Below are positions 1 to 52,338 of a stretch of DNA of 52,338 nucleotides, one piece after another. Origin of the DNA: Tubiluchus corallicola. Taxonomy: Eukaryota; Animalia; Priapulida. The translations under genes and the position numbers were made by a program. Under the pieces are notes generated by a model. The model made no database searches. It was given only the letters and a program-made list of their open reading frames with translations, and had not been told where the DNA came from. Positions within the stretch are counted from its first letter, which is position 1; the number at the start of each line of letters is the position of its first letter. The stretch lies in NCBI GenBank assembly GCA_030141605.1, contig JAQGDQ010002415.1, positions 6,581-58,918 on the forward strand. The letters are read 5' to 3'.

Positions 1-1
1 C

Positions 2-2845
2 AGCCCCGCCCATTATATACCCAAACATTTCCCAACCTTTAGCATCATTAGCCTCTCCTATCTTGTAGCCACTATATCCTCCTATTATTGCTCCTACAAC
101 GGCTGCTGCTAAAAATATCCACTCCCCATCAGGATCTACAAACATCATAGGGCTATTGCCCATAGCTTGGTAAGGTGAGTGCATCTGCAAAGCAGGATCT
201 ACTGCAAACCACCTTCCCAAATTAGCATCGTACTGTCGTGCGTGAAAATCGTGCAAGTTAATATTAAAATACTCCAAATGCTCCTTGCCCGTGTAGAGGT
301 ATTGGCTTTTTACATTATCAGGTAGTTCATTTCTACTTAGTTTCTCTATCGTTTGTCCATAAGGGTAGTAAGCCGTTTCTTGTAGCACCTCGCCCTTGTT
401 GTCAGCAACTACTCGTGTATGCCCCAAGTGGTCGGTGAGTAACACTGCCTTTGTGTCCTCTTCCTCACCCTTCAAGGTATAGCCTAAAGGGTTACTCACA
501 AGTACAAGCGTATCATTAATATACAGATACGCACCTTGATAATCGTATTTTAGCAAGAGGCTATCGTTTTTGTTAAATATCTCACGTCTTAAAAGTGAGC
601 CATCCGCTATGTAGGTGTTTACTATCTTTCCTTTGCCTACTACCTCCATTGTATCAGGTAGGTTGATGTCGTTGTAGCTAATACGTAGTCCCTTGTAGCT
701 ATCCTCCACCAAGTTACCCAACTCATCATAAGTATAAGTGCCTAGCACTTCTTCGGGTGTTTGGTCTTTTTCATCGTGCGTTCTGCGTAGGTTCTCTTGT
801 ATGGCAAGGGTGTCTTTTAGGTCTATAATGCCGTCACCATCCGCATCCATATAGCTAAACTGTGGGGTACTGGTAATAGTTGTGTAGGGCTTCCACTCCG
901 TGCCTTGCTCATCTTCGTCCCTTGGGGTGGCTGTGCTTCCATAGTGCAAGCCCAATGGCAATATGTCGGCTGGCTCTACTAAGCCGCTATTGTCCATATC
1001 ACCCGGATATACTGTTATCTTTTGCAGGCTTTTACGGTGTAGAGTGGTGAGTTGGTTGCCCGTGTATTCATACTCCAAATCATCCAAGTCGCCATACACT
1101 TCATTACGTAGATGTCCCTTGCGGTGTAGGGTAGTAATGTTCCCGTGTTTGTCGTAAGAGTAAGCTGTGTTGTAAGTGTTCTCCTCTTTTGTGTCTTGGT
1201 AGTAGATAGCTCTTGTCAGTTGGTTAGCATCGTCATAAGAGAAGGCATAGCCTGATAGGGGTGTGTTTTTGGTCTTCCACTCCATAGCTGTAATGTTGCC
1301 GTTGTACATAGGGGTGTTGCTCATATACTCGTGAGGCTCGTCATACTCTATCCTTTCGTAAAAAAGCTGTTCGTTTTTGTCGTTGTTAGTTTCTATTTGG
1401 GTAAGGCGGTAGTGGAAGTCGTAATGGTAGTTTGTTCTTATTTGTCCTTCATACAGTCGTTCATAGCTTTTGTTGCCTTTTTCATCGTAGCGGTAATAGG
1501 CTATTTCATAGGTGTTTTTGTCTCCCTGCTCTTGGTAGTGGATGGATTTCAACATGTCGTTGTGGTAGTATTGGTAATCCTTACGTGCAAAGTGTTGCTT
1601 GTCAAAGTCTAAGAAGTTTTTGTAGGTAAATAGTTGTCTTACTCTGCCATCGAAATGGTAGTTGGTAAATACTGCGTCTATTCCGCCTATGTTGTTGGAG
1701 GAGAAGGATTGTACTACTCTGTTGTATTTGTCGTAGTATATTACGCTTTCTATCCATTGGTCGGTGCCAAGTATGCGGGTTCGTGTGCCTGTTACTTGTG
1801 TCTTTACGTTGTGATAGGGCTTGCCAAGGGGTTCGTAGGGTGGTGCTGACTGTGCAAAGGGGAAGTCGTAGTCGTCGTAGTGGGTTTCTGATAGGGGTAT
1901 CTTTTTTCCGTCTTTTTTTATGCCTGTGGCTATTACGCGGCTGTAGCGGTCGTAGTCTATGTAGGAGGTGTTGCCTTCTGTGTCTTCTTCTTCTATCAGT
2001 CTGTCTAAGTGGTCGTAGCTAAGGTGTATGGTACCTGCTTGTGGTATGTGTTTGCGGATAAGGCGTCCTTTTTTGTCGTGGATGAATTGATAGACGTAAT
2101 GGTGATTGTTGATATCTCCTTTGGATAGTGGGGGGAGTATGGCGGTAAGGTTGCCATAGTGAAAGTCGTAGTAGTAGAGTGTGGTTAGGGTTTCTTTGTT
2201 TATCTGGCTTTCTCTTTTGAATAGTTGACCTTTGTATGAGGTGTATGTGGTGTGTTGTATGCCTTGAGGGTCGGTGGTACTGACTATGCTTATGTAGCCG
2301 GGGGGGTATTTTTTGTCTTCGTATTTTTCGGTGAATGCGTCATATTCTTTGTGTAGGAAGATGTCGGTGTTGGCGTAGCGTTCAATTTTGGTAGTGTGGT
2401 TTGTGCCTATTTGGTATTTCTGTCCAAAGCCACCTTGTTCTATTACTTGACCGCGTGGGTTGAATATGCTTTGTGCGCTGGGTATGTCTGTGTGGGCTTG
2501 GTTTAGTATGTTTTCCCAGTTGTGTAGGTAGTCGCCTTTGATGTTGAGTTGCATTGGCATATAGCTAAAGGGTTGTCTGCCTGCTATGTCGTATTTATGA
2601 AATTCTATGTGGTCGTTTTGGTAGATGGAGGCGTTCAGGTGGTTGGTTTGTAGGGGGCGGTCGGCTCCATCGGTGTAGATAATGGTGGTTGAGGCTGCTG
2701 CTGGGTTGGTGGTATTGCTTAGCTCATAGGCACTCATCCCTGATACTTTTGCTCGTTTTATGCGCACGTAGTTTTGGTCTCGGCTCTGCGGGTACAGAAC
2801 GCTGCACAAGTGCAGAAAGGCCAAGAGTAAAGCAATGGGTCTCAT
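2..2845 (-). CDS. DUF6443-type Rhs repeat-associated core toxin, 3' end beyond window edge; internal dockerin-like insert
   Basis: Translated by hand from ATG at 2845, no stop seen before the window edge, which explains its absence from the ORF track. Signal peptide MRPIALLLAFLHLCSVLYPQ; DUF6443-like IYTDGADRPLQ and ILPP; YD repeats; YNGNITAMEW; Rhs core LTDHLGHTRV..YYPYG..YLYTGKE..HARQYDANLGRWFAVDP..SPY..GNSPMMFVDPDGE. Confidence 0.93.
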   Translation of the reverse strand, partial: MRPIALLLAFLHLCSVLYPQSRDQNYVRIKRAKVSGMSAYELSNTTNPAAASTTIIYTDGADRPLQTNHLNASIYQNDHIEFHKYDIAGRQPFSYMPMQLNIKGDYLHNWENILNQAHTDIPSAQSIFNPRGQVIEQGGFGQKYQIGTNHTTKIERYANTDIFLHKEYDAFTEKYEDKKYPPGYISIVSTTDPQGIQHTTYTSYKGQLFKRESQINKETLTTLYYYDFHYGNLTAILPPLSKGDINNHHYVYQFIHDKKGRLIRKHIPQAGTIHLSYDHLDRLIEEEDTEGNTSYIDYDRYSRVIATGIKKDGKKIPLSETHYDDYDFPFAQSAPPYEPLGKPYHNVKTQVTGTRTRILGTDQWIESVIYYDKYNRVVQSFSSNNIGGIDAVFTNYHFDGRVRQLFTYKNFLDFDKQHFARKDYQYYHNDMLKSIHYQEQGDKNTYEIAYYRYDEKGNKSYERLYEGQIRTNYHYDFHYRLTQIETNNDKNEQLFYERIEYDEPHEYMSNTPMYNGNITAMEWKTKNTPLSGYAFSYDDANQLTRAIYYQDTKEENTYNTAYSYDKHGNITTLHRKGHLRNEVYGDLDDLEYEYTGNQLTTLHRKSLQKITVYPGDMDNSGLVEPADILPLGLHYGSTATPRDEDEQGTEWKPYTTITSTPQFSYMDADGDGIIDLKDTLAIQENLRRTHDEKDQTPEEVLGTYTYDELGNLVEDSYKGLRISYNDINLPDTMEVVGKGKIVNTYIADGSLLRREIFNKNDSLLLKYDYQGAYLYINDTLVLVSNPLGYTLKGEEEDTKAVLLTDHLGHTRVVADNKGEVLQETAYYPYGQTIEKLSRNELPDNVKSQYLYTGKEHLEYFNINLHDFHARQYDANLGRWFAVDPALQMHSPYQAMGNSPMMFVDPDGEWIFLAAAVVGAIIGGYSGYKIGEANDAKGWEMFGYIMGGA

Positions 2846-2861
2846 CTCTTTTATTGTTTGT

Positions 2862-5123
2862 TTATTTAACTCTCATTATAAAGGCTAATACGTAGTAGGG
2901 AGGTATAATATCAAAATTATCAGTAGTTACTTTGTCTGCTGGCGATTTTAACCCGTCCTCTCCTCCATTGCTTACTCTACCACTAAAAGAACTATTCGGG
3001 TGGGTGTGTCTATCTTCATTATTCTCAGATGTAGTAGTAGCATCTCTGGTTTCATGAACTCCTCTATCAGAGCTCCTGCTACCTCCTGTCTTTCTATTAG
3101 ATGGAGTGGATTCATAAGTATGTGTATGACTCCCTGAAGAGGTTATATGTATACTTGCGTCATTGCCTCTTACAGAATGATGATGTTTAGGAATATGATT
3201 CTTAGATAATCTAAATGTAGCTGTAGAGCTACTGCTGCCTCCTTCTGCATTCACATTGTTATAATCACCACTGGCAGCATCATACGCCACAATAAACCTA
3301 CCACTTAAGTTGGGGGTCGTTATGAGTGAACCATTAATATCCGTGTCTGTTCTACCATCACACAAAGCCCACCCATCAGGTATAGTATTAGGGTCTCCGC
3401 TCCACATTATAATGCCTCCTATGGGTATGGTGCCGTAGCCTACAAATTGTCCTTGTGTTTCAATATTGTCTTCTGCTATTATTTTGCCTTCTGTGGCAAT
3501 ATCATTGGCAGTTTGTATGCTTTCTACAAAAAGGGTATCTACTTCTACATTGGAAGATATTACTCCATCTACCCTTACTACTTCACTTACTATTAATGTA
3601 TCAGCAATAATGCTACTTGTTTCTAAGTTTTCTACTTTCACATAGTTTTGTTCAAAGTCGCCCTCTATGAGTGTGTTGGTTCCACTGCCTATCATTAGTT
3701 TGTTGCTTTCGTTATTTAGGTTCTGCCCTACTTTGTTACCTATTACTATGTTGTTGTAGCCATTGTTCCCTTGTGCTGCTTTGTCTCCTATGTATATATT
3801 GCTACCACCTGTTGTATTGCTTTTGCCTGCTTCGTTGCCAATAAACACATTGCCACTAGCCGACAAGCTATTTAGCCCTGCACGGTAGCCTATAGCTATG
3901 TTGTCATTGTTGGAAGTAGCATCTGGGTTTATACCTTGCAGTGCCTCTGTGCCAATAACTACATTTCGCTCTCCACTGCTTTTTTCGGCTGCTTTGCTAC
4001 CTATCACCACACTATAATTGTTTGCTCCTTCTCGACTAGCGTATTTTCCTATGACTACTGCACCTGTGCTGTTTTTTGCTTTGGATGCTTTACTACCTAC
4101 AATTACATTATCAGAGGATAGTGTATATTTCCCTGCCTCGTCGCCTACAATTACATTGTGTGAGCCAGCGGAATTTAATTGCCCTGCCTCTGTACCTATC
4201 ATTACATTAGAGGTAGAGGCTTGTGTGGTGTTTTGTCCTGCTCTTTTACCTACAAAGGTGTTGCGTTCGCCTTGTTCTCCACTGTTAATCTTTTCTGAGC
4301 CTATCAATACGTTGGTAGTATCTATCTCTATACTGCCTGCTATCATATCTTCTAAGGCTTGATTGTTGAGACGGTAAGGCTCGTTCCACGCTCCATAAGT
4401 AGTATCGCCATTTATATCTATTTCTATAAGGCGCAACTTTGCCCATAGGTCGCCTTCCTTTCGTTCTAAGGTCCAATTAGAAGTAGCCGCACTATCAGGA
4501 GCATACATCTTTTCAACTGAGCAAGGGTCTATGGTTACCTCCAATTTACCATCCACTATTTGCAGTGTATTACCCAATACTACGCCTCCTCTGGTGCTAT
4601 GGCTAGCAATAGGTAGTTCATAATAGTTGGCATTGTTTTCTACCGAAAGTAGTTTGGCCAACAAACTATCAGCAAAGTTATTGTCCGAGTATGTAGCACG
4701 ATGCTCTATGCCTAGTAGCTTTTGATAGAGGCTATCTATAAAGTTATGCTCAGTGTAGTTCAGACTGTCTAACTTGATTTTAAGAACGTAAGTAAAATTT
4801 TCTTCGGAGTACTTAATACTGTCTAACTTTTCTTTGTGAGAAGTTGTGAAGTTGTGGTCGGTTTGTGAGGTGGCTCTTAGGTAGATAACACCTTCGCCTT
4901 GTTGCCCTTGATAGATTTCTAATCCATCCTCGCCTTCTGCTTTTATCTCATAATTGTAGGTAGCATTGATAAGGTCTTTAAAATCCTGTCCATTGGGTTT
5001 ACTACCATCTTGAAACTTGGAGTGTAATTCACTGGGGGTTTTTCTCTCTATTTGAGAATAAGCAGTGGTGTTAAGGAACACAAAAGCAATAGCAACTGCA
5101 AAAAATTTCACTGTATTTTTCAT
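2862..5123 (-). CDS. Secreted phage/eCIS-like tail fibre protein (YadA-like head repeats, tail collar domain, HxH tip)
   Basis: Signal peptide MKNTVKFFAVAIAFVFLNTTAYSQ (ATG 5123); NF..KLxxI repeats; YELPIASHSTRGGV; many N(V/T)xIG repeats; collar IPIGGIIMWSG..IPDGWALCDG..TPNLSGRFI; HxH motifs; terminal PPYYVLAFIMR. Confidence 0.85.
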   Translation of the reverse strand: MKNTVKFFAVAIAFVFLNTTAYSQIERKTPSELHSKFQDGSKPNGQDFKDLINATYNYEIKAEGEDGLEIYQGQQGEGVIYLRATSQTDHNFTTSHKEKLDSIKYSEENFTYVLKIKLDSLNYTEHNFIDSLYQKLLGIEHRATYSDNNFADSLLAKLLSVENNANYYELPIASHSTRGGVVLGNTLQIVDGKLEVTIDPCSVEKMYAPDSAATSNWTLERKEGDLWAKLRLIEIDINGDTTYGAWNEPYRLNNQALEDMIAGSIEIDTTNVLIGSEKINSGEQGERNTFVGKRAGQNTTQASTSNVMIGTEAGQLNSAGSHNVIVGDEAGKYTLSSDNVIVGSKASKAKNSTGAVVIGKYASREGANNYSVVIGSKAAEKSSGERNVVIGTEALQGINPDATSNNDNIAIGYRAGLNSLSASGNVFIGNEAGKSNTTGGSNIYIGDKAAQGNNGYNNIVIGNKVGQNLNNESNKLMIGSGTNTLIEGDFEQNYVKVENLETSSIIADTLIVSEVVRVDGVISSNVEVDTLFVESIQTANDIATEGKIIAEDNIETQGQFVGYGTIPIGGIIMWSGDPNTIPDGWALCDGRTDTDINGSLITTPNLSGRFIVAYDAASGDYNNVNAEGGSSSSTATFRLSKNHIPKHHHSVRGNDASIHITSSGSHTHTYESTPSNRKTGGSRSSDRGVHETRDATTTSENNEDRHTHPNSSFSGRVSNGGEDGLKSPADKVTTDNFDIIPPYYVLAFIMRVK

Positions 5124-5168
5124 TATCAAATTCTGTTTTATTGGTGTATATTTATATTTTTTTCATTT

Positions 5169-8100
5169 TCAATTCTCTGTTACATATCTTATATGAAAAG
5201 TAGTGGCAGTATCGTTTCTAATATACATTTGTCCTATTCCTAACTCTTCTATGTCCAAAGGGTCGTAGGAGGCTTTGTAGTTATACTGATATTGTTCCAG
5301 AGCGTCTTCATCTTCGTTTCCTATGTTCGAAAGTCTACCAAAATCGTCATAACCATATTTTATAGTCTGCTCTTGTGAAGAAACTTCTTGTTGCAGTTGT
5401 AGTAGGTTGGTGTATGCATAATTAGAAACATACTTACCTGCATCTACAGAGTGTGTTTTGGGTAGATTACTCGAGGTGTAAGAATAGGAAATAGGCACGG
5501 CATCTTTACCAGTATATTTCAGTATGTTGCCTTTGTTGTCGTATTGGTTGAAGGTGGTTTGTAACTCATAATTATCTGCAAGGGTATTGTAAGTTTCTAT
5601 GCTTTCTACAATGTAGTCAGGGTCTTCATTGCTTCCTAATACATAGTTGATTTTTTGTCCTGATAGGAGTTTCCCGTTTTTTCTTATCTCTTGCTGTACT
5701 GGGGCAATAATATGCTTGTCCTCAAAGTATTGTTTTATAGGCTGATTGCTCTGATGCACATAAGTAATAGAAGTTTCTGTGGTCTCTACATTATCACTGG
5801 CAATTACTTTTACAGGTAGGTTTTTGTATTTACTGTATTTTTCATATTCATAGGTGGTAGTGGTAGTGATAGGCTGCCTTGCACTTTCGGCATAATCTTC
5901 GCGAATAGTCCCTTCCAAAGTTTTAGTAACTGCAGCTATATCATAGGTGCTATGACGTAAAAGATTATCATTTTTATCTATCTGTACATTGTAGCCTCCA
6001 ACAGAGTTGCTCCATTTTAAACTATAATTGTTAGAAGTTTTATTGAGTAAGTTATCTTTATTGTCATAAGTTTCTTGTTGATAGAGATAAGTCCTATACA
6101 CATCTCTGTCTGTAATGGTAGAAAAAAGCAGGTAGTAAGAACTAGAAGGATCTTGGCCTGCTATTACATCAGGTTTATTGTCTTCATCTTTGGCTGTTTT
6201 AAAGTAAGAAATAGTTTTGCCTTGTTCTTTGTTTGTCTGCATTACCTTGCCAAAACCTACTATACCCCCGCCTGTGGCTAACTGTTCGCCTCCGCCCTTA
6301 GGATAAAGTAAATAATGATAATAGTCCCAAAAACGTCCAACCTCATACTTTCTATTTCTGTTGAAAGGTATAATACCTTCCTCATAGTTATAAGTTATTT
6401 CTTCCATTACCTCTCCTTTTTCGTCATCCGTAGCTTTTATATTTTTTATAAAACAACCATATTCACTAGTATAGTAGTCGAAGGTTTTGTGCATTCCTGT
6501 AGGGTAGGTAATGGAGGAAAGCAAACCATTCTCTATATTGTTAAGCGAAGGGGCATAATTATATTCTTCGTACTCGTTTATACCCTCGAATTTTACTCTT
6601 AACATTTCCTTTAACGATGATGAATATTCTATATTCCGTTCTTCATTTTTTTCATTGCTGTCTATATCTAGCTCACTGGGGTATGTAAAGTTGTAAAAAG
6701 TAGATTTAGGACTTGTAAAATCTACATAGTAACCATAAAAATTCTGTTTGTAAGAAAGTCTATAAGGTAGTTTACTAGGGTTAATGTAATTAAATTTAAA
6801 AGGATTGATATTATCTCCATAGATGTCTTTCTCCTCTATTTCTGTAAGGAACATCCTTTGTGTAGTACCTGCTTGTTCTATAAAGAAACTACCACTGTGC
6901 CATGCATTTGTTTTAAAACGAAATGCAGGCGAGGAGGTAGTAACAGAATTATGATAATTATAAGTAAATGTATAGCTTTTAATAAAATCATCATCTTTCG
7001 TTTTTATACGTATTTCTCTAAGAAAACTACCTACCTCATCTATCATATCTTTTCTGTTTTCTACTGTAAAGAATTCTACTTTGTGGTTGCCTCCTTCTAC
7101 CTCTTGCAACATAGGGGTATGGGCTGTAACCAAACTTTTAGCAATTCCTATTTCATTACGAGGAACTGGGGACTCATATCTGTAAAACTTATTATCCTCT
7201 ATTTTGGGATAAGAATTCTGAATACAAACACCTGACAGCCTACTGCCTTGATAATACCGACTTGTTTGTTTTTTATAAGAAAAGGTTACTTTATCATTAA
7301 AAGCAGGTTGTATTATCTCTATTAAATGCCAAGAGGACCTATAACTATACGATTGACTACTATTGATTACACGTTTTTCCTGCAAATCCAAAGAATAAGC
7401 GGGAATTTTCTTGATTACTATCCCCAGAAAATTTCTCTTCCAAATTTCCTCAAACTTTGAAGTATAACGTACAATTTCACTTGTATTTTCTATTTCCATC
7501 TCTTCTATGGCTTCTTCTTCATAGCCAAATCTGTAAATAGTGCCATCTTCGGCAGTAATAGTAAAGCCATTAATGGTTGAAGAAGAAGCATCCATCTCTA
7601 TTTTCAGGTTGTTATCGTTGGCAAGAATATTAATTCTGTTAGAAGCGGCTCTTCTGCTAATAGTGAATTTACCGTTTAAGTTGCCACAAGAAAAATAAAA
7701 TATATCAGGGTGGAGATCGTTATCTTTCATTTCTTCGACTGATGCCCAATTATCCCAATAGCCTATCTTTTCTTTTGTTTCATTTTTACTATCTACTACA
7801 CCGTCATTATTATCTTCAATAATAGATTTTACTTGGGTTGTTTTCTCATCGGGGTAGCCTTTTACTACACGAGTAATCACTCCGCTTGCTTGTAAGTTCC
7901 ATCCCATACCTACCCAAGAAGCTAGGTCATCTACTCTTACTCCGTTGGAATGATACACCAAGCTAATGGGCACGGATAGGTGGGTACTTTTCAGGGTGTA
8001 CAAAGGAATGCCTACATTAATAGCTCCTGTGTAAAGGCTAGAGGCGGTAGAGGCAGAACGTATCAGCCCTGCTACTGTGGGTGAGGGTACAGTAACCAAA

Positions 8101-8342
8101 CTACTACTACCAGACAAGGCTCCGAACTCGTCACTGCTCATTGAAGTAGGAACACCTTTATGTAAGGATTTTAACATCAAATGACTGGTAGTATCTTCTT
8201 CTGCTGCTGTATCTTCCTGTTCAGCTGGAAGATAGGGCTGGGCAGAAGTCAAGCTAAAAGAGAAAAGAAAAAAGAAAAAAACACTCTTTCCTCTCCCATA
8301 GATACAAAATAAAGACAAAAATATAAATGCAAGTGTTTTCAT
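5169..8342 (-). CDS. YD/Rhs-repeat shell protein without toxin core (TcB-like partner of DUF6443 Rhs proteins)
   Basis: PSPTVAGL..SLYTGAINVGIPLYTL..VPISLVYHSNGVRVDDLASWVGMGWNLQASGVITRVVKGYPDE, PDIFYFS, LSSITYPTG, YDNKGNI, YGYDDFGRL; no DPxG core motif. Confidence 0.85.
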   Translation of the reverse strand: MKTLAFIFLSLFCIYGRGKSVFFFFLFSFSLTSAQPYLPAEQEDTAAEEDTTSHLMLKSLHKGVPTSMSSDEFGALSGSSSLVTVPSPTVAGLIRSASTASSLYTGAINVGIPLYTLKSTHLSVPISLVYHSNGVRVDDLASWVGMGWNLQASGVITRVVKGYPDEKTTQVKSIIEDNNDGVVDSKNETKEKIGYWDNWASVEEMKDNDLHPDIFYFSCGNLNGKFTISRRAASNRINILANDNNLKIEMDASSSTINGFTITAEDGTIYRFGYEEEAIEEMEIENTSEIVRYTSKFEEIWKRNFLGIVIKKIPAYSLDLQEKRVINSSQSYSYRSSWHLIEIIQPAFNDKVTFSYKKQTSRYYQGSRLSGVCIQNSYPKIEDNKFYRYESPVPRNEIGIAKSLVTAHTPMLQEVEGGNHKVEFFTVENRKDMIDEVGSFLREIRIKTKDDDFIKSYTFTYNYHNSVTTSSPAFRFKTNAWHSGSFFIEQAGTTQRMFLTEIEEKDIYGDNINPFKFNYINPSKLPYRLSYKQNFYGYYVDFTSPKSTFYNFTYPSELDIDSNEKNEERNIEYSSSLKEMLRVKFEGINEYEEYNYAPSLNNIENGLLSSITYPTGMHKTFDYYTSEYGCFIKNIKATDDEKGEVMEEITYNYEEGIIPFNRNRKYEVGRFWDYYHYLLYPKGGGEQLATGGGIVGFGKVMQTNKEQGKTISYFKTAKDEDNKPDVIAGQDPSSSYYLLFSTITDRDVYRTYLYQQETYDNKDNLLNKTSNNYSLKWSNSVGGYNVQIDKNDNLLRHSTYDIAAVTKTLEGTIREDYAESARQPITTTTTYEYEKYSKYKNLPVKVIASDNVETTETSITYVHQSNQPIKQYFEDKHIIAPVQQEIRKNGKLLSGQKINYVLGSNEDPDYIVESIETYNTLADNYELQTTFNQYDNKGNILKYTGKDAVPISYSYTSSNLPKTHSVDAGKYVSNYAYTNLLQLQQEVSSQEQTIKYGYDDFGRLSNIGNEDEDALEQYQYNYKASYDPLDIEELGIGQMYIRNDTATTFHIRYVTEN

Positions 8343-8355
8343 TTGTTAAAACCTC

Positions 8356-9130
8356 TTAGTTTAAGATAATTTTCTTACTGACAATAAAATCATTATAGAC
8401 CGTTTGTATCAAATAAATACCTTTGGGAAGAAAAGATAAATCAAAAGTAGCTATATCTTTTTTGGGTACGGTGGTTCGCACCACAGACCCCTCCTCTCAT
8501 TGCTCTAACTTCTACTATCTCTTTTTCTACCCCGTATTCATATTTGATATTTACAATACCATTTGTAGGGTTAGGATAAAGTATAAATTGATATAGCTCA
8601 GTGTTTTTCGAAAGGTGTTTCAAAGAATATTCGCCTATGTAAATAGTATCGGAAGTAGAAAGAAGAGGAATGGCTTCTCCTTTGTGATTGTTTGCCATAT
8701 AAGGATGAGCAGACACAGAGATAAAGTCCTTGGTTAAACCCTCTTTTATCTTTACAAAAAGAGAGAGTACATTTTCTTTACTGTCTAAAAAAAAGTTCTC
8801 ATTCAAACCTGTAACAGCATAACGCAGCAGCCCTTCACTTTGATTTTGTTGATATAGGTCAATATAATCCTTGCCTCGCTCTCCAAAAGTGCTGCCTGTG
8901 GAAAGTGCAATAGAATTAGTGTCCAAGTCCTGTGGGTTATAACGAATGTCAAAAGCTATACCATAAAGAAGTTCTATATTATCTTGAGGGTAGAAATTAA
9001 AAACCACCACCTCATCCAAACGCTCACGAGATAAAACAGGAGTAGGAGTTTCTACTTTTAGCAGCTCTTGCGAGAAAACAGAACAATTTAATAGAAAGAA
9101 AGATATTAAATTTAAGCAAAATAATCTCAT
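8356..9130 (-). CDS. Cohesin-like domain protein with T9SS type-A C-terminal domain, frameshifted at about 8488-8491 (pseudogene or sequencing error)
   Basis: Likely start MRLFCLNLISFFLLNCSVFSQ (ATG 9130); LYGIAFDIRYNP..GLLRYAVT cohesin-like beta-sandwich; CTD begins FILYPNPTNGIVNI and continues in the shifted frame as ..FDLSFLPKGIYLIQTVYNDFIVSKKIILN* (stop 8356-8358). Confidence 0.75.
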
Positions 9131-9394
9131 AAGACTAAAAGATTTTAAGAAATTAGGTGTAAAATATCTTAACTTAAAAAACACAAGTTTACATAAAAAA
9201 ACTCTTTTGTACAAAAAAATATATTAAGAATTAGCAATATATTCTAAGTAGTTTAAAACCATCCTTAAATTCAGTTACTGCTAAGTACAATACAAGTTTT
9301 AGAAACTTTCATCTTTTAGTTTTTGGCAATAAAAATAGGCAATGAATGAAAAATTAAATATTAGTATACCATTACCTTATTTTGTTATAAAGAC

Positions 9395-9402
9395 TATCTT
9401 TG
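9395..9402 (+). promoter_or_regulatory. Bacteroidota -7 promoter element upstream of LacI gene
   Basis: TATCTTTG matches TAnnTTTG, about 60 nt before the ATG. Confidence 0.5.
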
Positions 9403-9464
9403 TAAAACTTAAATATTTAACTCCTATTTAACCTTTATTTATTAGTCAACACAAACAAGCTAAT

Positions 9465-10508
9465 ATGAACAAAAAAGTAAGTATTAAAGATATTGAAAAA
9501 GAAACAGGTATTTCAAAAGGCACAATCCATAGAGTATTACACAAAACAGGCTATGTAGCAGACGGAACTAGAAAAAAGGTACTACAAGCAGTAAAAAAAT
9601 TAAACTACAAACCAAACTTACTTGCAAGCACATTAGCTTATAATAAAAAACGAACTTTTGCTACTTTAATTCCAGACCCTGCAGAAATTTCTTTTTGGAA
9701 AGATGTAGACAAAGGCTGTAAAAAAGCCATCAAAGAACTTTCTTTCTTTAATATAGATGTACAACGTTTCTATTTTAGCTTAAAAGACAATGACTTCGAA
9801 GAGCAAAGCCAAAACATTTTATCCATAAAAGACGTATCAGGAGTTGTATTTGTCCCTACCTTTAAAGAAGCATCTTACAAGTTCTCTTCACAATTGGAAC
9901 GCCAAAAGGTTCCATTTATAAATATAAATGTGCACGACAGAAACCTCCCCTATATTGCCTATCTCGGACAAGATGCTTATGGAATAGGACAACAAGGAGC
10001 TTTTTTAATAAACTCTGTTGTTCCCGAAGGAAAAACTTTAATAACCAACTTATATTCACAAAATAAACACTCTATCTATAGAGAACGAAGAATAAAAGGA
10101 TTCTCTGATTTTTATGGAAAAATAGGTAGAAAAAACGATATTATACTATTTGAAGCCTCTACCAACAATGAAAAAAACTTAGTAAAATCATTAAAAGAAG
10201 TACTTGATAAACATACGATTAGCTCTATATTTATTAATAACTCGCGAGGATATCTAATCGGTAATTTTCTGAAACAACACAATTATAAAGGCATATACTT
10301 TGTTGGAATGGATTTAATAAAAGAAAACATCTCATTGATGAAAGAAGACTATATTGATTTTCTTATCTCACAAAAGCCTGAAACACAAGGAGAACAAGGA
10401 CTAATGCTTTTGTTTGATGTGCTAATAAAAAAACAAGCTATTGAAAAAATACAATATCTCCCCATAGATTTAATAAACAGATACAACTTAGAATATTATC
10501 ACATATAA
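9465..10508 (+). CDS. LacI-family transcriptional regulator
   Basis: N-terminal HTH VSIKDIEKETGISKGTIHRVL..LNYKPNLLASTL followed by a periplasmic-binding-protein-like sugar-binding domain. Confidence 0.93.
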   Translation: MNKKVSIKDIEKETGISKGTIHRVLHKTGYVADGTRKKVLQAVKKLNYKPNLLASTLAYNKKRTFATLIPDPAEISFWKDVDKGCKKAIKELSFFNIDVQRFYFSLKDNDFEEQSQNILSIKDVSGVVFVPTFKEASYKFSSQLERQKVPFININVHDRNLPYIAYLGQDAYGIGQQGAFLINSVVPEGKTLITNLYSQNKHSIYRERRIKGFSDFYGKIGRKNDIILFEASTNNEKNLVKSLKEVLDKHTISSIFINNSRGYLIGNFLKQHNYKGIYFVGMDLIKENISLMKEDYIDFLISQKPETQGEQGLMLLFDVLIKKQAIEKIQYLPIDLINRYNLEYYHI

Positions 10509-10534
10509 TTATTTTAAAAAAAATATTAAAAAAG

Positions 10535-10733
10535 TTGCAAAAGATACTTGCGCATATTATATTTGTACTTTAATTGTGTGAACGCCCCCGCTTTTATTTA
10601 TCCTAATTAATAGCAAAAATAACCCTTGATTAGTTAGATGAAAGTACGTGAACGTACACGTGTTTTGTTTCACTAACAAAGCTAAAAATAAATAAACAAA
10701 ATTTTTAGTTCAATAAAATATGAGAACGCTCAC
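10535..10733 (+). promoter_or_regulatory. susC1 promoter (-7 TATATTTG 10558-10565) with three putative LacI operators
   Basis: GTGAACGCCCCC 10578-10589, GTGAACGTACAC 10648-10659, GAGAACGCTCAC 10722-10733; CG-centred pseudo-palindromes. Confidence 0.7.
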
Positions 10734-10753
10734 GATAAAAACTTACTAACTTT

Positions 10754-13741
10754 ATGAACAATATGTTACCATTCGCAAAAAAAGCATTTTATATTTTCAT
10801 CATTAGTTTCTTTTGTTTTTCAAGTACTTTCTCGCAATACACAATTACAGGTAGGGTATTTGACAAAGATAATAACGATGAAACTTTACCGGGAGTAAAC
10901 ATAACCATAAGGGGTACCTCAATAGGTACAATCTCCGACATAAATGGATCATATACTATTAGAATAAATGAGAATATAAAGTCTCCTGTACTCGTTTTCT
11001 CATACATAGGATACAAGACCCAAGAAATAAACGTAGAAGGAAGAATAATAATCAATGTGCATTTATCTACTGATGCCCTACTATTGGACGAGCTGGTAGT
11101 AGTAGGATACGGAACACAGTCGAGAAGCAACATAGTAAGTGCTATTTCATCTGTTGAGGCAGAGGAGATGCAAAAGATACCCACTACCGACGTAGGAGAA
11201 ATGCTTAGAGGAAGAGCAGCAGGGGTGCAAGTTACAGTTGATAACGCCTCGCCGGGAGGTTCATCCAATATTCTTATCCGAGGACAAAGCTCCTTATCTG
11301 GCGGCAACGACCCTCTTATTATTTTAGATGGAGTGCCTGTAAGTAGCCTCAACGATATAAACCCCAGAGATATAGAATCATTAGAAGTATTAAAAGACGC
11401 ATCATCACAAGCCATTTATGGAGCAAGAGCCTCCAATGGTGTTATTCTCGTCACTACAAAAAGAGGAAAAGAAGGAAAGGCAGAAGTAAGTTACAACGCC
11501 TATGTAGGTTTTCAGAATGCAGTAAAAAGAAACTTTGACATATACAATGGAGATGAATATGCTCAATTTAGAAGAGAAGCATTTAGAACAGACAATAATG
11601 GATATATACCCGACGAAGACATATTTACTTCCTTAATGTTAGATGTTTTAGAATCAGGACAGTTTATTGACTGGGAAGATGAATATTTGCAGAAAAACAC
11701 ACTTGTTACACAGCACGATATAAGTATAAGAGGTGGAACAGATTTAACCAAAGCGGCTTTCAGTTTCGGTTATTTCGATAACGAGGGTGTACTACCCAAT
11801 TCTAATTACAACCGCTACAACATTCGTCTGAATGTAGACCAAAAAGTAAATAACTGGCTAGATATGGGAGCCAATTTCTATTACTTTATAGGATATAGAG
11901 AAAGAGAACCTTTTAACCGTAATGTTTTTACTCTCCCTCCCATATCAAAAAAATATGATGACAATGGTAACTTATTAACTTTTGTAACAGATGAAGGAAC
12001 TTATTTCAACCCCTTCATAAATATTGAAGAAACTATTAGGGAATCTGTTTCTCATAAGGGAATTTACAATATCTTTTTTGATGCAAGGCTGCCATTTGAC
12101 GTAAAATACCGTTTAAATGCTAGTTGGAGAACATGGAACGAGACTGCAGGAAACTATCAGTCCTCATTAGAGCAAAGTGGAAGGTCTGTAGGAGGTAAAG
12201 CAACTCATACCAATGGGGAATCTCGTGAATATCTGATAGAAAATATATTTACTTACGATAAAAAAATTAACAAGCACCATATGGATTTCACAGGTGTACA
12301 TAGTATCAACCAACGTTATTGGGGACAAACTACTAACAATGCTTTCGGATTTCCCAACGACTTATTAGGATGGAAGGGTATAGCAGGAGCAGAAACACAA
12401 ACCATCAGCAGAAACGAAACACAAAGAAGGCTTGTTTCCTTTATGGGCAGAGCAAGATACAATTATGACAACAAGTATATACTAACACTTACAGCAAGAG
12501 CAGACGCTTCTTCTGTTTTTGGAGCTAATAACAAATGGGGCTACTTCCCTTCCGCAGCAATAGGCTGGAATGCTCATCAAGAAGATTTTTTGAAAGACGT
12601 TTTGTGGCTAAGCCAATTAAAAACAAGAATAAGTTACGGACAGACAGGTAACGAAGCCATTAGCCCCTACCAAAGCCTTGGAACATCTACCGAATACTAT
12701 TATGTTTTTGGAGACCAAGTGGGATCAGGGTTTGCTCCTGACTATCAACTACCCAATCCCAACTTAAAATGGGAAACCTCTACCACACTTAATACGGGTA
12801 TTGATTTTGGGTTATTAAAGGGACGTGTGCAAGGAAGTTTTGAGTATTACAATATTCAAACTACTGATTTGTTGATAAACAGAAGTATCAATGCAGTAAC
12901 AGGTTATACCATTATGTTAGAGAACGTGGGCAGAGTTGAGAACCAAGGAATAGAGTTATCTGTAACAGGACATATTATAGACAACAAAGACCTTCGCATA
13001 TCACTTACGCCAATTTTCACACTCAATAGAAACAAAATAAAAGAGCTCTATGGTGCATTAGACACAATACCTAATGGAAATTCAAACACAGGATGGCGTA
13101 TTGTAGGAGAGCCTATTAACAATTATTACGATTTTGTGTTCGATGGAATATGGCAAGAAAACGACGATATACTCAATTCGCACATGCCCACAGCAAAACC
13201 TGGAGACATTAAAGTGAAAGACGTAAATGGAGACGGAGAAATAACAGATGCTGATAGGGTGGCAATGAGTAGAGTACCAGATTGGATAGGCTCTCTGGTG
13301 CTTAATGTAAATTACAAGAATCTTGATTTTTCAGCTGAACTCTATACTGTTCAAAATCTAACAAGAGTAAACCCATATTTACACCAACATACTCTTGGAG
13401 GTGATTTAAGAGGGCAGCAAAACGGTATAAAAAGAGACTATTGGACACCTGAAAACCCCTCCAACACAGCACCAAGACCTTCTGACAAAGCGTCAGACCC
13501 TAACATAAGAATTAGTGCCTATGAAAACTCATCTTACGTTAGATTAAGATCGATGGTATTGGGCTATACCTTTCCAGAAAAGTGGTTGAATCCTTATAGA
13601 ATTAAAAATCTTAGAGTATATACCTCAGTAACCAACCCATTTACCTGGATGAACTACCAATCGTACAGTCCTGAGAAAGACCCCAGTAGCTATCCAGAAG
13701 CATTTACCTACAACTTTGGTATAAGACTTACTTTCTTATAA
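10754..13741 (+). CDS. susC: SusC/RagA TonB-dependent transporter
   Basis: CarboxypepD-like N-terminus, LDELVVVGYG, plug DIESLEVLKDASSQAIYGARASNGVILVTTKRG, NPNLKWETS. Confidence 0.96.
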   Translation: MNNMLPFAKKAFYIFIISFFCFSSTFSQYTITGRVFDKDNNDETLPGVNITIRGTSIGTISDINGSYTIRINENIKSPVLVFSYIGYKTQEINVEGRIIINVHLSTDALLLDELVVVGYGTQSRSNIVSAISSVEAEEMQKIPTTDVGEMLRGRAAGVQVTVDNASPGGSSNILIRGQSSLSGGNDPLIILDGVPVSSLNDINPRDIESLEVLKDASSQAIYGARASNGVILVTTKRGKEGKAEVSYNAYVGFQNAVKRNFDIYNGDEYAQFRREAFRTDNNGYIPDEDIFTSLMLDVLESGQFIDWEDEYLQKNTLVTQHDISIRGGTDLTKAAFSFGYFDNEGVLPNSNYNRYNIRLNVDQKVNNWLDMGANFYYFIGYREREPFNRNVFTLPPISKKYDDNGNLLTFVTDEGTYFNPFINIEETIRESVSHKGIYNIFFDARLPFDVKYRLNASWRTWNETAGNYQSSLEQSGRSVGGKATHTNGESREYLIENIFTYDKKINKHHMDFTGVHSINQRYWGQTTNNAFGFPNDLLGWKGIAGAETQTISRNETQRRLVSFMGRARYNYDNKYILTLTARADASSVFGANNKWGYFPSAAIGWNAHQEDFLKDVLWLSQLKTRISYGQTGNEAISPYQSLGTSTEYYYVFGDQVGSGFAPDYQLPNPNLKWETSTTLNTGIDFGLLKGRVQGSFEYYNIQTTDLLINRSINAVTGYTIMLENVGRVENQGIELSVTGHIIDNKDLRISLTPIFTLNRNKIKELYGALDTIPNGNSNTGWRIVGEPINNYYDFVFDGIWQENDDILNSHMPTAKPGDIKVKDVNGDGEITDADRVAMSRVPDWIGSLVLNVNYKNLDFSAELYTVQNLTRVNPYLHQHTLGGDLRGQQNGIKRDYWTPENPSNTAPRPSDKASDPNIRISAYENSSYVRLRSMVLGYTFPEKWLNPYRIKNLRVYTSVTNPFTWMNYQSYSPEKDPSSYPEAFTYNFGIRLTFL

Positions 13742-13759
13742 AATAAAACACTATAAAAA

Positions 13760-15307
13760 ATGAAAAATAAAATATTTATATATTGTATAATACTCATTTT
13801 CTCATCGAGTAGCTGTAAAAAATGGTTGGAAGAAACCAACCCTACCGAAGTAGACAACAGCTTTGTTTATAATACACTTGCGGGTTTAAAAACTAATGTT
13901 GTAGCTCTATACAACAGAGAAAGAAGTATTATGAGTTCAAACGAGTCTAAAGATCACACTCTACTATGGGTTATAACAGACCTTGCATCTCCAAGAACAG
14001 GATATCCAAGAGAACGCTATTATGACCCTGAAAGATTTAATCCAGTAAGACTAGGGGCAGCTGAATCTCTTTGGAAGTTAGGTTATAGAATTATAGAGAG
14101 AGCTAATGCCATTATCAAAGCTGCTCCTAATGTGGATATGAGCGAAGAAGAAAGAAACCAAATATTAGCAGAAGCTAAATGCCATAGAGCACAAGCTTAT
14201 TTCACTTTAATACGTCTTTTCGACAACATATACTTAACCACTGAACCTACCTCACCAGAATCAGCACTAGATACTACTATTGTATATAGTCCTGCTCTGG
14301 CCGAGGATGTTTTTGATTTGATTAACAACGATTTAGGCTTTGCCATAGAACACTTAGAATGGACAGACTTACCGGGTAGATACACCCAAGCATCAGCAAG
14401 GCACATAAGAGCCAAAGCAGCTATGTGGCAAGAAGACTGGGATACTGCAATAGAACACTGCGAAGCAATTGTAAATAGTGGTAATTTTCAGTTGCTTGAT
14501 ACAGATATCGTATTTGGCAAACATACAGGAATAAGAAATCATGATGAAGCAATTTATGTTCAGCAATTTGACTTTGCAAGAAAAGAAATAGGAGGTGGAG
14601 GTGATAAACACAATTTATTCTATATTTTTGTAACCCGCTACTATGAAAGAGATGGAATAATACACGATGTATCACAAGGTGGAAACTGTCTTGGATGGGC
14701 AATACCCAATAACTATCTATTAGGATTGTATGACCAAACAAACGATAAGAGATACAATGACTATTATAGAAACTTTTTCATCTACAATGACCCCAATAAC
14801 TTACCTAACAATACAGATTTAGGGGATACCCTAAAAATAAGTTTAAACGAAAATCCTATTAATAGTAGGAGGGCCGCTATAAGTTTGTGGAAAAATTATG
14901 ACCCTGCAGGACCTGATGATAAACGAGAAGGGTTTAGCGATATAATTGTATATAGACTGGCAGAAACACACTTAATAGCCGCAGAAGCTTATATGAGGAA
15001 TAACAATAACGACAAGGCAGTAGAACACATTAACAAAGTGAGAACAAGAGCAGGGATAAGTGATTTGGAAACAGTAACAGAGCAGGATATAATGGATGAG
15101 AGAGCCAGAGAGTTAGCTTTTGAAGGACAAAGATGGTTCTTCCTGAAAAGAATAGAGAAACTATTAGAGCAAGTAAGAAACTATGCAGGGAATGAGGGGG
15201 ACAATGATGAGGGTAGAGATTTCATACAAAACTACAATGTAAGATGGCCTATACACGACTCGCAAATAAAGCTAATGAGAGAATTTCCTCAAAATCCAGG
15301 TTATTAA
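13760..15307 (+). CDS. susD: SusD/RagB lipoprotein
   Basis: Lipobox SSSC, RAQAYFTLIRLF, YRLAETHLIAAEA, ERARELAFEGQRWFFLKR, C-terminal QNPGY. Confidence 0.95.
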   Translation: MKNKIFIYCIILIFSSSSCKKWLEETNPTEVDNSFVYNTLAGLKTNVVALYNRERSIMSSNESKDHTLLWVITDLASPRTGYPRERYYDPERFNPVRLGAAESLWKLGYRIIERANAIIKAAPNVDMSEEERNQILAEAKCHRAQAYFTLIRLFDNIYLTTEPTSPESALDTTIVYSPALAEDVFDLINNDLGFAIEHLEWTDLPGRYTQASARHIRAKAAMWQEDWDTAIEHCEAIVNSGNFQLLDTDIVFGKHTGIRNHDEAIYVQQFDFARKEIGGGGDKHNLFYIFVTRYYERDGIIHDVSQGGNCLGWAIPNNYLLGLYDQTNDKRYNDYYRNFFIYNDPNNLPNNTDLGDTLKISLNENPINSRRAAISLWKNYDPAGPDDKREGFSDIIVYRLAETHLIAAEAYMRNNNNDKAVEHINKVRTRAGISDLETVTEQDIMDERARELAFEGQRWFFLKRIEKLLEQVRNYAGNEGDNDEGRDFIQNYNVRWPIHDSQIKLMREFPQNPGY

Positions 15308-15331
15308 CATAAACAACAAACAATATAAATT

Positions 15332-16927
15332 ATGAGAAGAACAGCATTTATAGTAGCAAGTGTCCTTTTATTCGCTTCTTGTAAAAAAGACAGTGAAGGG
15401 AACAGTATGCCACCAGTCAATAATAAAGAAGGAACATATTATATAGATAATGTAAACGGAGATAATAATAACACAGGAGAATCTCCCGAAAAAGCGTGGA
15501 AAACAATAACAAATATGAATAGGCTTACTTTTCAGCCGGGGGATAAAATATTGCTAAAAGCAGGAGGAGTTTGGGATGGAGTTATTGCCCCAAAAGGAAA
15601 AGGAGAAAAAGACAACCCCATTGTGATAGATATGTATGGAGAAGGTGAAAAACCCCTCTTAAATGGTAACGGCAGACATCCCTTTACTGTTAGGCTACAA
15701 GACATTGAGTATTTTGAATTGAAAAATTTAAGGATTACCAACAAAGGAGAAGAAAGAGCAGAAAAAGGTGTGTTGAGAGTAGGAGTTCACATTATAGCAG
15801 AGGATATGGGAGAAGTTAATCATATTCACCTAAAAGGCTTGGAAATATATGATGTAAATGGTTTTTACGGAGTTTCTGGCGATGACTTCAACGCAGGCAA
15901 AGAAAACGGAGGTATACTCATTGAAATAAAAGGAAGCGAGAAACCCACTTATTTTAATGGTTTGGTCGTAGAAGACTGCCACATACACAATGTAGAGCAA
16001 TCGGGTATGACCAATAAATCCTCTTGGTCGAGCAGAACCTTTACCGATGATGGTGATTGGACACCTAGCCTTAATGTAGTAATACGCGGCAATCGCTTTG
16101 AAAAAATAGGAGGCAACGGACTGATACTAAGAGTTGCGAAATCTCCTCTGATAGAAAACAATCTGTTCGATAGTTGTGGTTTGTTTACCACAGGCAATGC
16201 CAGCTTTTCGTTCAACACAGACGACGCCCTTTGGCAATACAATGAAGCTCGCTTTACACACAATACGGGCGAAGATGTAGATGCTGGTGGGTTCGATAGT
16301 GATTATCGCTCAAAAGGAACTATCTTTCAATACAACTACTCTCACGATAACGAACACGGGGGCATACTTATAACGGGTGGACCCTCCAACCTTACTACCG
16401 CACCATTTAATGATGGAACTATCGTCAGATACAATGTATTTGCTAATAACAAAGCCCACATTGTTCGCACATCAGGATTGGCTACTAACACTCTTATACA
16501 TAATAATGTGTTTTATACGGATGCTACTTTAGAAGATAAGATGGACTTAGGAATGGTTTATCATAAAAGTTGGAGTGGAACTTCTGACAATACAGAATAT
16601 TACAACAATATTTTTTACTCAGAAGTGGCTTGCGACCTCTTTAACAATGAAGGTAATAGCACTAACAATACATTTGACAATAATATATTTTACTACGAAA
16701 ATGGAGGAGGCACTGAGATACCCACAGGCAATGACAATATACAAGAAGACCCTTTATTTAGCTTTGGCTTTGGTTTAGAAGGAGCATTTAGATTTCAACT
16801 AAACGAAGGCTCACCCGCTATTGATGCAGGGAAGGAAATACCAGACAATGTGCTAAAAGATTATGCAGGTAACACTGTGCCTGTTGATGTTATTGACATA
16901 GGTGCTTTTGAAAAGAAAAAGCAATAA
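15332..16927 (+). CDS. Lipoprotein with right-handed parallel beta-helix (putative polysaccharide lyase/hydrolase)
   Basis: Lipobox FASC-KKD; YYIDNVNGDNNNTGESPEKAWKTI; PGDKILLK; DAGGFDSDY..QYNYSHDN; SPAIDAG..DIGAFE. Confidence 0.8.
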   Translation: MRRTAFIVASVLLFASCKKDSEGNSMPPVNNKEGTYYIDNVNGDNNNTGESPEKAWKTITNMNRLTFQPGDKILLKAGGVWDGVIAPKGKGEKDNPIVIDMYGEGEKPLLNGNGRHPFTVRLQDIEYFELKNLRITNKGEERAEKGVLRVGVHIIAEDMGEVNHIHLKGLEIYDVNGFYGVSGDDFNAGKENGGILIEIKGSEKPTYFNGLVVEDCHIHNVEQSGMTNKSSWSSRTFTDDGDWTPSLNVVIRGNRFEKIGGNGLILRVAKSPLIENNLFDSCGLFTTGNASFSFNTDDALWQYNEARFTHNTGEDVDAGGFDSDYRSKGTIFQYNYSHDNEHGGILITGGPSNLTTAPFNDGTIVRYNVFANNKAHIVRTSGLATNTLIHNNVFYTDATLEDKMDLGMVYHKSWSGTSDNTEYYNNIFYSEVACDLFNNEGNSTNNTFDNNIFYYENGGGTEIPTGNDNIQEDPLFSFGFGLEGAFRFQLNEGSPAIDAGKEIPDNVLKDYAGNTVPVDVIDIGAFEKKKQ

Positions 16928-16959
16928 ATGTTTATATAGAAACAAAAAAATAAAGAATT

Positions 16960-18531
16960 ATGAAAAGTATAAAATTGTATTTATCATTATGCAGTCTATT
17001 TGTTACACTTATTTTAAGTTGTGAAAAAGAAGACGACTTTACCAATCCACCCAACCCCGGTGAGCCTAACATTACTAAGTTTGCAACAACAATAGATGAA
17101 GAAACAGGTCAAGTAGTTTTTAGCTTTGGTGGTGAGAATATCCATCTTTACAAACTATATTTTGGTGATGCAGAAAGCACAGAAGAAACCTCCGAAGGCG
17201 AAGAGTTAGAATTTACTTACAGCGATTTAAAAAACATCGCTTATGAAGCTATGTTAATAGGCTATGGCCCTCGCACCAAAGACACTGCCCGCACAGCAAT
17301 AGATGTAACCATAGGCACTCCCGAAGATGTGAAAGTAGAAACAGAGGTGGCAGAAACAGGAGGAGTTAAATTTACACTTACAGGAAACTATGTAGTTTCG
17401 TACCACATAGACTTTGGCGATGAAGAGGACACCTCTATTACTGAAATAGCAGACCCAACAGTAGTTAAACACATCTATGCAAATGCAGGAACATATACAG
17501 CAAAAATAACAGCCCATGGACGTGAAGGTAATGTAGACACAACTGTCTCTATTAAAATAGAAGAAATAAAAGATACTCCAAAAAACCTTTTTGCCTCTGC
17601 TGTATCTAACGAAGCAGGAATTGCTACACTTACACTTAAGGGAGATTATGTTGTTCGTTATGAAATAGACTGGAGAGATGATAGCGGTACAGAAATAGTA
17701 GATGACTCAGAAGACTCAATAACTATTACTCATTTATACAAAGAAGATGGAGATTATGACATAACAATAAACGCTTTTGGCTCAAACGAAGAGTCCATTG
17801 AATTCTCCATTGATGATCCATTAAATATAAACATTACTTATGTACCACTAGGTTTCTATGCACATTGGGCAGAGCCGGAAAATGTTGCTCCTTTCGATAT
17901 AAATAGAACAACGAATAGTGATGGTATTTTAGGTGTAATAGAGGGAGTACTTAGTGGTAGTGGTGCTATGTTTACTGATAGAAGCCTTGATGACAAAGGT
18001 ATACCTCGCTACGATCCTAATGATGATAAATGTGTAAGGATAACAACACCTTCTCAAGGTGGTCCAAATGCTCTACTTTTTAAATTATATGGACACTCAT
18101 TACTTGAGCCTTTTGGAGGAAAACTAAATTTGAAATATCAAAACAAATTTAAATTATTAGTTCATGCCTTTAGGAAAGATTCCAATGAAGGAACTGGAGA
18201 AGATCCTCCTCACAGAGTAAGATTGGTGTTGCAAAATAGGGGTGATAATATTGGAGATGTGTGGGATGATGAAATATATGTAGAAAAAAAATGGGATGAA
18301 AATGATCAATGGTTTGATTTAGAGTTTGACTTTTCTGACGATAGTGGCGAGTGGGTAAATGCAGATGGAAGTAACACCAAACCTTCTGAAAGAACAGATT
18401 TAGATTGTATTGCAATATACTTTTATCAAGACGGCACGGCAGCAAGACATAGAGTCCACTTTGACAAATTGGAATTATTAAATGTAGACGGCACGTCTAA
18501 TTTTGATTACAGAATACCGAATATTCCTTAA
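16960..18531 (+). CDS. Surface glycan-binding lipoprotein with three PKD-like domains
   Basis: Lipobox ILSC-EKEDD; repeats YKLYFGD, YHIDFGD..HIYANAGTY, YEIDWRD..HLYKEDGDY; lies downstream of susD. Confidence 0.7.
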   Translation: MKSIKLYLSLCSLFVTLILSCEKEDDFTNPPNPGEPNITKFATTIDEETGQVVFSFGGENIHLYKLYFGDAESTEETSEGEELEFTYSDLKNIAYEAMLIGYGPRTKDTARTAIDVTIGTPEDVKVETEVAETGGVKFTLTGNYVVSYHIDFGDEEDTSITEIADPTVVKHIYANAGTYTAKITAHGREGNVDTTVSIKIEEIKDTPKNLFASAVSNEAGIATLTLKGDYVVRYEIDWRDDSGTEIVDDSEDSITITHLYKEDGDYDITINAFGSNEESIEFSIDDPLNINITYVPLGFYAHWAEPENVAPFDINRTTNSDGILGVIEGVLSGSGAMFTDRSLDDKGIPRYDPNDDKCVRITTPSQGGPNALLFKLYGHSLLEPFGGKLNLKYQNKFKLLVHAFRKDSNEGTGEDPPHRVRLVLQNRGDNIGDVWDDEIYVEKKWDENDQWFDLEFDFSDDSGEWVNADGSNTKPSERTDLDCIAIYFYQDGTAARHRVHFDKLELLNVDGTSNFDYRIPNIP

Positions 18532-18567
18532 AAACCAACCTTAATTATTAATTAAAATTAAAAAACT

Positions 18568-21500
18568 ATGAAAAAATCTATTCTAAGTATTGTTATAATA
18601 ATCTTCATATTTCAATTTTCTTATTCGAAAAGTAGCTACGAATATACCTTCGAAGCTATCAAGGACACTTATGTAAGGGGTGGAAGCAATAAAAGCAATA
18701 ACTATGGCAACGAGCAAACAATGATAAGTAAATATTCTACAGATGGTACTTTTATTAGAAGAGCCTATTTTGCTTTTGACCTCAATAGTTATCAATCTGT
18801 AGAATCAGACAGTATAGCAAACGTAATCTTAAACCTTTTTGTTGAAGGCGGAACCTCAGGCGAGGTGTTGTTGTTTGAAATGAAAGATGCTTGGGACGAA
18901 ACAGGTACAAATGGACTTAGTTTTGAAACACAACCCTCCTACTTGGCTACAAATACAGCTATTTATCAAGAAACCCCTATAACATCAACAACTGGTTTGA
19001 CCAGTGGAGCATACAACGAAATTGATATAACAAGCTTCATAAAAGAAAAGCTCAAAGGAGGAACTATAGGTGTTGTATCATTTTGCCTCTACAATGCTAC
19101 TGGTAATGGCAGTAGTGTAAGTATTGCAACAAAGGAAAGTAATAATACTCCTCAGCTTATTATAACCCAAATAGACAGCACAACAGAACAGGCACTTTTG
19201 TTTAATGATACACAAATAAAATATCAAGACACACTTAGCTTTGAAGGTATCGTGTATGAAGAAGAAACAAGGGATATTACTTTTATTGTAGAAAATAAAG
19301 GATATACTACCTTGCGTCTTTACGACATTCAATCAAGCTCCCCTGAAGTAGTAGGAATACAGTATGAAAAAACTGTATCAGCACAAGAATCTACAGAAAT
19401 TACAATTACAGCAAGGTATAACACAGCTGGCAATTATGTATTAGATATAGAAGCTGAAACAAACGACAATACACACACTAATTTTTCCTTTTCAATTGAT
19501 GTTACAGTAATTCCAAATATAGCAGGCAATAAATTAAAACCTACAGACGATACTTATGTGCAAGTAGGAGATGGAGCATCTACCATAAGAGGCAAAGAAG
19601 CTGTTGTAAGGGCAAAGAAATTGAACAACGAGTCTTCTACTGCCAACAGAGAAACATACCTTAAATACGACTTATCAGAAGAAGCCAGCTCTTTCAAATC
19701 GGCAAAAATACTACTATATGTGACAAAAACAGAAAACAATGCAGCAGAATTTATAACTATAGAGGGCGCTCCCACCAATTGGACAGAGAATGATTTAACC
19801 TACAATAACCGACCAACAACAGGATTTGAACACGTAGCACTTGGAGAGGTAATATTTAATGAATTTAGTTACTGTGAATTTGATGTTACTTCTTATGTAA
19901 ATGAGAAAGTGGAAGGGGGAAACACAGATATTGCATTTAGATTAACAGGACACGATAGCAAGTATGTAAACTTTGCTTCTAAAGAGCATCCTACAGGCAA
20001 TGCACCTTATTTAGTATTGGAAGAAGGAACGCACGAGGATCCTGTAACAGTTACAGGGTCTTTCTATATAGATGCTGCATCAGGCAATGACAACAACAAT
20101 GGGCTAAGTCCAGAAGCTGCCTGGAAAACCTTAGATAAAGTGAACTCACACATCTACGGAGCAGGCTCACAACTTTTGTTCAATAATGAAAGCGAATGGA
20201 ATGGACAGTTAGCCATAAAAGGCTCAGGAAGTGCAGGAAGCCCTATTGTTATTGATAGGTATGGGACAGGAGAAAAAAAGCCCGTTATCAATGGAGAAGG
20301 AGAAATTACAAATACCCTATATTTTTTCAACCAAGAACACATAGAGGTAAGAAACATCAAAGTTACCAACAATGCTGAAAAAACAAAGTTTAGAAGAGGT
20401 ATCTATATAGGAGCTCACGACATAGGAGCAGTAAATCATATACACTTAATCAATGTTGATGTTCACGATGTAGCAGGCTCTATGAATGGAGAACCATCTA
20501 AGGACAACGGAGGGATATTCATACAAGTTTTAGGAAAAAAAGTACCCACTTACTTTGACGACCTATTGATAGAAGGTTGCCACATCCACAATGTAACTAG
20601 AACTGGTATAGCCAACCAATCATCTTGGAGTACAAGAACTATAGACGTAAATACTAATTGGGTTCCTAGTACCAATGTAGTTATTAGAAACAACACAATA
20701 GAATACATAGGTGCTAATGGGCTTATTGTTAGAGTAGCAGAAGACCCCCTAATAGAAGGAAACTTATTTAACTTCTGCTCTACGAAAGGAAGTGGCAACG
20801 CCTCGTTTAGTTTCAATACAGATGGTGCTTTGTGGCAGTACAACGAAGCAAAAAACACCGTCTATATCGATGGCAGTGTAGATGCAGGAGGATTTGATAG
20901 CGATTATAGAGCGAAAAATACTATCTTTCAATACAACTATAGCCACGACAACGGATGGGCAGGCATTCTAATAACAGGTGGTACTGGTACAGGATTCAAT
21001 GACGGAACTATAGTAAGATACAACATATTTGAGAATAACAAAAATCATACTATAAGAACATCCGGCAATGCAACCAATACAAAGATACACAACAATATTA
21101 TCTACGCTGACACAACAGCAGGCGATGTTACTCACATATGGCACAAGGGATGGAGTGGAAAGTATTCAGACCATACAGAGTATATCAATAACATATTTTA
21201 TGCTATAGATGTTAACTCGAACTTTGATTTAGGTAATAGCAAGAACAATATATTCAACAATAACCTCTACTATCTTAAAGATACAACCAACATTCCTCCA
21301 GATTCTAATCCCATTATTGGAAACCCTCTTTTCGAGGATACAGGAACTGGAGACCAAAAATATAAAATAAAATCAGAGTCTCCGGCAATTAATGCAGGCA
21401 CAAAAATAGAAGGAAACACAGACAAAGACTATTATAACAATCTCATTCCTCAAAGTGCTACAATAGATATAGGAGTGCATCAATTAGGGATAACAGGGCC

Positions 21501-21798
21501 TGCAACTATGAGTGAACCTACAGTAATGAATAGTGAGCTAACAGTTTACCCCAACCCTGTTACAAGGGGAGATGATATATATATAAAATATCCCGAAGAA
21601 ATCACCGAAGACAATATAGTTGTAGAGATTATTAACGAATCAGATGCAACTATTACCCCTCTTAACGTAGTAGAGATTCAAAATAATAATACAACGATAG
21701 TAGTAAAAACACCTTTGCAAATAAGAAAAGGATTATACTATGTAAGAACTACGATAGGCAATAAAGCCCCCTTAGGAAAACATCTGATTATAAAATAA
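18568..21798 (+). CDS. T9SS-secreted modular enzyme: two DNRLRE (CBM96-like) domains, Ig-like domain, beta-helix, CTD
   Basis: KDTYVRGG..RRAYFAFDL..ATKES..PQL and DDTYVQ..RETYLKYDL..FASKE..APYL; beta-helix similar to 15332 gene; CTD VYPNP..KGLYYV..KHLIIK. Confidence 0.85.
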   Translation: MKKSILSIVIIIFIFQFSYSKSSYEYTFEAIKDTYVRGGSNKSNNYGNEQTMISKYSTDGTFIRRAYFAFDLNSYQSVESDSIANVILNLFVEGGTSGEVLLFEMKDAWDETGTNGLSFETQPSYLATNTAIYQETPITSTTGLTSGAYNEIDITSFIKEKLKGGTIGVVSFCLYNATGNGSSVSIATKESNNTPQLIITQIDSTTEQALLFNDTQIKYQDTLSFEGIVYEEETRDITFIVENKGYTTLRLYDIQSSSPEVVGIQYEKTVSAQESTEITITARYNTAGNYVLDIEAETNDNTHTNFSFSIDVTVIPNIAGNKLKPTDDTYVQVGDGASTIRGKEAVVRAKKLNNESSTANRETYLKYDLSEEASSFKSAKILLYVTKTENNAAEFITIEGAPTNWTENDLTYNNRPTTGFEHVALGEVIFNEFSYCEFDVTSYVNEKVEGGNTDIAFRLTGHDSKYVNFASKEHPTGNAPYLVLEEGTHEDPVTVTGSFYIDAASGNDNNNGLSPEAAWKTLDKVNSHIYGAGSQLLFNNESEWNGQLAIKGSGSAGSPIVIDRYGTGEKKPVINGEGEITNTLYFFNQEHIEVRNIKVTNNAEKTKFRRGIYIGAHDIGAVNHIHLINVDVHDVAGSMNGEPSKDNGGIFIQVLGKKVPTYFDDLLIEGCHIHNVTRTGIANQSSWSTRTIDVNTNWVPSTNVVIRNNTIEYIGANGLIVRVAEDPLIEGNLFNFCSTKGSGNASFSFNTDGALWQYNEAKNTVYIDGSVDAGGFDSDYRAKNTIFQYNYSHDNGWAGILITGGTGTGFNDGTIVRYNIFENNKNHTIRTSGNATNTKIHNNIIYADTTAGDVTHIWHKGWSGKYSDHTEYINNIFYAIDVNSNFDLGNSKNNIFNNNLYYLKDTTNIPPDSNPIIGNPLFEDTGTGDQKYKIKSESPAINAGTKIEGNTDKDYYNNLIPQSATIDIGVHQLGITGPATMSEPTVMNSELTVYPNPVTRGDDIYIKYPEEITEDNIVVEIINESDATITPLNVVEIQNNNTTIVVKTPLQIRKGLYYVRTTIGNKAPLGKHLIIK

Positions 21799-21864
21799 TA
21801 AAAATAACCATCCCTAATGTTGCATATTTTTTTTACATAACATTAAGTTGCATAATTCTACTCT

Positions 21865-23280
21865 ATGAGAAATACATTATTTTTTTCGATAATACTATTC
21901 ATATCCTGTATTTATAGCGAGGCGAAAATGCCAGTAGTAAGTGTAAAAAAAAAGGTATATCCTTCTAACAAAAAACAGCAACCATATTTTAAAGACTGGG
22001 AAAATATGGAAGCCACTACCATAAAGCAATTGAAAGGCTATAAAAAAAGTAAAATAGAAACAGGAAAATACGGAGATAGAACAGATATAAAAGAAGAAAC
22101 CAAAGGATTTTACTACACAAAAAAAATAAAAAACCGATGGTGGATTATATCCCCTGATGGGCATCCCGTAATAAACCTATCCGTAAACTCAATCAACAGA
22201 GGAAAATCAGATAGAACAAAGCAAACCTTTAAGGAAAAATTTGGCAACACAGAAAACTGGACAAACGAAACTATAAAAATGCTAAAAGAAAATGGTTTCA
22301 ACTCAGCAGGCTCTTGGTCAGAAGTAGAAAACATACAACAGCAAAACAAAGAAAACAATACCCATTTTGCTTATACTATCAACCTTGCATTGATGAGTAG
22401 TTTTGGAAAAAAATTGGGAAAAACTTATGCAGTACCGGGTCATACAGGCTATCCACACAATGCTATCTTTGTTTTCGAACCAGAGTTTGAAACATTCTGT
22501 AATGAAAAAGCCAAAGAATTAGTACAATTAAAAAATGATGCCAATTTATTTGGTTATTTCACCGACAATGAAATGCCTTTCAAAAGAAATATGCTCGAAG
22601 GATACTTGAAATTAAACAAAGACGATAATGGATACAAGGCTACCATACAATGGTTAAAAAATAAAGGTTTAAACAAAGATAGCCAGTTTACAAATGATAT
22701 AAAAGACGAATTTAGAGCATATATTGCCGATAAGTATCTATCTATTGTAACCAAAGCCATACGAAAACACGACCCTAATCACCTCATATTAGGACCTAGG
22801 TTATACACAGATGAAAAAAACAATGCTTTGTTTATGACTACCCTAGGGAAATATGTAGATATAGTAAGCTGCAACTATTACCACAGATGGACACCTCAAC
22901 AAGAAGAAATCAATGCTTGGACAGAATGGTCGGGCAAGCCATTTATGATAACCGAATGGTATGTAAAAGCAGAAGATTCTGGACTACCCAACCAATCAGG
23001 AGCAGGATGGATAGTAAAAACACAAAAAGACAGAGGAATATTTTACCAAAACTACACTTTAGGACTATTGCAATCTAAAAATTGTGTAGGATGGCACTGG
23101 TTCAAATATCAAGACAACGACCCTACACAGAAAAATGCTGAACTCTCTAATACAGACTCAAACAAAGGAATTGTTGATTACAAATACGATACTTACAACT
23201 CTTTATTAAAAATGATGAAAGAAGTTAATACACAAATATATAGTCTTATAAATTATTTTGATGATAACAATAAAAAATAA
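21865..23280 (+). CDS. Clan GH-A glycoside hydrolase (GH50/agarase-like fold, substrate unknown)
   Basis: GFYYTKKIKNRWWIISPDG, LFGYFTDNE (acid/base), DPNHLILG, KPFMITEW (nucleophile), VGWHWFKYQD. Confidence 0.75.
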   Translation: MRNTLFFSIILFISCIYSEAKMPVVSVKKKVYPSNKKQQPYFKDWENMEATTIKQLKGYKKSKIETGKYGDRTDIKEETKGFYYTKKIKNRWWIISPDGHPVINLSVNSINRGKSDRTKQTFKEKFGNTENWTNETIKMLKENGFNSAGSWSEVENIQQQNKENNTHFAYTINLALMSSFGKKLGKTYAVPGHTGYPHNAIFVFEPEFETFCNEKAKELVQLKNDANLFGYFTDNEMPFKRNMLEGYLKLNKDDNGYKATIQWLKNKGLNKDSQFTNDIKDEFRAYIADKYLSIVTKAIRKHDPNHLILGPRLYTDEKNNALFMTTLGKYVDIVSCNYYHRWTPQQEEINAWTEWSGKPFMITEWYVKAEDSGLPNQSGAGWIVKTQKDRGIFYQNYTLGLLQSKNCVGWHWFKYQDNDPTQKNAELSNTDSNKGIVDYKYDTYNSLLKMMKEVNTQIYSLINYFDDNNKK

Positions 23281-24043
23281 AATCCTTTATATTCTTCTGC
23301 TATTATTATTTGTATTATCCTCTTGTGATAAAAATAAGTCATGTGATAAAAATAAGTCAAACTTAGACATCTACTTACTTATCGGACAGTCTAATATGGC
23401 AGGAAGGGGAGAAATGCAACCTAAAGACACTCTACTACTTTTAGAAAAGGTATACCTATTCAACGACAAAGGAAAATGGGAAAAAGCAAAACATCCTCTA
23501 AACAAATATTCTACCGTAAGGAAAAAACTATCAATGCAAGAAATAAGTTTAGGATATAGGTTTGGCGAAAAACTATCAAAAGAAACTAATAAAAAAATTG
23601 GCTTAATAGTCAATGCACGAGGAGGCACAAGTATAAAAAAGTGGCAAAAAGATTCACTACTATATAACGAAGCCATAAAACGCACACAAGAAGCCTTAGC
23701 CAAAGGAGGCACACTAAAAGCCATATTGTGGCATCAAGGGAGCAGCGATAAAAATAATGCTGACACCTATATGGAATACCTAAAGAAAATGGTAACAGAT
23801 TTACGTCAAGACCTAAATAGTCCAAACTTACCATTCGTAGCAGGAGAATTGGGCAAATGGCGTAACTCTGTCAATGATTTTAATACAATGCTAAACACCA
23901 TAACAGAAAACATAAACCACACTGCCTTGGTAAAATCAGACAACCTTACACCTAAAAACGACAGCATACACTTCGATACCAAAAGCCTACACATACTTGG
24001 CGAAAGATATGCAAATGCAATACTAAAAATAAAATCAGATTAA
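23261..24043 (+). CDS. SGNH acetylesterase (SASA/CE6-like) lipoprotein
   Basis: IGQSNMAGRG, ARGGTSI, ILWHQG, DSIHF catalytic motifs; lipobox LSSC. Confidence 0.88.
   Translation: MITIKNKILYILLLLLFVLSSCDKNKSCDKNKSNLDIYLLIGQSNMAGRGEMQPKDTLLLLEKVYLFNDKGKWEKAKHPLNKYSTVRKKLSMQEISLGYRFGEKLSKETNKKIGLIVNARGGTSIKKWQKDSLLYNEAIKRTQEALAKGGTLKAILWHQGSSDKNNADTYMEYLKKMVTDLRQDLNSPNLPFVAGELGKWRNSVNDFNTMLNTITENINHTALVKSDNLTPKNDSIHFDTKSLHILGERYANAILKIKSD
23324..23359 (+). repeat. 18-bp tandem duplication (CDKNKS x2)
   Basis: tgtgataaaaataagtca occurs exactly twice in tandem. Confidence 0.9.
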
Positions 24044-24083
24044 CAATAAAAATTTTAAAAACATAATTTAAAGACTCATTATT

Positions 24084-25313
24084 ATGATGACAAAACAATA
24101 CACAATCGCATTATTTTTTATTACTCTTTTAACAACATCGTGCAACAACCAAAATGCAGATAAACTTGTGGAAGAAAACTTTCTCTTTGCAGAAGAGCAG
24201 TTAAGTATCTTAATTAAAAATACCGAGCAAATAATGGGTTCAGAACAGCAGAAAAGCCCTCAAAAGAAATTAGTAGCACCTAGAAATTTAGAAAACGACG
24301 GAAGTTTGCACTTAGTTGCCTCAAGAGATTGGACAAGTGGTTTCTTCGCAGGAACATTATGGTATATGTACGAATACACCAATAACAATAAATGGAAAAA
24401 AGAAGCCGAAAAATATACCAAACTATTAGAACAAGAAAAATACAACGCAAAAACACACGATATGGGCTTTAAAATGTTTTGCAGTTACGGTAATGCCTAC
24501 AGGCTAACAGGAAATAAAGAATACAAAGACATTTTAATACAGTCGGCAAAAACTCTTACAACACGTTTTAATCCCAACACAGCTTGTATAAGGTCCTGGG
24601 ATCATAATAAAGATAAGTGGGACTACCCTGTAATCATTGACAATATGATGAACTTAGAGTTACTCTTATGGGTTGCAAAAGAAACAAACAATGACACATT
24701 AAAAAATATTGCTATTTCACATACCGAAGCAACATTAAAAAACCATTTTAGAAAAGATTACAGCTCCTATCACGTATTAGACTATGATACATTAACGGGC
24801 AAAGTTGTTCAACGCCATACTCATCAAGGCTATGCCCACGAATCTGCTTGGGCAAGAGGACAGAGTTGGGGACTTTACGGTTTTACAATGATGTATAGAG
24901 AAACAGGAGAAGAAGCATACTTAAATCAAGCAGAAAAAATAGCTTCTTTTATTATTTCTCATAAAAACTTGCCTGATGATATAATTCCTTACTGGGACTT
25001 TAATGACCCTCAAATTCCCAACGTGCCAAGAGACGTATCTGCTGCTACAGTAATGGCTTCGGCACTATTGGAGCTATCGCAGTACTCAAATAATAGAAAA
25101 AACAATTACAAAAACACTGCTATAAAAATACTAAGAAACTTATCGTCCTCTAACTATCGCTCAAAACCTAACGAAAATAAAGGGTTCATACTTTTACATA
25201 GCACAGGGAATAAACCTAAAAATTCAGAAGTAGATGTTCCTATAATTTATGCGGAATACTACTTTTTAGAGGCATTGATAAAGTTGAAAAACATAAATGA
25301 TGAACATAAATAA
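24084..25313 (+). CDS. GH88 unsaturated glucuronyl hydrolase
   Basis: DWTSGFF, THDMGF, IRSWD, VIIDNMMNLE, THQGY..WARGQSW, YWDF, RDVSA. Confidence 0.93.
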   Translation: MMTKQYTIALFFITLLTTSCNNQNADKLVEENFLFAEEQLSILIKNTEQIMGSEQQKSPQKKLVAPRNLENDGSLHLVASRDWTSGFFAGTLWYMYEYTNNNKWKKEAEKYTKLLEQEKYNAKTHDMGFKMFCSYGNAYRLTGNKEYKDILIQSAKTLTTRFNPNTACIRSWDHNKDKWDYPVIIDNMMNLELLLWVAKETNNDTLKNIAISHTEATLKNHFRKDYSSYHVLDYDTLTGKVVQRHTHQGYAHESAWARGQSWGLYGFTMMYRETGEEAYLNQAEKIASFIISHKNLPDDIIPYWDFNDPQIPNVPRDVSAATVMASALLELSQYSNNRKNNYKNTAIKILRNLSSSNYRSKPNENKGFILLHSTGNKPKNSEVDVPIIYAEYYFLEALIKLKNINDEHK

Positions 25314-25348
25314 TCTACATACTACCAGTACTCAAAGAAAATTATACT

Positions 25349-26533
25349 ATGAAAGCTAACATTAACATATTGTCATTATTGCTTCTTCTAATTATATTTC
25401 AATTCTGTAAAACAGAAAAAAAACAGACCGAAATATTTTATAAAGCACAAGAAGTATTGAAGCCATCTATATTAGCAAATAGCAAATGGGCATTACAACA
25501 AGAGCCAATAACCATTACTGCCGAATACTGTGAAAGAAGTGCTGGGGGGAAACACGATTTCTATTCCGAAGGCGATTATTGGTGGCCTGACCCCAAAAAT
25601 CCGAATGCCCCTTACATCCAAAGAGATGGACAAACAAATCCTAACAACTTCGTCGCCCATAGATTAGCGATGATAAGATTAAGCCGTATTGTTGGCACTT
25701 TAACTTCTGCCTATATTATTAATAAGGATAAAACATACATAGAGCATATTGTAAAGCACTTGGATGCGTGGTTTGTAAACCCCAACACAAGAATGAACCC
25801 CCATCTACTTTATGCACAAGCAATTACAGGACGTGTAACAGGAAGGGGCATTGGTATCATAGATACTATACACTTAATGGAAGTAGCTCAGAGTATCCTA
25901 ATTCTCAAAAAATTAAACCTACTTGATGAAAACTTTTCTAACAATGTTCAAAAGTGGTTTAAACAGTATTTAAACTGGATAACTACCCACGAATACGGTA
26001 TAGCAGAACGCGAAAAAGAAAACAACCACGGAACTTGTTGGGCAATGCAAGTAGCATCTTTTGCTAAATTAACAGACGACAAAGAAACCCTCCTACTCTG
26101 TAAAGAACGATATAAAAACATCCTTCTACCTGACCAAATGGCAGAAAATGGCAGTTTCCCAGAAGAATTAGAAAGAACCAAACCCTATGGATATTCCTTA
26201 TTTAACTTGGATGCAATGGCAACCGTTTGCCAAATACTATCGACAGAAGATGATAACCTATGGCAATACACACTATCTGATGGAAGAAACATTAAAAAAG
26301 GAGTAGAGTTTTTAACCCCATTTGTAGAAGACAAAAGTAAATGGAAATTAAAACCCGATGTGATGTATTGGGAAAACTGGCCTGTGGCACAGCCTTATCT
26401 TATTTTTGCGGCAAACGCCTTTAACAATGAAAAACACTATGAGATATGGAAAGCCTTAGAACACAACCCCCAAGTGCAAGAGGTCATAAGAAATTTGCCT
26501 ATAAGAAACCCTTTAATATGGCTATATAAATAA
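25349..26533 (+). CDS. Alginate_lyase-domain polysaccharide lyase (PL38-like), copy 1
   Basis: HDFYSEGDYWWP, RDGQTNP, TRMNPHLLYAQ, GRGIGIIDT, NNHGT, ELERTKPYGYSLFNL. Confidence 0.87.
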   Translation: MKANINILSLLLLLIIFQFCKTEKKQTEIFYKAQEVLKPSILANSKWALQQEPITITAEYCERSAGGKHDFYSEGDYWWPDPKNPNAPYIQRDGQTNPNNFVAHRLAMIRLSRIVGTLTSAYIINKDKTYIEHIVKHLDAWFVNPNTRMNPHLLYAQAITGRVTGRGIGIIDTIHLMEVAQSILILKKLNLLDENFSNNVQKWFKQYLNWITTHEYGIAEREKENNHGTCWAMQVASFAKLTDDKETLLLCKERYKNILLPDQMAENGSFPEELERTKPYGYSLFNLDAMATVCQILSTEDDNLWQYTLSDGRNIKKGVEFLTPFVEDKSKWKLKPDVMYWENWPVAQPYLIFAANAFNNEKHYEIWKALEHNPQVQEVIRNLPIRNPLIWLYK

Positions 26534-26605
26534 CCAATACAATTTTTATAAAAAAACGAAACATATAATAAGCATTAAACTTTGTAATATAAAAGTACTT
26601 TTTTT

Positions 26606-26660
26606 TTTGGAGAAAGCATTTGTGTATATTATATTTGCAAATTACAATGTGAACGCTCAC
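26606..26660 (+). promoter_or_regulatory. susC2 promoter (-33 TTTG, -7 TATATTTG 26630-26637) and LacI operator GTGAACGCTCAC
   Basis: Same promoter-operator layout as upstream of susC1; operator at 26649-26660. Confidence 0.75.
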
Positions 26661-26704
26661 GCATTTTGTATACATAAATAAAAAGTCAGTAAAAAACGAA
26701 CATT

Positions 26705-29700
26705 ATGAAAAAACTATTCTTTTACTTGATAATAACTTTATTATTCACTAACTATTTAAAGGCACAAAGCATAGAAATAACAGGACAAGTTGTTGATTCA
26801 GACGGACAAGACTTACCCGGAGTAACTATCTTAGTTAAAGGAACTACAACAGGAACTATAAGCAACCCTAACGGAGAATATACCATAACTGTTCCCAACA
26901 GTGAAGGGACACTTATATTTTCTTTTGTAGGTATGAAAAGTCAAGAAATTCCTATACAAAAACAGACAAAAATAAATGTTGTAATGGAATCTGGTGCAAT
27001 AGGATTAGACGAAGTGGTAGCCATTGGATACGGAATACAAAAAAAGAGTGATTTAACTGGCTCACTATCATCTGTGTCGTCCGAAGATATTAACGCCTAC
27101 CCAGCATCAGGAATAACACAAGCATTGCAAGGTAGAGCATCAGGAGTAATGGTAACTAGTGCAAACAGCGGAGAGCCAGGAGGCGATATGAAAATAAGAA
27201 TACGTGGTGCTACTTCAATCAATGCAAGTAGCGACCCCCTATACGTAGTAGATGGGTTTGCAGGAGGTAGCCTACCACCTCCAGAAGACATTCAATCAAT
27301 AGAAATACTAAAAGATGCCTCTTCAACTGCCATATACGGTTCAAGAGGTGCCAACGGAGTTGTACTCGTTACAACAAAATCAGGAAAAATAGGAAAATCA
27401 CAAATAAGTTTCAATGTCTCTACATCTATCCAAGAAATAACTAAAACAATAGACCTCCTAAACACAGAACAATTCATAGAATATATGAACGACTGGTCCG
27501 ACAACATAGAAGAACCACCTAGATATACCCTACCTGCTTCAGAATATGAAGATACCGACTGGCAAGATGAAATATTTAGACAAGGTTCCATTCAAAACTA
27601 TCAATTATCCTTTTCGGGAGGAAGCGATAAGGTAACCTATTACTTGTCAACAACTTATTTTGGGAACAAAGGAATAGTTATCAATTCAGATTTTAACAGA
27701 ATTTCATTAGTAAACAATCTTAATTTTCAAGCCAGCGACAAATTAAAAATAGGAAGCAATATACAAATTAGACGTACTAATACAAATGGAGTGAGAACTC
27801 AAGAAAGTTCAGGAGGACCTACTACAGGAGTAATCTCTTCGGCTCTTAAATTTGTACCCACATTAGGAATTTATGATGCCAACGGCAACTTTACTCGTAA
27901 TGAAATCAGCGACCCAATAGACAACCCTTATGCTATTGCAACGGAAAGAATAAACGAAAAAATTATAGACAGAACACAAATAAATCTTTTTGGAGAATAT
28001 GATATTTCAGACGAATTAAGACTAAGAGTAAGCTTAGGAACTAATATTTATAACAGAAGAATAGGAGAATTTATACCTCGAACATTATTAGATGCAGAAA
28101 ATGTAAATGGGAAAGCCTCTATAGAAGGTAGAAAAAATACTAATTTGCTCAATGAGAACTACCTCAACTATACAAAAAAAATAAACGAACAACATACCTT
28201 ATCTGCACTACTTGGATACTCTTACCAACAATCAATAGTAGAAACATGGGAAGCAGAAAACTGGAGTTTTATAACAGACAATTACAGTTTTTGGAACTTA
28301 GGAGGAGGTGCTAATTACCAACAACCCTCCTCTGAACTTACCGAATGGGAATTAGCCTCTTGGTATGGAAGACTAAATTACAACTTTGACAGCAAATATC
28401 TTTTGACCGTTACAGGGAGGTATGATGGATCTTCACGATTTGGACAAAACAACAAATGGGCATTCTTTCCATCAGCAGCACTGGCTTGGAATATAAAAGA
28501 AGAAGAATTCTTGAAGAACTTTAACACAATTAGCTCCTTAAAATTTAGATTAAGTTATGGCATTACAGGAAATACTGACATAGGGAGCTACCAATCTCTT
28601 GCAAAGTTTAGCGATGTATTAACGGTTATAGACGGAACGACTGTTGTTGCCATCAGCCCCACAGCACTAGCTAATAGTGATTTAACTTGGGAACAAACAC
28701 AACAATACAACATAGGAATAGATATAGGTCTCCTTCAAAATAGAATAAACATAACAACAGATTACTACTTAATGAACACCAAAGACTTGCTCTATGAATT
28801 GCCACTCCCTCGATATACTGGATATAATACAATGCTTACCAATATTGGAGCAGTTCAAAATAAAGGTTTAGAACTGGCCATAACCACAAGAAACTTTATT
28901 AACAAATTTCAGTGGACTACAGATTTTAACATATCATTCAATAGAAATAAAATAACAGAATTAGCTGGAGGAGATATATTTTATGGAGATATCCCAGGTC
29001 ATTTGTTTCCGGGAGACTCACGAATCTCACAAATATTAAGAGAAGGAGAAGTTGTAGGTGCATTTTGGGGATATGCATGGGATGGGATTTACCAAGAAGG
29101 AGATGACTTCTCGTTAGAACCGGACAAACAACCCGGAGATATTAAATACAAAGATATTAATGGTGATGGTAAAATAGATGAAGGAGATAGGACAATCATA
29201 GGTAACCCCCACCCCGACTATATTTGGGGACTAAACAATACCCTTTCCTACAAAAATTTTGACTTAAACATATTTTTCCAAGCCGTAATAGGTAATGATG
29301 TATTAAATGTCACACGACTTGAATTAGAGCAAATATCAGGCCGAGCCAACCAAACAACTGCTGCTTTAGATAGATGGACTCCTAGCAATCCCAGTAACGA
29401 AGTGCCACGAGCAGCCAACCATAGCCCAACAATATCTTCAAGGTGGGTTGAAGATGGCTCATATATTAGACTGAAAAATTTAGCATTAGGCTACAACCTT
29501 CCAGAAAAGATACTAAAAAGGCTTAAAGCATTTAGCCAAGTAAGATTTTATGCAAGCGCTCAAAATTTACTAACATTTACAAAATACAAAGGATATGACC
29601 CTGAAATAAGCTACCGTTCTAATGACAATGCAAGGTCAAATAAAAATATAGGAATGGATTATGGAAGCTATCCTGCTATTAGAACATACACTTTTGGTAT

Positions 29701-29716
29701 GAATGTAAACTTTTAA
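26705..29716 (+). CDS. susC: SusC/RagA TonB-dependent transporter
   Basis: [50 protein letters not shown], terminal Phe. Confidence 0.96.
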   Translation: [1003 protein letters not shown]

Positions 29717-29752
29717 GCCCTGAATTGTATTAACCCTAAAAATGGCACTAAG

Positions 29753-31270
29753 ATGAAAAAAGTAACTTATTATTTGATAACAACCTTCTTCTTTGTAGGC
29801 TGTATGAACTTAGATGAAAAACCTATTGGCTTATTAGACCCCGAAAGCCTATTCAAAACAAAAGCTGATGCAGAAGCAGCAGTATTTGGTGCTTATGGAG
29901 AACTCGCACATCAAGATATTTATGGAAGAGAGATGAACATAGCATTACAACTACTTAGCGATATGGCAGATATAGGAGATAACGGAACAGCCGCATATAG
30001 GCAAGAAATAAACAATTTTACACATACATCTGAAAATGGGCTTATTTCTCTTTTTTGGCCTCAACTTTACAAAGCTATTAGTGCTAGCAATGCAGCCATA
30101 AGTGGAATTCCCAATGTAGGATTGGAAGAAGACGAAGAAAAAGCACTTATCCACGAAGCAAAAGTAATAAGAGCATTATGTTACTATCACTTAGTAAGGT
30201 TATTTGGAGACCTTCCATTCATTACAGAACTTATAACAAACCCCAGTGAAGTATCACAGATTTCAAGAACACCAGCAAATGAAGTCTATAGTCAAATTAT
30301 AGCTGATTGTGAAGAAGCTGTAAATTGGTTGCCTGACAAGTACGGCGATGGAAGCTCAAAAACAAGAGCCTCAAAAGCAGCAGCACATACATTGTTGGCC
30401 TCTATTTACCTAACCCAAGAAAATTGGGAAAAAGCCTATGAAAACGCTAAAATAGTAATAGACAAAAAAGGAGATTTTAATGTAGGTTTAGTAGAAGACT
30501 TTCAAGATTTATGGATAGCTGAAAATGGAGATACAGAAGAAACTATATGGGCTGTCGATTTTTTAGCAAACACCCGTGACGGACGCCATAACCTAGACTA
30601 TATGAGCCCTATTACAGGTGTCAAAGGAGCCAAAATAAACAAATGGAGTGTTGTTGTTCCATCTTTAAAAGTATTTGAAAGTTTCAATGACTTAGATTAT
30701 AGAAAAGAGGTTAGTTTTCTCACAGAAGAGGTTTTTACAGAAAACAATCAGGACGTTACTAAAAATTATACAGAATTTGAAATCAAGAGGCCTCATATTG
30801 CCAAATGGCAACATACAGGAGATAAGACAGATGCCAATGGAAGAACCTCTCACTACAATTACATCATATTTAGATATGCAGAAGTATTGCTAATAGCAGC
30901 AGAAGCCCTCAATGAATTAGGTAGAGGAGCCGATGCAGTTGCCTATGTAAACGAAATAAGAGAAAGAGCAAGAAATGCAGACGGAACACCACGTACCCAT
31001 CCGCCAGATATTACAAACAATGGAGACGACACACAACTAAGGAACGATATTTTAGAAGAACGGAGGATAGAACTTGCATTCGAATGGAAAAGATGGTACG
31101 ACCTTATAAGAAGACATAAGTACGATAATTATAATTTATCGAATGTTTTTGGGAGTGAAGGACTTGAAACGCACACCAACATAAATCCTGCAAAACATAA
31201 ACTATTACCAATACCTAATTCTGAAATACTGAGAAACCCAAATCTACTTCCAAATAACACAGGATATTAA
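29753..31270 (+). CDS. susD: SusD/RagB lipoprotein
   Basis: Lipobox FVGC, RALCYYHLVRLFGDLP, FRYAEVLLIAAEALNE, ERRIELAFEWKRWYDLIR. Confidence 0.95.
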   Translation: MKKVTYYLITTFFFVGCMNLDEKPIGLLDPESLFKTKADAEAAVFGAYGELAHQDIYGREMNIALQLLSDMADIGDNGTAAYRQEINNFTHTSENGLISLFWPQLYKAISASNAAISGIPNVGLEEDEEKALIHEAKVIRALCYYHLVRLFGDLPFITELITNPSEVSQISRTPANEVYSQIIADCEEAVNWLPDKYGDGSSKTRASKAAAHTLLASIYLTQENWEKAYENAKIVIDKKGDFNVGLVEDFQDLWIAENGDTEETIWAVDFLANTRDGRHNLDYMSPITGVKGAKINKWSVVVPSLKVFESFNDLDYRKEVSFLTEEVFTENNQDVTKNYTEFEIKRPHIAKWQHTGDKTDANGRTSHYNYIIFRYAEVLLIAAEALNELGRGADAVAYVNEIRERARNADGTPRTHPPDITNNGDDTQLRNDILEERRIELAFEWKRWYDLIRRHKYDNYNLSNVFGSEGLETHTNINPAKHKLLPIPNSEILRNPNLLPNNTGY

Positions 31271-31359
31271 ACTAATAAATAAAGATAAAAAAACTATCCT
31301 GCTTACTTAGTAGAGCTATCAGCAGCTTTTTATAATTTAAATGCCAAACATATAAACAG

Positions 31360-33863
31360 ATGAGAATTAAGTTATTCTTCTTCATTGTAATGATTTTATA
31401 TATATCTAATGGGAAATCACAGACCAATAGTACCCGATTAGAGAATGACTGGGAATTTTTAAAAAGTGACTTAGGAGGTATTTGGGAAGCAGTTCGTTTA
31501 CCCAAAGTGCCAAAAACATCCAATACCTCAAAATCATCTTCCCCCGAATCAGTCCCACTTTGGAAGGATGTGAAACTACCTCATTGTTTCAACGATTTTG
31601 ATGCTGTAGACCCTTATACGAACTATTACCAAGGGCCGGGCTGGTATAAGACAACTATACAGATTGACAACCCATATAAAAACGGAAGAACACTATTGCA
31701 CTTTGAAGGAGCTGGGCAAAAAACAGAAATATATATCTATACTACAAAAGTAGGAGAACATATTGGAGGCTATGACGAATGGACAATAGATATTACAGAA
31801 GCTGTAGAAGAATTTAAAAAACACGAAAGATTTGATAAAGACTATGAAGGGAAAATACCCATTATTATTCGTTGTGATAACTCCCGCGACTTAGAAATGA
31901 TACCCTCTGACTTATCCGACTTTAACCTATATGGAGGAATACACCGTTATTTAAACTTGGTATATGTTAATGAAGTAAGTATAAAAAACTTAGCCATTAA
32001 CCCTAGTGTTGATGCACAAAGTAAAAAAAGTCAAGTAAAAATAGAAGGAACATTATACAATCCGCAAAATGTACCAACCAAAAACATTAAAATAGAAATC
32101 CACTCTCCCAATAATAAAAAAATACAAACTATAGACATACCTTCTTCTCAAGTTAAGAACAACACATTTTCAACATCATTTGTTATAAAAAAACCAAACT
32201 TATGGTCGCCTGAAAACCCTAATTTATACCAGTGTGTTGTTAAAATTGAGAACCCAAAAGGAATAGAAGAATATAAAGACAATTTTGGGATAAGACATTT
32301 TGAGTTTATAGAAAAAGGACCTTTTAAATTAAATGGAGAAAGATTATTGTTGAGAGGAACACATAGGCACGAAGACCACACAAGTGTTGCTGCTGCTATG
32401 ACAGAAGAAATGATGCGAGAAGAAATGATAATGATGAAAGAAATGGGAGTTAACTTTATTCGTTTAGGTCATTATCAGCAATCAAGAATCATACTCAACC
32501 TATGCGATAGCCTTGGAATACTGGTATGGGAAGAAATTCCCTGGTGTAGAGGAGGACTGGGAGGTGAAAAATACCAACAGCAAGCCAAAAGAATGCTTGT
32601 CAATATGATAACACAGCATAAAAACCACCCTTCTGTAATTATTTGGGGGTTAGGAAATGAAAATGACTGGCCTAACGACTTCCCTGAATTTACTAAAGAA
32701 AACTTCGATGAAGAAAAAATACGAACCTTTATGAAAGAGCTGAACGACCTATCCCACAGCTTAGATGATAGCAGAAAAACGGCTATTCGTCGTTGCACTT
32801 TCTGTGCAGATATCGTAGATGTATATTCTCCCTCAATATGGGCAGGATGGTACAGAGGAAAATTTACTGACTACAAAGAAGTATCTCGTAAAGAAATAGA
32901 AAAGGTAAACCATTTCTTACACGTAGAATGGGGAGCAAGCAATCACGCAAGGAGACACTCTGAAAACCCTGACAAAAATTTAGAAAATATAAAAACTGGA
33001 GAAGCAGATGAACGAGACGGAGACGCTTCCTTGGTTGGAGGAGACCCAAGAGCATCAAAAGATGGAGATTGGTCAGAAACTTATGCTTGTAACCTGATAG
33101 ATTGGCACTTAAAAGAACAAGAAACGATGCCTTGGCTAACAGGAACAGCCTATTGGCCTTTCAAAGACTTTTCCACACCCCTTCGCCCTGAAAATCCTGT
33201 GCCATATGTAAATCAAAAAGGAGTAGTTGAACGAGACCTTACCAAAAAAGAAGCATACTATGTTTTTCAATCCTACTGGACAGGAAAACCAATGGCACAT
33301 ATTTATGGACATACTTTTAAAACAAGGTGGGGAGAAGCAAACGAAAAAAGTTAATAAAAGTTTATTCAAACTGTGAAGAAGCAGAATTGATAGTAAACGG
33401 CAAAAGCTATGGTAAGAAAAAAAGAAACTCACAAGACTATCCTGCAGCAGGACTAAGGTGGAACGTGCAACTCAAAGAAGGACAAAATGAAATAAAAACC
33501 ATTGGATTCAAAAAAAATAAACCAGTGGCTACCGATAATATAATACAAAATTATCAAACAAATAAATGGGACAAACCATCCAAACTAGAAATAAGCAAGT
33601 ATTACAAAGCAGAAAACGAATATTGGATAGAAGTAATAGCTAAAGACAATAAAGATATTCAATGCCTTGATGCTAAAAACTTTGTAGAGTTCGACATAAC
33701 TGGAGATGGCACATTACTTGGAAACCTTGGCACATCAACAGGAGCATTAAAAGTGCAGTTATACAATGGGCGAGCCAAAATAGGCTTAAAACACAAAGAA
33801 GGAAAAAGTATAGTTTCTGTAAAGTCCGAAGGATTAAAAACAGTATTTATTAACATCGAATAA
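31360..33863 (+). CDS. GH2 glycoside hydrolase, frameshifted in an A6 run at 33344-33349
   Basis: LHFEGAGQ, GEHIGGY, LRGTHRHED, NFIRLGHYQ, NHPSVIIWGLGNE; the C-terminal domains (IKVYSNCEEAELIVNG) continue in a second frame, ORF 33327-33863. Confidence 0.88.
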
Positions 33864-34015
33864 TTACTTGACAATCATAAAAAAGGTAATAAAAAGTAGA
33901 AAAAACTTTAATTCTTAGTCCAAAAACGACTTTGATCTTAAAGTTTTGGAAAGAAAATTATCTTCTAAATAATTTATATACTAATTATTATCAATCTTAA
34001 TTCGGTTAAAATAAA

Positions 34016-35191
34016 ATGAAGAAATTTAAGATATTATTGCTATTTCTAATTATCCTTCAATTCTGTAAAACAGAAAAAAAACAGACCGAAATATTTTATA
34101 AAGCACAAGAAGTATTGAAGCCATCTATATTAGCAAATAGCAAATGGGCATTACAACAAGAGCCAATAACCATTACCGCAGAATACTGCGAGAGAAGTGC
34201 AGGCGGAAAAAACGACTTTTACTCTGAAGCAGACTATTTTTGGCCAGACCCTAACAACCCTACAGGTCCCTACAGAAGTAGAGATGGACTAACCAACCCC
34301 GACAATTTTGTTGCCCATAGATTAGCAATGATAAGACTAAATCGTGTTGTTGGCACTTTAACCTCCGCCTATATTATCAACAAGGACAAAACATATATAG
34401 AACACATTAAAAAGCACTTGAATGCGTGGTTTGTCAATGCCGACACAAAAATGAACCCCCATATGCTTTACTCACAGGCAGTTATAGGAAAATATACAGG
34501 AAGGAATTTTGGTATTATTGACGCCATACACTTAATGGAAGTAGCCCAAAGTGCTTTCATACTTCAAAAAATGGATGCATTAGATACAGACTATTTAGAG
34601 GAAGTAAAGCAATGGTTTCAACAATTCATAAACTGGCTAAAGACCCACGAATATGGTATCAAAGAACGAGACAGAGACAACAATCACGGAACTTGTTGGG
34701 TAATGCAAGTAGCATCTTATGCTAAGTTAGCAGATGACAAAAAAACCCTTCAATTTTGTAAGGAACAATATAAAAACATTCTTCTACACCAAATGGCCAC
34801 GGATGGAGGCTTCCCACGAGAGTTGAGAAGAACCAAGCCTTATGGCTACTCACTATTCAACTTAGATGCAATGGCAACTGTTTGTCAAATACTATCGACA
34901 GAAGATGATAACCTATGGCAATACGCACTACCTGATGGAAGAAACATTAAAAAAGGAGTAGAGTTTTTAACCCCATTTGTAGAAGACAAAAGTAAATGGA
35001 AATTAAAACCCGATGTGATGTATTGGGAAAACTGGCCTGTGGCACAGCCTTATCTTATTTTTGCGGCAAACGCCTTTAACAATGAAAAACACTACGAGAT
35101 ATGGAAAGCCTTAGAACACAACCCCCAAGTGCAAGAGGTCATAAGAAATTTGCCTATAAGAAACCCTTTAATATGGCTATACAATATTTAG
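34016..35191 (+). CDS. Alginate_lyase-domain polysaccharide lyase (PL38-like), copy 2
   Basis: Paralogue of 25349-26533; NNHGT, ELRRTKPYGYSLFNL. Confidence 0.87.
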   Translation: MKKFKILLLFLIILQFCKTEKKQTEIFYKAQEVLKPSILANSKWALQQEPITITAEYCERSAGGKNDFYSEADYFWPDPNNPTGPYRSRDGLTNPDNFVAHRLAMIRLNRVVGTLTSAYIINKDKTYIEHIKKHLNAWFVNADTKMNPHMLYSQAVIGKYTGRNFGIIDAIHLMEVAQSAFILQKMDALDTDYLEEVKQWFQQFINWLKTHEYGIKERDRDNNHGTCWVMQVASYAKLADDKKTLQFCKEQYKNILLHQMATDGGFPRELRRTKPYGYSLFNLDAMATVCQILSTEDDNLWQYALPDGRNIKKGVEFLTPFVEDKSKWKLKPDVMYWENWPVAQPYLIFAANAFNNEKHYEIWKALEHNPQVQEVIRNLPIRNPLIWLYNI

Positions 35192-35209
35192 AAAATAAGT
35201 ACAAAAGAT

Positions 35210-35272
35210 AAAAATTCAAAAATAGATATTACTATAATCTATGCAGAATACAACTTCTTAAAAGCATTAATA
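35210..35272 (+). pseudogene. Relic of a GH88 3' end
   Basis: Reads KNSKIDITIIYAEYNFLKALI versus GH88 KNSEVDVPIIYAEYYFLEALI (25218-25280); 52/63 nt identical by hand count. Confidence 0.75.
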
Positions 35273-35300
35273 ATAACAAGTAATAATAAATAATTAAAAA

Positions 35301-37946
35301 ATGAAGAAAGCACTATTGCTGACAACATTAGCCTTTATTGTAACTCTACTACACTCACAACGCTTGAAATACACCATTAACACAGGCTGGGAGTTTGCCA
35401 AAGGAGAATTAAAAAGTAAAGGCAACGAAATTGTCAATCTGCCTCATACATGGAATGCTTTGGATGTTCTGGACGAGGAAAACGGTTATTATAGAGGCAT
35501 TGGCACGTATAGAAAAAATATATATATTAATCCATCGTTGAAAGGCAAAAGAATATACCTATACTTTGATGGAGCAAGCCAAGAAACAAAGGTATGGGTA
35601 AACAACCAAAAAGCAGGCGAACACATAGGAGGGTACGCTCGTTTTTGTTTTGATATTACCAATTACCTACAATGGACAGAAAAAGGAGAAGAAATAAAAA
35701 TAGAAGTAGATAATACGTTCAATGAAGACATACCACCTTTGACTGCTGACTTTACATTTTTTGGAGGTATATATCGCAACCTGTACATTGTTGCAACAGA
35801 TGAAGTACATTTAGATTTATTGGACTATGCTTCTACCGGAGTATATATTTCTACCCCTAAAGTAAGCCGCTCAAAAGCCACTATTAAAATCAACAGTAGA
35901 ATAGCCAATAGAAGCAACAGCGCACAAGAAATAGTGGTAAGAAATACTATCTTTTCGCCTGATAATACCATAACAAAAGAAACCACCTCAAAAATAAAAA
36001 TAAAGCCCAACACAGTGTATGAAACCAACCAGCAATTAACAGTTGAAAACCCTCAACTATGGTACCCCGAAAGTCCTAATCTTTATACAGTAGAAACAAA
36101 AATATATAAAAATGGGAAAGAAATAGATGAAGTAAGCAATCCGCTTGGTTTTAGGTGGTATGAATTTGATGCAGAGAAAGGCCTTTTTCTCAACAATAAA
36201 CATTATAAACTGATAGGAGCAAGCAGACATCAAGACTATAAGAATATGGGCAATGCAGTACCAGAAGAATTGGCTATAAAAGATGTAAAACTACTTAAAG
36301 AAATGGGAGCAAACCACCTTCGAGTAGCCCATTATCCACACGACCCTGTAGTAGTAGAAACTTGTGATAAAATAGGTTTAATTACCTCCGTAGAAATACC
36401 TATCATCAACTACATTACACAATCCGAAGCCTTTGCAGAGAACTGCAAACAGATGCAAATAGAAATGATAAAACAACACTACAACCATCCCAGTATATTC
36501 ATTTGGGCATATATGAATGAAATACTATTAAGACCTCCTAAGTTTGAGAATGATAAAAAGAAAGATGATTATTACAAAAGTGTAACAAAATTAGCACAAA
36601 GTTTAGAAGACATAACACGCAATGAAGACCCTTATCGTTACACAATGATACCCAACCACGGAGCATTTGATAGATACAACAGAGCAAAACTAACTCAAAT
36701 ACCAATGATAGTAGGCTGGAACTTGTATCAAGGGTGGTATGGTAGTAATATTAATGGATTTGCAGATTTTTTGGATAAACACCACAAAGAACTTTCTAAA
36801 AAACCTCTTATCGTAACTGAATACGGAGCAGGTGCCGATCCGCGCCTACATTCATTCCTCCCAGAACGTTTTGACTTTACCATAGAATACGAAACCTACT
36901 ACCATAAAGAATATATGAAGGCTATAATGAACAACGATTTTGTAACGGGCGGAGCTGTTTGGAACTTTGCCGATTTTAGCTCCGAAAGTCGTATAGATGC
37001 CGTGCCTAATATCAATAATAAAGGTCTGGTAACCATAGACCGCCAACCCAAGGATGCTTATTACTATTATCAGGCTTTATTATTAGAAACACCCTACTTA
37101 AAAATAGGCTCGAAGCAATGGAACAACAGAAGTGGGATAGCCAATAAGAACAATGTATGCGTACAATCCATTGAGGTATACTCAAACTTAGAAAGAGTAG
37201 AACTCTTTCTAAATGGGGTGTCCTTAGGCTCGAAAGACATTCAAAACTTTGAGGCACAGTGGGAAGTAGCATTTAAAAATGGGACTAATCAAATAGAAAT
37301 AGTAGGCAAGGATGAAAAAGGAAAGAGTATTAAAGATTTTGCAGAAATAGATTTTAAACTGCTATCTCAAAATTTTAGAAGTAAAGAATTACCTTTTGAC
37401 TACCTTAATGTATCAGTAGGCTCTAAAAGATATTTTGCAGATGAGTATACAAATCAAACTTGGCTCCCCGACCAAGCCTATGCAAAAGGGAGCTTCGGCT
37501 ACATAGGAGGAAGTCCATTCAAAATGCAAAAATCAAAACGACAAAGCTATGGCAGCGATAAGCAAATATTTGGCACGGACAACGACCCTATCTACCAAAC
37601 CCAGCAGGAAGGTATAGAAGCCTATAAAATAGATGTGCCAGATGGTAGCTATGACATAAAGTTACATTTTGCTGAATTACTTTCTGACCAAGAAAGAGAA
37701 GTCTTAGCATTTAATCTTGGAGAAGAAAGTATCAAAGAAACGGCAGAAAAAAGAGTATTCAATATATATATCAACGAAGAATTGGTATTAGAAAACCTTA
37801 ACATAGCTCAACAATATGGAGAGGAAAGAGCTATAGTAGAAAAATTCATTACAAAGGCTACTAAAGAAGAAGGAATAACCATTAAATTTGAAACATTAGA
37901 AGGAAAACCTATTTTAAATGGAGTGCAAGTAAGAAGAATATATTAA
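35301..37946 (+). CDS. GH2 glycoside hydrolase with C-terminal malectin-like domain
   Basis: VNLPHTWN, YFDGA, ADFTFFGGIYR, RHQD, LRVAHYP, NHPSIFIWAYMNE, VTEYGAG; malectin-like IKLHFAEL..RVFNIYIN. Confidence 0.92.
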   Translation: MKKALLLTTLAFIVTLLHSQRLKYTINTGWEFAKGELKSKGNEIVNLPHTWNALDVLDEENGYYRGIGTYRKNIYINPSLKGKRIYLYFDGASQETKVWVNNQKAGEHIGGYARFCFDITNYLQWTEKGEEIKIEVDNTFNEDIPPLTADFTFFGGIYRNLYIVATDEVHLDLLDYASTGVYISTPKVSRSKATIKINSRIANRSNSAQEIVVRNTIFSPDNTITKETTSKIKIKPNTVYETNQQLTVENPQLWYPESPNLYTVETKIYKNGKEIDEVSNPLGFRWYEFDAEKGLFLNNKHYKLIGASRHQDYKNMGNAVPEELAIKDVKLLKEMGANHLRVAHYPHDPVVVETCDKIGLITSVEIPIINYITQSEAFAENCKQMQIEMIKQHYNHPSIFIWAYMNEILLRPPKFENDKKKDDYYKSVTKLAQSLEDITRNEDPYRYTMIPNHGAFDRYNRAKLTQIPMIVGWNLYQGWYGSNINGFADFLDKHHKELSKKPLIVTEYGAGADPRLHSFLPERFDFTIEYETYYHKEYMKAIMNNDFVTGGAVWNFADFSSESRIDAVPNINNKGLVTIDRQPKDAYYYYQALLLETPYLKIGSKQWNNRSGIANKNNVCVQSIEVYSNLERVELFLNGVSLGSKDIQNFEAQWEVAFKNGTNQIEIVGKDEKGKSIKDFAEIDFKLLSQNFRSKELPFDYLNVSVGSKRYFADEYTNQTWLPDQAYAKGSFGYIGGSPFKMQKSKRQSYGSDKQIFGTDNDPIYQTQQEGIEAYKIDVPDGSYDIKLHFAELLSDQEREVLAFNLGEESIKETAEKRVFNIYINEELVLENLNIAQQYGEERAIVEKFITKATKEEGITIKFETLEGKPILNGVQVRRIY

Positions 37947-37968
37947 TTATTAAAACATAGGACATTAA

Positions 37969-38787
37969 ATGAAAAACGATTTGTTCAACATCGCAGGAAA
38001 AGTAGCTATACTTACAGGAGGTGGAGGAGTACTGGCAGGCACGATGGCAAAATATTTATTAAAACACAATGTAAGAGTAGCACTTTTAGACCTTAACACT
38101 GATGCTATTAAATTACAACAAAAAGAATTAAACGAATATAAGCACAGTATTATAGGTTTTGAAACCAGTGTATTGGACAAAAAGCAATTGGAGGAAGTAA
38201 GGGAGAAAATATTAAAAAAATGGGGACGGATAGACCTTCTCATCAATGCTGCGGGAGGCAATATGCCCGGTGCCACGATAGGAGAAGACCAAACTATTTT
38301 TGACCTAAAAATAGAAGACTTTCACAAAGTTTCTCAACTTAATTTAGAAGGTACAGTATTGCCTTCTATTGTCTTTGGCGAAACAATGGCAAAACAAAAG
38401 GAAGGTAATATTATCAATATTTCCTCAATGACTGCTTACCAAGCCATTACACGTGTAGTAGGATATTCTGCCTCCAAAGCTGCTATTTCTAATTTCACCC
38501 AATGGTTAGCTACTGAATTAGCCTTGAAGTTTGGCGAAAGTCTTAGAGTAAATGCCATTGCTCCGGGGTTCTTCATAGGCAATCAAAACCGTACTTTACT
38601 TACCAACCCTGATGGCAGTTATACAGAACGAGGAAATAAAATTATCAACAAAACTCCTATGAAACGTTTTGGAGAGGCAGAGGAGCTCAACGGCACCATC
38701 CATTGGCTAATGAGTAAAGCCTCACAATTTGTAACGGGTGTTATCATCCCCATAGATGGAGGTTTCAACGCATATAGCGGAGTGTAA
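37969..38787 (+). CDS. uxuB: SDR-family D-mannonate oxidoreductase
   Basis: TGGGGVL, INAAGGN, YSASK, RVNAIAPGFF; directly upstream of uxuA. Confidence 0.85.
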   Translation: MKNDLFNIAGKVAILTGGGGVLAGTMAKYLLKHNVRVALLDLNTDAIKLQQKELNEYKHSIIGFETSVLDKKQLEEVREKILKKWGRIDLLINAAGGNMPGATIGEDQTIFDLKIEDFHKVSQLNLEGTVLPSIVFGETMAKQKEGNIINISSMTAYQAITRVVGYSASKAAISNFTQWLATELALKFGESLRVNAIAPGFFIGNQNRTLLTNPDGSYTERGNKIINKTPMKRFGEAEELNGTIHWLMSKASQFVTGVIIPIDGGFNAYSGV

Positions 38788-38819
38788 ATTACATATTCAA
38801 AACATAATATATATAACCA

Positions 38820-40016
38820 ATGAATTTAAAACAATCGTGGCGCTGGTATGGACCCAACGATCCTATAACACTACAAGATATAAAACAAACAGGTGCTACT
38901 GTAATAGTTACTGCTTTGCATCATATACCCAATGGAGAAGTTTGGACAGTAGAAGAGATACAAAAACGAAAAGAACAAATAGAACAAACAGGCTTGAAAT
39001 GGGAAGTAGTAGAAAGTGTTCCTGTTCACGAGGATATAAAAAAGCAAACGGGGAACTATAAAACTTACATTGAAAATTATAAGAAAAGTATTGACAATTT
39101 AGGCAAGTTGGGTATAAGAGTCATCTGTTACAACTTTATGCCCGTATTGGATTGGACACGTACTGACTTGGAGTATGAACTTGAAGATGGTTCAAAGGCT
39201 CTAAGTTTTGAAATGAAAGCTCTTGCAGCTTTTGATGTATTCATTTTGAAACGCCCCAATGCAGCAAAAGACTACACCGAAAAAATACTTAAAGAAGCCA
39301 AAACTTACTTTGAAGCTCTTTCGGAAGTAGGCAAAGAAAAACTACAAAAAACAATCATAGCAGGACTGCCCGGAGCAGAGGAAACCTATACCTTAGAGGA
39401 ATTTCAAAAAACCTTAGATACTTACAAAGGCATAGGAGACAAAGAACTAGCAAACAACTTAAAATATTTCTTAGACGAGATTATTCCAGTAGCAGAAAAA
39501 ACTAATATCAATATGGCAATACACGCCGACGACCCACCTATTCCTATATTTGGCTTACCAAGGATAATAAGCACCCCTGAACATATAAAACGACTATATG
39601 CCTTAAACAAAAGTAAAAACAATGGCTTAACAATGTGTGCAGGTTCTTTTGGTTCGAGAATAGATAACAACCTTTCATTAATCACAGAACAATTTGCCGA
39701 CCGCATATACTTTGCACACTTAAGAAGTGTAGAAATAGACGCAGAAGGCAATTTCTATGAAGCCAATCACTTAGAAGGCGGTGCTAATATGTATGAAGTA
39801 GTTTTAGCACTATTGAAAGAAAATAAAAAACGAGCCGAAAAAGGAGTGAAGAACGAAGCAATATATATTCGTCCCGACCACGGACATCAGATGTTAGACG
39901 ACCTCAACAACTCAAAAAAAACCAACCCGGGCTATACTGCCATAGGCAGAATGCGAGGCTTAGCAGAAATAAGAGGTTTGGAAATGGGAATATACAAAAG
40001 CATTTTTAAGAAATAA
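38820..40016 (+). CDS. uxuA: Mannonate dehydratase
   Basis: [53 protein letters not shown]. Confidence 0.97.
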
Positions 40017-40052
40017 GATAAGTTATTTCTTAAATAAGCATTTTACCTCTGA

Positions 40053-40080
40053 TATAAGCCAAGCATAGTCTTGGCTTATA
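40053..40080. terminator. Hairpin between convergent uxuA and porZ (likely bidirectional terminator)
   Basis: Perfect 11-bp stem TATAAGCCAAG / CTTGGCTTATA with a 6-nt loop. Confidence 0.7.
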
Positions 40081-40118
40081 CTGGATATTTGTGTATATAA
40101 TCCTTCCCCTCTCCTTGA

Positions 40119-42350
40119 TTATAAGAAAAGTATTTTAGTTACAGCTTTTTCTTGTCCATCGTGGTCTACCACATAGATAAGGTATATTCCAGAAGTTATC
40201 CTTTGTCCACTTTGCTTGCACCCATTCCACGTAGCCTGTCCACCAAGCGAAACAGTCTCATAAACAAGGTTGCCATTAATATTTGTAATTTTCACATTGG
40301 TGTTTTCCTTCAAGCCAGTTATAGTTATTAGCCCTTCATAGTTTTCCCTTACGGGGTTAGGAAAAGCAAATATATCGTTATAACTAGATTTCGGCTCAAT
40401 GGCTTCTCCTCTGTATGAGGTTATACCATATGCTGTGGCTATGAATATTTCCCCAGTATTAGAATCTATAGCAATATCTTTAATATCATTAGAGGGCAAT
40501 GGGCTATTTTGTATATTAAAGTGTTCTAACTGTTTTTTTCCATCACCTGACATAAGGTATACGCCTGAATTTCTCGTGCCAAAACACTTTCTATCAGCAC
40601 CATCTATAGCTATGGAGCTTACTATCTCCATTTCCAAAAGATAGCCAAATGTTCCATCATCATTTGACACAGATACCTTTTCTGCATAAGTGCCTCCTAA
40701 GGCTAACATCTCATAGGGGTGAAAATAGGTTAGCACTCCATTTTCTGTACCAAGCCATAAAATACCCTTTTTGTCCTGTTGCAAAGAGTAGACCTTGTTA
40801 GTCAAAACACCTCCCCCCTCTCCTCTTACTTTAGTCCTAATATATTCATCATCCGATTCTGTTTGCAAGGTAGCCCTATCATTAAATATAAATAATTCGT
40901 CCCCATCATTTAATACTATCCATTTATCGTCATTGGCAGTATTTATCATTCTCCCAAAACTATCATTATTGTTCAAAATATTATAATTATAGGCATACCA
41001 TTGCTTGTTCGGAGTTTTTATTCCTATAGGAGTTGCACTATTAGAGTTTGTTACCCACAAATTGCCGTCCGTATCATAGGTCATACTACCTACCTGCAAC
41101 ATTCCATTGATAGATGGCTCTAAGGGGGTATTAGTTTCATCCCACCTTGTTTTTGTCTGGTTATTTTGCAACTCTAAAATACTGGTTTTGGCTGAAATAT
41201 ATAAATCATCGTTTTGGGGCAAAATATCTACTATATTACTTATTTCTGGATATTGGTAATCAGTCCATTGTTCGTTTTCAAAAATCGAAAATATATTGTT
41301 ATTATTCGATATTACATATATCCTATCATCATAATATTTCAAATTTGCAGTACTATGCCGAGCAGGTGCATTGGGCTGTACAAATTGGGGCGTATTATCA
41401 AGCACTGATAGCTTTATCAATCCCTGCACACTATCAGCAATCCAAACAAACTCAGTATCATTCTGCTTGGCATCGACAGGTACTCCCTCGTAGGTACTCT
41501 TATAGATAACCCTATCATTAGCATCTATCAGCAACACTATATCATCCGCACAAACAATAAGATTTTCCACACCCGTTTCTATGGCTTTTACACTATTATA
41601 TATAGTAGTTGAAGTAGTCCAAGTGTTGTTTTGATAAATATAAACAGTATCCTTATCACCTACTACTCCATTAGCGTACACTTTATTATTAAAACAGGTA
41701 ACTATATTAAAAGTATCATTGGGATTTGGTATTGCAATATCTTTTTTCCACTCGTTGAAATCAGCCAAATTAGAATTGTTTATACTACCCACATAAATAC
41801 CTTCGCTGGTAGCTGCATAAATATTTTTATCAACAGAGCAATAAGCAATATCAAATAGTTGTAGAGCATTGTCTTCTTGGGTAAAATAATAGGTATCCTT
41901 TACCTCGCTCCTTTCCAAATCTAACAAAACTATTCCAAAATTAAAAGCCACATATACCACTCCTTCTATATATACAACCGTTTGAGGTTTTACTTCTTTT
42001 ATATTACTTAATACAATATCAGGAATATTATCTATTGTTTTATCTGTAACAACATCTATATTACCATTCTCATACACTACTATCAAAACATCCGAAGAGG
42101 CAATGTATTTTACCACCTCTATTTTATGCTCTGTTAAACCCTCTACTTTTGATAGAGTATTAATAGTATTATCAACAACATTGTAGTACAGCAAACCTCC
42201 TTCTGCCAAATAATATATTTTATTTCTGCCCACTTCTATTTGCTTCCCCTCATCATAATTAAAATGATTTCGCCATTCCTTCACTCCTATTTGCGAAAAA
42301 ACAATAGCTGACAACAACAGTAATCCTACAAGTAATAAGCTCCTTTTCAC
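40119..42350 (-). CDS. porZ: PorZ-like T9SS beta-propeller protein with CTD
   Basis: Probable GTG start at 42350 giving a signal peptide; WRNHF, TLSKVEGL, YENGNID, IAIDGADRK, NSPLPSNDI, FAFPNPVRENYEGLITITGL..NVKIT..GGQATWNG. Confidence 0.85.
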   Translation of the reverse strand: MKRSLLLVGLLLLSAIVFSQIGVKEWRNHFNYDEGKQIEVGRNKIYYLAEGGLLYYNVVDNTINTLSKVEGLTEHKIEVVKYIASSDVLIVVYENGNIDVVTDKTIDNIPDIVLSNIKEVKPQTVVYIEGVVYVAFNFGIVLLDLERSEVKDTYYFTQEDNALQLFDIAYCSVDKNIYAATSEGIYVGSINNSNLADFNEWKKDIAIPNPNDTFNIVTCFNNKVYANGVVGDKDTVYIYQNNTWTTSTTIYNSVKAIETGVENLIVCADDIVLLIDANDRVIYKSTYEGVPVDAKQNDTEFVWIADSVQGLIKLSVLDNTPQFVQPNAPARHSTANLKYYDDRIYVISNNNNIFSIFENEQWTDYQYPEISNIVDILPQNDDLYISAKTSILELQNNQTKTRWDETNTPLEPSINGMLQVGSMTYDTDGNLWVTNSNSATPIGIKTPNKQWYAYNYNILNNNDSFGRMINTANDDKWIVLNDGDELFIFNDRATLQTESDDEYIRTKVRGEGGGVLTNKVYSLQQDKKGILWLGTENGVLTYFHPYEMLALGGTYAEKVSVSNDDGTFGYLLEMEIVSSIAIDGADRKCFGTRNSGVYLMSGDGKKQLEHFNIQNSPLPSNDIKDIAIDSNTGEIFIATAYGITSYRGEAIEPKSSYNDIFAFPNPVRENYEGLITITGLKENTNVKITNINGNLVYETVSLGGQATWNGCKQSGQRITSGIYLIYVVDHDGQEKAVTKILFL

Positions 42351-42381
42351 TTCAATTAGTGTTTCATATATAAATAACATA

Positions 42382-42419
42382 GGGGATATATCCTCCCTCT
42401 TCACTTAGGACGTATCCCC
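42382..42419 (-). terminator. GC-rich hairpin between rdgB and porZ
   Basis: GGGGATATATCCT / AGGACGTATCCCC inverted repeat, 11 of 13 positions complementary. Confidence 0.45.
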
Positions 42420-42453
42420 AACAAGAAATTATTTTAATATTATCGCTAAAAAA

Positions 42454-43032
42454 TTAGACCCTTTTATTAAGATAGTTAATTAGTTTTTGTATTGCCTTTC
42501 CCCTATGGCTAATAGCATTTTTTTGCTCCAATGGCATTTCTGCAAAAGAAACAGAATAACCTTCTGGAATAAATATTGGGTCGTAGCCAAAGCCCTTTTC
42601 CCCCTTGCGTGTAGTAGTTATATTTCCTTCTACAACTCCTTCAAACTGCTTTTCCTCTCCTTCTTCTATTAGCGAAATTATGGTACGAAACTTAGCCTTT
42701 CTATTCTTAATTCCCTCCATTTTTTGAAGCACCTTATCCATATTCTTCTCCGAGTTTGCCTCATCACCTGCATAACGTGCCGAATACACGCCGGGTTCTC
42801 CCTGCAAGGCTTCTACTTCTAAGCCTGTATCATCTGCAAAACAATTTATTTTGCACTTCTCGTAAATATACTGTGCTTTCTGCTTGGCGTTCTCTTCAAG
42901 AGTTGCATAATCTTCTGGAATATCTCCTACGAAACCTACTTCTTTCAAACTTACTACTTCAAACTTACTACCTAAAAGTTTCTGTATCTCTTTGAGTTTA
43001 TTTCTATTATTAGTAGCAAAAAGCAACCTCAT
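42454..43032 (-). CDS. rdgB: Non-canonical purine NTP pyrophosphatase (HAM1 family)
   Basis: ATNNRNKLKE, ADDTGLEV, PGVYSARYAG, GFGYDPIF, KNAISHRGKA. Confidence 0.96.
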   Translation of the reverse strand: MRLLFATNNRNKLKEIQKLLGSKFEVVSLKEVGFVGDIPEDYATLEENAKQKAQYIYEKCKINCFADDTGLEVEALQGEPGVYSARYAGDEANSEKNMDKVLQKMEGIKNRKAKFRTIISLIEEGEEKQFEGVVEGNITTTRKGEKGFGYDPIFIPEGYSVSFAEMPLEQKNAISHRGKAIQKLINYLNKRV

Positions 43033-43043
43033 CCCCTTAGTAT

Positions 43044-44531
43044 TTATTCTTCATTTACGTTAAGTTCATCTTGTAGTTTTAAGATAGACATATCCTTAGC
43101 TCCTAAGCTAGAATCTTCCATCAAATATTTATCCACCTCCCTTGCAGCTTCACGTCCTTCTGATATTGCCCACACCACCAACGACTGTCCTCTTCTCATA
43201 TCACCTGCAACAAAAACCTTATCTGCAGTAGTTCTATAATTCCGAGCCTTTACATTGCCTCTTTCATCCAATTCTACTTCAAGCTGTTCAAGCAATCCTT
43301 TATGTTGAGGATGAACAAAGCCCATAGCAAGCAACAACAAATCACAAGGCAGCTCCTTCTCTGTTCCTTTCAACTCTTCAAAGTGAAACCCTCCATCCTT
43401 CATTTTCTTCCATTTCACCTTTACTGTTTTTATGGCCTTTATCCTACCTTGTTCATCACCTATTATCTCTTTTGTAAGAGTAGCCCATTGGCGGTTTACT
43501 CCTTCCTTGTGCGATGTTGAAGTCCTTAGCGTTTGTCCCCATTGAGGCCAAGGGTTATTTTTTTCTCTTTTAACAGGAGGCTTAGGCATTATTTCTATTT
43601 GCGTAACCGACTTTGCCTTATGCCTATTCGAAGTCCCTACACAGTCTGCCCCTGTGTCTCCACCCCCTATTACTACTACATTTCTATCGGTAGCCAATAT
43701 ATCTTTCTCCTCAAAGGAAATACCTGCTACCCTTTTATTTTGTTGTTTCAAAAAATCCATAGCAAAACACACGCCCTCTAACTCACGTCCTTTCACCTCC
43801 AAATCTCTTGGCACCGTAGAACCACCACAAAGCACTACTGCATCAAACTCTTCCAATAAGAAATCTGTGGAAACATTCACCCCCACCTCTGCATTAGTTT
43901 CAAAAACCACTCCTTCGCGCTTCATTATATCCACACGTCTTTCTATTACCCACTTTTCAAGTTTAAAATCAGGAATACCATAAGTAAGAAGTCCCCCAAC
44001 CCTATCGTCCCGTTCATACACCACCACCCAATGTCCTACCTTATTTAGTTGAGCAGCCACAGCTAAACCCGCAGGCCCTGAACCTACTATCGCCACTTTT
44101 TTACCCGTTCGTTTTTGGGGTATTTTTGGTTTTATATATCCGTGCTCGTAAGCTTTCTCTGCTATTGTTTTTTCAATAAACTCAATAGTAACAGGCGAAT
44201 TGTTAATCTCTAACGTACAAGCATCTTCACAAGGAGCAGGACATATTCTTCCCGTAAATTCAGGAAAATTATTTGTATCGCCTAATACAGACATTGCCCC
44301 TCTCCAATTTTCCTCGTTTACCATTTCATTAAACTCAGGAATAAGATTGCCCAACGGACAACCACTATGGCAAAAAGGCACACCACATTCCATACACCGT
44401 TCTGCCTGCTTATTTACACCTTCCTCCGTAAACGGATAATACAATTCGTTATAATCTTTCAAACGTTCCTCCACATTCCTCACTGAAGGAATTCTACGTT
44501 CATTTTCTAAAAATCCTTTTGGTTTGGACAT
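43044..44531 (-). CDS. gltD: Glutamate synthase small subunit
   Basis: RCMECGVPFCHSGCP, NNFPEFTGRICPAPCE, GSGPAG, GDMRRGQSLVVWAISEGR. Confidence 0.97.
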   Translation of the reverse strand: MSKPKGFLENERRIPSVRNVEERLKDYNELYYPFTEEGVNKQAERCMECGVPFCHSGCPLGNLIPEFNEMVNEENWRGAMSVLGDTNNFPEFTGRICPAPCEDACTLEINNSPVTIEFIEKTIAEKAYEHGYIKPKIPQKRTGKKVAIVGSGPAGLAVAAQLNKVGHWVVVYERDDRVGGLLTYGIPDFKLEKWVIERRVDIMKREGVVFETNAEVGVNVSTDFLLEEFDAVVLCGGSTVPRDLEVKGRELEGVCFAMDFLKQQNKRVAGISFEEKDILATDRNVVVIGGGDTGADCVGTSNRHKAKSVTQIEIMPKPPVKREKNNPWPQWGQTLRTSTSHKEGVNRQWATLTKEIIGDEQGRIKAIKTVKVKWKKMKDGGFHFEELKGTEKELPCDLLLLAMGFVHPQHKGLLEQLEVELDERGNVKARNYRTTADKVFVAGDMRRGQSLVVWAISEGREAAREVDKYLMEDSSLGAKDMSILKLQDELNVNEE

Positions 44532-44567
44532 ATTTCATTCTATATTATTATTCTACTCTAAATTCAA

Positions 44568-47500
44568 CTATGCCACTTTTCCCTTTTTCTTCAACTCAGC
44601 CAAAGCTCTCTTATAATCTCTAGGTATTACTTTTATAAACTTAGCTATTTCCTCCTTCCAGTTGTCTAATATCTTTTTTGCTATCTTACTATCTGTATAA
44701 CTATGGTGTTTGGTAATAAGCGCTTTCAATGTTTCGATGTCTTCTTCTACAGACTCTTCTAAATCTACCAACTCCATATTGCAATTATCTTTCAGAATAT
44801 TCTTCTTATCGTACACATAAGCTATTCCTCCGCTCATACCTGCTGCAAAATTACGTCCTATACTTCCAAGTATCACCACTACTCCTCCTGTCATATACTC
44901 ACACCCATGATCACCCACTCCTTCTACTACCACTTTTACACCGGAGTTTCTTACAGCAAAACGCTCTCCTCCCAGACCACATATATAAGCCTCGCCCGAA
45001 GTAGCACCATAAAAAGCAACATTGCCTATAATAGCATTTTTATGATGTTCAAACTTTGCTTTCCTATCAGGATAAACAACTAGTTTAGCACCTGACTGCC
45101 CTTTGCCAAAATAATCATTGGCAGCTCCTTCTAATTCCAAACATAGCCCCTTTGCAGAAAACGCTCCAAAACTTTGTCCTGCTACCCCCTTAAATTTGAA
45201 ATGCACAGTATCCTCCGCCAAGCCTTGACTACCATATTTCTTTGATATTTCATTGGAAAGCATTGCCCCCACAGCTCTGTCCGTATTCTTAATAGGGAAC
45301 TTTGCTACTGTTCTCTTTTGATTGCTAATAGAAGACTGCGCAACCTCTATTAACTGTCTGTCCAACACCTTATCTATATTATGGTCTTGTTCTATTTGCT
45401 TGTACACTCCTGATTGGCGAGGTCCTTTATGTAATATTGGACTATAATCAATATTCTTTATCTTCCAGTGGTCAATATTATCCTTCTTTTTAAGCACATC
45501 TACCTGTCCCACCATTTCATTAATAGTTCTATAACCTAATTGTGCCATTATCTCACGCAACTCCTGTGTTATAAATTGAAAATAATTCACCACATATTCT
45601 GGTTTTCCTGTAAATAGTTGACGCAACTTTGAGTTTTGCGTGGCTATCCCTACAGAACAAGTGTTAAGATGGCATTTTCTCAACATTATACAGCCCATTG
45701 TTACCAATGCTGATGTAGCAACACCCCACTCCTCTGCACCAAGTAATGTAGCTATTGCTATATCCCTTCCTGTACGGAGCTGCCCATCCGTTTGAAGCAC
45801 CACACGGCTACGCAAGTTGTTCATTACTAATGTTTGATGGCTTTCAGCCACACCCAGTTCCCAAGGCAAACCGGTATGACGAATAGAAGACAAGGGAGAT
45901 GCTCCTGTTCCGCCATCGTGTCCTGAGACAAGCACCACATCGGCGTGAGCCTTAGCCACTCCTGCAGCAATTGTTCCTACTCCTGCTTCTGATACAAGTT
46001 TTACATTTATCCTTGCCTTGCGATTAGCATTTTTAAGGTCAAAAATTAATTGAGCAAGGTCTTCAATAGAATATATGTCGTGATGAGGTGGAGGTGATAT
46101 AAGTCCCACCCCAGGAGTAGAATTCCTTACTCGTGCAATCCATTCATCTACTTTATGCCCCGGCAATTGCCCCCCTTCACCGGGCTTAGCTCCTTGTGCA
46201 ATTTTTATCTGCAATTCATCAGCATTGGTCAGATAGTTACTCGTAACACCAAATCTCCCTGATGCTACCTGTTTAATAGCAGAGCGTTCCCAATCGCCAT
46301 TAGCTTTCCTTTCAAACCTATCTTCATCTTCTCCTCCTTCGCCACTATTGCTTTTCGCTCCTATACGGTTCATCGCTATAGCAAGTGTAGAGTGTGCTTC
46401 GTACGATATTGACCCAAAGGACATAGCCCCTGTAGCAAACCTTTTTAATATATTTTCAGCAGGTTCTACTTCATCTATATGTATAGAAGTTTGTTCCTTG
46501 AAATCTAGTGTTCCTCTTATGGTGTATAGCTTCTCTGTTTGCTCATTAATTTCTTGTGCAAACTTTTTATACACCTCATAATCCCCCATCTTAGTAGCAT
46601 GCTGCAACAATTCTATCGTAGTAGGATTAAGTATGTGTATATCTCCCTTTCTTCTCCATCGGTATATCCCACCTTCAGGCAATTTGTAAGCCCTTTTATT
46701 CCCTTTCAAGAAGGCAAGTTTATGTTTGGCGAGTGTTTCTTCTGCTATATCATCGAAGCCAAGTCCTTCTATACGCGACACAGTAGAGGTAAAACACTTA
46801 TCTATTACCTTTTTATTTAGACCAAGAGCTTCAAATATTTGTGCTCCGTGATAAGATTGCAAAGTAGATATTCCCATTTTAGAAAATATCTTCAACAATC
46901 CTTTCCCAATAGCTGCAATATAGTTTTCTATACCCTGCTTTTCATCTATATTTGTATTGATGTACTTTTTCTCTTTAAGTAACTTAAAGCTATCAAAAGC
47001 AAGATAAGGATTTACAACATTAGCACCATAGCCTATAAGTGTAGCAAAATGATGTGTTTCGTACACATCACCAGCTTGCACAGCTATACCTGTACGAACT
47101 CTCAATCCCGTTTTAATAAGGTGCTGATGTATTGCTCCCGTTGCAAGTAAAGAAGGTATAGGAGCATTTTCTGTGCTAAATTGATTGTCGGATACAATTA
47201 ATATATTACAACCTTTAAGCACTGCCTCTTCAGCTTCATCTGTTATTCTATCAATGGCTTGCTCTAAACGCCCTTTCTTTCCATCGGCTTTAAAAGTAAT
47301 GTTGATAGTATGCGACCTAAAATAGGAATCTTGTATATTTCGCATCTTTTCTAGCTGCCTATTAGTAATAATAGGCTGCTTAAAAGTAATTTGCTTACAA
47401 TGTAATGGAGTTTCTTCTAATATATTATAGGTTGTTCCAATAGCAGTATGTAGCGACATTACAGGCCGCTCGCGTATAGGGTCCATAGGCGGATTACTCA

Positions 47501-49088
47501 CCTGTGCAAACAACTGTTTAAAATAGTGAGATAGATGTTGGCTTTGCTTTGAAAGTATTGCTAATGGGGTGTCTATCCCCATTGCGCCTAATGGCTCTTG
47601 CGGGTTTTGAAACATCTGTGCAAGTATGAGTCGCATATCTTCCGATGTATAGCCAAATATATGTTGTTTGGTAAGTATTCCATCTACTGAAAACTGATAG
47701 TGCTTTTGAGGCCTATCAGGCAAATCTTCTATAGTGATAGCATTCTCTTTTAGCCATTTACCATAAGGCTGCTTTTCTGCTATTTCTCTTTTTAATTCTT
47801 CATCTTCTATTATCTTGCCTTTTTCAAGATCGGCTACAAATATACGCCCCGGCTGTAATCTATTTTTCAGTCTTATTTTTGATTGGTCAAGAGGTAATGC
47901 TCCTTCCTCTGAACTCATCACAATAATATCGTCTTCAGTAACCGTATATCGTGAAGGGCGTAAACCATTCCTGTCCAATATTGCTCCCACAACCTTACCA
48001 TCGGTAAAACAAATTGAAGCAGGGCCATCCCAAGGCTCTAATAAGTTAGAATGATATTGATAAAATGTTTTTTTATATTCTGGCATTTGTGTGTTATCCT
48101 CCCAAGCTTCTGGTATAAGCATCATCATCACGTGAGGAAGCGACCGTCCACTAAGATGCAGCATTTCTACTGCTTTATCAAAGTTGGATGAATCTGACTG
48201 TGTCTCATCACAAATAGGTAATAACAGCTTAATTTCTTCATCAGTAAAATTAGCTGACTTAAATAATGTTTCATAAGACTTCATCCAGTTTACATTGCCT
48301 CGTATAGTGTTTATCTCGCCATTATGTGCGAGGTATCTAAAAGGTTGTGCCAGTTTCCATCTAGGAAATGTATTGGTCGAAAATCTTGAATGTACTAATG
48401 CAAGAGCTGTTTCTATGCGAGTATCTTCAAGGTCAGGAAAATAACTTTTTACTTGATAAGTGGTAAGCTGCCCCTTGTAGACAATAGTTTTGTGAGATAA
48501 TGTAGGGATGTAAAAATCGTCCTTACTTACTTCGTATCTTTTCCTTATGGTAATAGTAATATGCTTTCTAAGCACAAATAGTCTTCGTTCTAAAACTTCG
48601 GGAGTGATTTTTTGTTTAGCTTTCACAAAAATTTGTTCTACTATGGGTTCTTGGCTTTTAGCTGTATCTCCAATACCTTCATTAACAACAGGTACTGCCC
48701 TGTATCCCAGAAGTTCGAAATTTAGTTTAGAAAGTATTTCTTTGATAGTATTTTTACAGTATTCTTTAAGGTTTTTATCGTTGGGAAAAAATATCATCCC
48801 AACTCCATACTCTCCAAACTTTGGCAATAAAACACCTAACTTCTCACACTCTTGTTGGAAAAATTTATGGGGTATCTGTATTAGTATTCCTGCTCCATCA
48901 CCTGTATTAATTTCTGCTCCCGTAGCTCCACGATGTTCCATATTTTCAAGCATTGTAAGAGCGTTTTCTACAATGGTATGAGAACGCTTGCCTTTGAGGT
49001 GAGCCACAAAGCCAATACCACAAGCATCGTGTTCCAACTGTGGGGAGTATAATCCTTTATTTTTCAAGAGCGAACTATCTTCTTTCAT
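44568..49088 (-). CDS. gltB: Glutamate synthase large subunit
   Basis: EHDACGIGF, HSRFSTNTFP, HNGEINT, EPWDGP, IKQVASGRFGV, QGAKPGEGGQLPG, GDHGCEYMTGG. Confidence 0.98.
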   Translation of the reverse strand: MKEDSSLLKNKGLYSPQLEHDACGIGFVAHLKGKRSHTIVENALTMLENMEHRGATGAEINTGDGAGILIQIPHKFFQQECEKLGVLLPKFGEYGVGMIFFPNDKNLKEYCKNTIKEILSKLNFELLGYRAVPVVNEGIGDTAKSQEPIVEQIFVKAKQKITPEVLERRLFVLRKHITITIRKRYEVSKDDFYIPTLSHKTIVYKGQLTTYQVKSYFPDLEDTRIETALALVHSRFSTNTFPRWKLAQPFRYLAHNGEINTIRGNVNWMKSYETLFKSANFTDEEIKLLLPICDETQSDSSNFDKAVEMLHLSGRSLPHVMMMLIPEAWEDNTQMPEYKKTFYQYHSNLLEPWDGPASICFTDGKVVGAILDRNGLRPSRYTVTEDDIIVMSSEEGALPLDQSKIRLKNRLQPGRIFVADLEKGKIIEDEELKREIAEKQPYGKWLKENAITIEDLPDRPQKHYQFSVDGILTKQHIFGYTSEDMRLILAQMFQNPQEPLGAMGIDTPLAILSKQSQHLSHYFKQLFAQVSNPPMDPIRERPVMSLHTAIGTTYNILEETPLHCKQITFKQPIITNRQLEKMRNIQDSYFRSHTINITFKADGKKGRLEQAIDRITDEAEEAVLKGCNILIVSDNQFSTENAPIPSLLATGAIHQHLIKTGLRVRTGIAVQAGDVYETHHFATLIGYGANVVNPYLAFDSFKLLKEKKYINTNIDEKQGIENYIAAIGKGLLKIFSKMGISTLQSYHGAQIFEALGLNKKVIDKCFTSTVSRIEGLGFDDIAEETLAKHKLAFLKGNKRAYKLPEGGIYRWRRKGDIHILNPTTIELLQHATKMGDYEVYKKFAQEINEQTEKLYTIRGTLDFKEQTSIHIDEVEPAENILKRFATGAMSFGSISYEAHSTLAIAMNRIGAKSNSGEGGEDEDRFERKANGDWERSAIKQVASGRFGVTSNYLTNADELQIKIAQGAKPGEGGQLPGHKVDEWIARVRNSTPGVGLISPPPHHDIYSIEDLAQLIFDLKNANRKARINVKLVSEAGVGTIAAGVAKAHADVVLVSGHDGGTGASPLSSIRHTGLPWELGVAESHQTLVMNNLRSRVVLQTDGQLRTGRDIAIATLLGAEEWGVATSALVTMGCIMLRKCHLNTCSVGIATQNSKLRQLFTGKPEYVVNYFQFITQELREIMAQLGYRTINEMVGQVDVLKKKDNIDHWKIKNIDYSPILHKGPRQSGVYKQIEQDHNIDKVLDRQLIEVAQSSISNQKRTVAKFPIKNTDRAVGAMLSNEISKKYGSQGLAEDTVHFKFKGVAGQSFGAFSAKGLCLELEGAANDYFGKGQSGAKLVVYPDRKAKFEHHKNAIIGNVAFYGATSGEAYICGLGGERFAVRNSGVKVVVEGVGDHGCEYMTGGVVVILGSIGRNFAAGMSGGIAYVYDKKNILKDNCNMELVDLEESVEEDIETLKALITKHHSYTDSKIAKKILDNWKEEIAKFIKVIPRDYKRALAELKKKGKVA

Positions 49089-49193
49089 ATTTTATCCTTT
49101 GCTTTTTTCCTTTGATATTTTGATGTGTATATTTTGCATTACCTATTTGCGGACAAATAACAGAAATAAGAAGAACCCTATTTCGTGTTTCTG

Positions 49194-49201
49194 CAAAGAT
49201 A
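49194..49201 (-). promoter_or_regulatory. -7 promoter element for gltBD
   Basis: TATCTTTG on the minus strand about 105 nt upstream of gltB. Confidence 0.45.
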
Positions 49202-49305
49202 ATAATAATATATTAAATGAAAATAAACAGAAGATGTAAACCTGTAAGCCCTTGTTTTACTCTTATTAGAAACAAAATAATAGCTTAGCTTCTTAAACGC
49301 AACAA

Positions 49306-49569
49306 CTATTTGCTATTTCTCGCCCTTTGTATCCTCTCTCCCAGCTTTTGCCCTACGGCATAAAAAAATATTTCTATCAACAATATAGATATAGTTAATC
49401 TTATATCAAATATATACCGTGTAAAAACAATAACAGGAACAGCTAAATGCACAGCTATAAACCATTGAAATGAAAACTTCTTCACCTTACTCCTCCAATA
49501 TCCAGTGGGAATATTGAAAAGTAAAGTAATAAGCATTAATATAACAATATGTAATGTTTCATTTTCCAT
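49306..49569 (-). CDS. Small conserved membrane protein
   Basis: 87 aa, about three hydrophobic segments, motif NIPxGYWR..KFSxQWFxAVHxxVP. Confidence 0.75.
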   Translation of the reverse strand: MENETLHIVILMLITLLFNIPTGYWRSKVKKFSFQWFIAVHLAVPVIVFTRYIFDIRLTISILLIEIFFYAVGQKLGERIQRARNSK

Positions 49570-49628
49570 TTTATATATCGTGTTAGAAAATTTTAGAATC
49601 TTAATGTCATAATATTATCATTCTTTCT

Positions 49629-50366
49629 TTATAGGTTTTCGAAACAGGTTTTACTTTCTATATTCTCTTCTGCAATAAAATTTTGTCCTGCATATCTTAA
49701 AAACAATTGTACTGTTGCAACTACATCTTTTTCGCAATATTGAGCTATTCTTTTCAAGTTTTTATCTTCCCAATAAACCTTAGCTACCTCACTCCCCTCC
49801 ATATCATCTTTGGGCGAAGGTATGTTAAATACCTCTGTGAGGAGTTCAAGAGAAGTATAATGTTTATAATCGCCAAACTTCCACAGTTCCATTGTGTCCA
49901 AAAATTTCACTTCCCAAGGTTTTTTGCCTGCTATGTTAAGTATCTTTGGCAATGGTAACCCATTAATAAGAAGCCTGCGAGCTATATAAGGAAAATCAAA
50001 CTCCTTTCCATTATGAGCACACAAATTGGCATAAGGTTTTTGAGCGTGATCATTCAATATTTTTGAAACACCTTTTAGAATTTCTACTTCGTCCTCCGAA
50101 ACAAGAGACCTCAAAGTTAGCTTTTTTATATCCTTTTCCATCCTTATCATTCCTACAGAGACACATACTATTTTTCCAAATTCGGAATAAATTCCTGCCC
50201 TTTCATAAACATTTTCTCCTGTTTCTTCTTCTTTTCTGAAAAAATTGGATTTCTTGTCCCATAATTTTTGCATCCTCTTAGAAAGGTTTAAATAATTAAA
50301 CTCTGCGGGGACTGTTTCTATATCTAAGAATAATATCTTGTCTAAATATTTGATGTTTAAAATCAT
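49629..50366 (-). CDS. PolB-like 3'-5' exonuclease (DEDD)
   Basis: FLDIETVP, AHNGKEFDFPY, KKPWE..LDTMELWKFG, YCEKDV. Confidence 0.9.
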   Translation of the reverse strand: MILNIKYLDKILFLDIETVPAEFNYLNLSKRMQKLWDKKSNFFRKEEETGENVYERAGIYSEFGKIVCVSVGMIRMEKDIKKLTLRSLVSEDEVEILKGVSKILNDHAQKPYANLCAHNGKEFDFPYIARRLLINGLPLPKILNIAGKKPWEVKFLDTMELWKFGDYKHYTSLELLTEVFNIPSPKDDMEGSEVAKVYWEDKNLKRIAQYCEKDVVATVQLFLRYAGQNFIAEENIESKTCFENL

Positions 50367-50457
50367 TTTTATTTACATTTTTTCTTTTTTTTAAGTAAAT
50401 TGCAAATTAATTTAAATTATTAATAAAGTTAATAACTTTCTTTATTTTACTTTGAAA

Positions 50458-52132
50458 ATGCATTTTACTACCATTAGAAACATTTATTTGTCACTCATTG
50501 TTGTTATTGTCATTATTTTATCTGTTTCCTGTATTAAAGACTACTTTGACTTGGATAAACCTGTAAAATTTAGCATTACGCCCTCAGTGCTTTTGCCCAT
50601 AACAAGGGACACTGTAAGCATTGAAGATTTAATAAAAATAAATGATGGCGAAATAGAAACTGATGAGTCAGGCAATTTAGTAGCCATATTCAAAGAAGAG
50701 AATGTTTTTTCTATTACAACAGAAGATCTAATTCCCGAATTCTCTGCTGAAAATATAGAAATACCTGCGGATAATAATATTTTTGCCCCTTACGACATAG
50801 TAATGATTATTCGTTTCCCAATAACATACACAGGGGATAAAACGGTGGATGAACTAAGCAAAATAGTTCTTAAAAAAGGAACTATTTCCGTAACAGGCTT
50901 TAGTGGTTGGATGCCTCCTGATTTAGTTTCTATTACATTAGATGCAGCAAAACCTCCTTATGATTTTACACCTCCTGGTCACTTTGAGGAGCCTCCCCCT
51001 CAAGATATAACGCCAGGAACAACTCTAATTCTAGAAAACAATCTAATAACAGTAACTGTAAGAATTATGTCAAATCAAGTGGGGGACGTTCTAGTAGATC
51101 CAATAACTTTCTCCTTAACTAATCTAGAATTTTCTTATCTAGAAGGAAAGTTCGGAGACTCCCCAATAGACATAAAAGAAGAAACGATAGAATTAGAAAT
51201 ATGATGACAATATATACATTGCCTCCCCTAAGATGGAAATAATCGTACGAAACTCTATAGGCATGCCCATAAAGATAAGTCTTGATATTGGAGGTCTTGA
51301 TGCTAACAATAATGCTATCAATACAGAGATAAAACATATAGACGCTCCTCATATTCTTTCATATCCTTTTGAGGTTAATGAAGGCGTAAAAACAACAACT
51401 ATCACTTATGAAAATGCTACAACTAACGGTGCTATGTCGGAATTCTTCAAAGAATCTCCCTCAAAAGCTGTATTTAAGGGAGTAGGTGAGCCTAATTATC
51501 CAGATGAATACCCTAACATTGCTCCTAACTTTTTGACTGATACAAGTGAAACAACAGGAGACCTAATTATAACACTCCCACTGCATATAGAGCTTGATTC
51601 TTTTCTCTTTTCAGATACTATAAACATGGGCGAAATTGATGATAAACATATAGATCTCGTAGTATCTGCACAACTGAATATAAGCACGGAAAATACACTT
51701 CCCATAGGAGGCACTATGAGCATTATAATGTTAGAAGAAGAGACAGAACAGCCAATAGACACTATTCAATCTAATGATAATATAATACATCCTGCAGCAA
51801 CAAACAGTGAAGGCTTTGTTACAGGGGCTTCTTTATCGTATCTCACATTTGTATTAGACAAAAAAAATATCAACAACTTAACGAAAACAAAAAAATTAGT
51901 CTTCCAAATGCTCCTTCAAACACCACCGGAGAAACCTGTACATATCAAAGACAACCAAAGAATGATATTAAAAATATCAAAACACAACCAAACCAAAAAC
52001 AAAAAAAAACAAAAACAAATGCTCCTTCAAACACCACCGGAGAAACCTGTACATATCAAAGACAACCAAAGAATGATATTAAAAATATCTATAAACACAA
52101 CTGCTTTTATTAACCAAAATAGCGATTTATAG
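50458..52132 (+). CDS. Hypothetical lipoprotein split by a frameshift near 51202, with a duplicated 3' segment
   Basis: Lipobox SVSC; after ..ELEI the alternative frame reads DDNIYIASPKMEIIVRNSIG, joining ORF 51233-52132; sits upstream of a DUF5723-like gene. Confidence 0.6.
51905..52089 (+). repeat. 74-bp exact direct repeat (51905-51978 and 52016-52089) with an A/C-only spacer
   Basis: QMLLQTPPEKPVHIKDNQRMILKIS encoded twice, offset 111 nt. Confidence 0.9.
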
Positions 52133-52138
52133 TCTTAG

Positions 52139-52338
52139 ATGAAGCATCATTATTTTAAATTTCTGACACTTATTACAACAGTTGTACTATCATTTTCTTG
52201 CACAATGTCCTTTAGTCAGCAAAATAATGCTATGTACTTTTTACACGAAATACCTCAGATAAATAAACTCAACCCTGCCTACCAAACCAGTTTTAAAACC
52301 TATGTAGGTATTCCTGGTTTATCCTCTACTGATATTGC
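52139..52338 (+). CDS. DUF5723-like outer membrane protein (5' part only)
   Basis: Translates MKHHYFKFLTLITTVVLSFSCTMSFSQQNNAMYFLHEIPQINKLNPAYQ..YVGIPGLSS and stays open to the window edge. Confidence 0.7.
   Translation, partial: MKHHYFKFLTLITTVVLSFSCTMSFSQQNNAMYFLHEIPQINKLNPAYQTSFKTYVGIPGLSSTDI

Follow-up and report, generated by a model that had tools for sequence, protein, structure and literature searches.

At its start the window, that is, the whole stretch of 52,338 nucleotides that was analysed, holds an operon of four genes on the minus strand. The first of them (8357..9130) codes for a cohesin-like domain that stands alone (about 8627-9070) and is followed by a type A T9SS CTD, the second (5169..8342; 1057 aa) for the YD-repeat N-terminal half of an Rhs shell, which ends in a GIG-x-M motif (5184..5243) resembling the motif in which eCIS baseplate genes end, the third (2862..5129; 755 aa) for a tail-fibre-like protein with an eCIS fibre-anchor-like motif (about 4932-5051) and a C-terminal phage collar domain, and the fourth (2..2845; 948 aa, running off the window edge) for the C-terminal half of a DUF6443-Rhs protein. 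The latter comprises DUF6443 (residues 42-153), YD repeats, the Rhs core (residues 826-907) and a DPxG-type cleavage motif, here DPDG, and is predicted from its sequence to be a bacterial competition toxin of the polymorphic, Rhs type. The two Rhs halves, fused in relatives, are separate genes in the window with the fibre gene between them. As read by eye, Sec signals appear to be present on all four operon proteins, those of the Rhs C-terminal half and of the fibre being likely signal peptides, and the cohesin protein alone among the four bears a CTD. There is no glycoside hydrolase in the operon, and neither sheath, tube and baseplate genes nor other export genes were seen in the operons carrying the insert described in the following.

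Within the wall of the DUF6443-Rhs protein sits a dockerin-type insert of 84 aa (residues 609-692; 770..1021, minus strand). The first-pass annotation had described it as about 80 aa placed in an Rhs loop, and the residues it quoted are indeed present in the Rhs ORF. In the window, 100 aa separate the two flanking Rhs strands, versus a median of 23 aa (quartiles 23-24) in the 179 homologues in which this spacer could be measured, out of a set of 266 from which 87 were dropped where an anchor was not found; the module thus stands in place of an Rhs loop of about 23 aa, and the insertion amounts to about 77 aa. A spacer of 98-106 aa with the same module occurs in 8/179 measurable homologues, and two incomplete protein sequences (P0003, Labilibaculum euxinus; P0127, Marinifilum fragile) start at or within the module. 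The insertion is real, common to a small family and located at the same site in all its members. It is also rare, as the insert with both Rhs flanks was found in 2/401 genomes sampled at the level of the order and in 1/401 sampled at the level of the phylum, each count including the centre genome, in comparison to 22/401 sampled genomes matched by the module alone. Of 42 loci retrieved from metagenomes with the segment of the window itself, 0 have the insert in an Rhs protein, and a word-indexed search with the insert region yielded no match among 193 candidates, the relatives having come from an exhaustive search. In a dockerin tree, on which the window occupies a long branch, one insertion and two insertions fit alike (p-AU 0.39). 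For the architecture of Rhs shells, these observations mean that a wall loop tolerates a folded domain of 80 aa.

Two 12-residue loops with ligands of D/N type lie in the insert, and a helix comes after each; the loops start at residues 616 and 667 and hence 51 residues apart. In the first predicted Ca-binding loop (965..1000, minus strand) positions 1, 3, 5, 9 and 12 are D, D, S, E and D, and in the second (812..847, minus strand) they are all D; D occupies both position 1 and position 12 in 8/8 aligned Rhs inserts. When the Rhs protein of the window was shuffled 20,000 times, one such loop arose in 14 of the shuffles and a pair 30-70 residues apart in none. With an alignment of 60 modules, eight of which belong to Rhs proteins and 52 to others, AlphaFold2 gave a model of the insert with a pLDDT of 97.1 and a pTM of 0.85, in which three helices (at 17-25, 53-58 and 68-76) make up the two loop-helix units and the short middle helix of a dockerin. 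In a Foldseek search with this model the first 13 ranks among the matches listed are filled by dockerin-containing entries, with 2Y3N_B at the top (prob 0.99, E 0.085, TM 0.55/0.73, rmsd 2.3), and no match at E<=0.001 was obtained. 2Y3N_B is also the best PDB match of the 60-module family profile (E 1.4e-6), narrowly before calmodulins. An identity as calmodulin or another EF-hand protein was rejected, since these matches span single loops and dockerins rank first in the fold search. Pfam Dockerin_1 is matched at E<=0.01 by 55/60 family members, the window copy not being among them and scoring 15.8 bits, below the curated cut-off for PF00404 of 22.9. A shallow model of the insert together with its flanks was mediocre (pLDDT 67) and gave no Foldseek match. 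Taken together, the dockerin fold that had been surmised from the letters alone is borne out: the insert is of dockerin type by fold and homology, while scoring below the curated cut-off, and is predicted to bind Ca and, putatively, a cohesin.

The cohesin gene is frameshifted near 8492, so that the second half of its CTD lies in another frame and ends at 8357, and the in-frame part comprises a weak Pfam cohesin match and half a CTD. However, the break falls in a homopolymer run, and a contig of run X1 spanning it has no substitutions, two extra letters in the homopolymer and the CTD in frame; therefore, the frameshift is likely an assembly error and the gene likely intact, the X1 evidence being one contig that possibly comes from the window's own source sample. 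The homology of the domain to cohesins was established in two steps, leading from the window and operon family to the domain that follows the module in non-Rhs proteins, and from there to the cohesins of PDB and Pfam. In the first step, HHalign with this following domain gave 95.7% (E 1e-8) for the operon cohesin family and 95.0% for the window protein alone. In the second, the profile of the following domain had five matches in PDB, all of them cohesins (E 0.0015-0.22), with 2Y3N_A and 1TYJ as the best, and 11/35 of its members match Pfam cohesins. Searched directly in PDB, the profile of the operon cohesin family matched no cohesin; the window protein stays below the Pfam PF00963 curated cut-off (13.5 vs 24.1 bits), and a word-indexed search with the cohesin found no match among 70 candidates. 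The CTD of the cohesin gene is above the cut-off at two relatives' loci, L006 and L007. With a signal peptide (by eye), a C-terminal CTD and a host that has a T9SS (SprA was found in 5/5 hosts, and PorZ in the window), the protein fits a type A T9SS substrate.

The first-pass annotation had stated that modules of this kind usually share one polypeptide with a cohesin-like domain and a T9SS CTD. Such an order, i.e., the module, a domain of cohesin length and a CTD, is found in 36/62 non-Rhs modules, from other bacteria, against a short segment and then a CTD in 14/62 and other arrangements in 12/62. This architecture in cis is thus confirmed and, as the annotation had proposed, is split here, with the dockerin in the toxin and cohesin plus CTD in a separate gene.

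The same operon of cohesin-CTD, fibre and YD-Rhs with insert and variable tips recurs in Marinifilaceae, including the named isolates Marinifilum sp. D737 and Ancylomarina sp. DW003. A genome scan placed the insert between Rhs flanks at 8 loci of 78 kept, and a family search added genome G092. In five genomes (G001, G002, G009, G010 and G092) the cohesin-CTD gene is followed by the fibre gene and then by a 2,300-2,400-aa fusion of the YD and DUF6443-Rhs halves, and in another one (G069) a contig ends within the operon, leaving the cohesin gene, the fibre gene and the beginning of the Rhs gene. The gene set is also preserved in the window, where identity is down to about 21% for the cohesin and 35% for Rhs, and the window is the one distant witness of the operon. 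Amongst 97 Marinifilaceae genomes, DUF6443 was found in 31, the insert in 6, the cohesin in 6 and both in 5, whereas a dockerin or cohesin match was found at none of the 60 insert-less Rhs loci (0/19 family, 0/23 class and 0/18 metagenome loci, after a filter had dropped 4/27 class loci and 1/19 metagenome loci). The proposed co-variation of insert and cohesin gene hence holds (p = 2e-4, Fisher's exact test, 31 DUF6443-positive genomes), with the proviso that the Marinifilaceae genomes concerned share one operon inherited whole and that the counts are not independent events. In addition, in four of five genomes checked (G001, G002, G010 and G092) there is one clear dockerin and one cohesin match each, both in the operon, G092 having one extra marginal dockerin match (E 9e-4). 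Homologues with the insert and no cohesin partner had been named beforehand as what would speak against a pairing. Such a case was encountered in part: a MAG from outside the Marinifilaceae (G004, completeness not given) has a full 2391-aa Rhs protein with the insert, and neither cohesin nor fibre was found in it; it is the one real counter-case. G003 yielded only fragments, three of them with the insert, which are orphan cassettes or lie on short contigs, and a cohesin was not found in this genome. The arrangement of dockerin-Rhs plus cohesin is rare.

With respect to the toxin part of the Rhs protein, the relatives' tips show a median identity of 19% over the last 120 aa versus 64% for the core (45 pairs) and are 263-339 aa long in 9/10 relatives, and small genes and orphan tip cassettes lie downstream at three of the relatives' loci (L005, L007 and L008). 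In the window the variable tip runs past the edge, with alternative tip ends near 9, 121 and 140. No known toxin family was found in the 12 tips or proteins scanned. In an alignment with solved Rhs shells, the flanks of the insert reach middling Z scores of 5.2-6.4.

The tail-fibre-like protein, in turn, links the operon to extracellular contractile injection systems (eCIS); neither the fibre gene nor its putative docking motif had been noticed in the first-pass annotation. A profile of its first 45 mature residues matched in PDB only the tail fibre 9QGO, AfpX13 and All3316 (E 0.026-0.73), all three of them proteins of contractile injection, and it also matched a gene that in an eCIS-like locus of genome G031 comes immediately after that of a Baseplate_J protein (E 5e-6), with matching genes in 32/401 sampled genomes. 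The fibre thus has the N-terminal anchor motif of eCIS tail fibres, and its N-terminus fits the eBAP anchor domains described in the available text of PMC12923769. The fibre gene does not follow a baseplate gene within an eCIS locus, its neighbours being the cohesin and YD/Rhs genes. The pattern G-I-G-x-x-x-hydrophobic-x-x-x-F occurs in the last 90 aa of 12/20 genes upstream of such fibres, 10/30 loci not being scoreable, versus 4/1137 background ORFs, and at the YD/DUF6443 junction it was found in 6/6 insert fusions versus 0/46 control loci; these enrichments are optimistic, as the pattern was drawn up after examples had been seen, including locus L202. The YD gene of the window ends in a longer form of the motif, which exceeds that of the relatives by four residues. 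Searched against PDB, the profile of the junction motif gave nothing meaningful, and it missed the baseplate end at L202; the resemblance to baseplate genes is one of the short pattern. The GIG-x-M peptide may serve as the docking site of the fibre.

A complex of the window's dockerin and cohesin was modelled with ESMFold2, which gave a median of 0.54 over three runs versus 0.00 for three controls, a weak pass. Contacts agree by at least 96% between the runs, with a pLDDT of 78 for the partner and of 82-83 for the cohesin. The mark was reached by 51/78 solved and 2/108 mismatched pairs, but scores of at most 0.60 are found in 5/78 solved pairs and in all 4 passing mismatches. Of note, solved look-alike complexes exist (2Y3N), and the score, obtained without custom alignments, may reflect memory. 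The model raises the odds of binding only a little.

The observations that bear on a pairing in trans are the homology and fold of the dockerin, the homology of the cohesin, the CTD found on the cohesin alone, the conserved operon, the variable tips and the T9SS of the hosts. On these grounds we consider it probable that the dockerin of the Rhs toxin binds the operon's cohesin, whether the two proteins leave the cell together or meet only outside. The reading that we favour, though its chances may fall slightly short of even, is that the cohesin lends the untagged toxin its T9SS tag, so that the Rhs protein would be exported as a passenger and then displayed on the surface. The C-terminus of Rhs proteins is a cleaved, swappable toxin tip, and therefore the Rhs protein cannot also carry a CTD; the unit of dockerin, cohesin and CTD known in cis appears to have been split here, supplying the tag non-covalently. 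All four operon proteins would pass into the periplasm by Sec, where the two Rhs halves would close around the tip and the dockerin, on the outer face of the shell, would be folded by Ca; the cohesin-CTD protein would then grip the dockerin, and the complex would cross the SprA translocon. Many type A CTD proteins stay attached to the surface, and the cohesin might likewise remain there, while the fibre, docked on the GIG-x-M peptide, would aim the particle at target cells. This reading assumes that SprA would let through, as a passenger, a shell that is folded and measures about 250 kDa. A far-reaching version of this reading sees in the operon a new toxin particle, in which an Rhs shell is hitched by its dockerin to a T9SS-tagged cohesin and mounts a phage-like fibre by means of an eCIS baseplate peptide. 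We regard this as an attractive but doubtful proposition; if it were true, T9SS would carry a CTD-less passenger complex, and a tail fibre would aim an Rhs protein without a contractile machine.

Alternatively, the cohesin might be exported alone and serve as an anchored socket, the Rhs protein leaving the cell by vesicles, lysis or another system and meeting the cohesin outside, in the manner of anchoring scaffoldins. All evidence for the pairing of dockerin and cohesin fits this scenario equally well, Rhs proteins of this family may use other export routes, insert-less relatives are often found behind genes which by eye resemble type II secretion or pilin genes, and the Chlorobium pair Cag_2037/2038 has been proposed to be such a tether in the accessible part of 10.64898/2026.03.19.712371. 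However, the insert operons were seen without any other export gene, cotranscribed partners would likely encounter each other already in the periplasm, and T9SS is described in the available text of PMC9251779 as moving folded, very large proteins, so that we hold a meeting outside the cell to be rather unlikely, if still the closest competitor to passenger export.

The scenarios of a mere passenger domain and of another ligand fit less well than either export with a borrowed tag or an anchored socket. It would be improbable, in our opinion, that the insert is just a Ca-stabilised passenger or relic, accompanied by the cohesin gene only for the reason that the whole operon moves together. Genomes G004 and G003 with no cohesin detected, the weak score of the complex and the rarity of the insert (2/401 and 1/401 genomes, see above) would all be in line with such a relic, but the ligand residues and both partners have been kept across about 80% cohesin divergence, the ancestors in cis pair the same two domains, and in four genomes the operon holds the only clear dockerin-cohesin pair. 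We attach very little probability to the idea that the dockerin has another target, e.g., cohesins on T9SS proteins of target cells, or that, from within the shell, it serves as a Ca switch releasing the tip. Receptors of the former kind do exist, as dockerin-cohesin proteins in cis are common in Bacteroidota and 22/401 genomes match the module; this would nevertheless leave the operon's own cohesin unexplained, and against an internal switch it can be argued that tips of 263-339 aa (9/10 relatives) would likely fill the lumen.

The nearest known systems include the type II cohesin-dockerin pair from Bacteroides cellulosolvens (2Y3N) and anchoring scaffoldins, 2Y3N being the best match of the insert by both profile and fold. 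They differ from the pair described here in that our dockerin is internal to an Rhs loop with its Ca-binding loops starting 51 residues apart, and in that our cohesin carries a T9SS CTD within an operon devoid of glycoside hydrolases. Related as well are the dockerin-cohesin-CTD units in cis of Bacteroidota, Balneolota, Calditrichota and KSB1 (loci L009-L078), which belong to the same module family at 29-44% identity and the cohesin of which is homologous to that of the window; there, both domains reside in one chain (36/62), whereas here they are encoded by separate genes. For this cis unit no description was found in the literature.

CTD-less toxins with variable tips lying beside CTD-bearing genes are known from the TANFOR proteins (PMC7073777) and from the Rhs proteins of Apibacter (PMC8125069), and the available text of both papers puts forward the hypothesis that CTD-less polymorphic toxins of Bacteroidota are exported by T9SS. 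In that text no coupling device is named, whereas here a plug-and-socket pair can be recognised. At other DUF6443 loci, unrelated CTD genes of 370-760 aa were found upstream in 0/19, 5/23 and 2/18 cases. The fibre shares its N-terminal anchor with the eCIS tail fibres bearing eBAP1/2 anchor domains, as far as these are covered by the part of PMC12923769 at hand, but here it likely has a Sec signal; the term 'Rhs' occurs 0 times in the main text of that paper as available to us. Clostridial ScaO/ScaP scaffoldins combine Rhs-like modules with those of cohesin and dockerin (PMC6780208, in part), and cohesin or dockerin domains have been reported in PT-TG toxins (PMC13483458, in part). Both are systems of other bacteria, with separate modules in a single chain; in the portions of these two sources that were available, neither system has, unlike the one described here, a dockerin in an Rhs wall together with a T9SS-tagged cohesin in trans. 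Cohesin-dockerin tethers outside cellulosomes have been proposed in the accessible part of 10.64898/2026.03.19.712371. A dockerin inserted in an Rhs protein was not found described in the freely accessible main texts searched. The parts are thus each of a known kind, and it is their combination that appears to be new. The operon offers a concrete, small and testable coupling for the T9SS export of CTD-less toxins, by which cohesin-dockerin pairs, in use in cellulosomes and adhesins, would also serve the delivery of toxins.

By comparison with contigs from the sequencing runs X1 and X2, the Rhs C-half gene, including its dockerin-type insert (window 185-2838), has an about threefold higher depth than the fibre and YD genes (3638-7837), with contig depths of 38 versus 10.8 in X1 and of 14.8 versus 4.6-8.3 in X2, the two runs representing one sample and contig depth not being equivalent to copy number. 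In addition, contigs continue differently at positions 9, 121 and 140 in the C-half gene, and a joint leads from 2853 to 195. Taken together, the depth excess, the alternative continuations and the joint hint at several copies of the C-half gene, or at strains with different tips, within this one sample.

At the start codon region of the same gene (window 2843), the contigs of both runs carry two additional letters. Just upstream of the start of the cohesin gene, at 9194-9199, contigs end loosely at both sides and there is a local spike in depth; possibly, a short repeated element resides there, and the site is bridged by an X1 contig. Further along, a large polysaccharide utilisation region was recognised by eye at 9465-40016; besides a LacI-like regulator, it holds two gene pairs that are SusC/SusD-like, genes resembling lyases and hydrolases, and a near-duplicate gene pair at 25349 and 34016.

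With respect to export, a PorZ homologue at 40119-42404 shows that the host of the window has a T9SS. Many pairs of YD and DUF6443-Rhs genes lacking the dockerin module have, as read by eye, type II secretion- or pilin-like gene clusters directly before or beside them (loci L111, L112, L114, L118, L119, L120, L122, L128 and L175), which suggests a different export route for this insert-less branch. In other DUF6443 loci (L177, L178, L182, L195 and L197) an unrelated CTD protein of 510-570 aa is encoded upstream and might be an alternative T9SS adaptor. At L110 (G054:C1, about 3852000-3858000), at least six short fibre-like genes in a row, with chaperone-type tails, again read by eye, precede an insert-less Rhs pair.

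Outside Rhs proteins, the combination dockerin-cohesin-CTD, a description of which was not found in the literature searched, is a widespread C-terminal unit in Bacteroidota, Balneolota, Calditrichota, KSB1 and Cloacimonadota (loci L009-L078), with 14 of the 62 modules classified there showing the variant dockerin-short segment-CTD.

What the first reader, a model, noticed from the sequence alone, without database searches (positions are those of the whole stretch)
2862..5123. Phage-type tail fibre with a signal peptide, inserted between the two Rhs shell genes
Phage and eCIS fibres normally assemble in the cytoplasm and lack signal peptides. This one has a clear Sec signal and an unusual domain chain: shoulder motif, four NF..KL repeats (about 4580-4860), LPIAS..GGV fibre repeat, a long YadA-like NVxIG beta-roll, collar, and metal-binding HxH tip. 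No capsid, sheath or tube genes are nearby, pointing to a domesticated fibre used as the targeting or adhesion subunit.
Basis: partly seen in the sequence, partly recalled or inferred. Interest (0 to 1): 0.72.

Follow-up and report, generated by a model that had tools for sequence, protein, structure and literature searches.

The report
Fibre-guided Rhs toxin capsule
This marine-type Bacteroidota gene encodes a phage-style tail fibre with a predicted export signal, which likely clips onto the neighbouring toxin-carrying protein shell through a docking pair resembling that of bacterial injection syringes, and would aim the shell at target cells without any syringe.

Summary
Confirmed. The 753-aa ORF (2862-5123, minus strand) has a signal-peptide-like N-terminus, helical repeats, 12 NxxIG repeats, a phage collar and a His-rich tip. 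Its first mature domain is not a 'shoulder' but an eBAP1/2-type helical anchor, the part by which eCIS fibres (Pvc13, Afp13, Cis13) bind the baseplate. All nine related bacterial loci found lie in a T9SS-adaptor, fibre, Rhs arrangement (one is cut off before the Rhs); none is a prophage. New here: the upstream TcB-like shell gene ends in a LGIGxM..F peptide, kept at the same junction in 6 of 6 fused relatives and present in only 3 of 171 other Rhs proteins. Similar peptides end the genes upstream of anchor genes in 5 of 7 eCIS-type loci. Other Rhs shells carry BACON, PKD or DUF5977 modules in this slot. Best reading: the fibre trimer docks on this peptide and aims the capsule. Binding is untested (complex prediction unavailable), the peptide homology is weak by score, and the relatives are one family. 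Ten paper searches found no description. The scan noted exported collar fibres elsewhere (e1-4705437), but not this system.

The parts
2862..5123 (-). Fibre gene, 753 aa (P0001)
5055..5123 (-). Predicted Sec signal peptide, aa 1-23, followed by Gln
   Evidence: composition and conservation, no SignalP
4947..5036 (-). eBAP1/2-type helical anchor (LxxxFxxGxxPxxxxFxxLI), aa 30-59
   Evidence: profile from Rhs-locus fibres hits 9qgo E 0.007, AfpX13 8uur 0.023, 8on5 0.56, Cis13 7b5h 1.5; eCIS and prophage genes at E 8e-7 to 1e-2 per genome
4650..4853 (-). Four NF..KL helical repeats (stalk); anchor-to-neck length varies from 135 to 504 aa among relatives
4338..4622 (-). LPIAS..GGV repeat and conserved neck domain
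3678..4322 (-). 12 NxxIG-type repeats, predicted beta-roll
   Evidence: (pLDDT 70-84 in its second half)
3288..3437 (-). Phage tail collar domain
2901..3287 (-). His-rich variable tip with three HxH sites; least conserved part
   Evidence: weak Foldseek top hits T4 gp12 and gp37 tip
2865..2900 (-). C-terminal PYYxLAFIMRVK strand shared with collar-type fibres
5169..8342 (-). Rhs-A, TcB-like half shell with a signal-peptide-like N-terminus (P0002)
   Evidence: model pTM 0.74; Foldseek TcdB2/YenB E about 1e-16, TM up to 0.43
5187..5243 (-). C-terminal LGIGxM..F peptide of Rhs-A, the proposed fibre docking site
   Evidence: unstructured in the monomer model, pLDDT about 30
2..2845 (-). Rhs-B: DUF6443, YD repeats, RHS core and start of a glycine-rich hydrophobic cargo; cut by the window edge
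746..1033 (-). Dockerin-like insert in Rhs-B
   Evidence: Dockerin_1 E 0.014 here; above cut-off in L001 and L002, below in L032; motif in 6 of 6 fused Rhs
8356..9130 (-). Cohesin-like protein with a T9SS C-terminal signal; the end of the signal is in another frame in the window, probably an assembly error

Best explanation
The gene encodes a predicted Sec-exported tail-fibre trimer that likely docks, through its eCIS-type N-terminal anchor, on a short GIGxM..F peptide at the end of the TcB-like Rhs-A half shell, and would act as the target-binding arm of a BC-type Rhs toxin capsule. Shown: the anchor is homologous to eCIS fibre anchors; the peptide sits right after the last YD repeat; peptide and fibre co-occur in every informative locus; Rhs-A folds like TcB; Rhs-B has an RHS core. 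Inferred: trimer formation, anchor-peptide binding, assembly after Sec export, tethering or T9SS passage through a cohesin-dockerin link to the upstream T9SS protein, receptor binding by the tip, and release of the cargo, whose glycine-rich hydrophobic start would help it cross a membrane. The target is most likely another bacterium, since small immunity-like genes follow the complete relatives.
For: (1) Anchor homology. In eCIS this domain binds the C-terminal region of Pvc12 (PMC12546770, passages) or the C-terminal extension of Cis11 (PMC8894136, passages). (2) 5 of 7 genes directly upstream of anchor genes in eCIS-type loci end in a GI....IG..F.I-like peptide within their last 14 residues, and 2 prophage-like loci carry it in a small LysM-like gene; Baseplate_J was confirmed for 2 of the 3 upstream genes tested. 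(3) The peptide is in window Rhs-A, P0085 and 6 of 6 fused Rhs that reach the junction, but in only 3 of 171 other Rhs proteins. (4) Family scan of 97 genomes: 5 of 30 Rhs-A ends carry the whole motif, all 6.5-8.1 kb downstream of a fibre anchor; none of the other 25 has an anchor hit within 500 kb. Phylum sample of 401 genomes: 1 of 66, the centre genome. Five motif-less loci read in full have no anchor fibre beside the Rhs genes. (5) The slot is an accessory slot: 20 of 31 other Rhs-A tails carry DUF5977, BACON, PKD or Ig_7 there. (6) Tips diverge most: mean identity 0.40 against 0.64-0.76 for the other parts. (7) Signal-like leader only on Rhs-linked anchors, 9 of 9 against 0 of 16. (8) An HMM trained on seven non-Rhs peptides ranks five Rhs junctions first among 53,665 residues.
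Against: No binding test was obtained. The reverse HMM (Rhs-only training) scored eCIS and prophage peptides at most 1.7 bits, below the shuffle mean of 2.2; only positional enrichment remains (3 of the top 15 hits in the predefined tails, binomial p about 1e-5). The forward training set was picked by eye with the Rhs motif in mind, and it missed the window's own peptide, which has a 4-residue insertion. The Rhs motif profile hit no PDB chain at E 10. 2 of 7 eCIS-type upstream genes lack a clear motif, and 3 anchor genes in G032 are orphans. Four of the five co-occurring family genomes were in the training alignments, and all named relatives are Marinifilaceae, so shared descent explains part of the pattern; the neighbours of P0085 and P0234 are unknown. 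The fibre has no T9SS signal by Pfam, so its route across the outer membrane is unexplained. The cohesin hit is weak (E 0.03) and absent in the 2 relatives tested. The window's cargo is cut off, and 3 relatives' cargos match no Pfam family.
Confidence: 0.62

Rival explanations
1. The fibre docks on the shell, but the complex stays tethered to the producer's surface by the T9SS cohesin adaptor and works mainly as a contact-dependent grappling adhesin (prey, surface or host), toxin delivery being secondary.
For: Dockerin-like insert in 6 of 6 fused Rhs and a T9SS-signal gene upstream in 8 of 9 loci, with a truncated piece in the ninth. Fibre length varies from 753 to 1552 aa.
Against: RHS core and cleavage-type motif are intact. 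Complete relatives end in differing C-termini followed by small immunity-like genes.
Confidence: 0.15
2. The fibre is a co-transcribed but physically independent secreted adhesin; the GIG peptide is a linker or binds something else.
For: Peptide homology is not significant in the reverse test. Other Bacteroidota Rhs loci have unrelated signal-bearing proteins with weak tail-protein hits nearby (L041), and exported collar fibres were noted in non-Rhs clusters (e1-4705437, unchecked).
Against: Peptide and anchor fibre co-occur without exception in the loci read. The anchor is conserved (65% among relatives) although no baseplate gene is nearby, and the peptide persists as a free C-terminal tail in the split genes.
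Confidence: 0.17
3. A prophage or eCIS remnant that inserted between the Rhs genes and has no role in the system.
For: Anchor, repeats and collar all occur in phage and eCIS proteins.
Against: Intact frame, acquired leader, host-like GC3 (0.33 against about 0.30), and linkage kept under two gene orders and in both split and fused shells.
Confidence: 0.04

Closest known systems
eCIS tail fibres with eBAP1/eBAP2 anchors (Pvc13, Afp13, Cis13; PMC12923769)
   Same: N-terminal helical anchor, collar and needle-like tip; partner peptide resembles baseplate C-termini.
   Different: Signal-peptide-like leader; no sheath, tube, spike or baseplate in the loci; sits with an Rhs shell. The eBAP catalogue searched eCIS loci and has 0 occurrences of 'Rhs' in its main text.
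BC component of ABC/Tc toxins (TcdB2-TccC3, YenB-YenC2)
   Same: Rhs-A folds like TcB; Rhs-B has the RHS core; split or fused two-part shell.
   Different: No TcA-like gene seen in the loci; shorter B half (1057 aa against about 1450); signal peptides; targeting apparently by a fibre.
Sec-exported and TcdB/TcaC-type polymorphic Rhs toxins (Zhang et al. 2012, PMC3482391)
   Same: Signal peptide plus RHS repeats; that paper's table lists tail-fibre repeats within such toxin proteins.
   Different: Here the fibre is a separate gene with a docking anchor; the paper has 0 occurrences of 'collar' or 'dockerin' in the text held.
Bacteroidota YD-repeat plus DUF6443 Rhs gene pairs
   Same: Same two-gene shell; common (66 ends in 44 of 401 genomes).
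   Different: Most Rhs-A chains end at the last YD repeat (111 of 148) or carry fused modules; the peptide-plus-fibre solution is rare.
T4 gp12/gp37 tips and C24 protein (PDB 6ov6)
   Same: Collar and His-rich tip.
   Different: Not in a phage; different N-terminal anchor and an export leader.

Membership tests
eCIS (PVC/Afp/tCIS) tail fibre | N-terminal eBAP anchor | tested here: met
   eBAP1 versus eBAP2 not resolved, as the paper's profiles were not used
eCIS (PVC/Afp/tCIS) tail fibre | Encoded with sheath, tube, spike and baseplate genes | tested here: not met
   window, one side only; relatives
eCIS (PVC/Afp/tCIS) tail fibre | Cytoplasmic assembly, no export signal | tested here: not met
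eCIS (PVC/Afp/tCIS) tail fibre | Homotrimer bound to a baseplate C-terminal segment | not tested
Phage collar-type tail fibre | Collar domain and His-rich tip | tested here: met
   below cut-off; relative above cut-off
Phage collar-type tail fibre | Lies in a phage or prophage tail module | tested here: not met
Trimeric autotransporter (YadA-like) | YadA head repeats and C-terminal membrane-anchor barrel | tested here: not met
   no YadA family at E 0.1; the C-terminus is a collar-fibre strand
T9SS cargo (the fibre itself) | C-terminal T9SS sorting domain | tested here: not met
   the upstream adaptor has one
ABC/Tc toxin | TcB-like plus TcC-like shell | tested here: met
ABC/Tc toxin | TcA pentameric injector gene | tested here: inconclusive
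   none seen in the window or within 10 kb in relatives; whole genomes were not searched for TcA
Polymorphic Rhs toxin system | RHS core, variable C-terminal cargo, downstream immunity gene | tested here: inconclusive
   core met; window cargo cut off; relatives have differing ends and small downstream genes but no Pfam toxin match
Cohesin-dockerin pair | Dockerin and cohesin domains in linked genes | tested here: inconclusive
   dockerin above cut-off in 2 of 3 relatives tested; cohesin E 0.03 in the window only

The most novel reading that the evidence does not exclude
A previously undescribed delivery architecture: a Sec-exported, T9SS-tethered Rhs capsule that took over the fibre-anchor and baseplate-peptide pair of contractile injection systems as a plug-in aiming arm. 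It would be a three-part, syringe-free toxin machine (cohesin-T9SS adaptor, BC-type shell, variable-tip fibre) showing that a roughly 15-residue peptide is a portable fibre socket.
Probability: 0.5. Interest if true: 0.88.

Novelty: new variant of a known kind. Interest (0 to 1): 0.77.

Why it matters
How Rhs and BC-type shells that lack TcA, VgrG or PAAR find a target is an open question (my own knowledge of the field). This locus offers a concrete, testable answer: a separate fibre clipped on by a short peptide, in the slot where other Bacteroidota shells fuse binding domains. It would extend eBAP anchors beyond injection systems, define their minimal partner, show a phage-type fibre assembling after Sec export, and suggest how T9SS moves cargo that lacks its own signal.

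Tried and rejected
ESM Atlas was unreachable. No whole genome is held for the window. Single-sequence PDB searches with the peptide and the anchor gave nothing relevant, and the peptide profile hit nothing. The fibre monomer model was poor (pLDDT 50, pTM 0.38) and its PDB Foldseek had no hit at E 0.001; the T4 gp12/gp37 rows are only leads. The reverse motif HMM was not significant by score. My first regex for Rhs-A ends failed and was replaced by a profile; the cargo comparison located only one cargo, so cargo divergence was judged by eye. AlgoCIS Alg19 'shoulder' was rejected as the match: it is TssK/RBP-like (bioRxiv 10.1101/2025.10.08.681156 and PMC8894135, passages). YadA-type autotransporter rejected. 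No RNA holder was listed. The runs laid are one sample and may be the window's source. Similar-sequence and place look-ups in earlier scan notes were empty. The Afp12 C-terminal region has only a partial look-alike of the peptide, about 45 residues from its end.

Full report
Observation. The ORF at 2862-5123 (minus strand, 753 aa) lies between Rhs-A (5169-8342) and Rhs-B (2-2845) with gaps of 45 and 16 bp. It begins with a basic, hydrophobic leader ending AYS-Q24, then has four NF..KL repeats (4650-4853), 12 NxxIG-type repeats and three HxH sites. It has a collar (PF07484, below cut-off; PDB 6ov6 and 9nxk) and PHROGs tail or virion matches.

The anchor. A profile of aa 29-78 from the window and eight related loci hits 9qgo (E 0.007), AfpX13 (0.023), 8on5 (0.56) and tCIS Cis13 (1.5), with two unrelated chains among the six hits. 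Genome scans with it recover eCIS mini-fibres and prophage fibres. PMC12923769 (passages) calls these roughly 50-aa helical domains eBAP1/2, places eBAP2 in Bacteroidota, and reserves 'shoulder' for eBAP3-5. PMC12546770 (passages) shows Pvc13 aa 29-55 bound to the C-terminal region of Pvc12. PMC8894136 (passages) says the C-terminal extension of Cis11 contacts the Cis13 trimer. The anchor follows a hydrophobic leader in 9 of 9 Rhs-linked loci and in 0 of 16 other anchor genes.

Relatives. Only 2 of 80 hits in the first protein search cover half the protein, and 6 of 150 listed representatives carry the anchor. Those with names are Ancylomarina and Labilibaculum. Locus scans gave five genome loci, three metagenome loci and two viral loci that match only the repeat region; a family scan added one more. 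In these nine bacterial loci the order is T9SS-signal protein (intact in 8, a 136-aa piece in L006), fibre, Rhs. Six hold a long fused Rhs whose halves match window Rhs-A and Rhs-B (for five, for L032), two are cut within the A half, and one ends in the fibre. None shows phage genes. In cultured phages 0 of 24 matching records cover 80% of the query.

The peptide. Window Rhs-A continues past its last YD repeat with LGIGQM..F; its closest homologue P0085 ends the same way, and the other 52 hits do not. The same peptide sits inside the fused Rhs proteins at the A/B junction in 6 of 6. Among 171 Rhs proteins from two searches only 3 have it (proteins over 2000 aa were outside the second search). 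In 97 family genomes, 5 of 30 Rhs-A ends match the whole motif, each 6.5-8.1 kb downstream of a fibre anchor; four of these five were in the training set. None of the other 25 has an anchor hit within 500 kb. In 401 phylum genomes only the centre genome's end of 66 has it, with at most 15 candidates scored per genome. Five motif-less loci read in full lack an anchor fibre beside the Rhs genes.

Where the peptide may come from. In 5 of 7 eCIS-type loci the gene just upstream of the anchor gene ends in a similar peptide, and two prophage-like loci carry one in a small LysM-like gene. Baseplate_J was confirmed for two of three upstream genes tested. An HMM trained on those seven peptides ranks five Rhs junctions first among 98 ORFs (E 7e-4 to 0.16) and P0085 first among 53, but misses the window's peptide, which has an insertion; the training set was chosen by eye. 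The reverse test was not significant by score (best 1.7 bits, shuffle mean 2.2), though 3 of its top 15 hits fall in the predefined tails (p about 1e-5). The homology is therefore suggestive, not proven.

The slot. Of 148 A-type chains, 111 end at the last YD repeat, 1 has the short peptide and 36 have longer tails. Of 31 tails scanned (five fused or misplaced rows left out), 12 carry DUF5977, 6 BACON, 1 PKD and 1 Ig_7. The window's tail is unstructured in the Rhs-A model (pLDDT about 30; few alignment rows there could also cause this), while the body folds like TcdB2/YenB (pTM 0.74; Foldseek E about 1e-16). Fibre tips are the most divergent part among seven relatives (0.40 against 0.64-0.76), as expected of a receptor-binding end.

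Third part. Rhs-B holds a dockerin-like insert found in all six fused relatives, and the upstream T9SS-signal gene has a weak cohesin match. In the window that gene's last part is in another frame; a contig of run X1 has a small indel there, so the break is probably an assembly error.

Mechanism. Shown: domain anatomy, anchor homology, gene linkage, peptide co-occurrence and shell fold. Inferred: all chains cross the inner membrane by Sec; A and B close into a shell around the cargo; the fibre trimerises and grips the peptide at the seam; the cohesin-dockerin link ties the complex to a T9SS substrate; the tip binds the target and the cargo is released. How a large shell and a fibre without a T9SS signal cross the outer membrane is unexplained. 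Confidence 0.62; rivals are a tethered adhesin (0.15), an independent adhesin (0.17) and a remnant (0.04).

Novelty. Ten searches of the held library (listings and abstracts seen) found no paper on this arrangement, and 'DUF6443' occurs in none. Zhang 2012 (PMC3482391, passages) lists tail-fibre repeats inside Sec-exported Rhs toxins, not a separate docking fibre. Subscription journals are mostly missing from the library, and no supplements were read; the eBAP catalogue's supplements could list such genes. One earlier scan note (e1-4705437, unchecked) describes exported collar fibres in another Bacteroidota gene cluster. Verdict: a new variant of Rhs/BC-type toxin systems; it works like an eCIS fibre but is not an eCIS member. 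Interest 0.77.

Noticed in passing
window 2-2845: Rhs-B has GC3 0.51 against about 0.30 for host genes, and contigs over it show about 3-4 times the summed depth and many variant letters. This hints at several Rhs-B paralogues sharing one A chain and fibre; contig depth is not a copy number.
   Followed up: partly
window 8356-9130 and 746-1033: Cohesin-like T9SS protein and dockerin-like insert in Rhs-B, a candidate tether conserved across the relatives; the window's frameshift near 8490 is probably an assembly error.
   Followed up: partly
window 9194-9199: Contigs of runs X1 and X2 leave the window here on both sides with 255 or more other letters not found in the window: probably an insertion upstream of the adaptor gene in part of the population.
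   Followed up: partly
L041:14004-18001; L044:3164-4099 and 16335-17177: Motif-less Rhs loci have tandem signal-bearing proteins ending in a shared LLQKVEELTLY-type coiled segment; two have weak PHROGs tail hits. Possibly a second, unrelated kind of fibre recruited to Rhs pairs.
   Followed up: partly
L029:4162-19991; L040:9310-15126: Prophage-like regions carry the GIG-like peptide in a small LysM-like gene and three tandem anchor-bearing fibre genes, so a prophage is as possible a donor of the pair as an eCIS.
   Followed up: partly
L019, L025, L027 (G032): Three orphan anchor genes of 245-291 aa without a leader and without visible eCIS neighbours.
   Followed up: no
L003:13397-13774, L005:5196-5573, L006:12282-13595: Short ORFs have inserted between the fibre and Rhs genes in three relatives; they look like mobile or accessory genes (recalled resemblance, not tested).
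   Followed up: no
window 9465-40016: Large polysaccharide-utilisation locus: LacI, two SusC/SusD pairs, two alginate-lyase-family genes, GH88, GH2, CBM96, UxuA; one GH2 appears split at about 33330.
   Followed up: no
window 40119-42404: PorZ homologue, indicating that the organism has a T9SS.
   Followed up: no

Follow-up and report, generated by a model that had tools for sequence, protein, structure and literature searches.

In eCIS, the eBAP1 and eBAP2 anchors (Pvc13, AfpX13 and Cis13 of the tCIS) combine an N-terminal helical anchor with a collar-tipped fibre body (PMC12923769, PMC12546770, PMC8894136), and in anchor homologues a trimeric helical bundle has been seen to bind the C-terminus of a baseplate protein (PMC12546770, PMC8894136): Pvc13 docks on Pvc12, its residues 29–55 being modelled by cryo-EM as the baseplate contact (PMC12546770), and a C-terminal extension of Cis11 touches the Cis13 trimer (PMC8894136); for eBAP2, the accessible part of PMC12923769 gives the attachment as a model only. 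Comparable modules occur in phages (IMG/VR loci L095–L214), where a GIG tail ends one gene and the anchor starts a downstream gene, the tail being borne by small virion-type carriers that often lie directly or ~2.2 kb upstream of the fibre. Two-part Rhs shells are known from the BC components of Tc/ABC toxins (YenB/YenC, TcdB/TccC), and Bacteroidota polymorphic toxin loci encode a YD protein followed by a DUF6443/RHS core, with leaders; as in the relatives of the cassette described below, their C-termini vary, small genes lie downstream and RHS ends occur as orphans.

The cassette that we describe here, for which the literature searched yielded no precedent as a fibre-docked Rhs shell, resembles each of these systems in part. 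As in eCIS, a collar-tipped fibre starts with an anchor and the C-terminus of a neighbouring gene product resembles the tails of Afp11-type baseplate proteins (locus G498; SalCis11, 9rce), but the fibre has a secretion leader, its partner is a YD shell protein, and sheath, tube, spike and baseplate genes are absent from the four cassette open reading frames, from related cassettes and from nearby frames of the window, those past 9.4 kb being judged from translations or coordinates only. Unlike other Bacteroidota YD/RHS loci, this clade adds a GIG tail, an anchored fibre, a dockerin-like insert and a cohesin-like T9SS protein, whereas 20 control regions contained no tail, anchor or insert (the last judged by pattern). 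Unlike Tc/ABC toxins, the cassette includes no TcA pore subunit, and the YD protein matches no Pfam family, the SpvB-type B domain included; attachment would use a peptide dock and a fibre. Our preferred reading, with a probability of roughly 0.63, is that the YD tail binds the fibre trimer and would thereby attach a targeting fibre to the secreted Rhs shell; it is built on the observed motifs, gene order and co-occurrence, and on the docking of anchor homologues on baseplates in solved eCIS structures.

The window, that is, the whole stretch of 52,338 nucleotides analysed, carries the cassette on its minus strand. A cohesin-like protein with a T9SS C-terminal sorting domain, a putative export adaptor (8441..9214), is followed by the YD protein (5169..8342; 1057 aa, with a signal-peptide-like start), the predicted TcB-like first half of an Rhs shell, by a 755-aa fibre protein (2862..5129) comprising leader, anchor, repeat shaft and phage collar-type tip, and by a DUF6443/RHS-core protein (2..2845), the second shell half, inside whose gene the window terminates, with the toxin end lying beyond. 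This last protein matches DUF6443 (E 3e-12) and TIGR03696 (E 7e-13), and the YD repeats and RHS-associated core of Rhs polymorphic toxins are both found (TIGR03696, TIGR01643, PF05593, together with the fold). The YD protein aligns to the N-terminal half of fused YD-Rhs proteins, and its AF2 model (pLDDT 72.3, pTM 0.73) is nearest to TcB-type chains, the best Foldseek matches being the YenB/TcdB BC shells (E 7e-16, TMq 0.40). One contig of sequencing run X1, which may be the window's own sample, spans 3638–7837 with zero differences, so that the YD–fibre junction is not an assembly slip.

The fibre begins with a signal-peptide-like leader (5055..5123, from the ATG at 5123; pattern judged by inspection), and leaders of a similar kind precede all eight fibre orthologues. 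The original prediction had placed a docking motif at the very start of the mature fibre; the motif is real (TPSEL...DLIN, 5039–4965), and the predicted mature start, with cleavage placed by eye, is the glutamine at 5054, five residues earlier. Profile searches delimit the motif as a candidate eBAP2-like baseplate anchor at 4953..5039: a phage-only profile built from 34 fibre N-termini finds the window fibre at E 4e-6 as its single significant six-frame match (the next has E 2.9), and our profile A3 matches Pvc13 at residues 30–53 (9qgo, E 2e-4), All3316 of the tCIS at residues 1–37, and AfpX13. A3 also finds a 244-aa eCIS fibre whose length fits an eBAP2 entry listed in PMC12923769, and whose preceding gene encodes a Baseplate_J protein with a variant of the tail at its end. 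On these comparisons, the mature N-terminus of the fibre is a predicted eCIS/phage baseplate anchor, and its first ~50 residues carry the eBAP2-type motif as defined by our own A3 and phage profiles. The fibre also matches tail and tail-spike families in PHROGs (E 1e-15 to 5e-14) and the tail fibres 6ov6 and 9nxk in the PDB.

The putative fibre dock is the C-terminal tail of the YD protein (5172..5273, with its GIG core at 5190–5240), in which GIGQMYI (5240–5220) stands 12 residues past the last YD repeat (YQYNYK) and represents the single occurrence of G[IV]GxM across the six frames of the window. A tail after the repeats had been noted and is present, although it had been quoted incompletely: the frame runs on to ...FHIRYVTEN, with the stop codon at 5169–5171. 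The window tail goes unscored by a profile from 82 phage tails (2.4 bits, E 2.3), owing to an insertion of 4 residues and to the missing second conserved glycine, but this profile does recognise the tail of P0001, the closest homologue (E 3e-8). The tail is unstructured in the monomer model (pLDDT < 50, with 8 of 49 alignment rows carrying a tail); a single-sequence fold of the fused junction was unusable (pLDDT 30), and a complex prediction of anchor trimer and tail, made without alignments, gave an uninformative score of 0.01.

It is in the comparison of loci that the pairing of tail and anchor, which had been proposed for eCIS and phages, holds up, as judged from sequence, and it is borne out in both groups, AlgoCIS, which had been put forward for the check, being an exception with neither motif. 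In phage loci, a C-terminal GIG tail lies upstream of the anchor in 39 of 43 cases, as against 2 of 15 for internal matches; among 31 anchor loci, mostly of eCIS type, a tail was found in 24, compared with 1 of 1120 control frame ends, with a relaxed pattern that was chosen once these loci, many of them near copies of one another, had been viewed; the seven without a match include Tc-like loci. The combined phage/Rhs tail profile aligns with the eCIS tail profile (93.8%). All 59 phage C-terminal tails end one residue past the motif, whereas fused Rhs relatives carry the tail internally; tail and anchor were never found in one natural chain among the fetched loci or 150 representatives. An origin from contractile injection systems had also been suggested, and the pair does occur there, but an eCIS donor is not required, since the pair is equally common in phages, where it is carried by proteins other than baseplate J. 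Solved contacts need not use the GIG motif either: tail profile A2 has zero matches among PDB chains, the eCIS C-terminal profile stops at residue 1169 of 1231 on All3317, Pvc13 docks on Pvc12, and no solved structure was found with the motif in an anchor–baseplate contact.

Among Rhs loci, the tail accompanies all six fibre-linked relatives (5/5 genome loci and L323) and all 11 close fused YD-Rhs proteins; the expectation that fibre-less YD loci would lack it was not refuted, with 0 of 25 other YD loci of the family (and no anchor in 20 wide regions) and 1 of 53 wider YD homologues carrying one. The GIGxM core is retained although the window YD protein is only 25–29% identical to its tailed relatives. 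In a FastTree phylogeny the eight tailed rows form one clade, so that the Rhs tail association is a single evolutionary gain and its co-occurrence with the fibre could be inheritance. This single clade fits an alternative that we regard as unlikely, in which the tail serves as a structural hairpin or linker where the shell halves meet, the fibre gene came with it in one gain, and the fibre acts separately or binds elsewhere, for example to the adaptor. The internal position of the tail in fused proteins, with conserved flanks, the divergence of the window tail, and three YD-Rhs loci that have fibre-like secreted proteins and no anchor (L253, L255, L264) fit it as well. However, most YD/Rhs pairs are tail-less, so that shell closure needs no hairpin, and the motif matches the phage/eCIS tail, both through P0001 and in the profile alignment, with the partner motif retained alongside. 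That two short motifs should be alike merely by chance is the least probable explanation: both are indeed short and the window tail is weak by itself, but the anchor and P0001 scores, the rarity of the tail among control ends and the retention of both motifs across the clade speak against it. Very improbable, too, is that the fibre's anchor works for a prophage or eCIS encoded at another site of the genome, leaving the Rhs tail as a decoy or relic. Phages and eCIS do carry the pair very often, and of the five genomes one (G005) contains a sheath gene and another (G006) three further anchors, yet the fibre has a leader that aligned phage fibres lack, the cassette's own anchor and tail are the only ones found in G068, G090, G066 and G005, a sheath match is absent from four of the five genomes, and G068, G090 and G066, which may be incomplete, yielded no other tail, sheath or (in a search without a positive control) eCIS baseplate end.

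Export bears on a further alternative, and here the cohesin-like T9SS protein and the dockerin-like insert in the Rhs half make it likely that the cassette specifies an Rhs toxin complex that is exported by the T9SS and guided by its fibre. In the adaptor, Por_Secre_tail (E 0.003) and Cohesin (E 0.04–0.08) both stay below the Pfam cut-off, and the YD protein and fibre show no T9SS sorting domain. The adaptor frame is broken near 8492, with the remaining sorting domain in a different frame just downstream; the X1 contig differs there by two letters, and the break is probably an assembly slip. The window adaptor is absent from the Atlas, and is 13–19% identical to its relatives, and a profile of the adaptors finds no cohesin in the PDB; the positional counterpart of the window adaptor in locus L093 has Atlas look-alikes named cohesin with a T9SS domain (0.96). 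The insert, a dockerin-like double calcium loop within the RHS repeats (791..1006), matches Dockerin_1 at E 0.018 in the window and at 2e-4 and 5e-4 in relatives, all below the cut-off; all 11 close fused relatives have it, and the two distant ones aligned lack it. Many T9SS cargos are attached to the cell surface. This habit, the adaptor and the insert would suit a complex in which the tail docks the fibre but which stays on the producer as a tethered adhesin or contact-dependent weapon and is not released, a reading that we consider rather unlikely; the differing C-termini, the orphan RHS ends and the small genes downstream fit a toxin either way, and in its docking step this reading is a sub-case of the preferred explanation.

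In that preferred explanation, fibre docking on a secreted shell, the shell halves and the fibre would pass the inner membrane via Sec, and cleavage would leave the fibre with its anchor ~9 residues behind the new N-terminus, the spacing found in phage fibres; the two shell halves, YD and DUF6443/RHS, would enclose the variable C-terminal toxin, and the tail, at the seam between the halves, would bind the anchor trimer. The dockerin-like insert would bind the cohesin-like T9SS protein, which would export or display the complex, and the collar tip would bind the target surface, probably that of other bacteria. The shell-docked fibre would provide, phage-style, the aiming step by which an Rhs toxin that lacks a T6SS finds and chooses its targets. 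More tentatively, and with somewhat less than even confidence, we suggest that the cassette may represent a new class of secreted weapon, joining a T9SS-exported Rhs container to a phage/eCIS dock with a swappable fibre and a cellulosome-like cohesin–dockerin export clip, and that the GIG tail may be the unnamed universal partner of eBAP2 anchors in phages and eCIS alike. The anchor family of phages and eCIS for which the ~14-residue tail is the likely partner is very large, with 9,919 clusters at E <= 0.001; of its best 150 profile matches, 19 have the motif past residue 12, often internal or repeated. The strict DNA pattern of the tail was found in 4 of 401 genomes of the phylum, one being a phage-type C-terminal tail; of 301 order-level genomes, two contained the fibre core, the second of them as a phage-type fibre. 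When genome contigs were scanned with the whole fibre alignment, collar domains dominated and a single orthologue was among the 78 loci.

Four consecutive genes on the minus strand of the window encode a small T9SS-type protein (the adaptor, 9214-8441), a YD protein (8342-5169), a fibre (5129-2862), and a DUF6443/RHS-core protein that extends past the window edge (2845-2). The YD protein carries a C-terminal GIG motif (the tail; GIGQMYI, 5240-5220) and the fibre an N-terminal eBAP2-like motif (the anchor; 4953-5039); both lie where the original prediction had placed them. The tail extends further, ending in ...FHIRYVTEN, and Q (5054) is the predicted first residue of the mature fibre. This cassette is a variant of the Rhs locus, and the joint presence of tail and anchor in one Rhs clade points, with a probability that we put at a little over 0.6, to a fibre-bearing toxin shell exported by the T9SS. 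The cassette would work like the baseplate-fibre joint of an eCIS, yet it is not an eCIS, and search listings of mostly open-access literature gave no paper describing such an Rhs system.

The anchor is a real docking module of eCIS and phages. All eight fibre orthologues have a leader followed by the anchor motif; those named at source are called tail fibre proteins of Ancylomarina or Labilibaculum. Within the window, the fibre was the sole significant match of a 34-row profile of phage fibre starts (E 4e-6). The joint anchor profile A3, built from 37 rows with the window fibre among them, gave 13 PDB matches, headed by Pvc13 (30-53), All3316 of tCIS (1-37), and AfpX13 (42-65). Pvc13 29-55 is placed on the C-terminal region of Pvc12 by PMC12546770, and according to PMC8894136 the Cis13 trimer is contacted by a C-terminal extension of Cis11. 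The genome G498 encodes a 244-aa fibre matched by A3 inside a full eCIS operon; the supplement of PMC12923769 classes one G498 gene as eBAP2 and gives its trimer a length of 732, the Results of that paper state that eBAP2 may bind Pvc11 homologues, and its main text does not contain the word 'Rhs'. Across the order of G498, A3 matches occurred in 86 of 401 genomes. Anchor-bearing fibre genes also lie between TcA-type and SpvB/TcB-type genes in four Tc-like loci (L308, L317, L321, and L322), where a search for the tail found no match; these represent a second non-contractile toxin system with the anchor. An anchor-like motif, internal or repeated, was seen in P0198, P0238, and P0199-P0208, a set made up of secreted proteins and two that have RHS-like repeats.

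The tail is likely the partner of the anchor. Viral contigs, scanned by pattern, yielded at least 120 tail stretches, and in 59 of the 80 with flanks, among the matches listed, the motif stops one residue short of the stop codon. Among the listed phage matches with a downstream stretch of 3 kb or more, an anchor gene followed 39 of 43 C-terminal versus 2 of 15 internal tails (Fisher p 7e-8), a contrast inflated by near-duplicate contigs and obtained with an anchor profile seeded from the same locus set. A relaxed tail, its pattern fixed after the loci had been viewed, ended the upstream ORF in 24 of 31 anchor loci (the best 30 A3 loci of G498's order plus locus L269, about half being near copies from small genomes) versus 1 of 1120 control ORF ends. 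The SalCIS baseplate protein 9rce_A has the tail as its C-terminal end, and PMC13266070 predicts fibre binding via the fibre N-terminus. AlgoCIS, proposed as a test case for the two motifs in eCIS loci, has neither of them: the alignment of Alg11 reaches no further than 1035 of 1050, without the tail, and the AlgoCIS fibre is a different protein. Counting against the partnership, All3317 gave no alignment across the tail region, and the tail profile A2 matched zero PDB chains. In loci L127, L145, and L171, and in many viral loci, a conserved tail module includes a GIG-tailed protein of ~95-100 aa, whose gene precedes that of the anchored fibre by ~2.2 kb; the proteins of this kind that were tested matched no Pfam or PHROG family.

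Among Rhs loci, the fibre core is present in 6 of 97 genomes of the family of genome G001, probably Marinifilaceae, and all six have the adaptor, fibre, and YD gene. The YD and RHS halves are fused in the five family genomes in which the junction is sequenced, with GIGxMx[LI]GxxFxV exactly at the seam; three of five metagenome loci hold the same cassette, and the one that reaches the junction has the tail. The tail was found in 11/11 close fused proteins versus 0/13 distant matches, and in one of 53 wider YD homologues, compared at the protein level, namely the closest, P0001. The expected absence of the tail from other YD loci of the family held (0/25, with 25 of 27 other YD matches retrieved as loci), and no anchor was present in 20 wide regions around such loci, several being shortened by contig ends and one being a different Rhs type. 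Of 49 rows, the 8 with a tail group together in a single clade (FastTree, support 100; tail columns left out), so the tail was gained once in Rhs; it is kept although the tailed relatives are only 25-29% identical to the window YD protein. The window tail has a 4-residue insertion and gave no score with the phage tail profile. In four genomes (G068, G090, G066, and G005) the cassette's tail and anchor were the only ones found, of which only the absence of others counts, since the cassette rows sit in the profiles. In the tail-less YD-Rhs loci L253, L255, and L264, which have no anchor, YD-Rhs is preceded by arrays of secreted proteins whose C-ends we take to be coiled and chaperone-like; two array proteins tested had no Pfam match.

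The structures nearest to the YD model (pLDDT 72.3) are TcB-type shell halves, and its final 37 residues are unstructured. A double calcium-loop insert in the RHS half (window 791-1006), with weak Dockerin_1 scores, is common to 11/11 close relatives, absent from two distant ones, and, by pattern search, present in none of 20 control regions. The adaptor has a weak cohesin score and its counterpart in locus L093 has cohesin and T9SS look-alikes in the Atlas; a PDB search with adaptors matched no cohesin. From these sequence features, the cohesin-like adaptor and dockerin-like insert could possibly form an export clip. The relatives have unlike C-termini, small genes downstream, and orphan RHS ends, which is the pattern of polymorphic toxins.

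A single contig of the sequencing run X1, perhaps from the window's own sample, covers 3638-7837 with zero differences from the window; the adaptor frame break near 8492, not present in X1 contig sequence, is probably an assembly slip. Contigs over the RHS half (window 1-2826) have 3-4 times the depth of those at the fibre, a depth that is no copy number, and they contain variant letters; this hints at additional copies of the RHS core, or at additional strains. The cassette has a GC content of 39%, against 36% for the remainder, and adjoins a polysaccharide locus (9465-21798), read from translations, with a LacI-type regulator, a SusC/SusD-like pair, and secreted enzymes.
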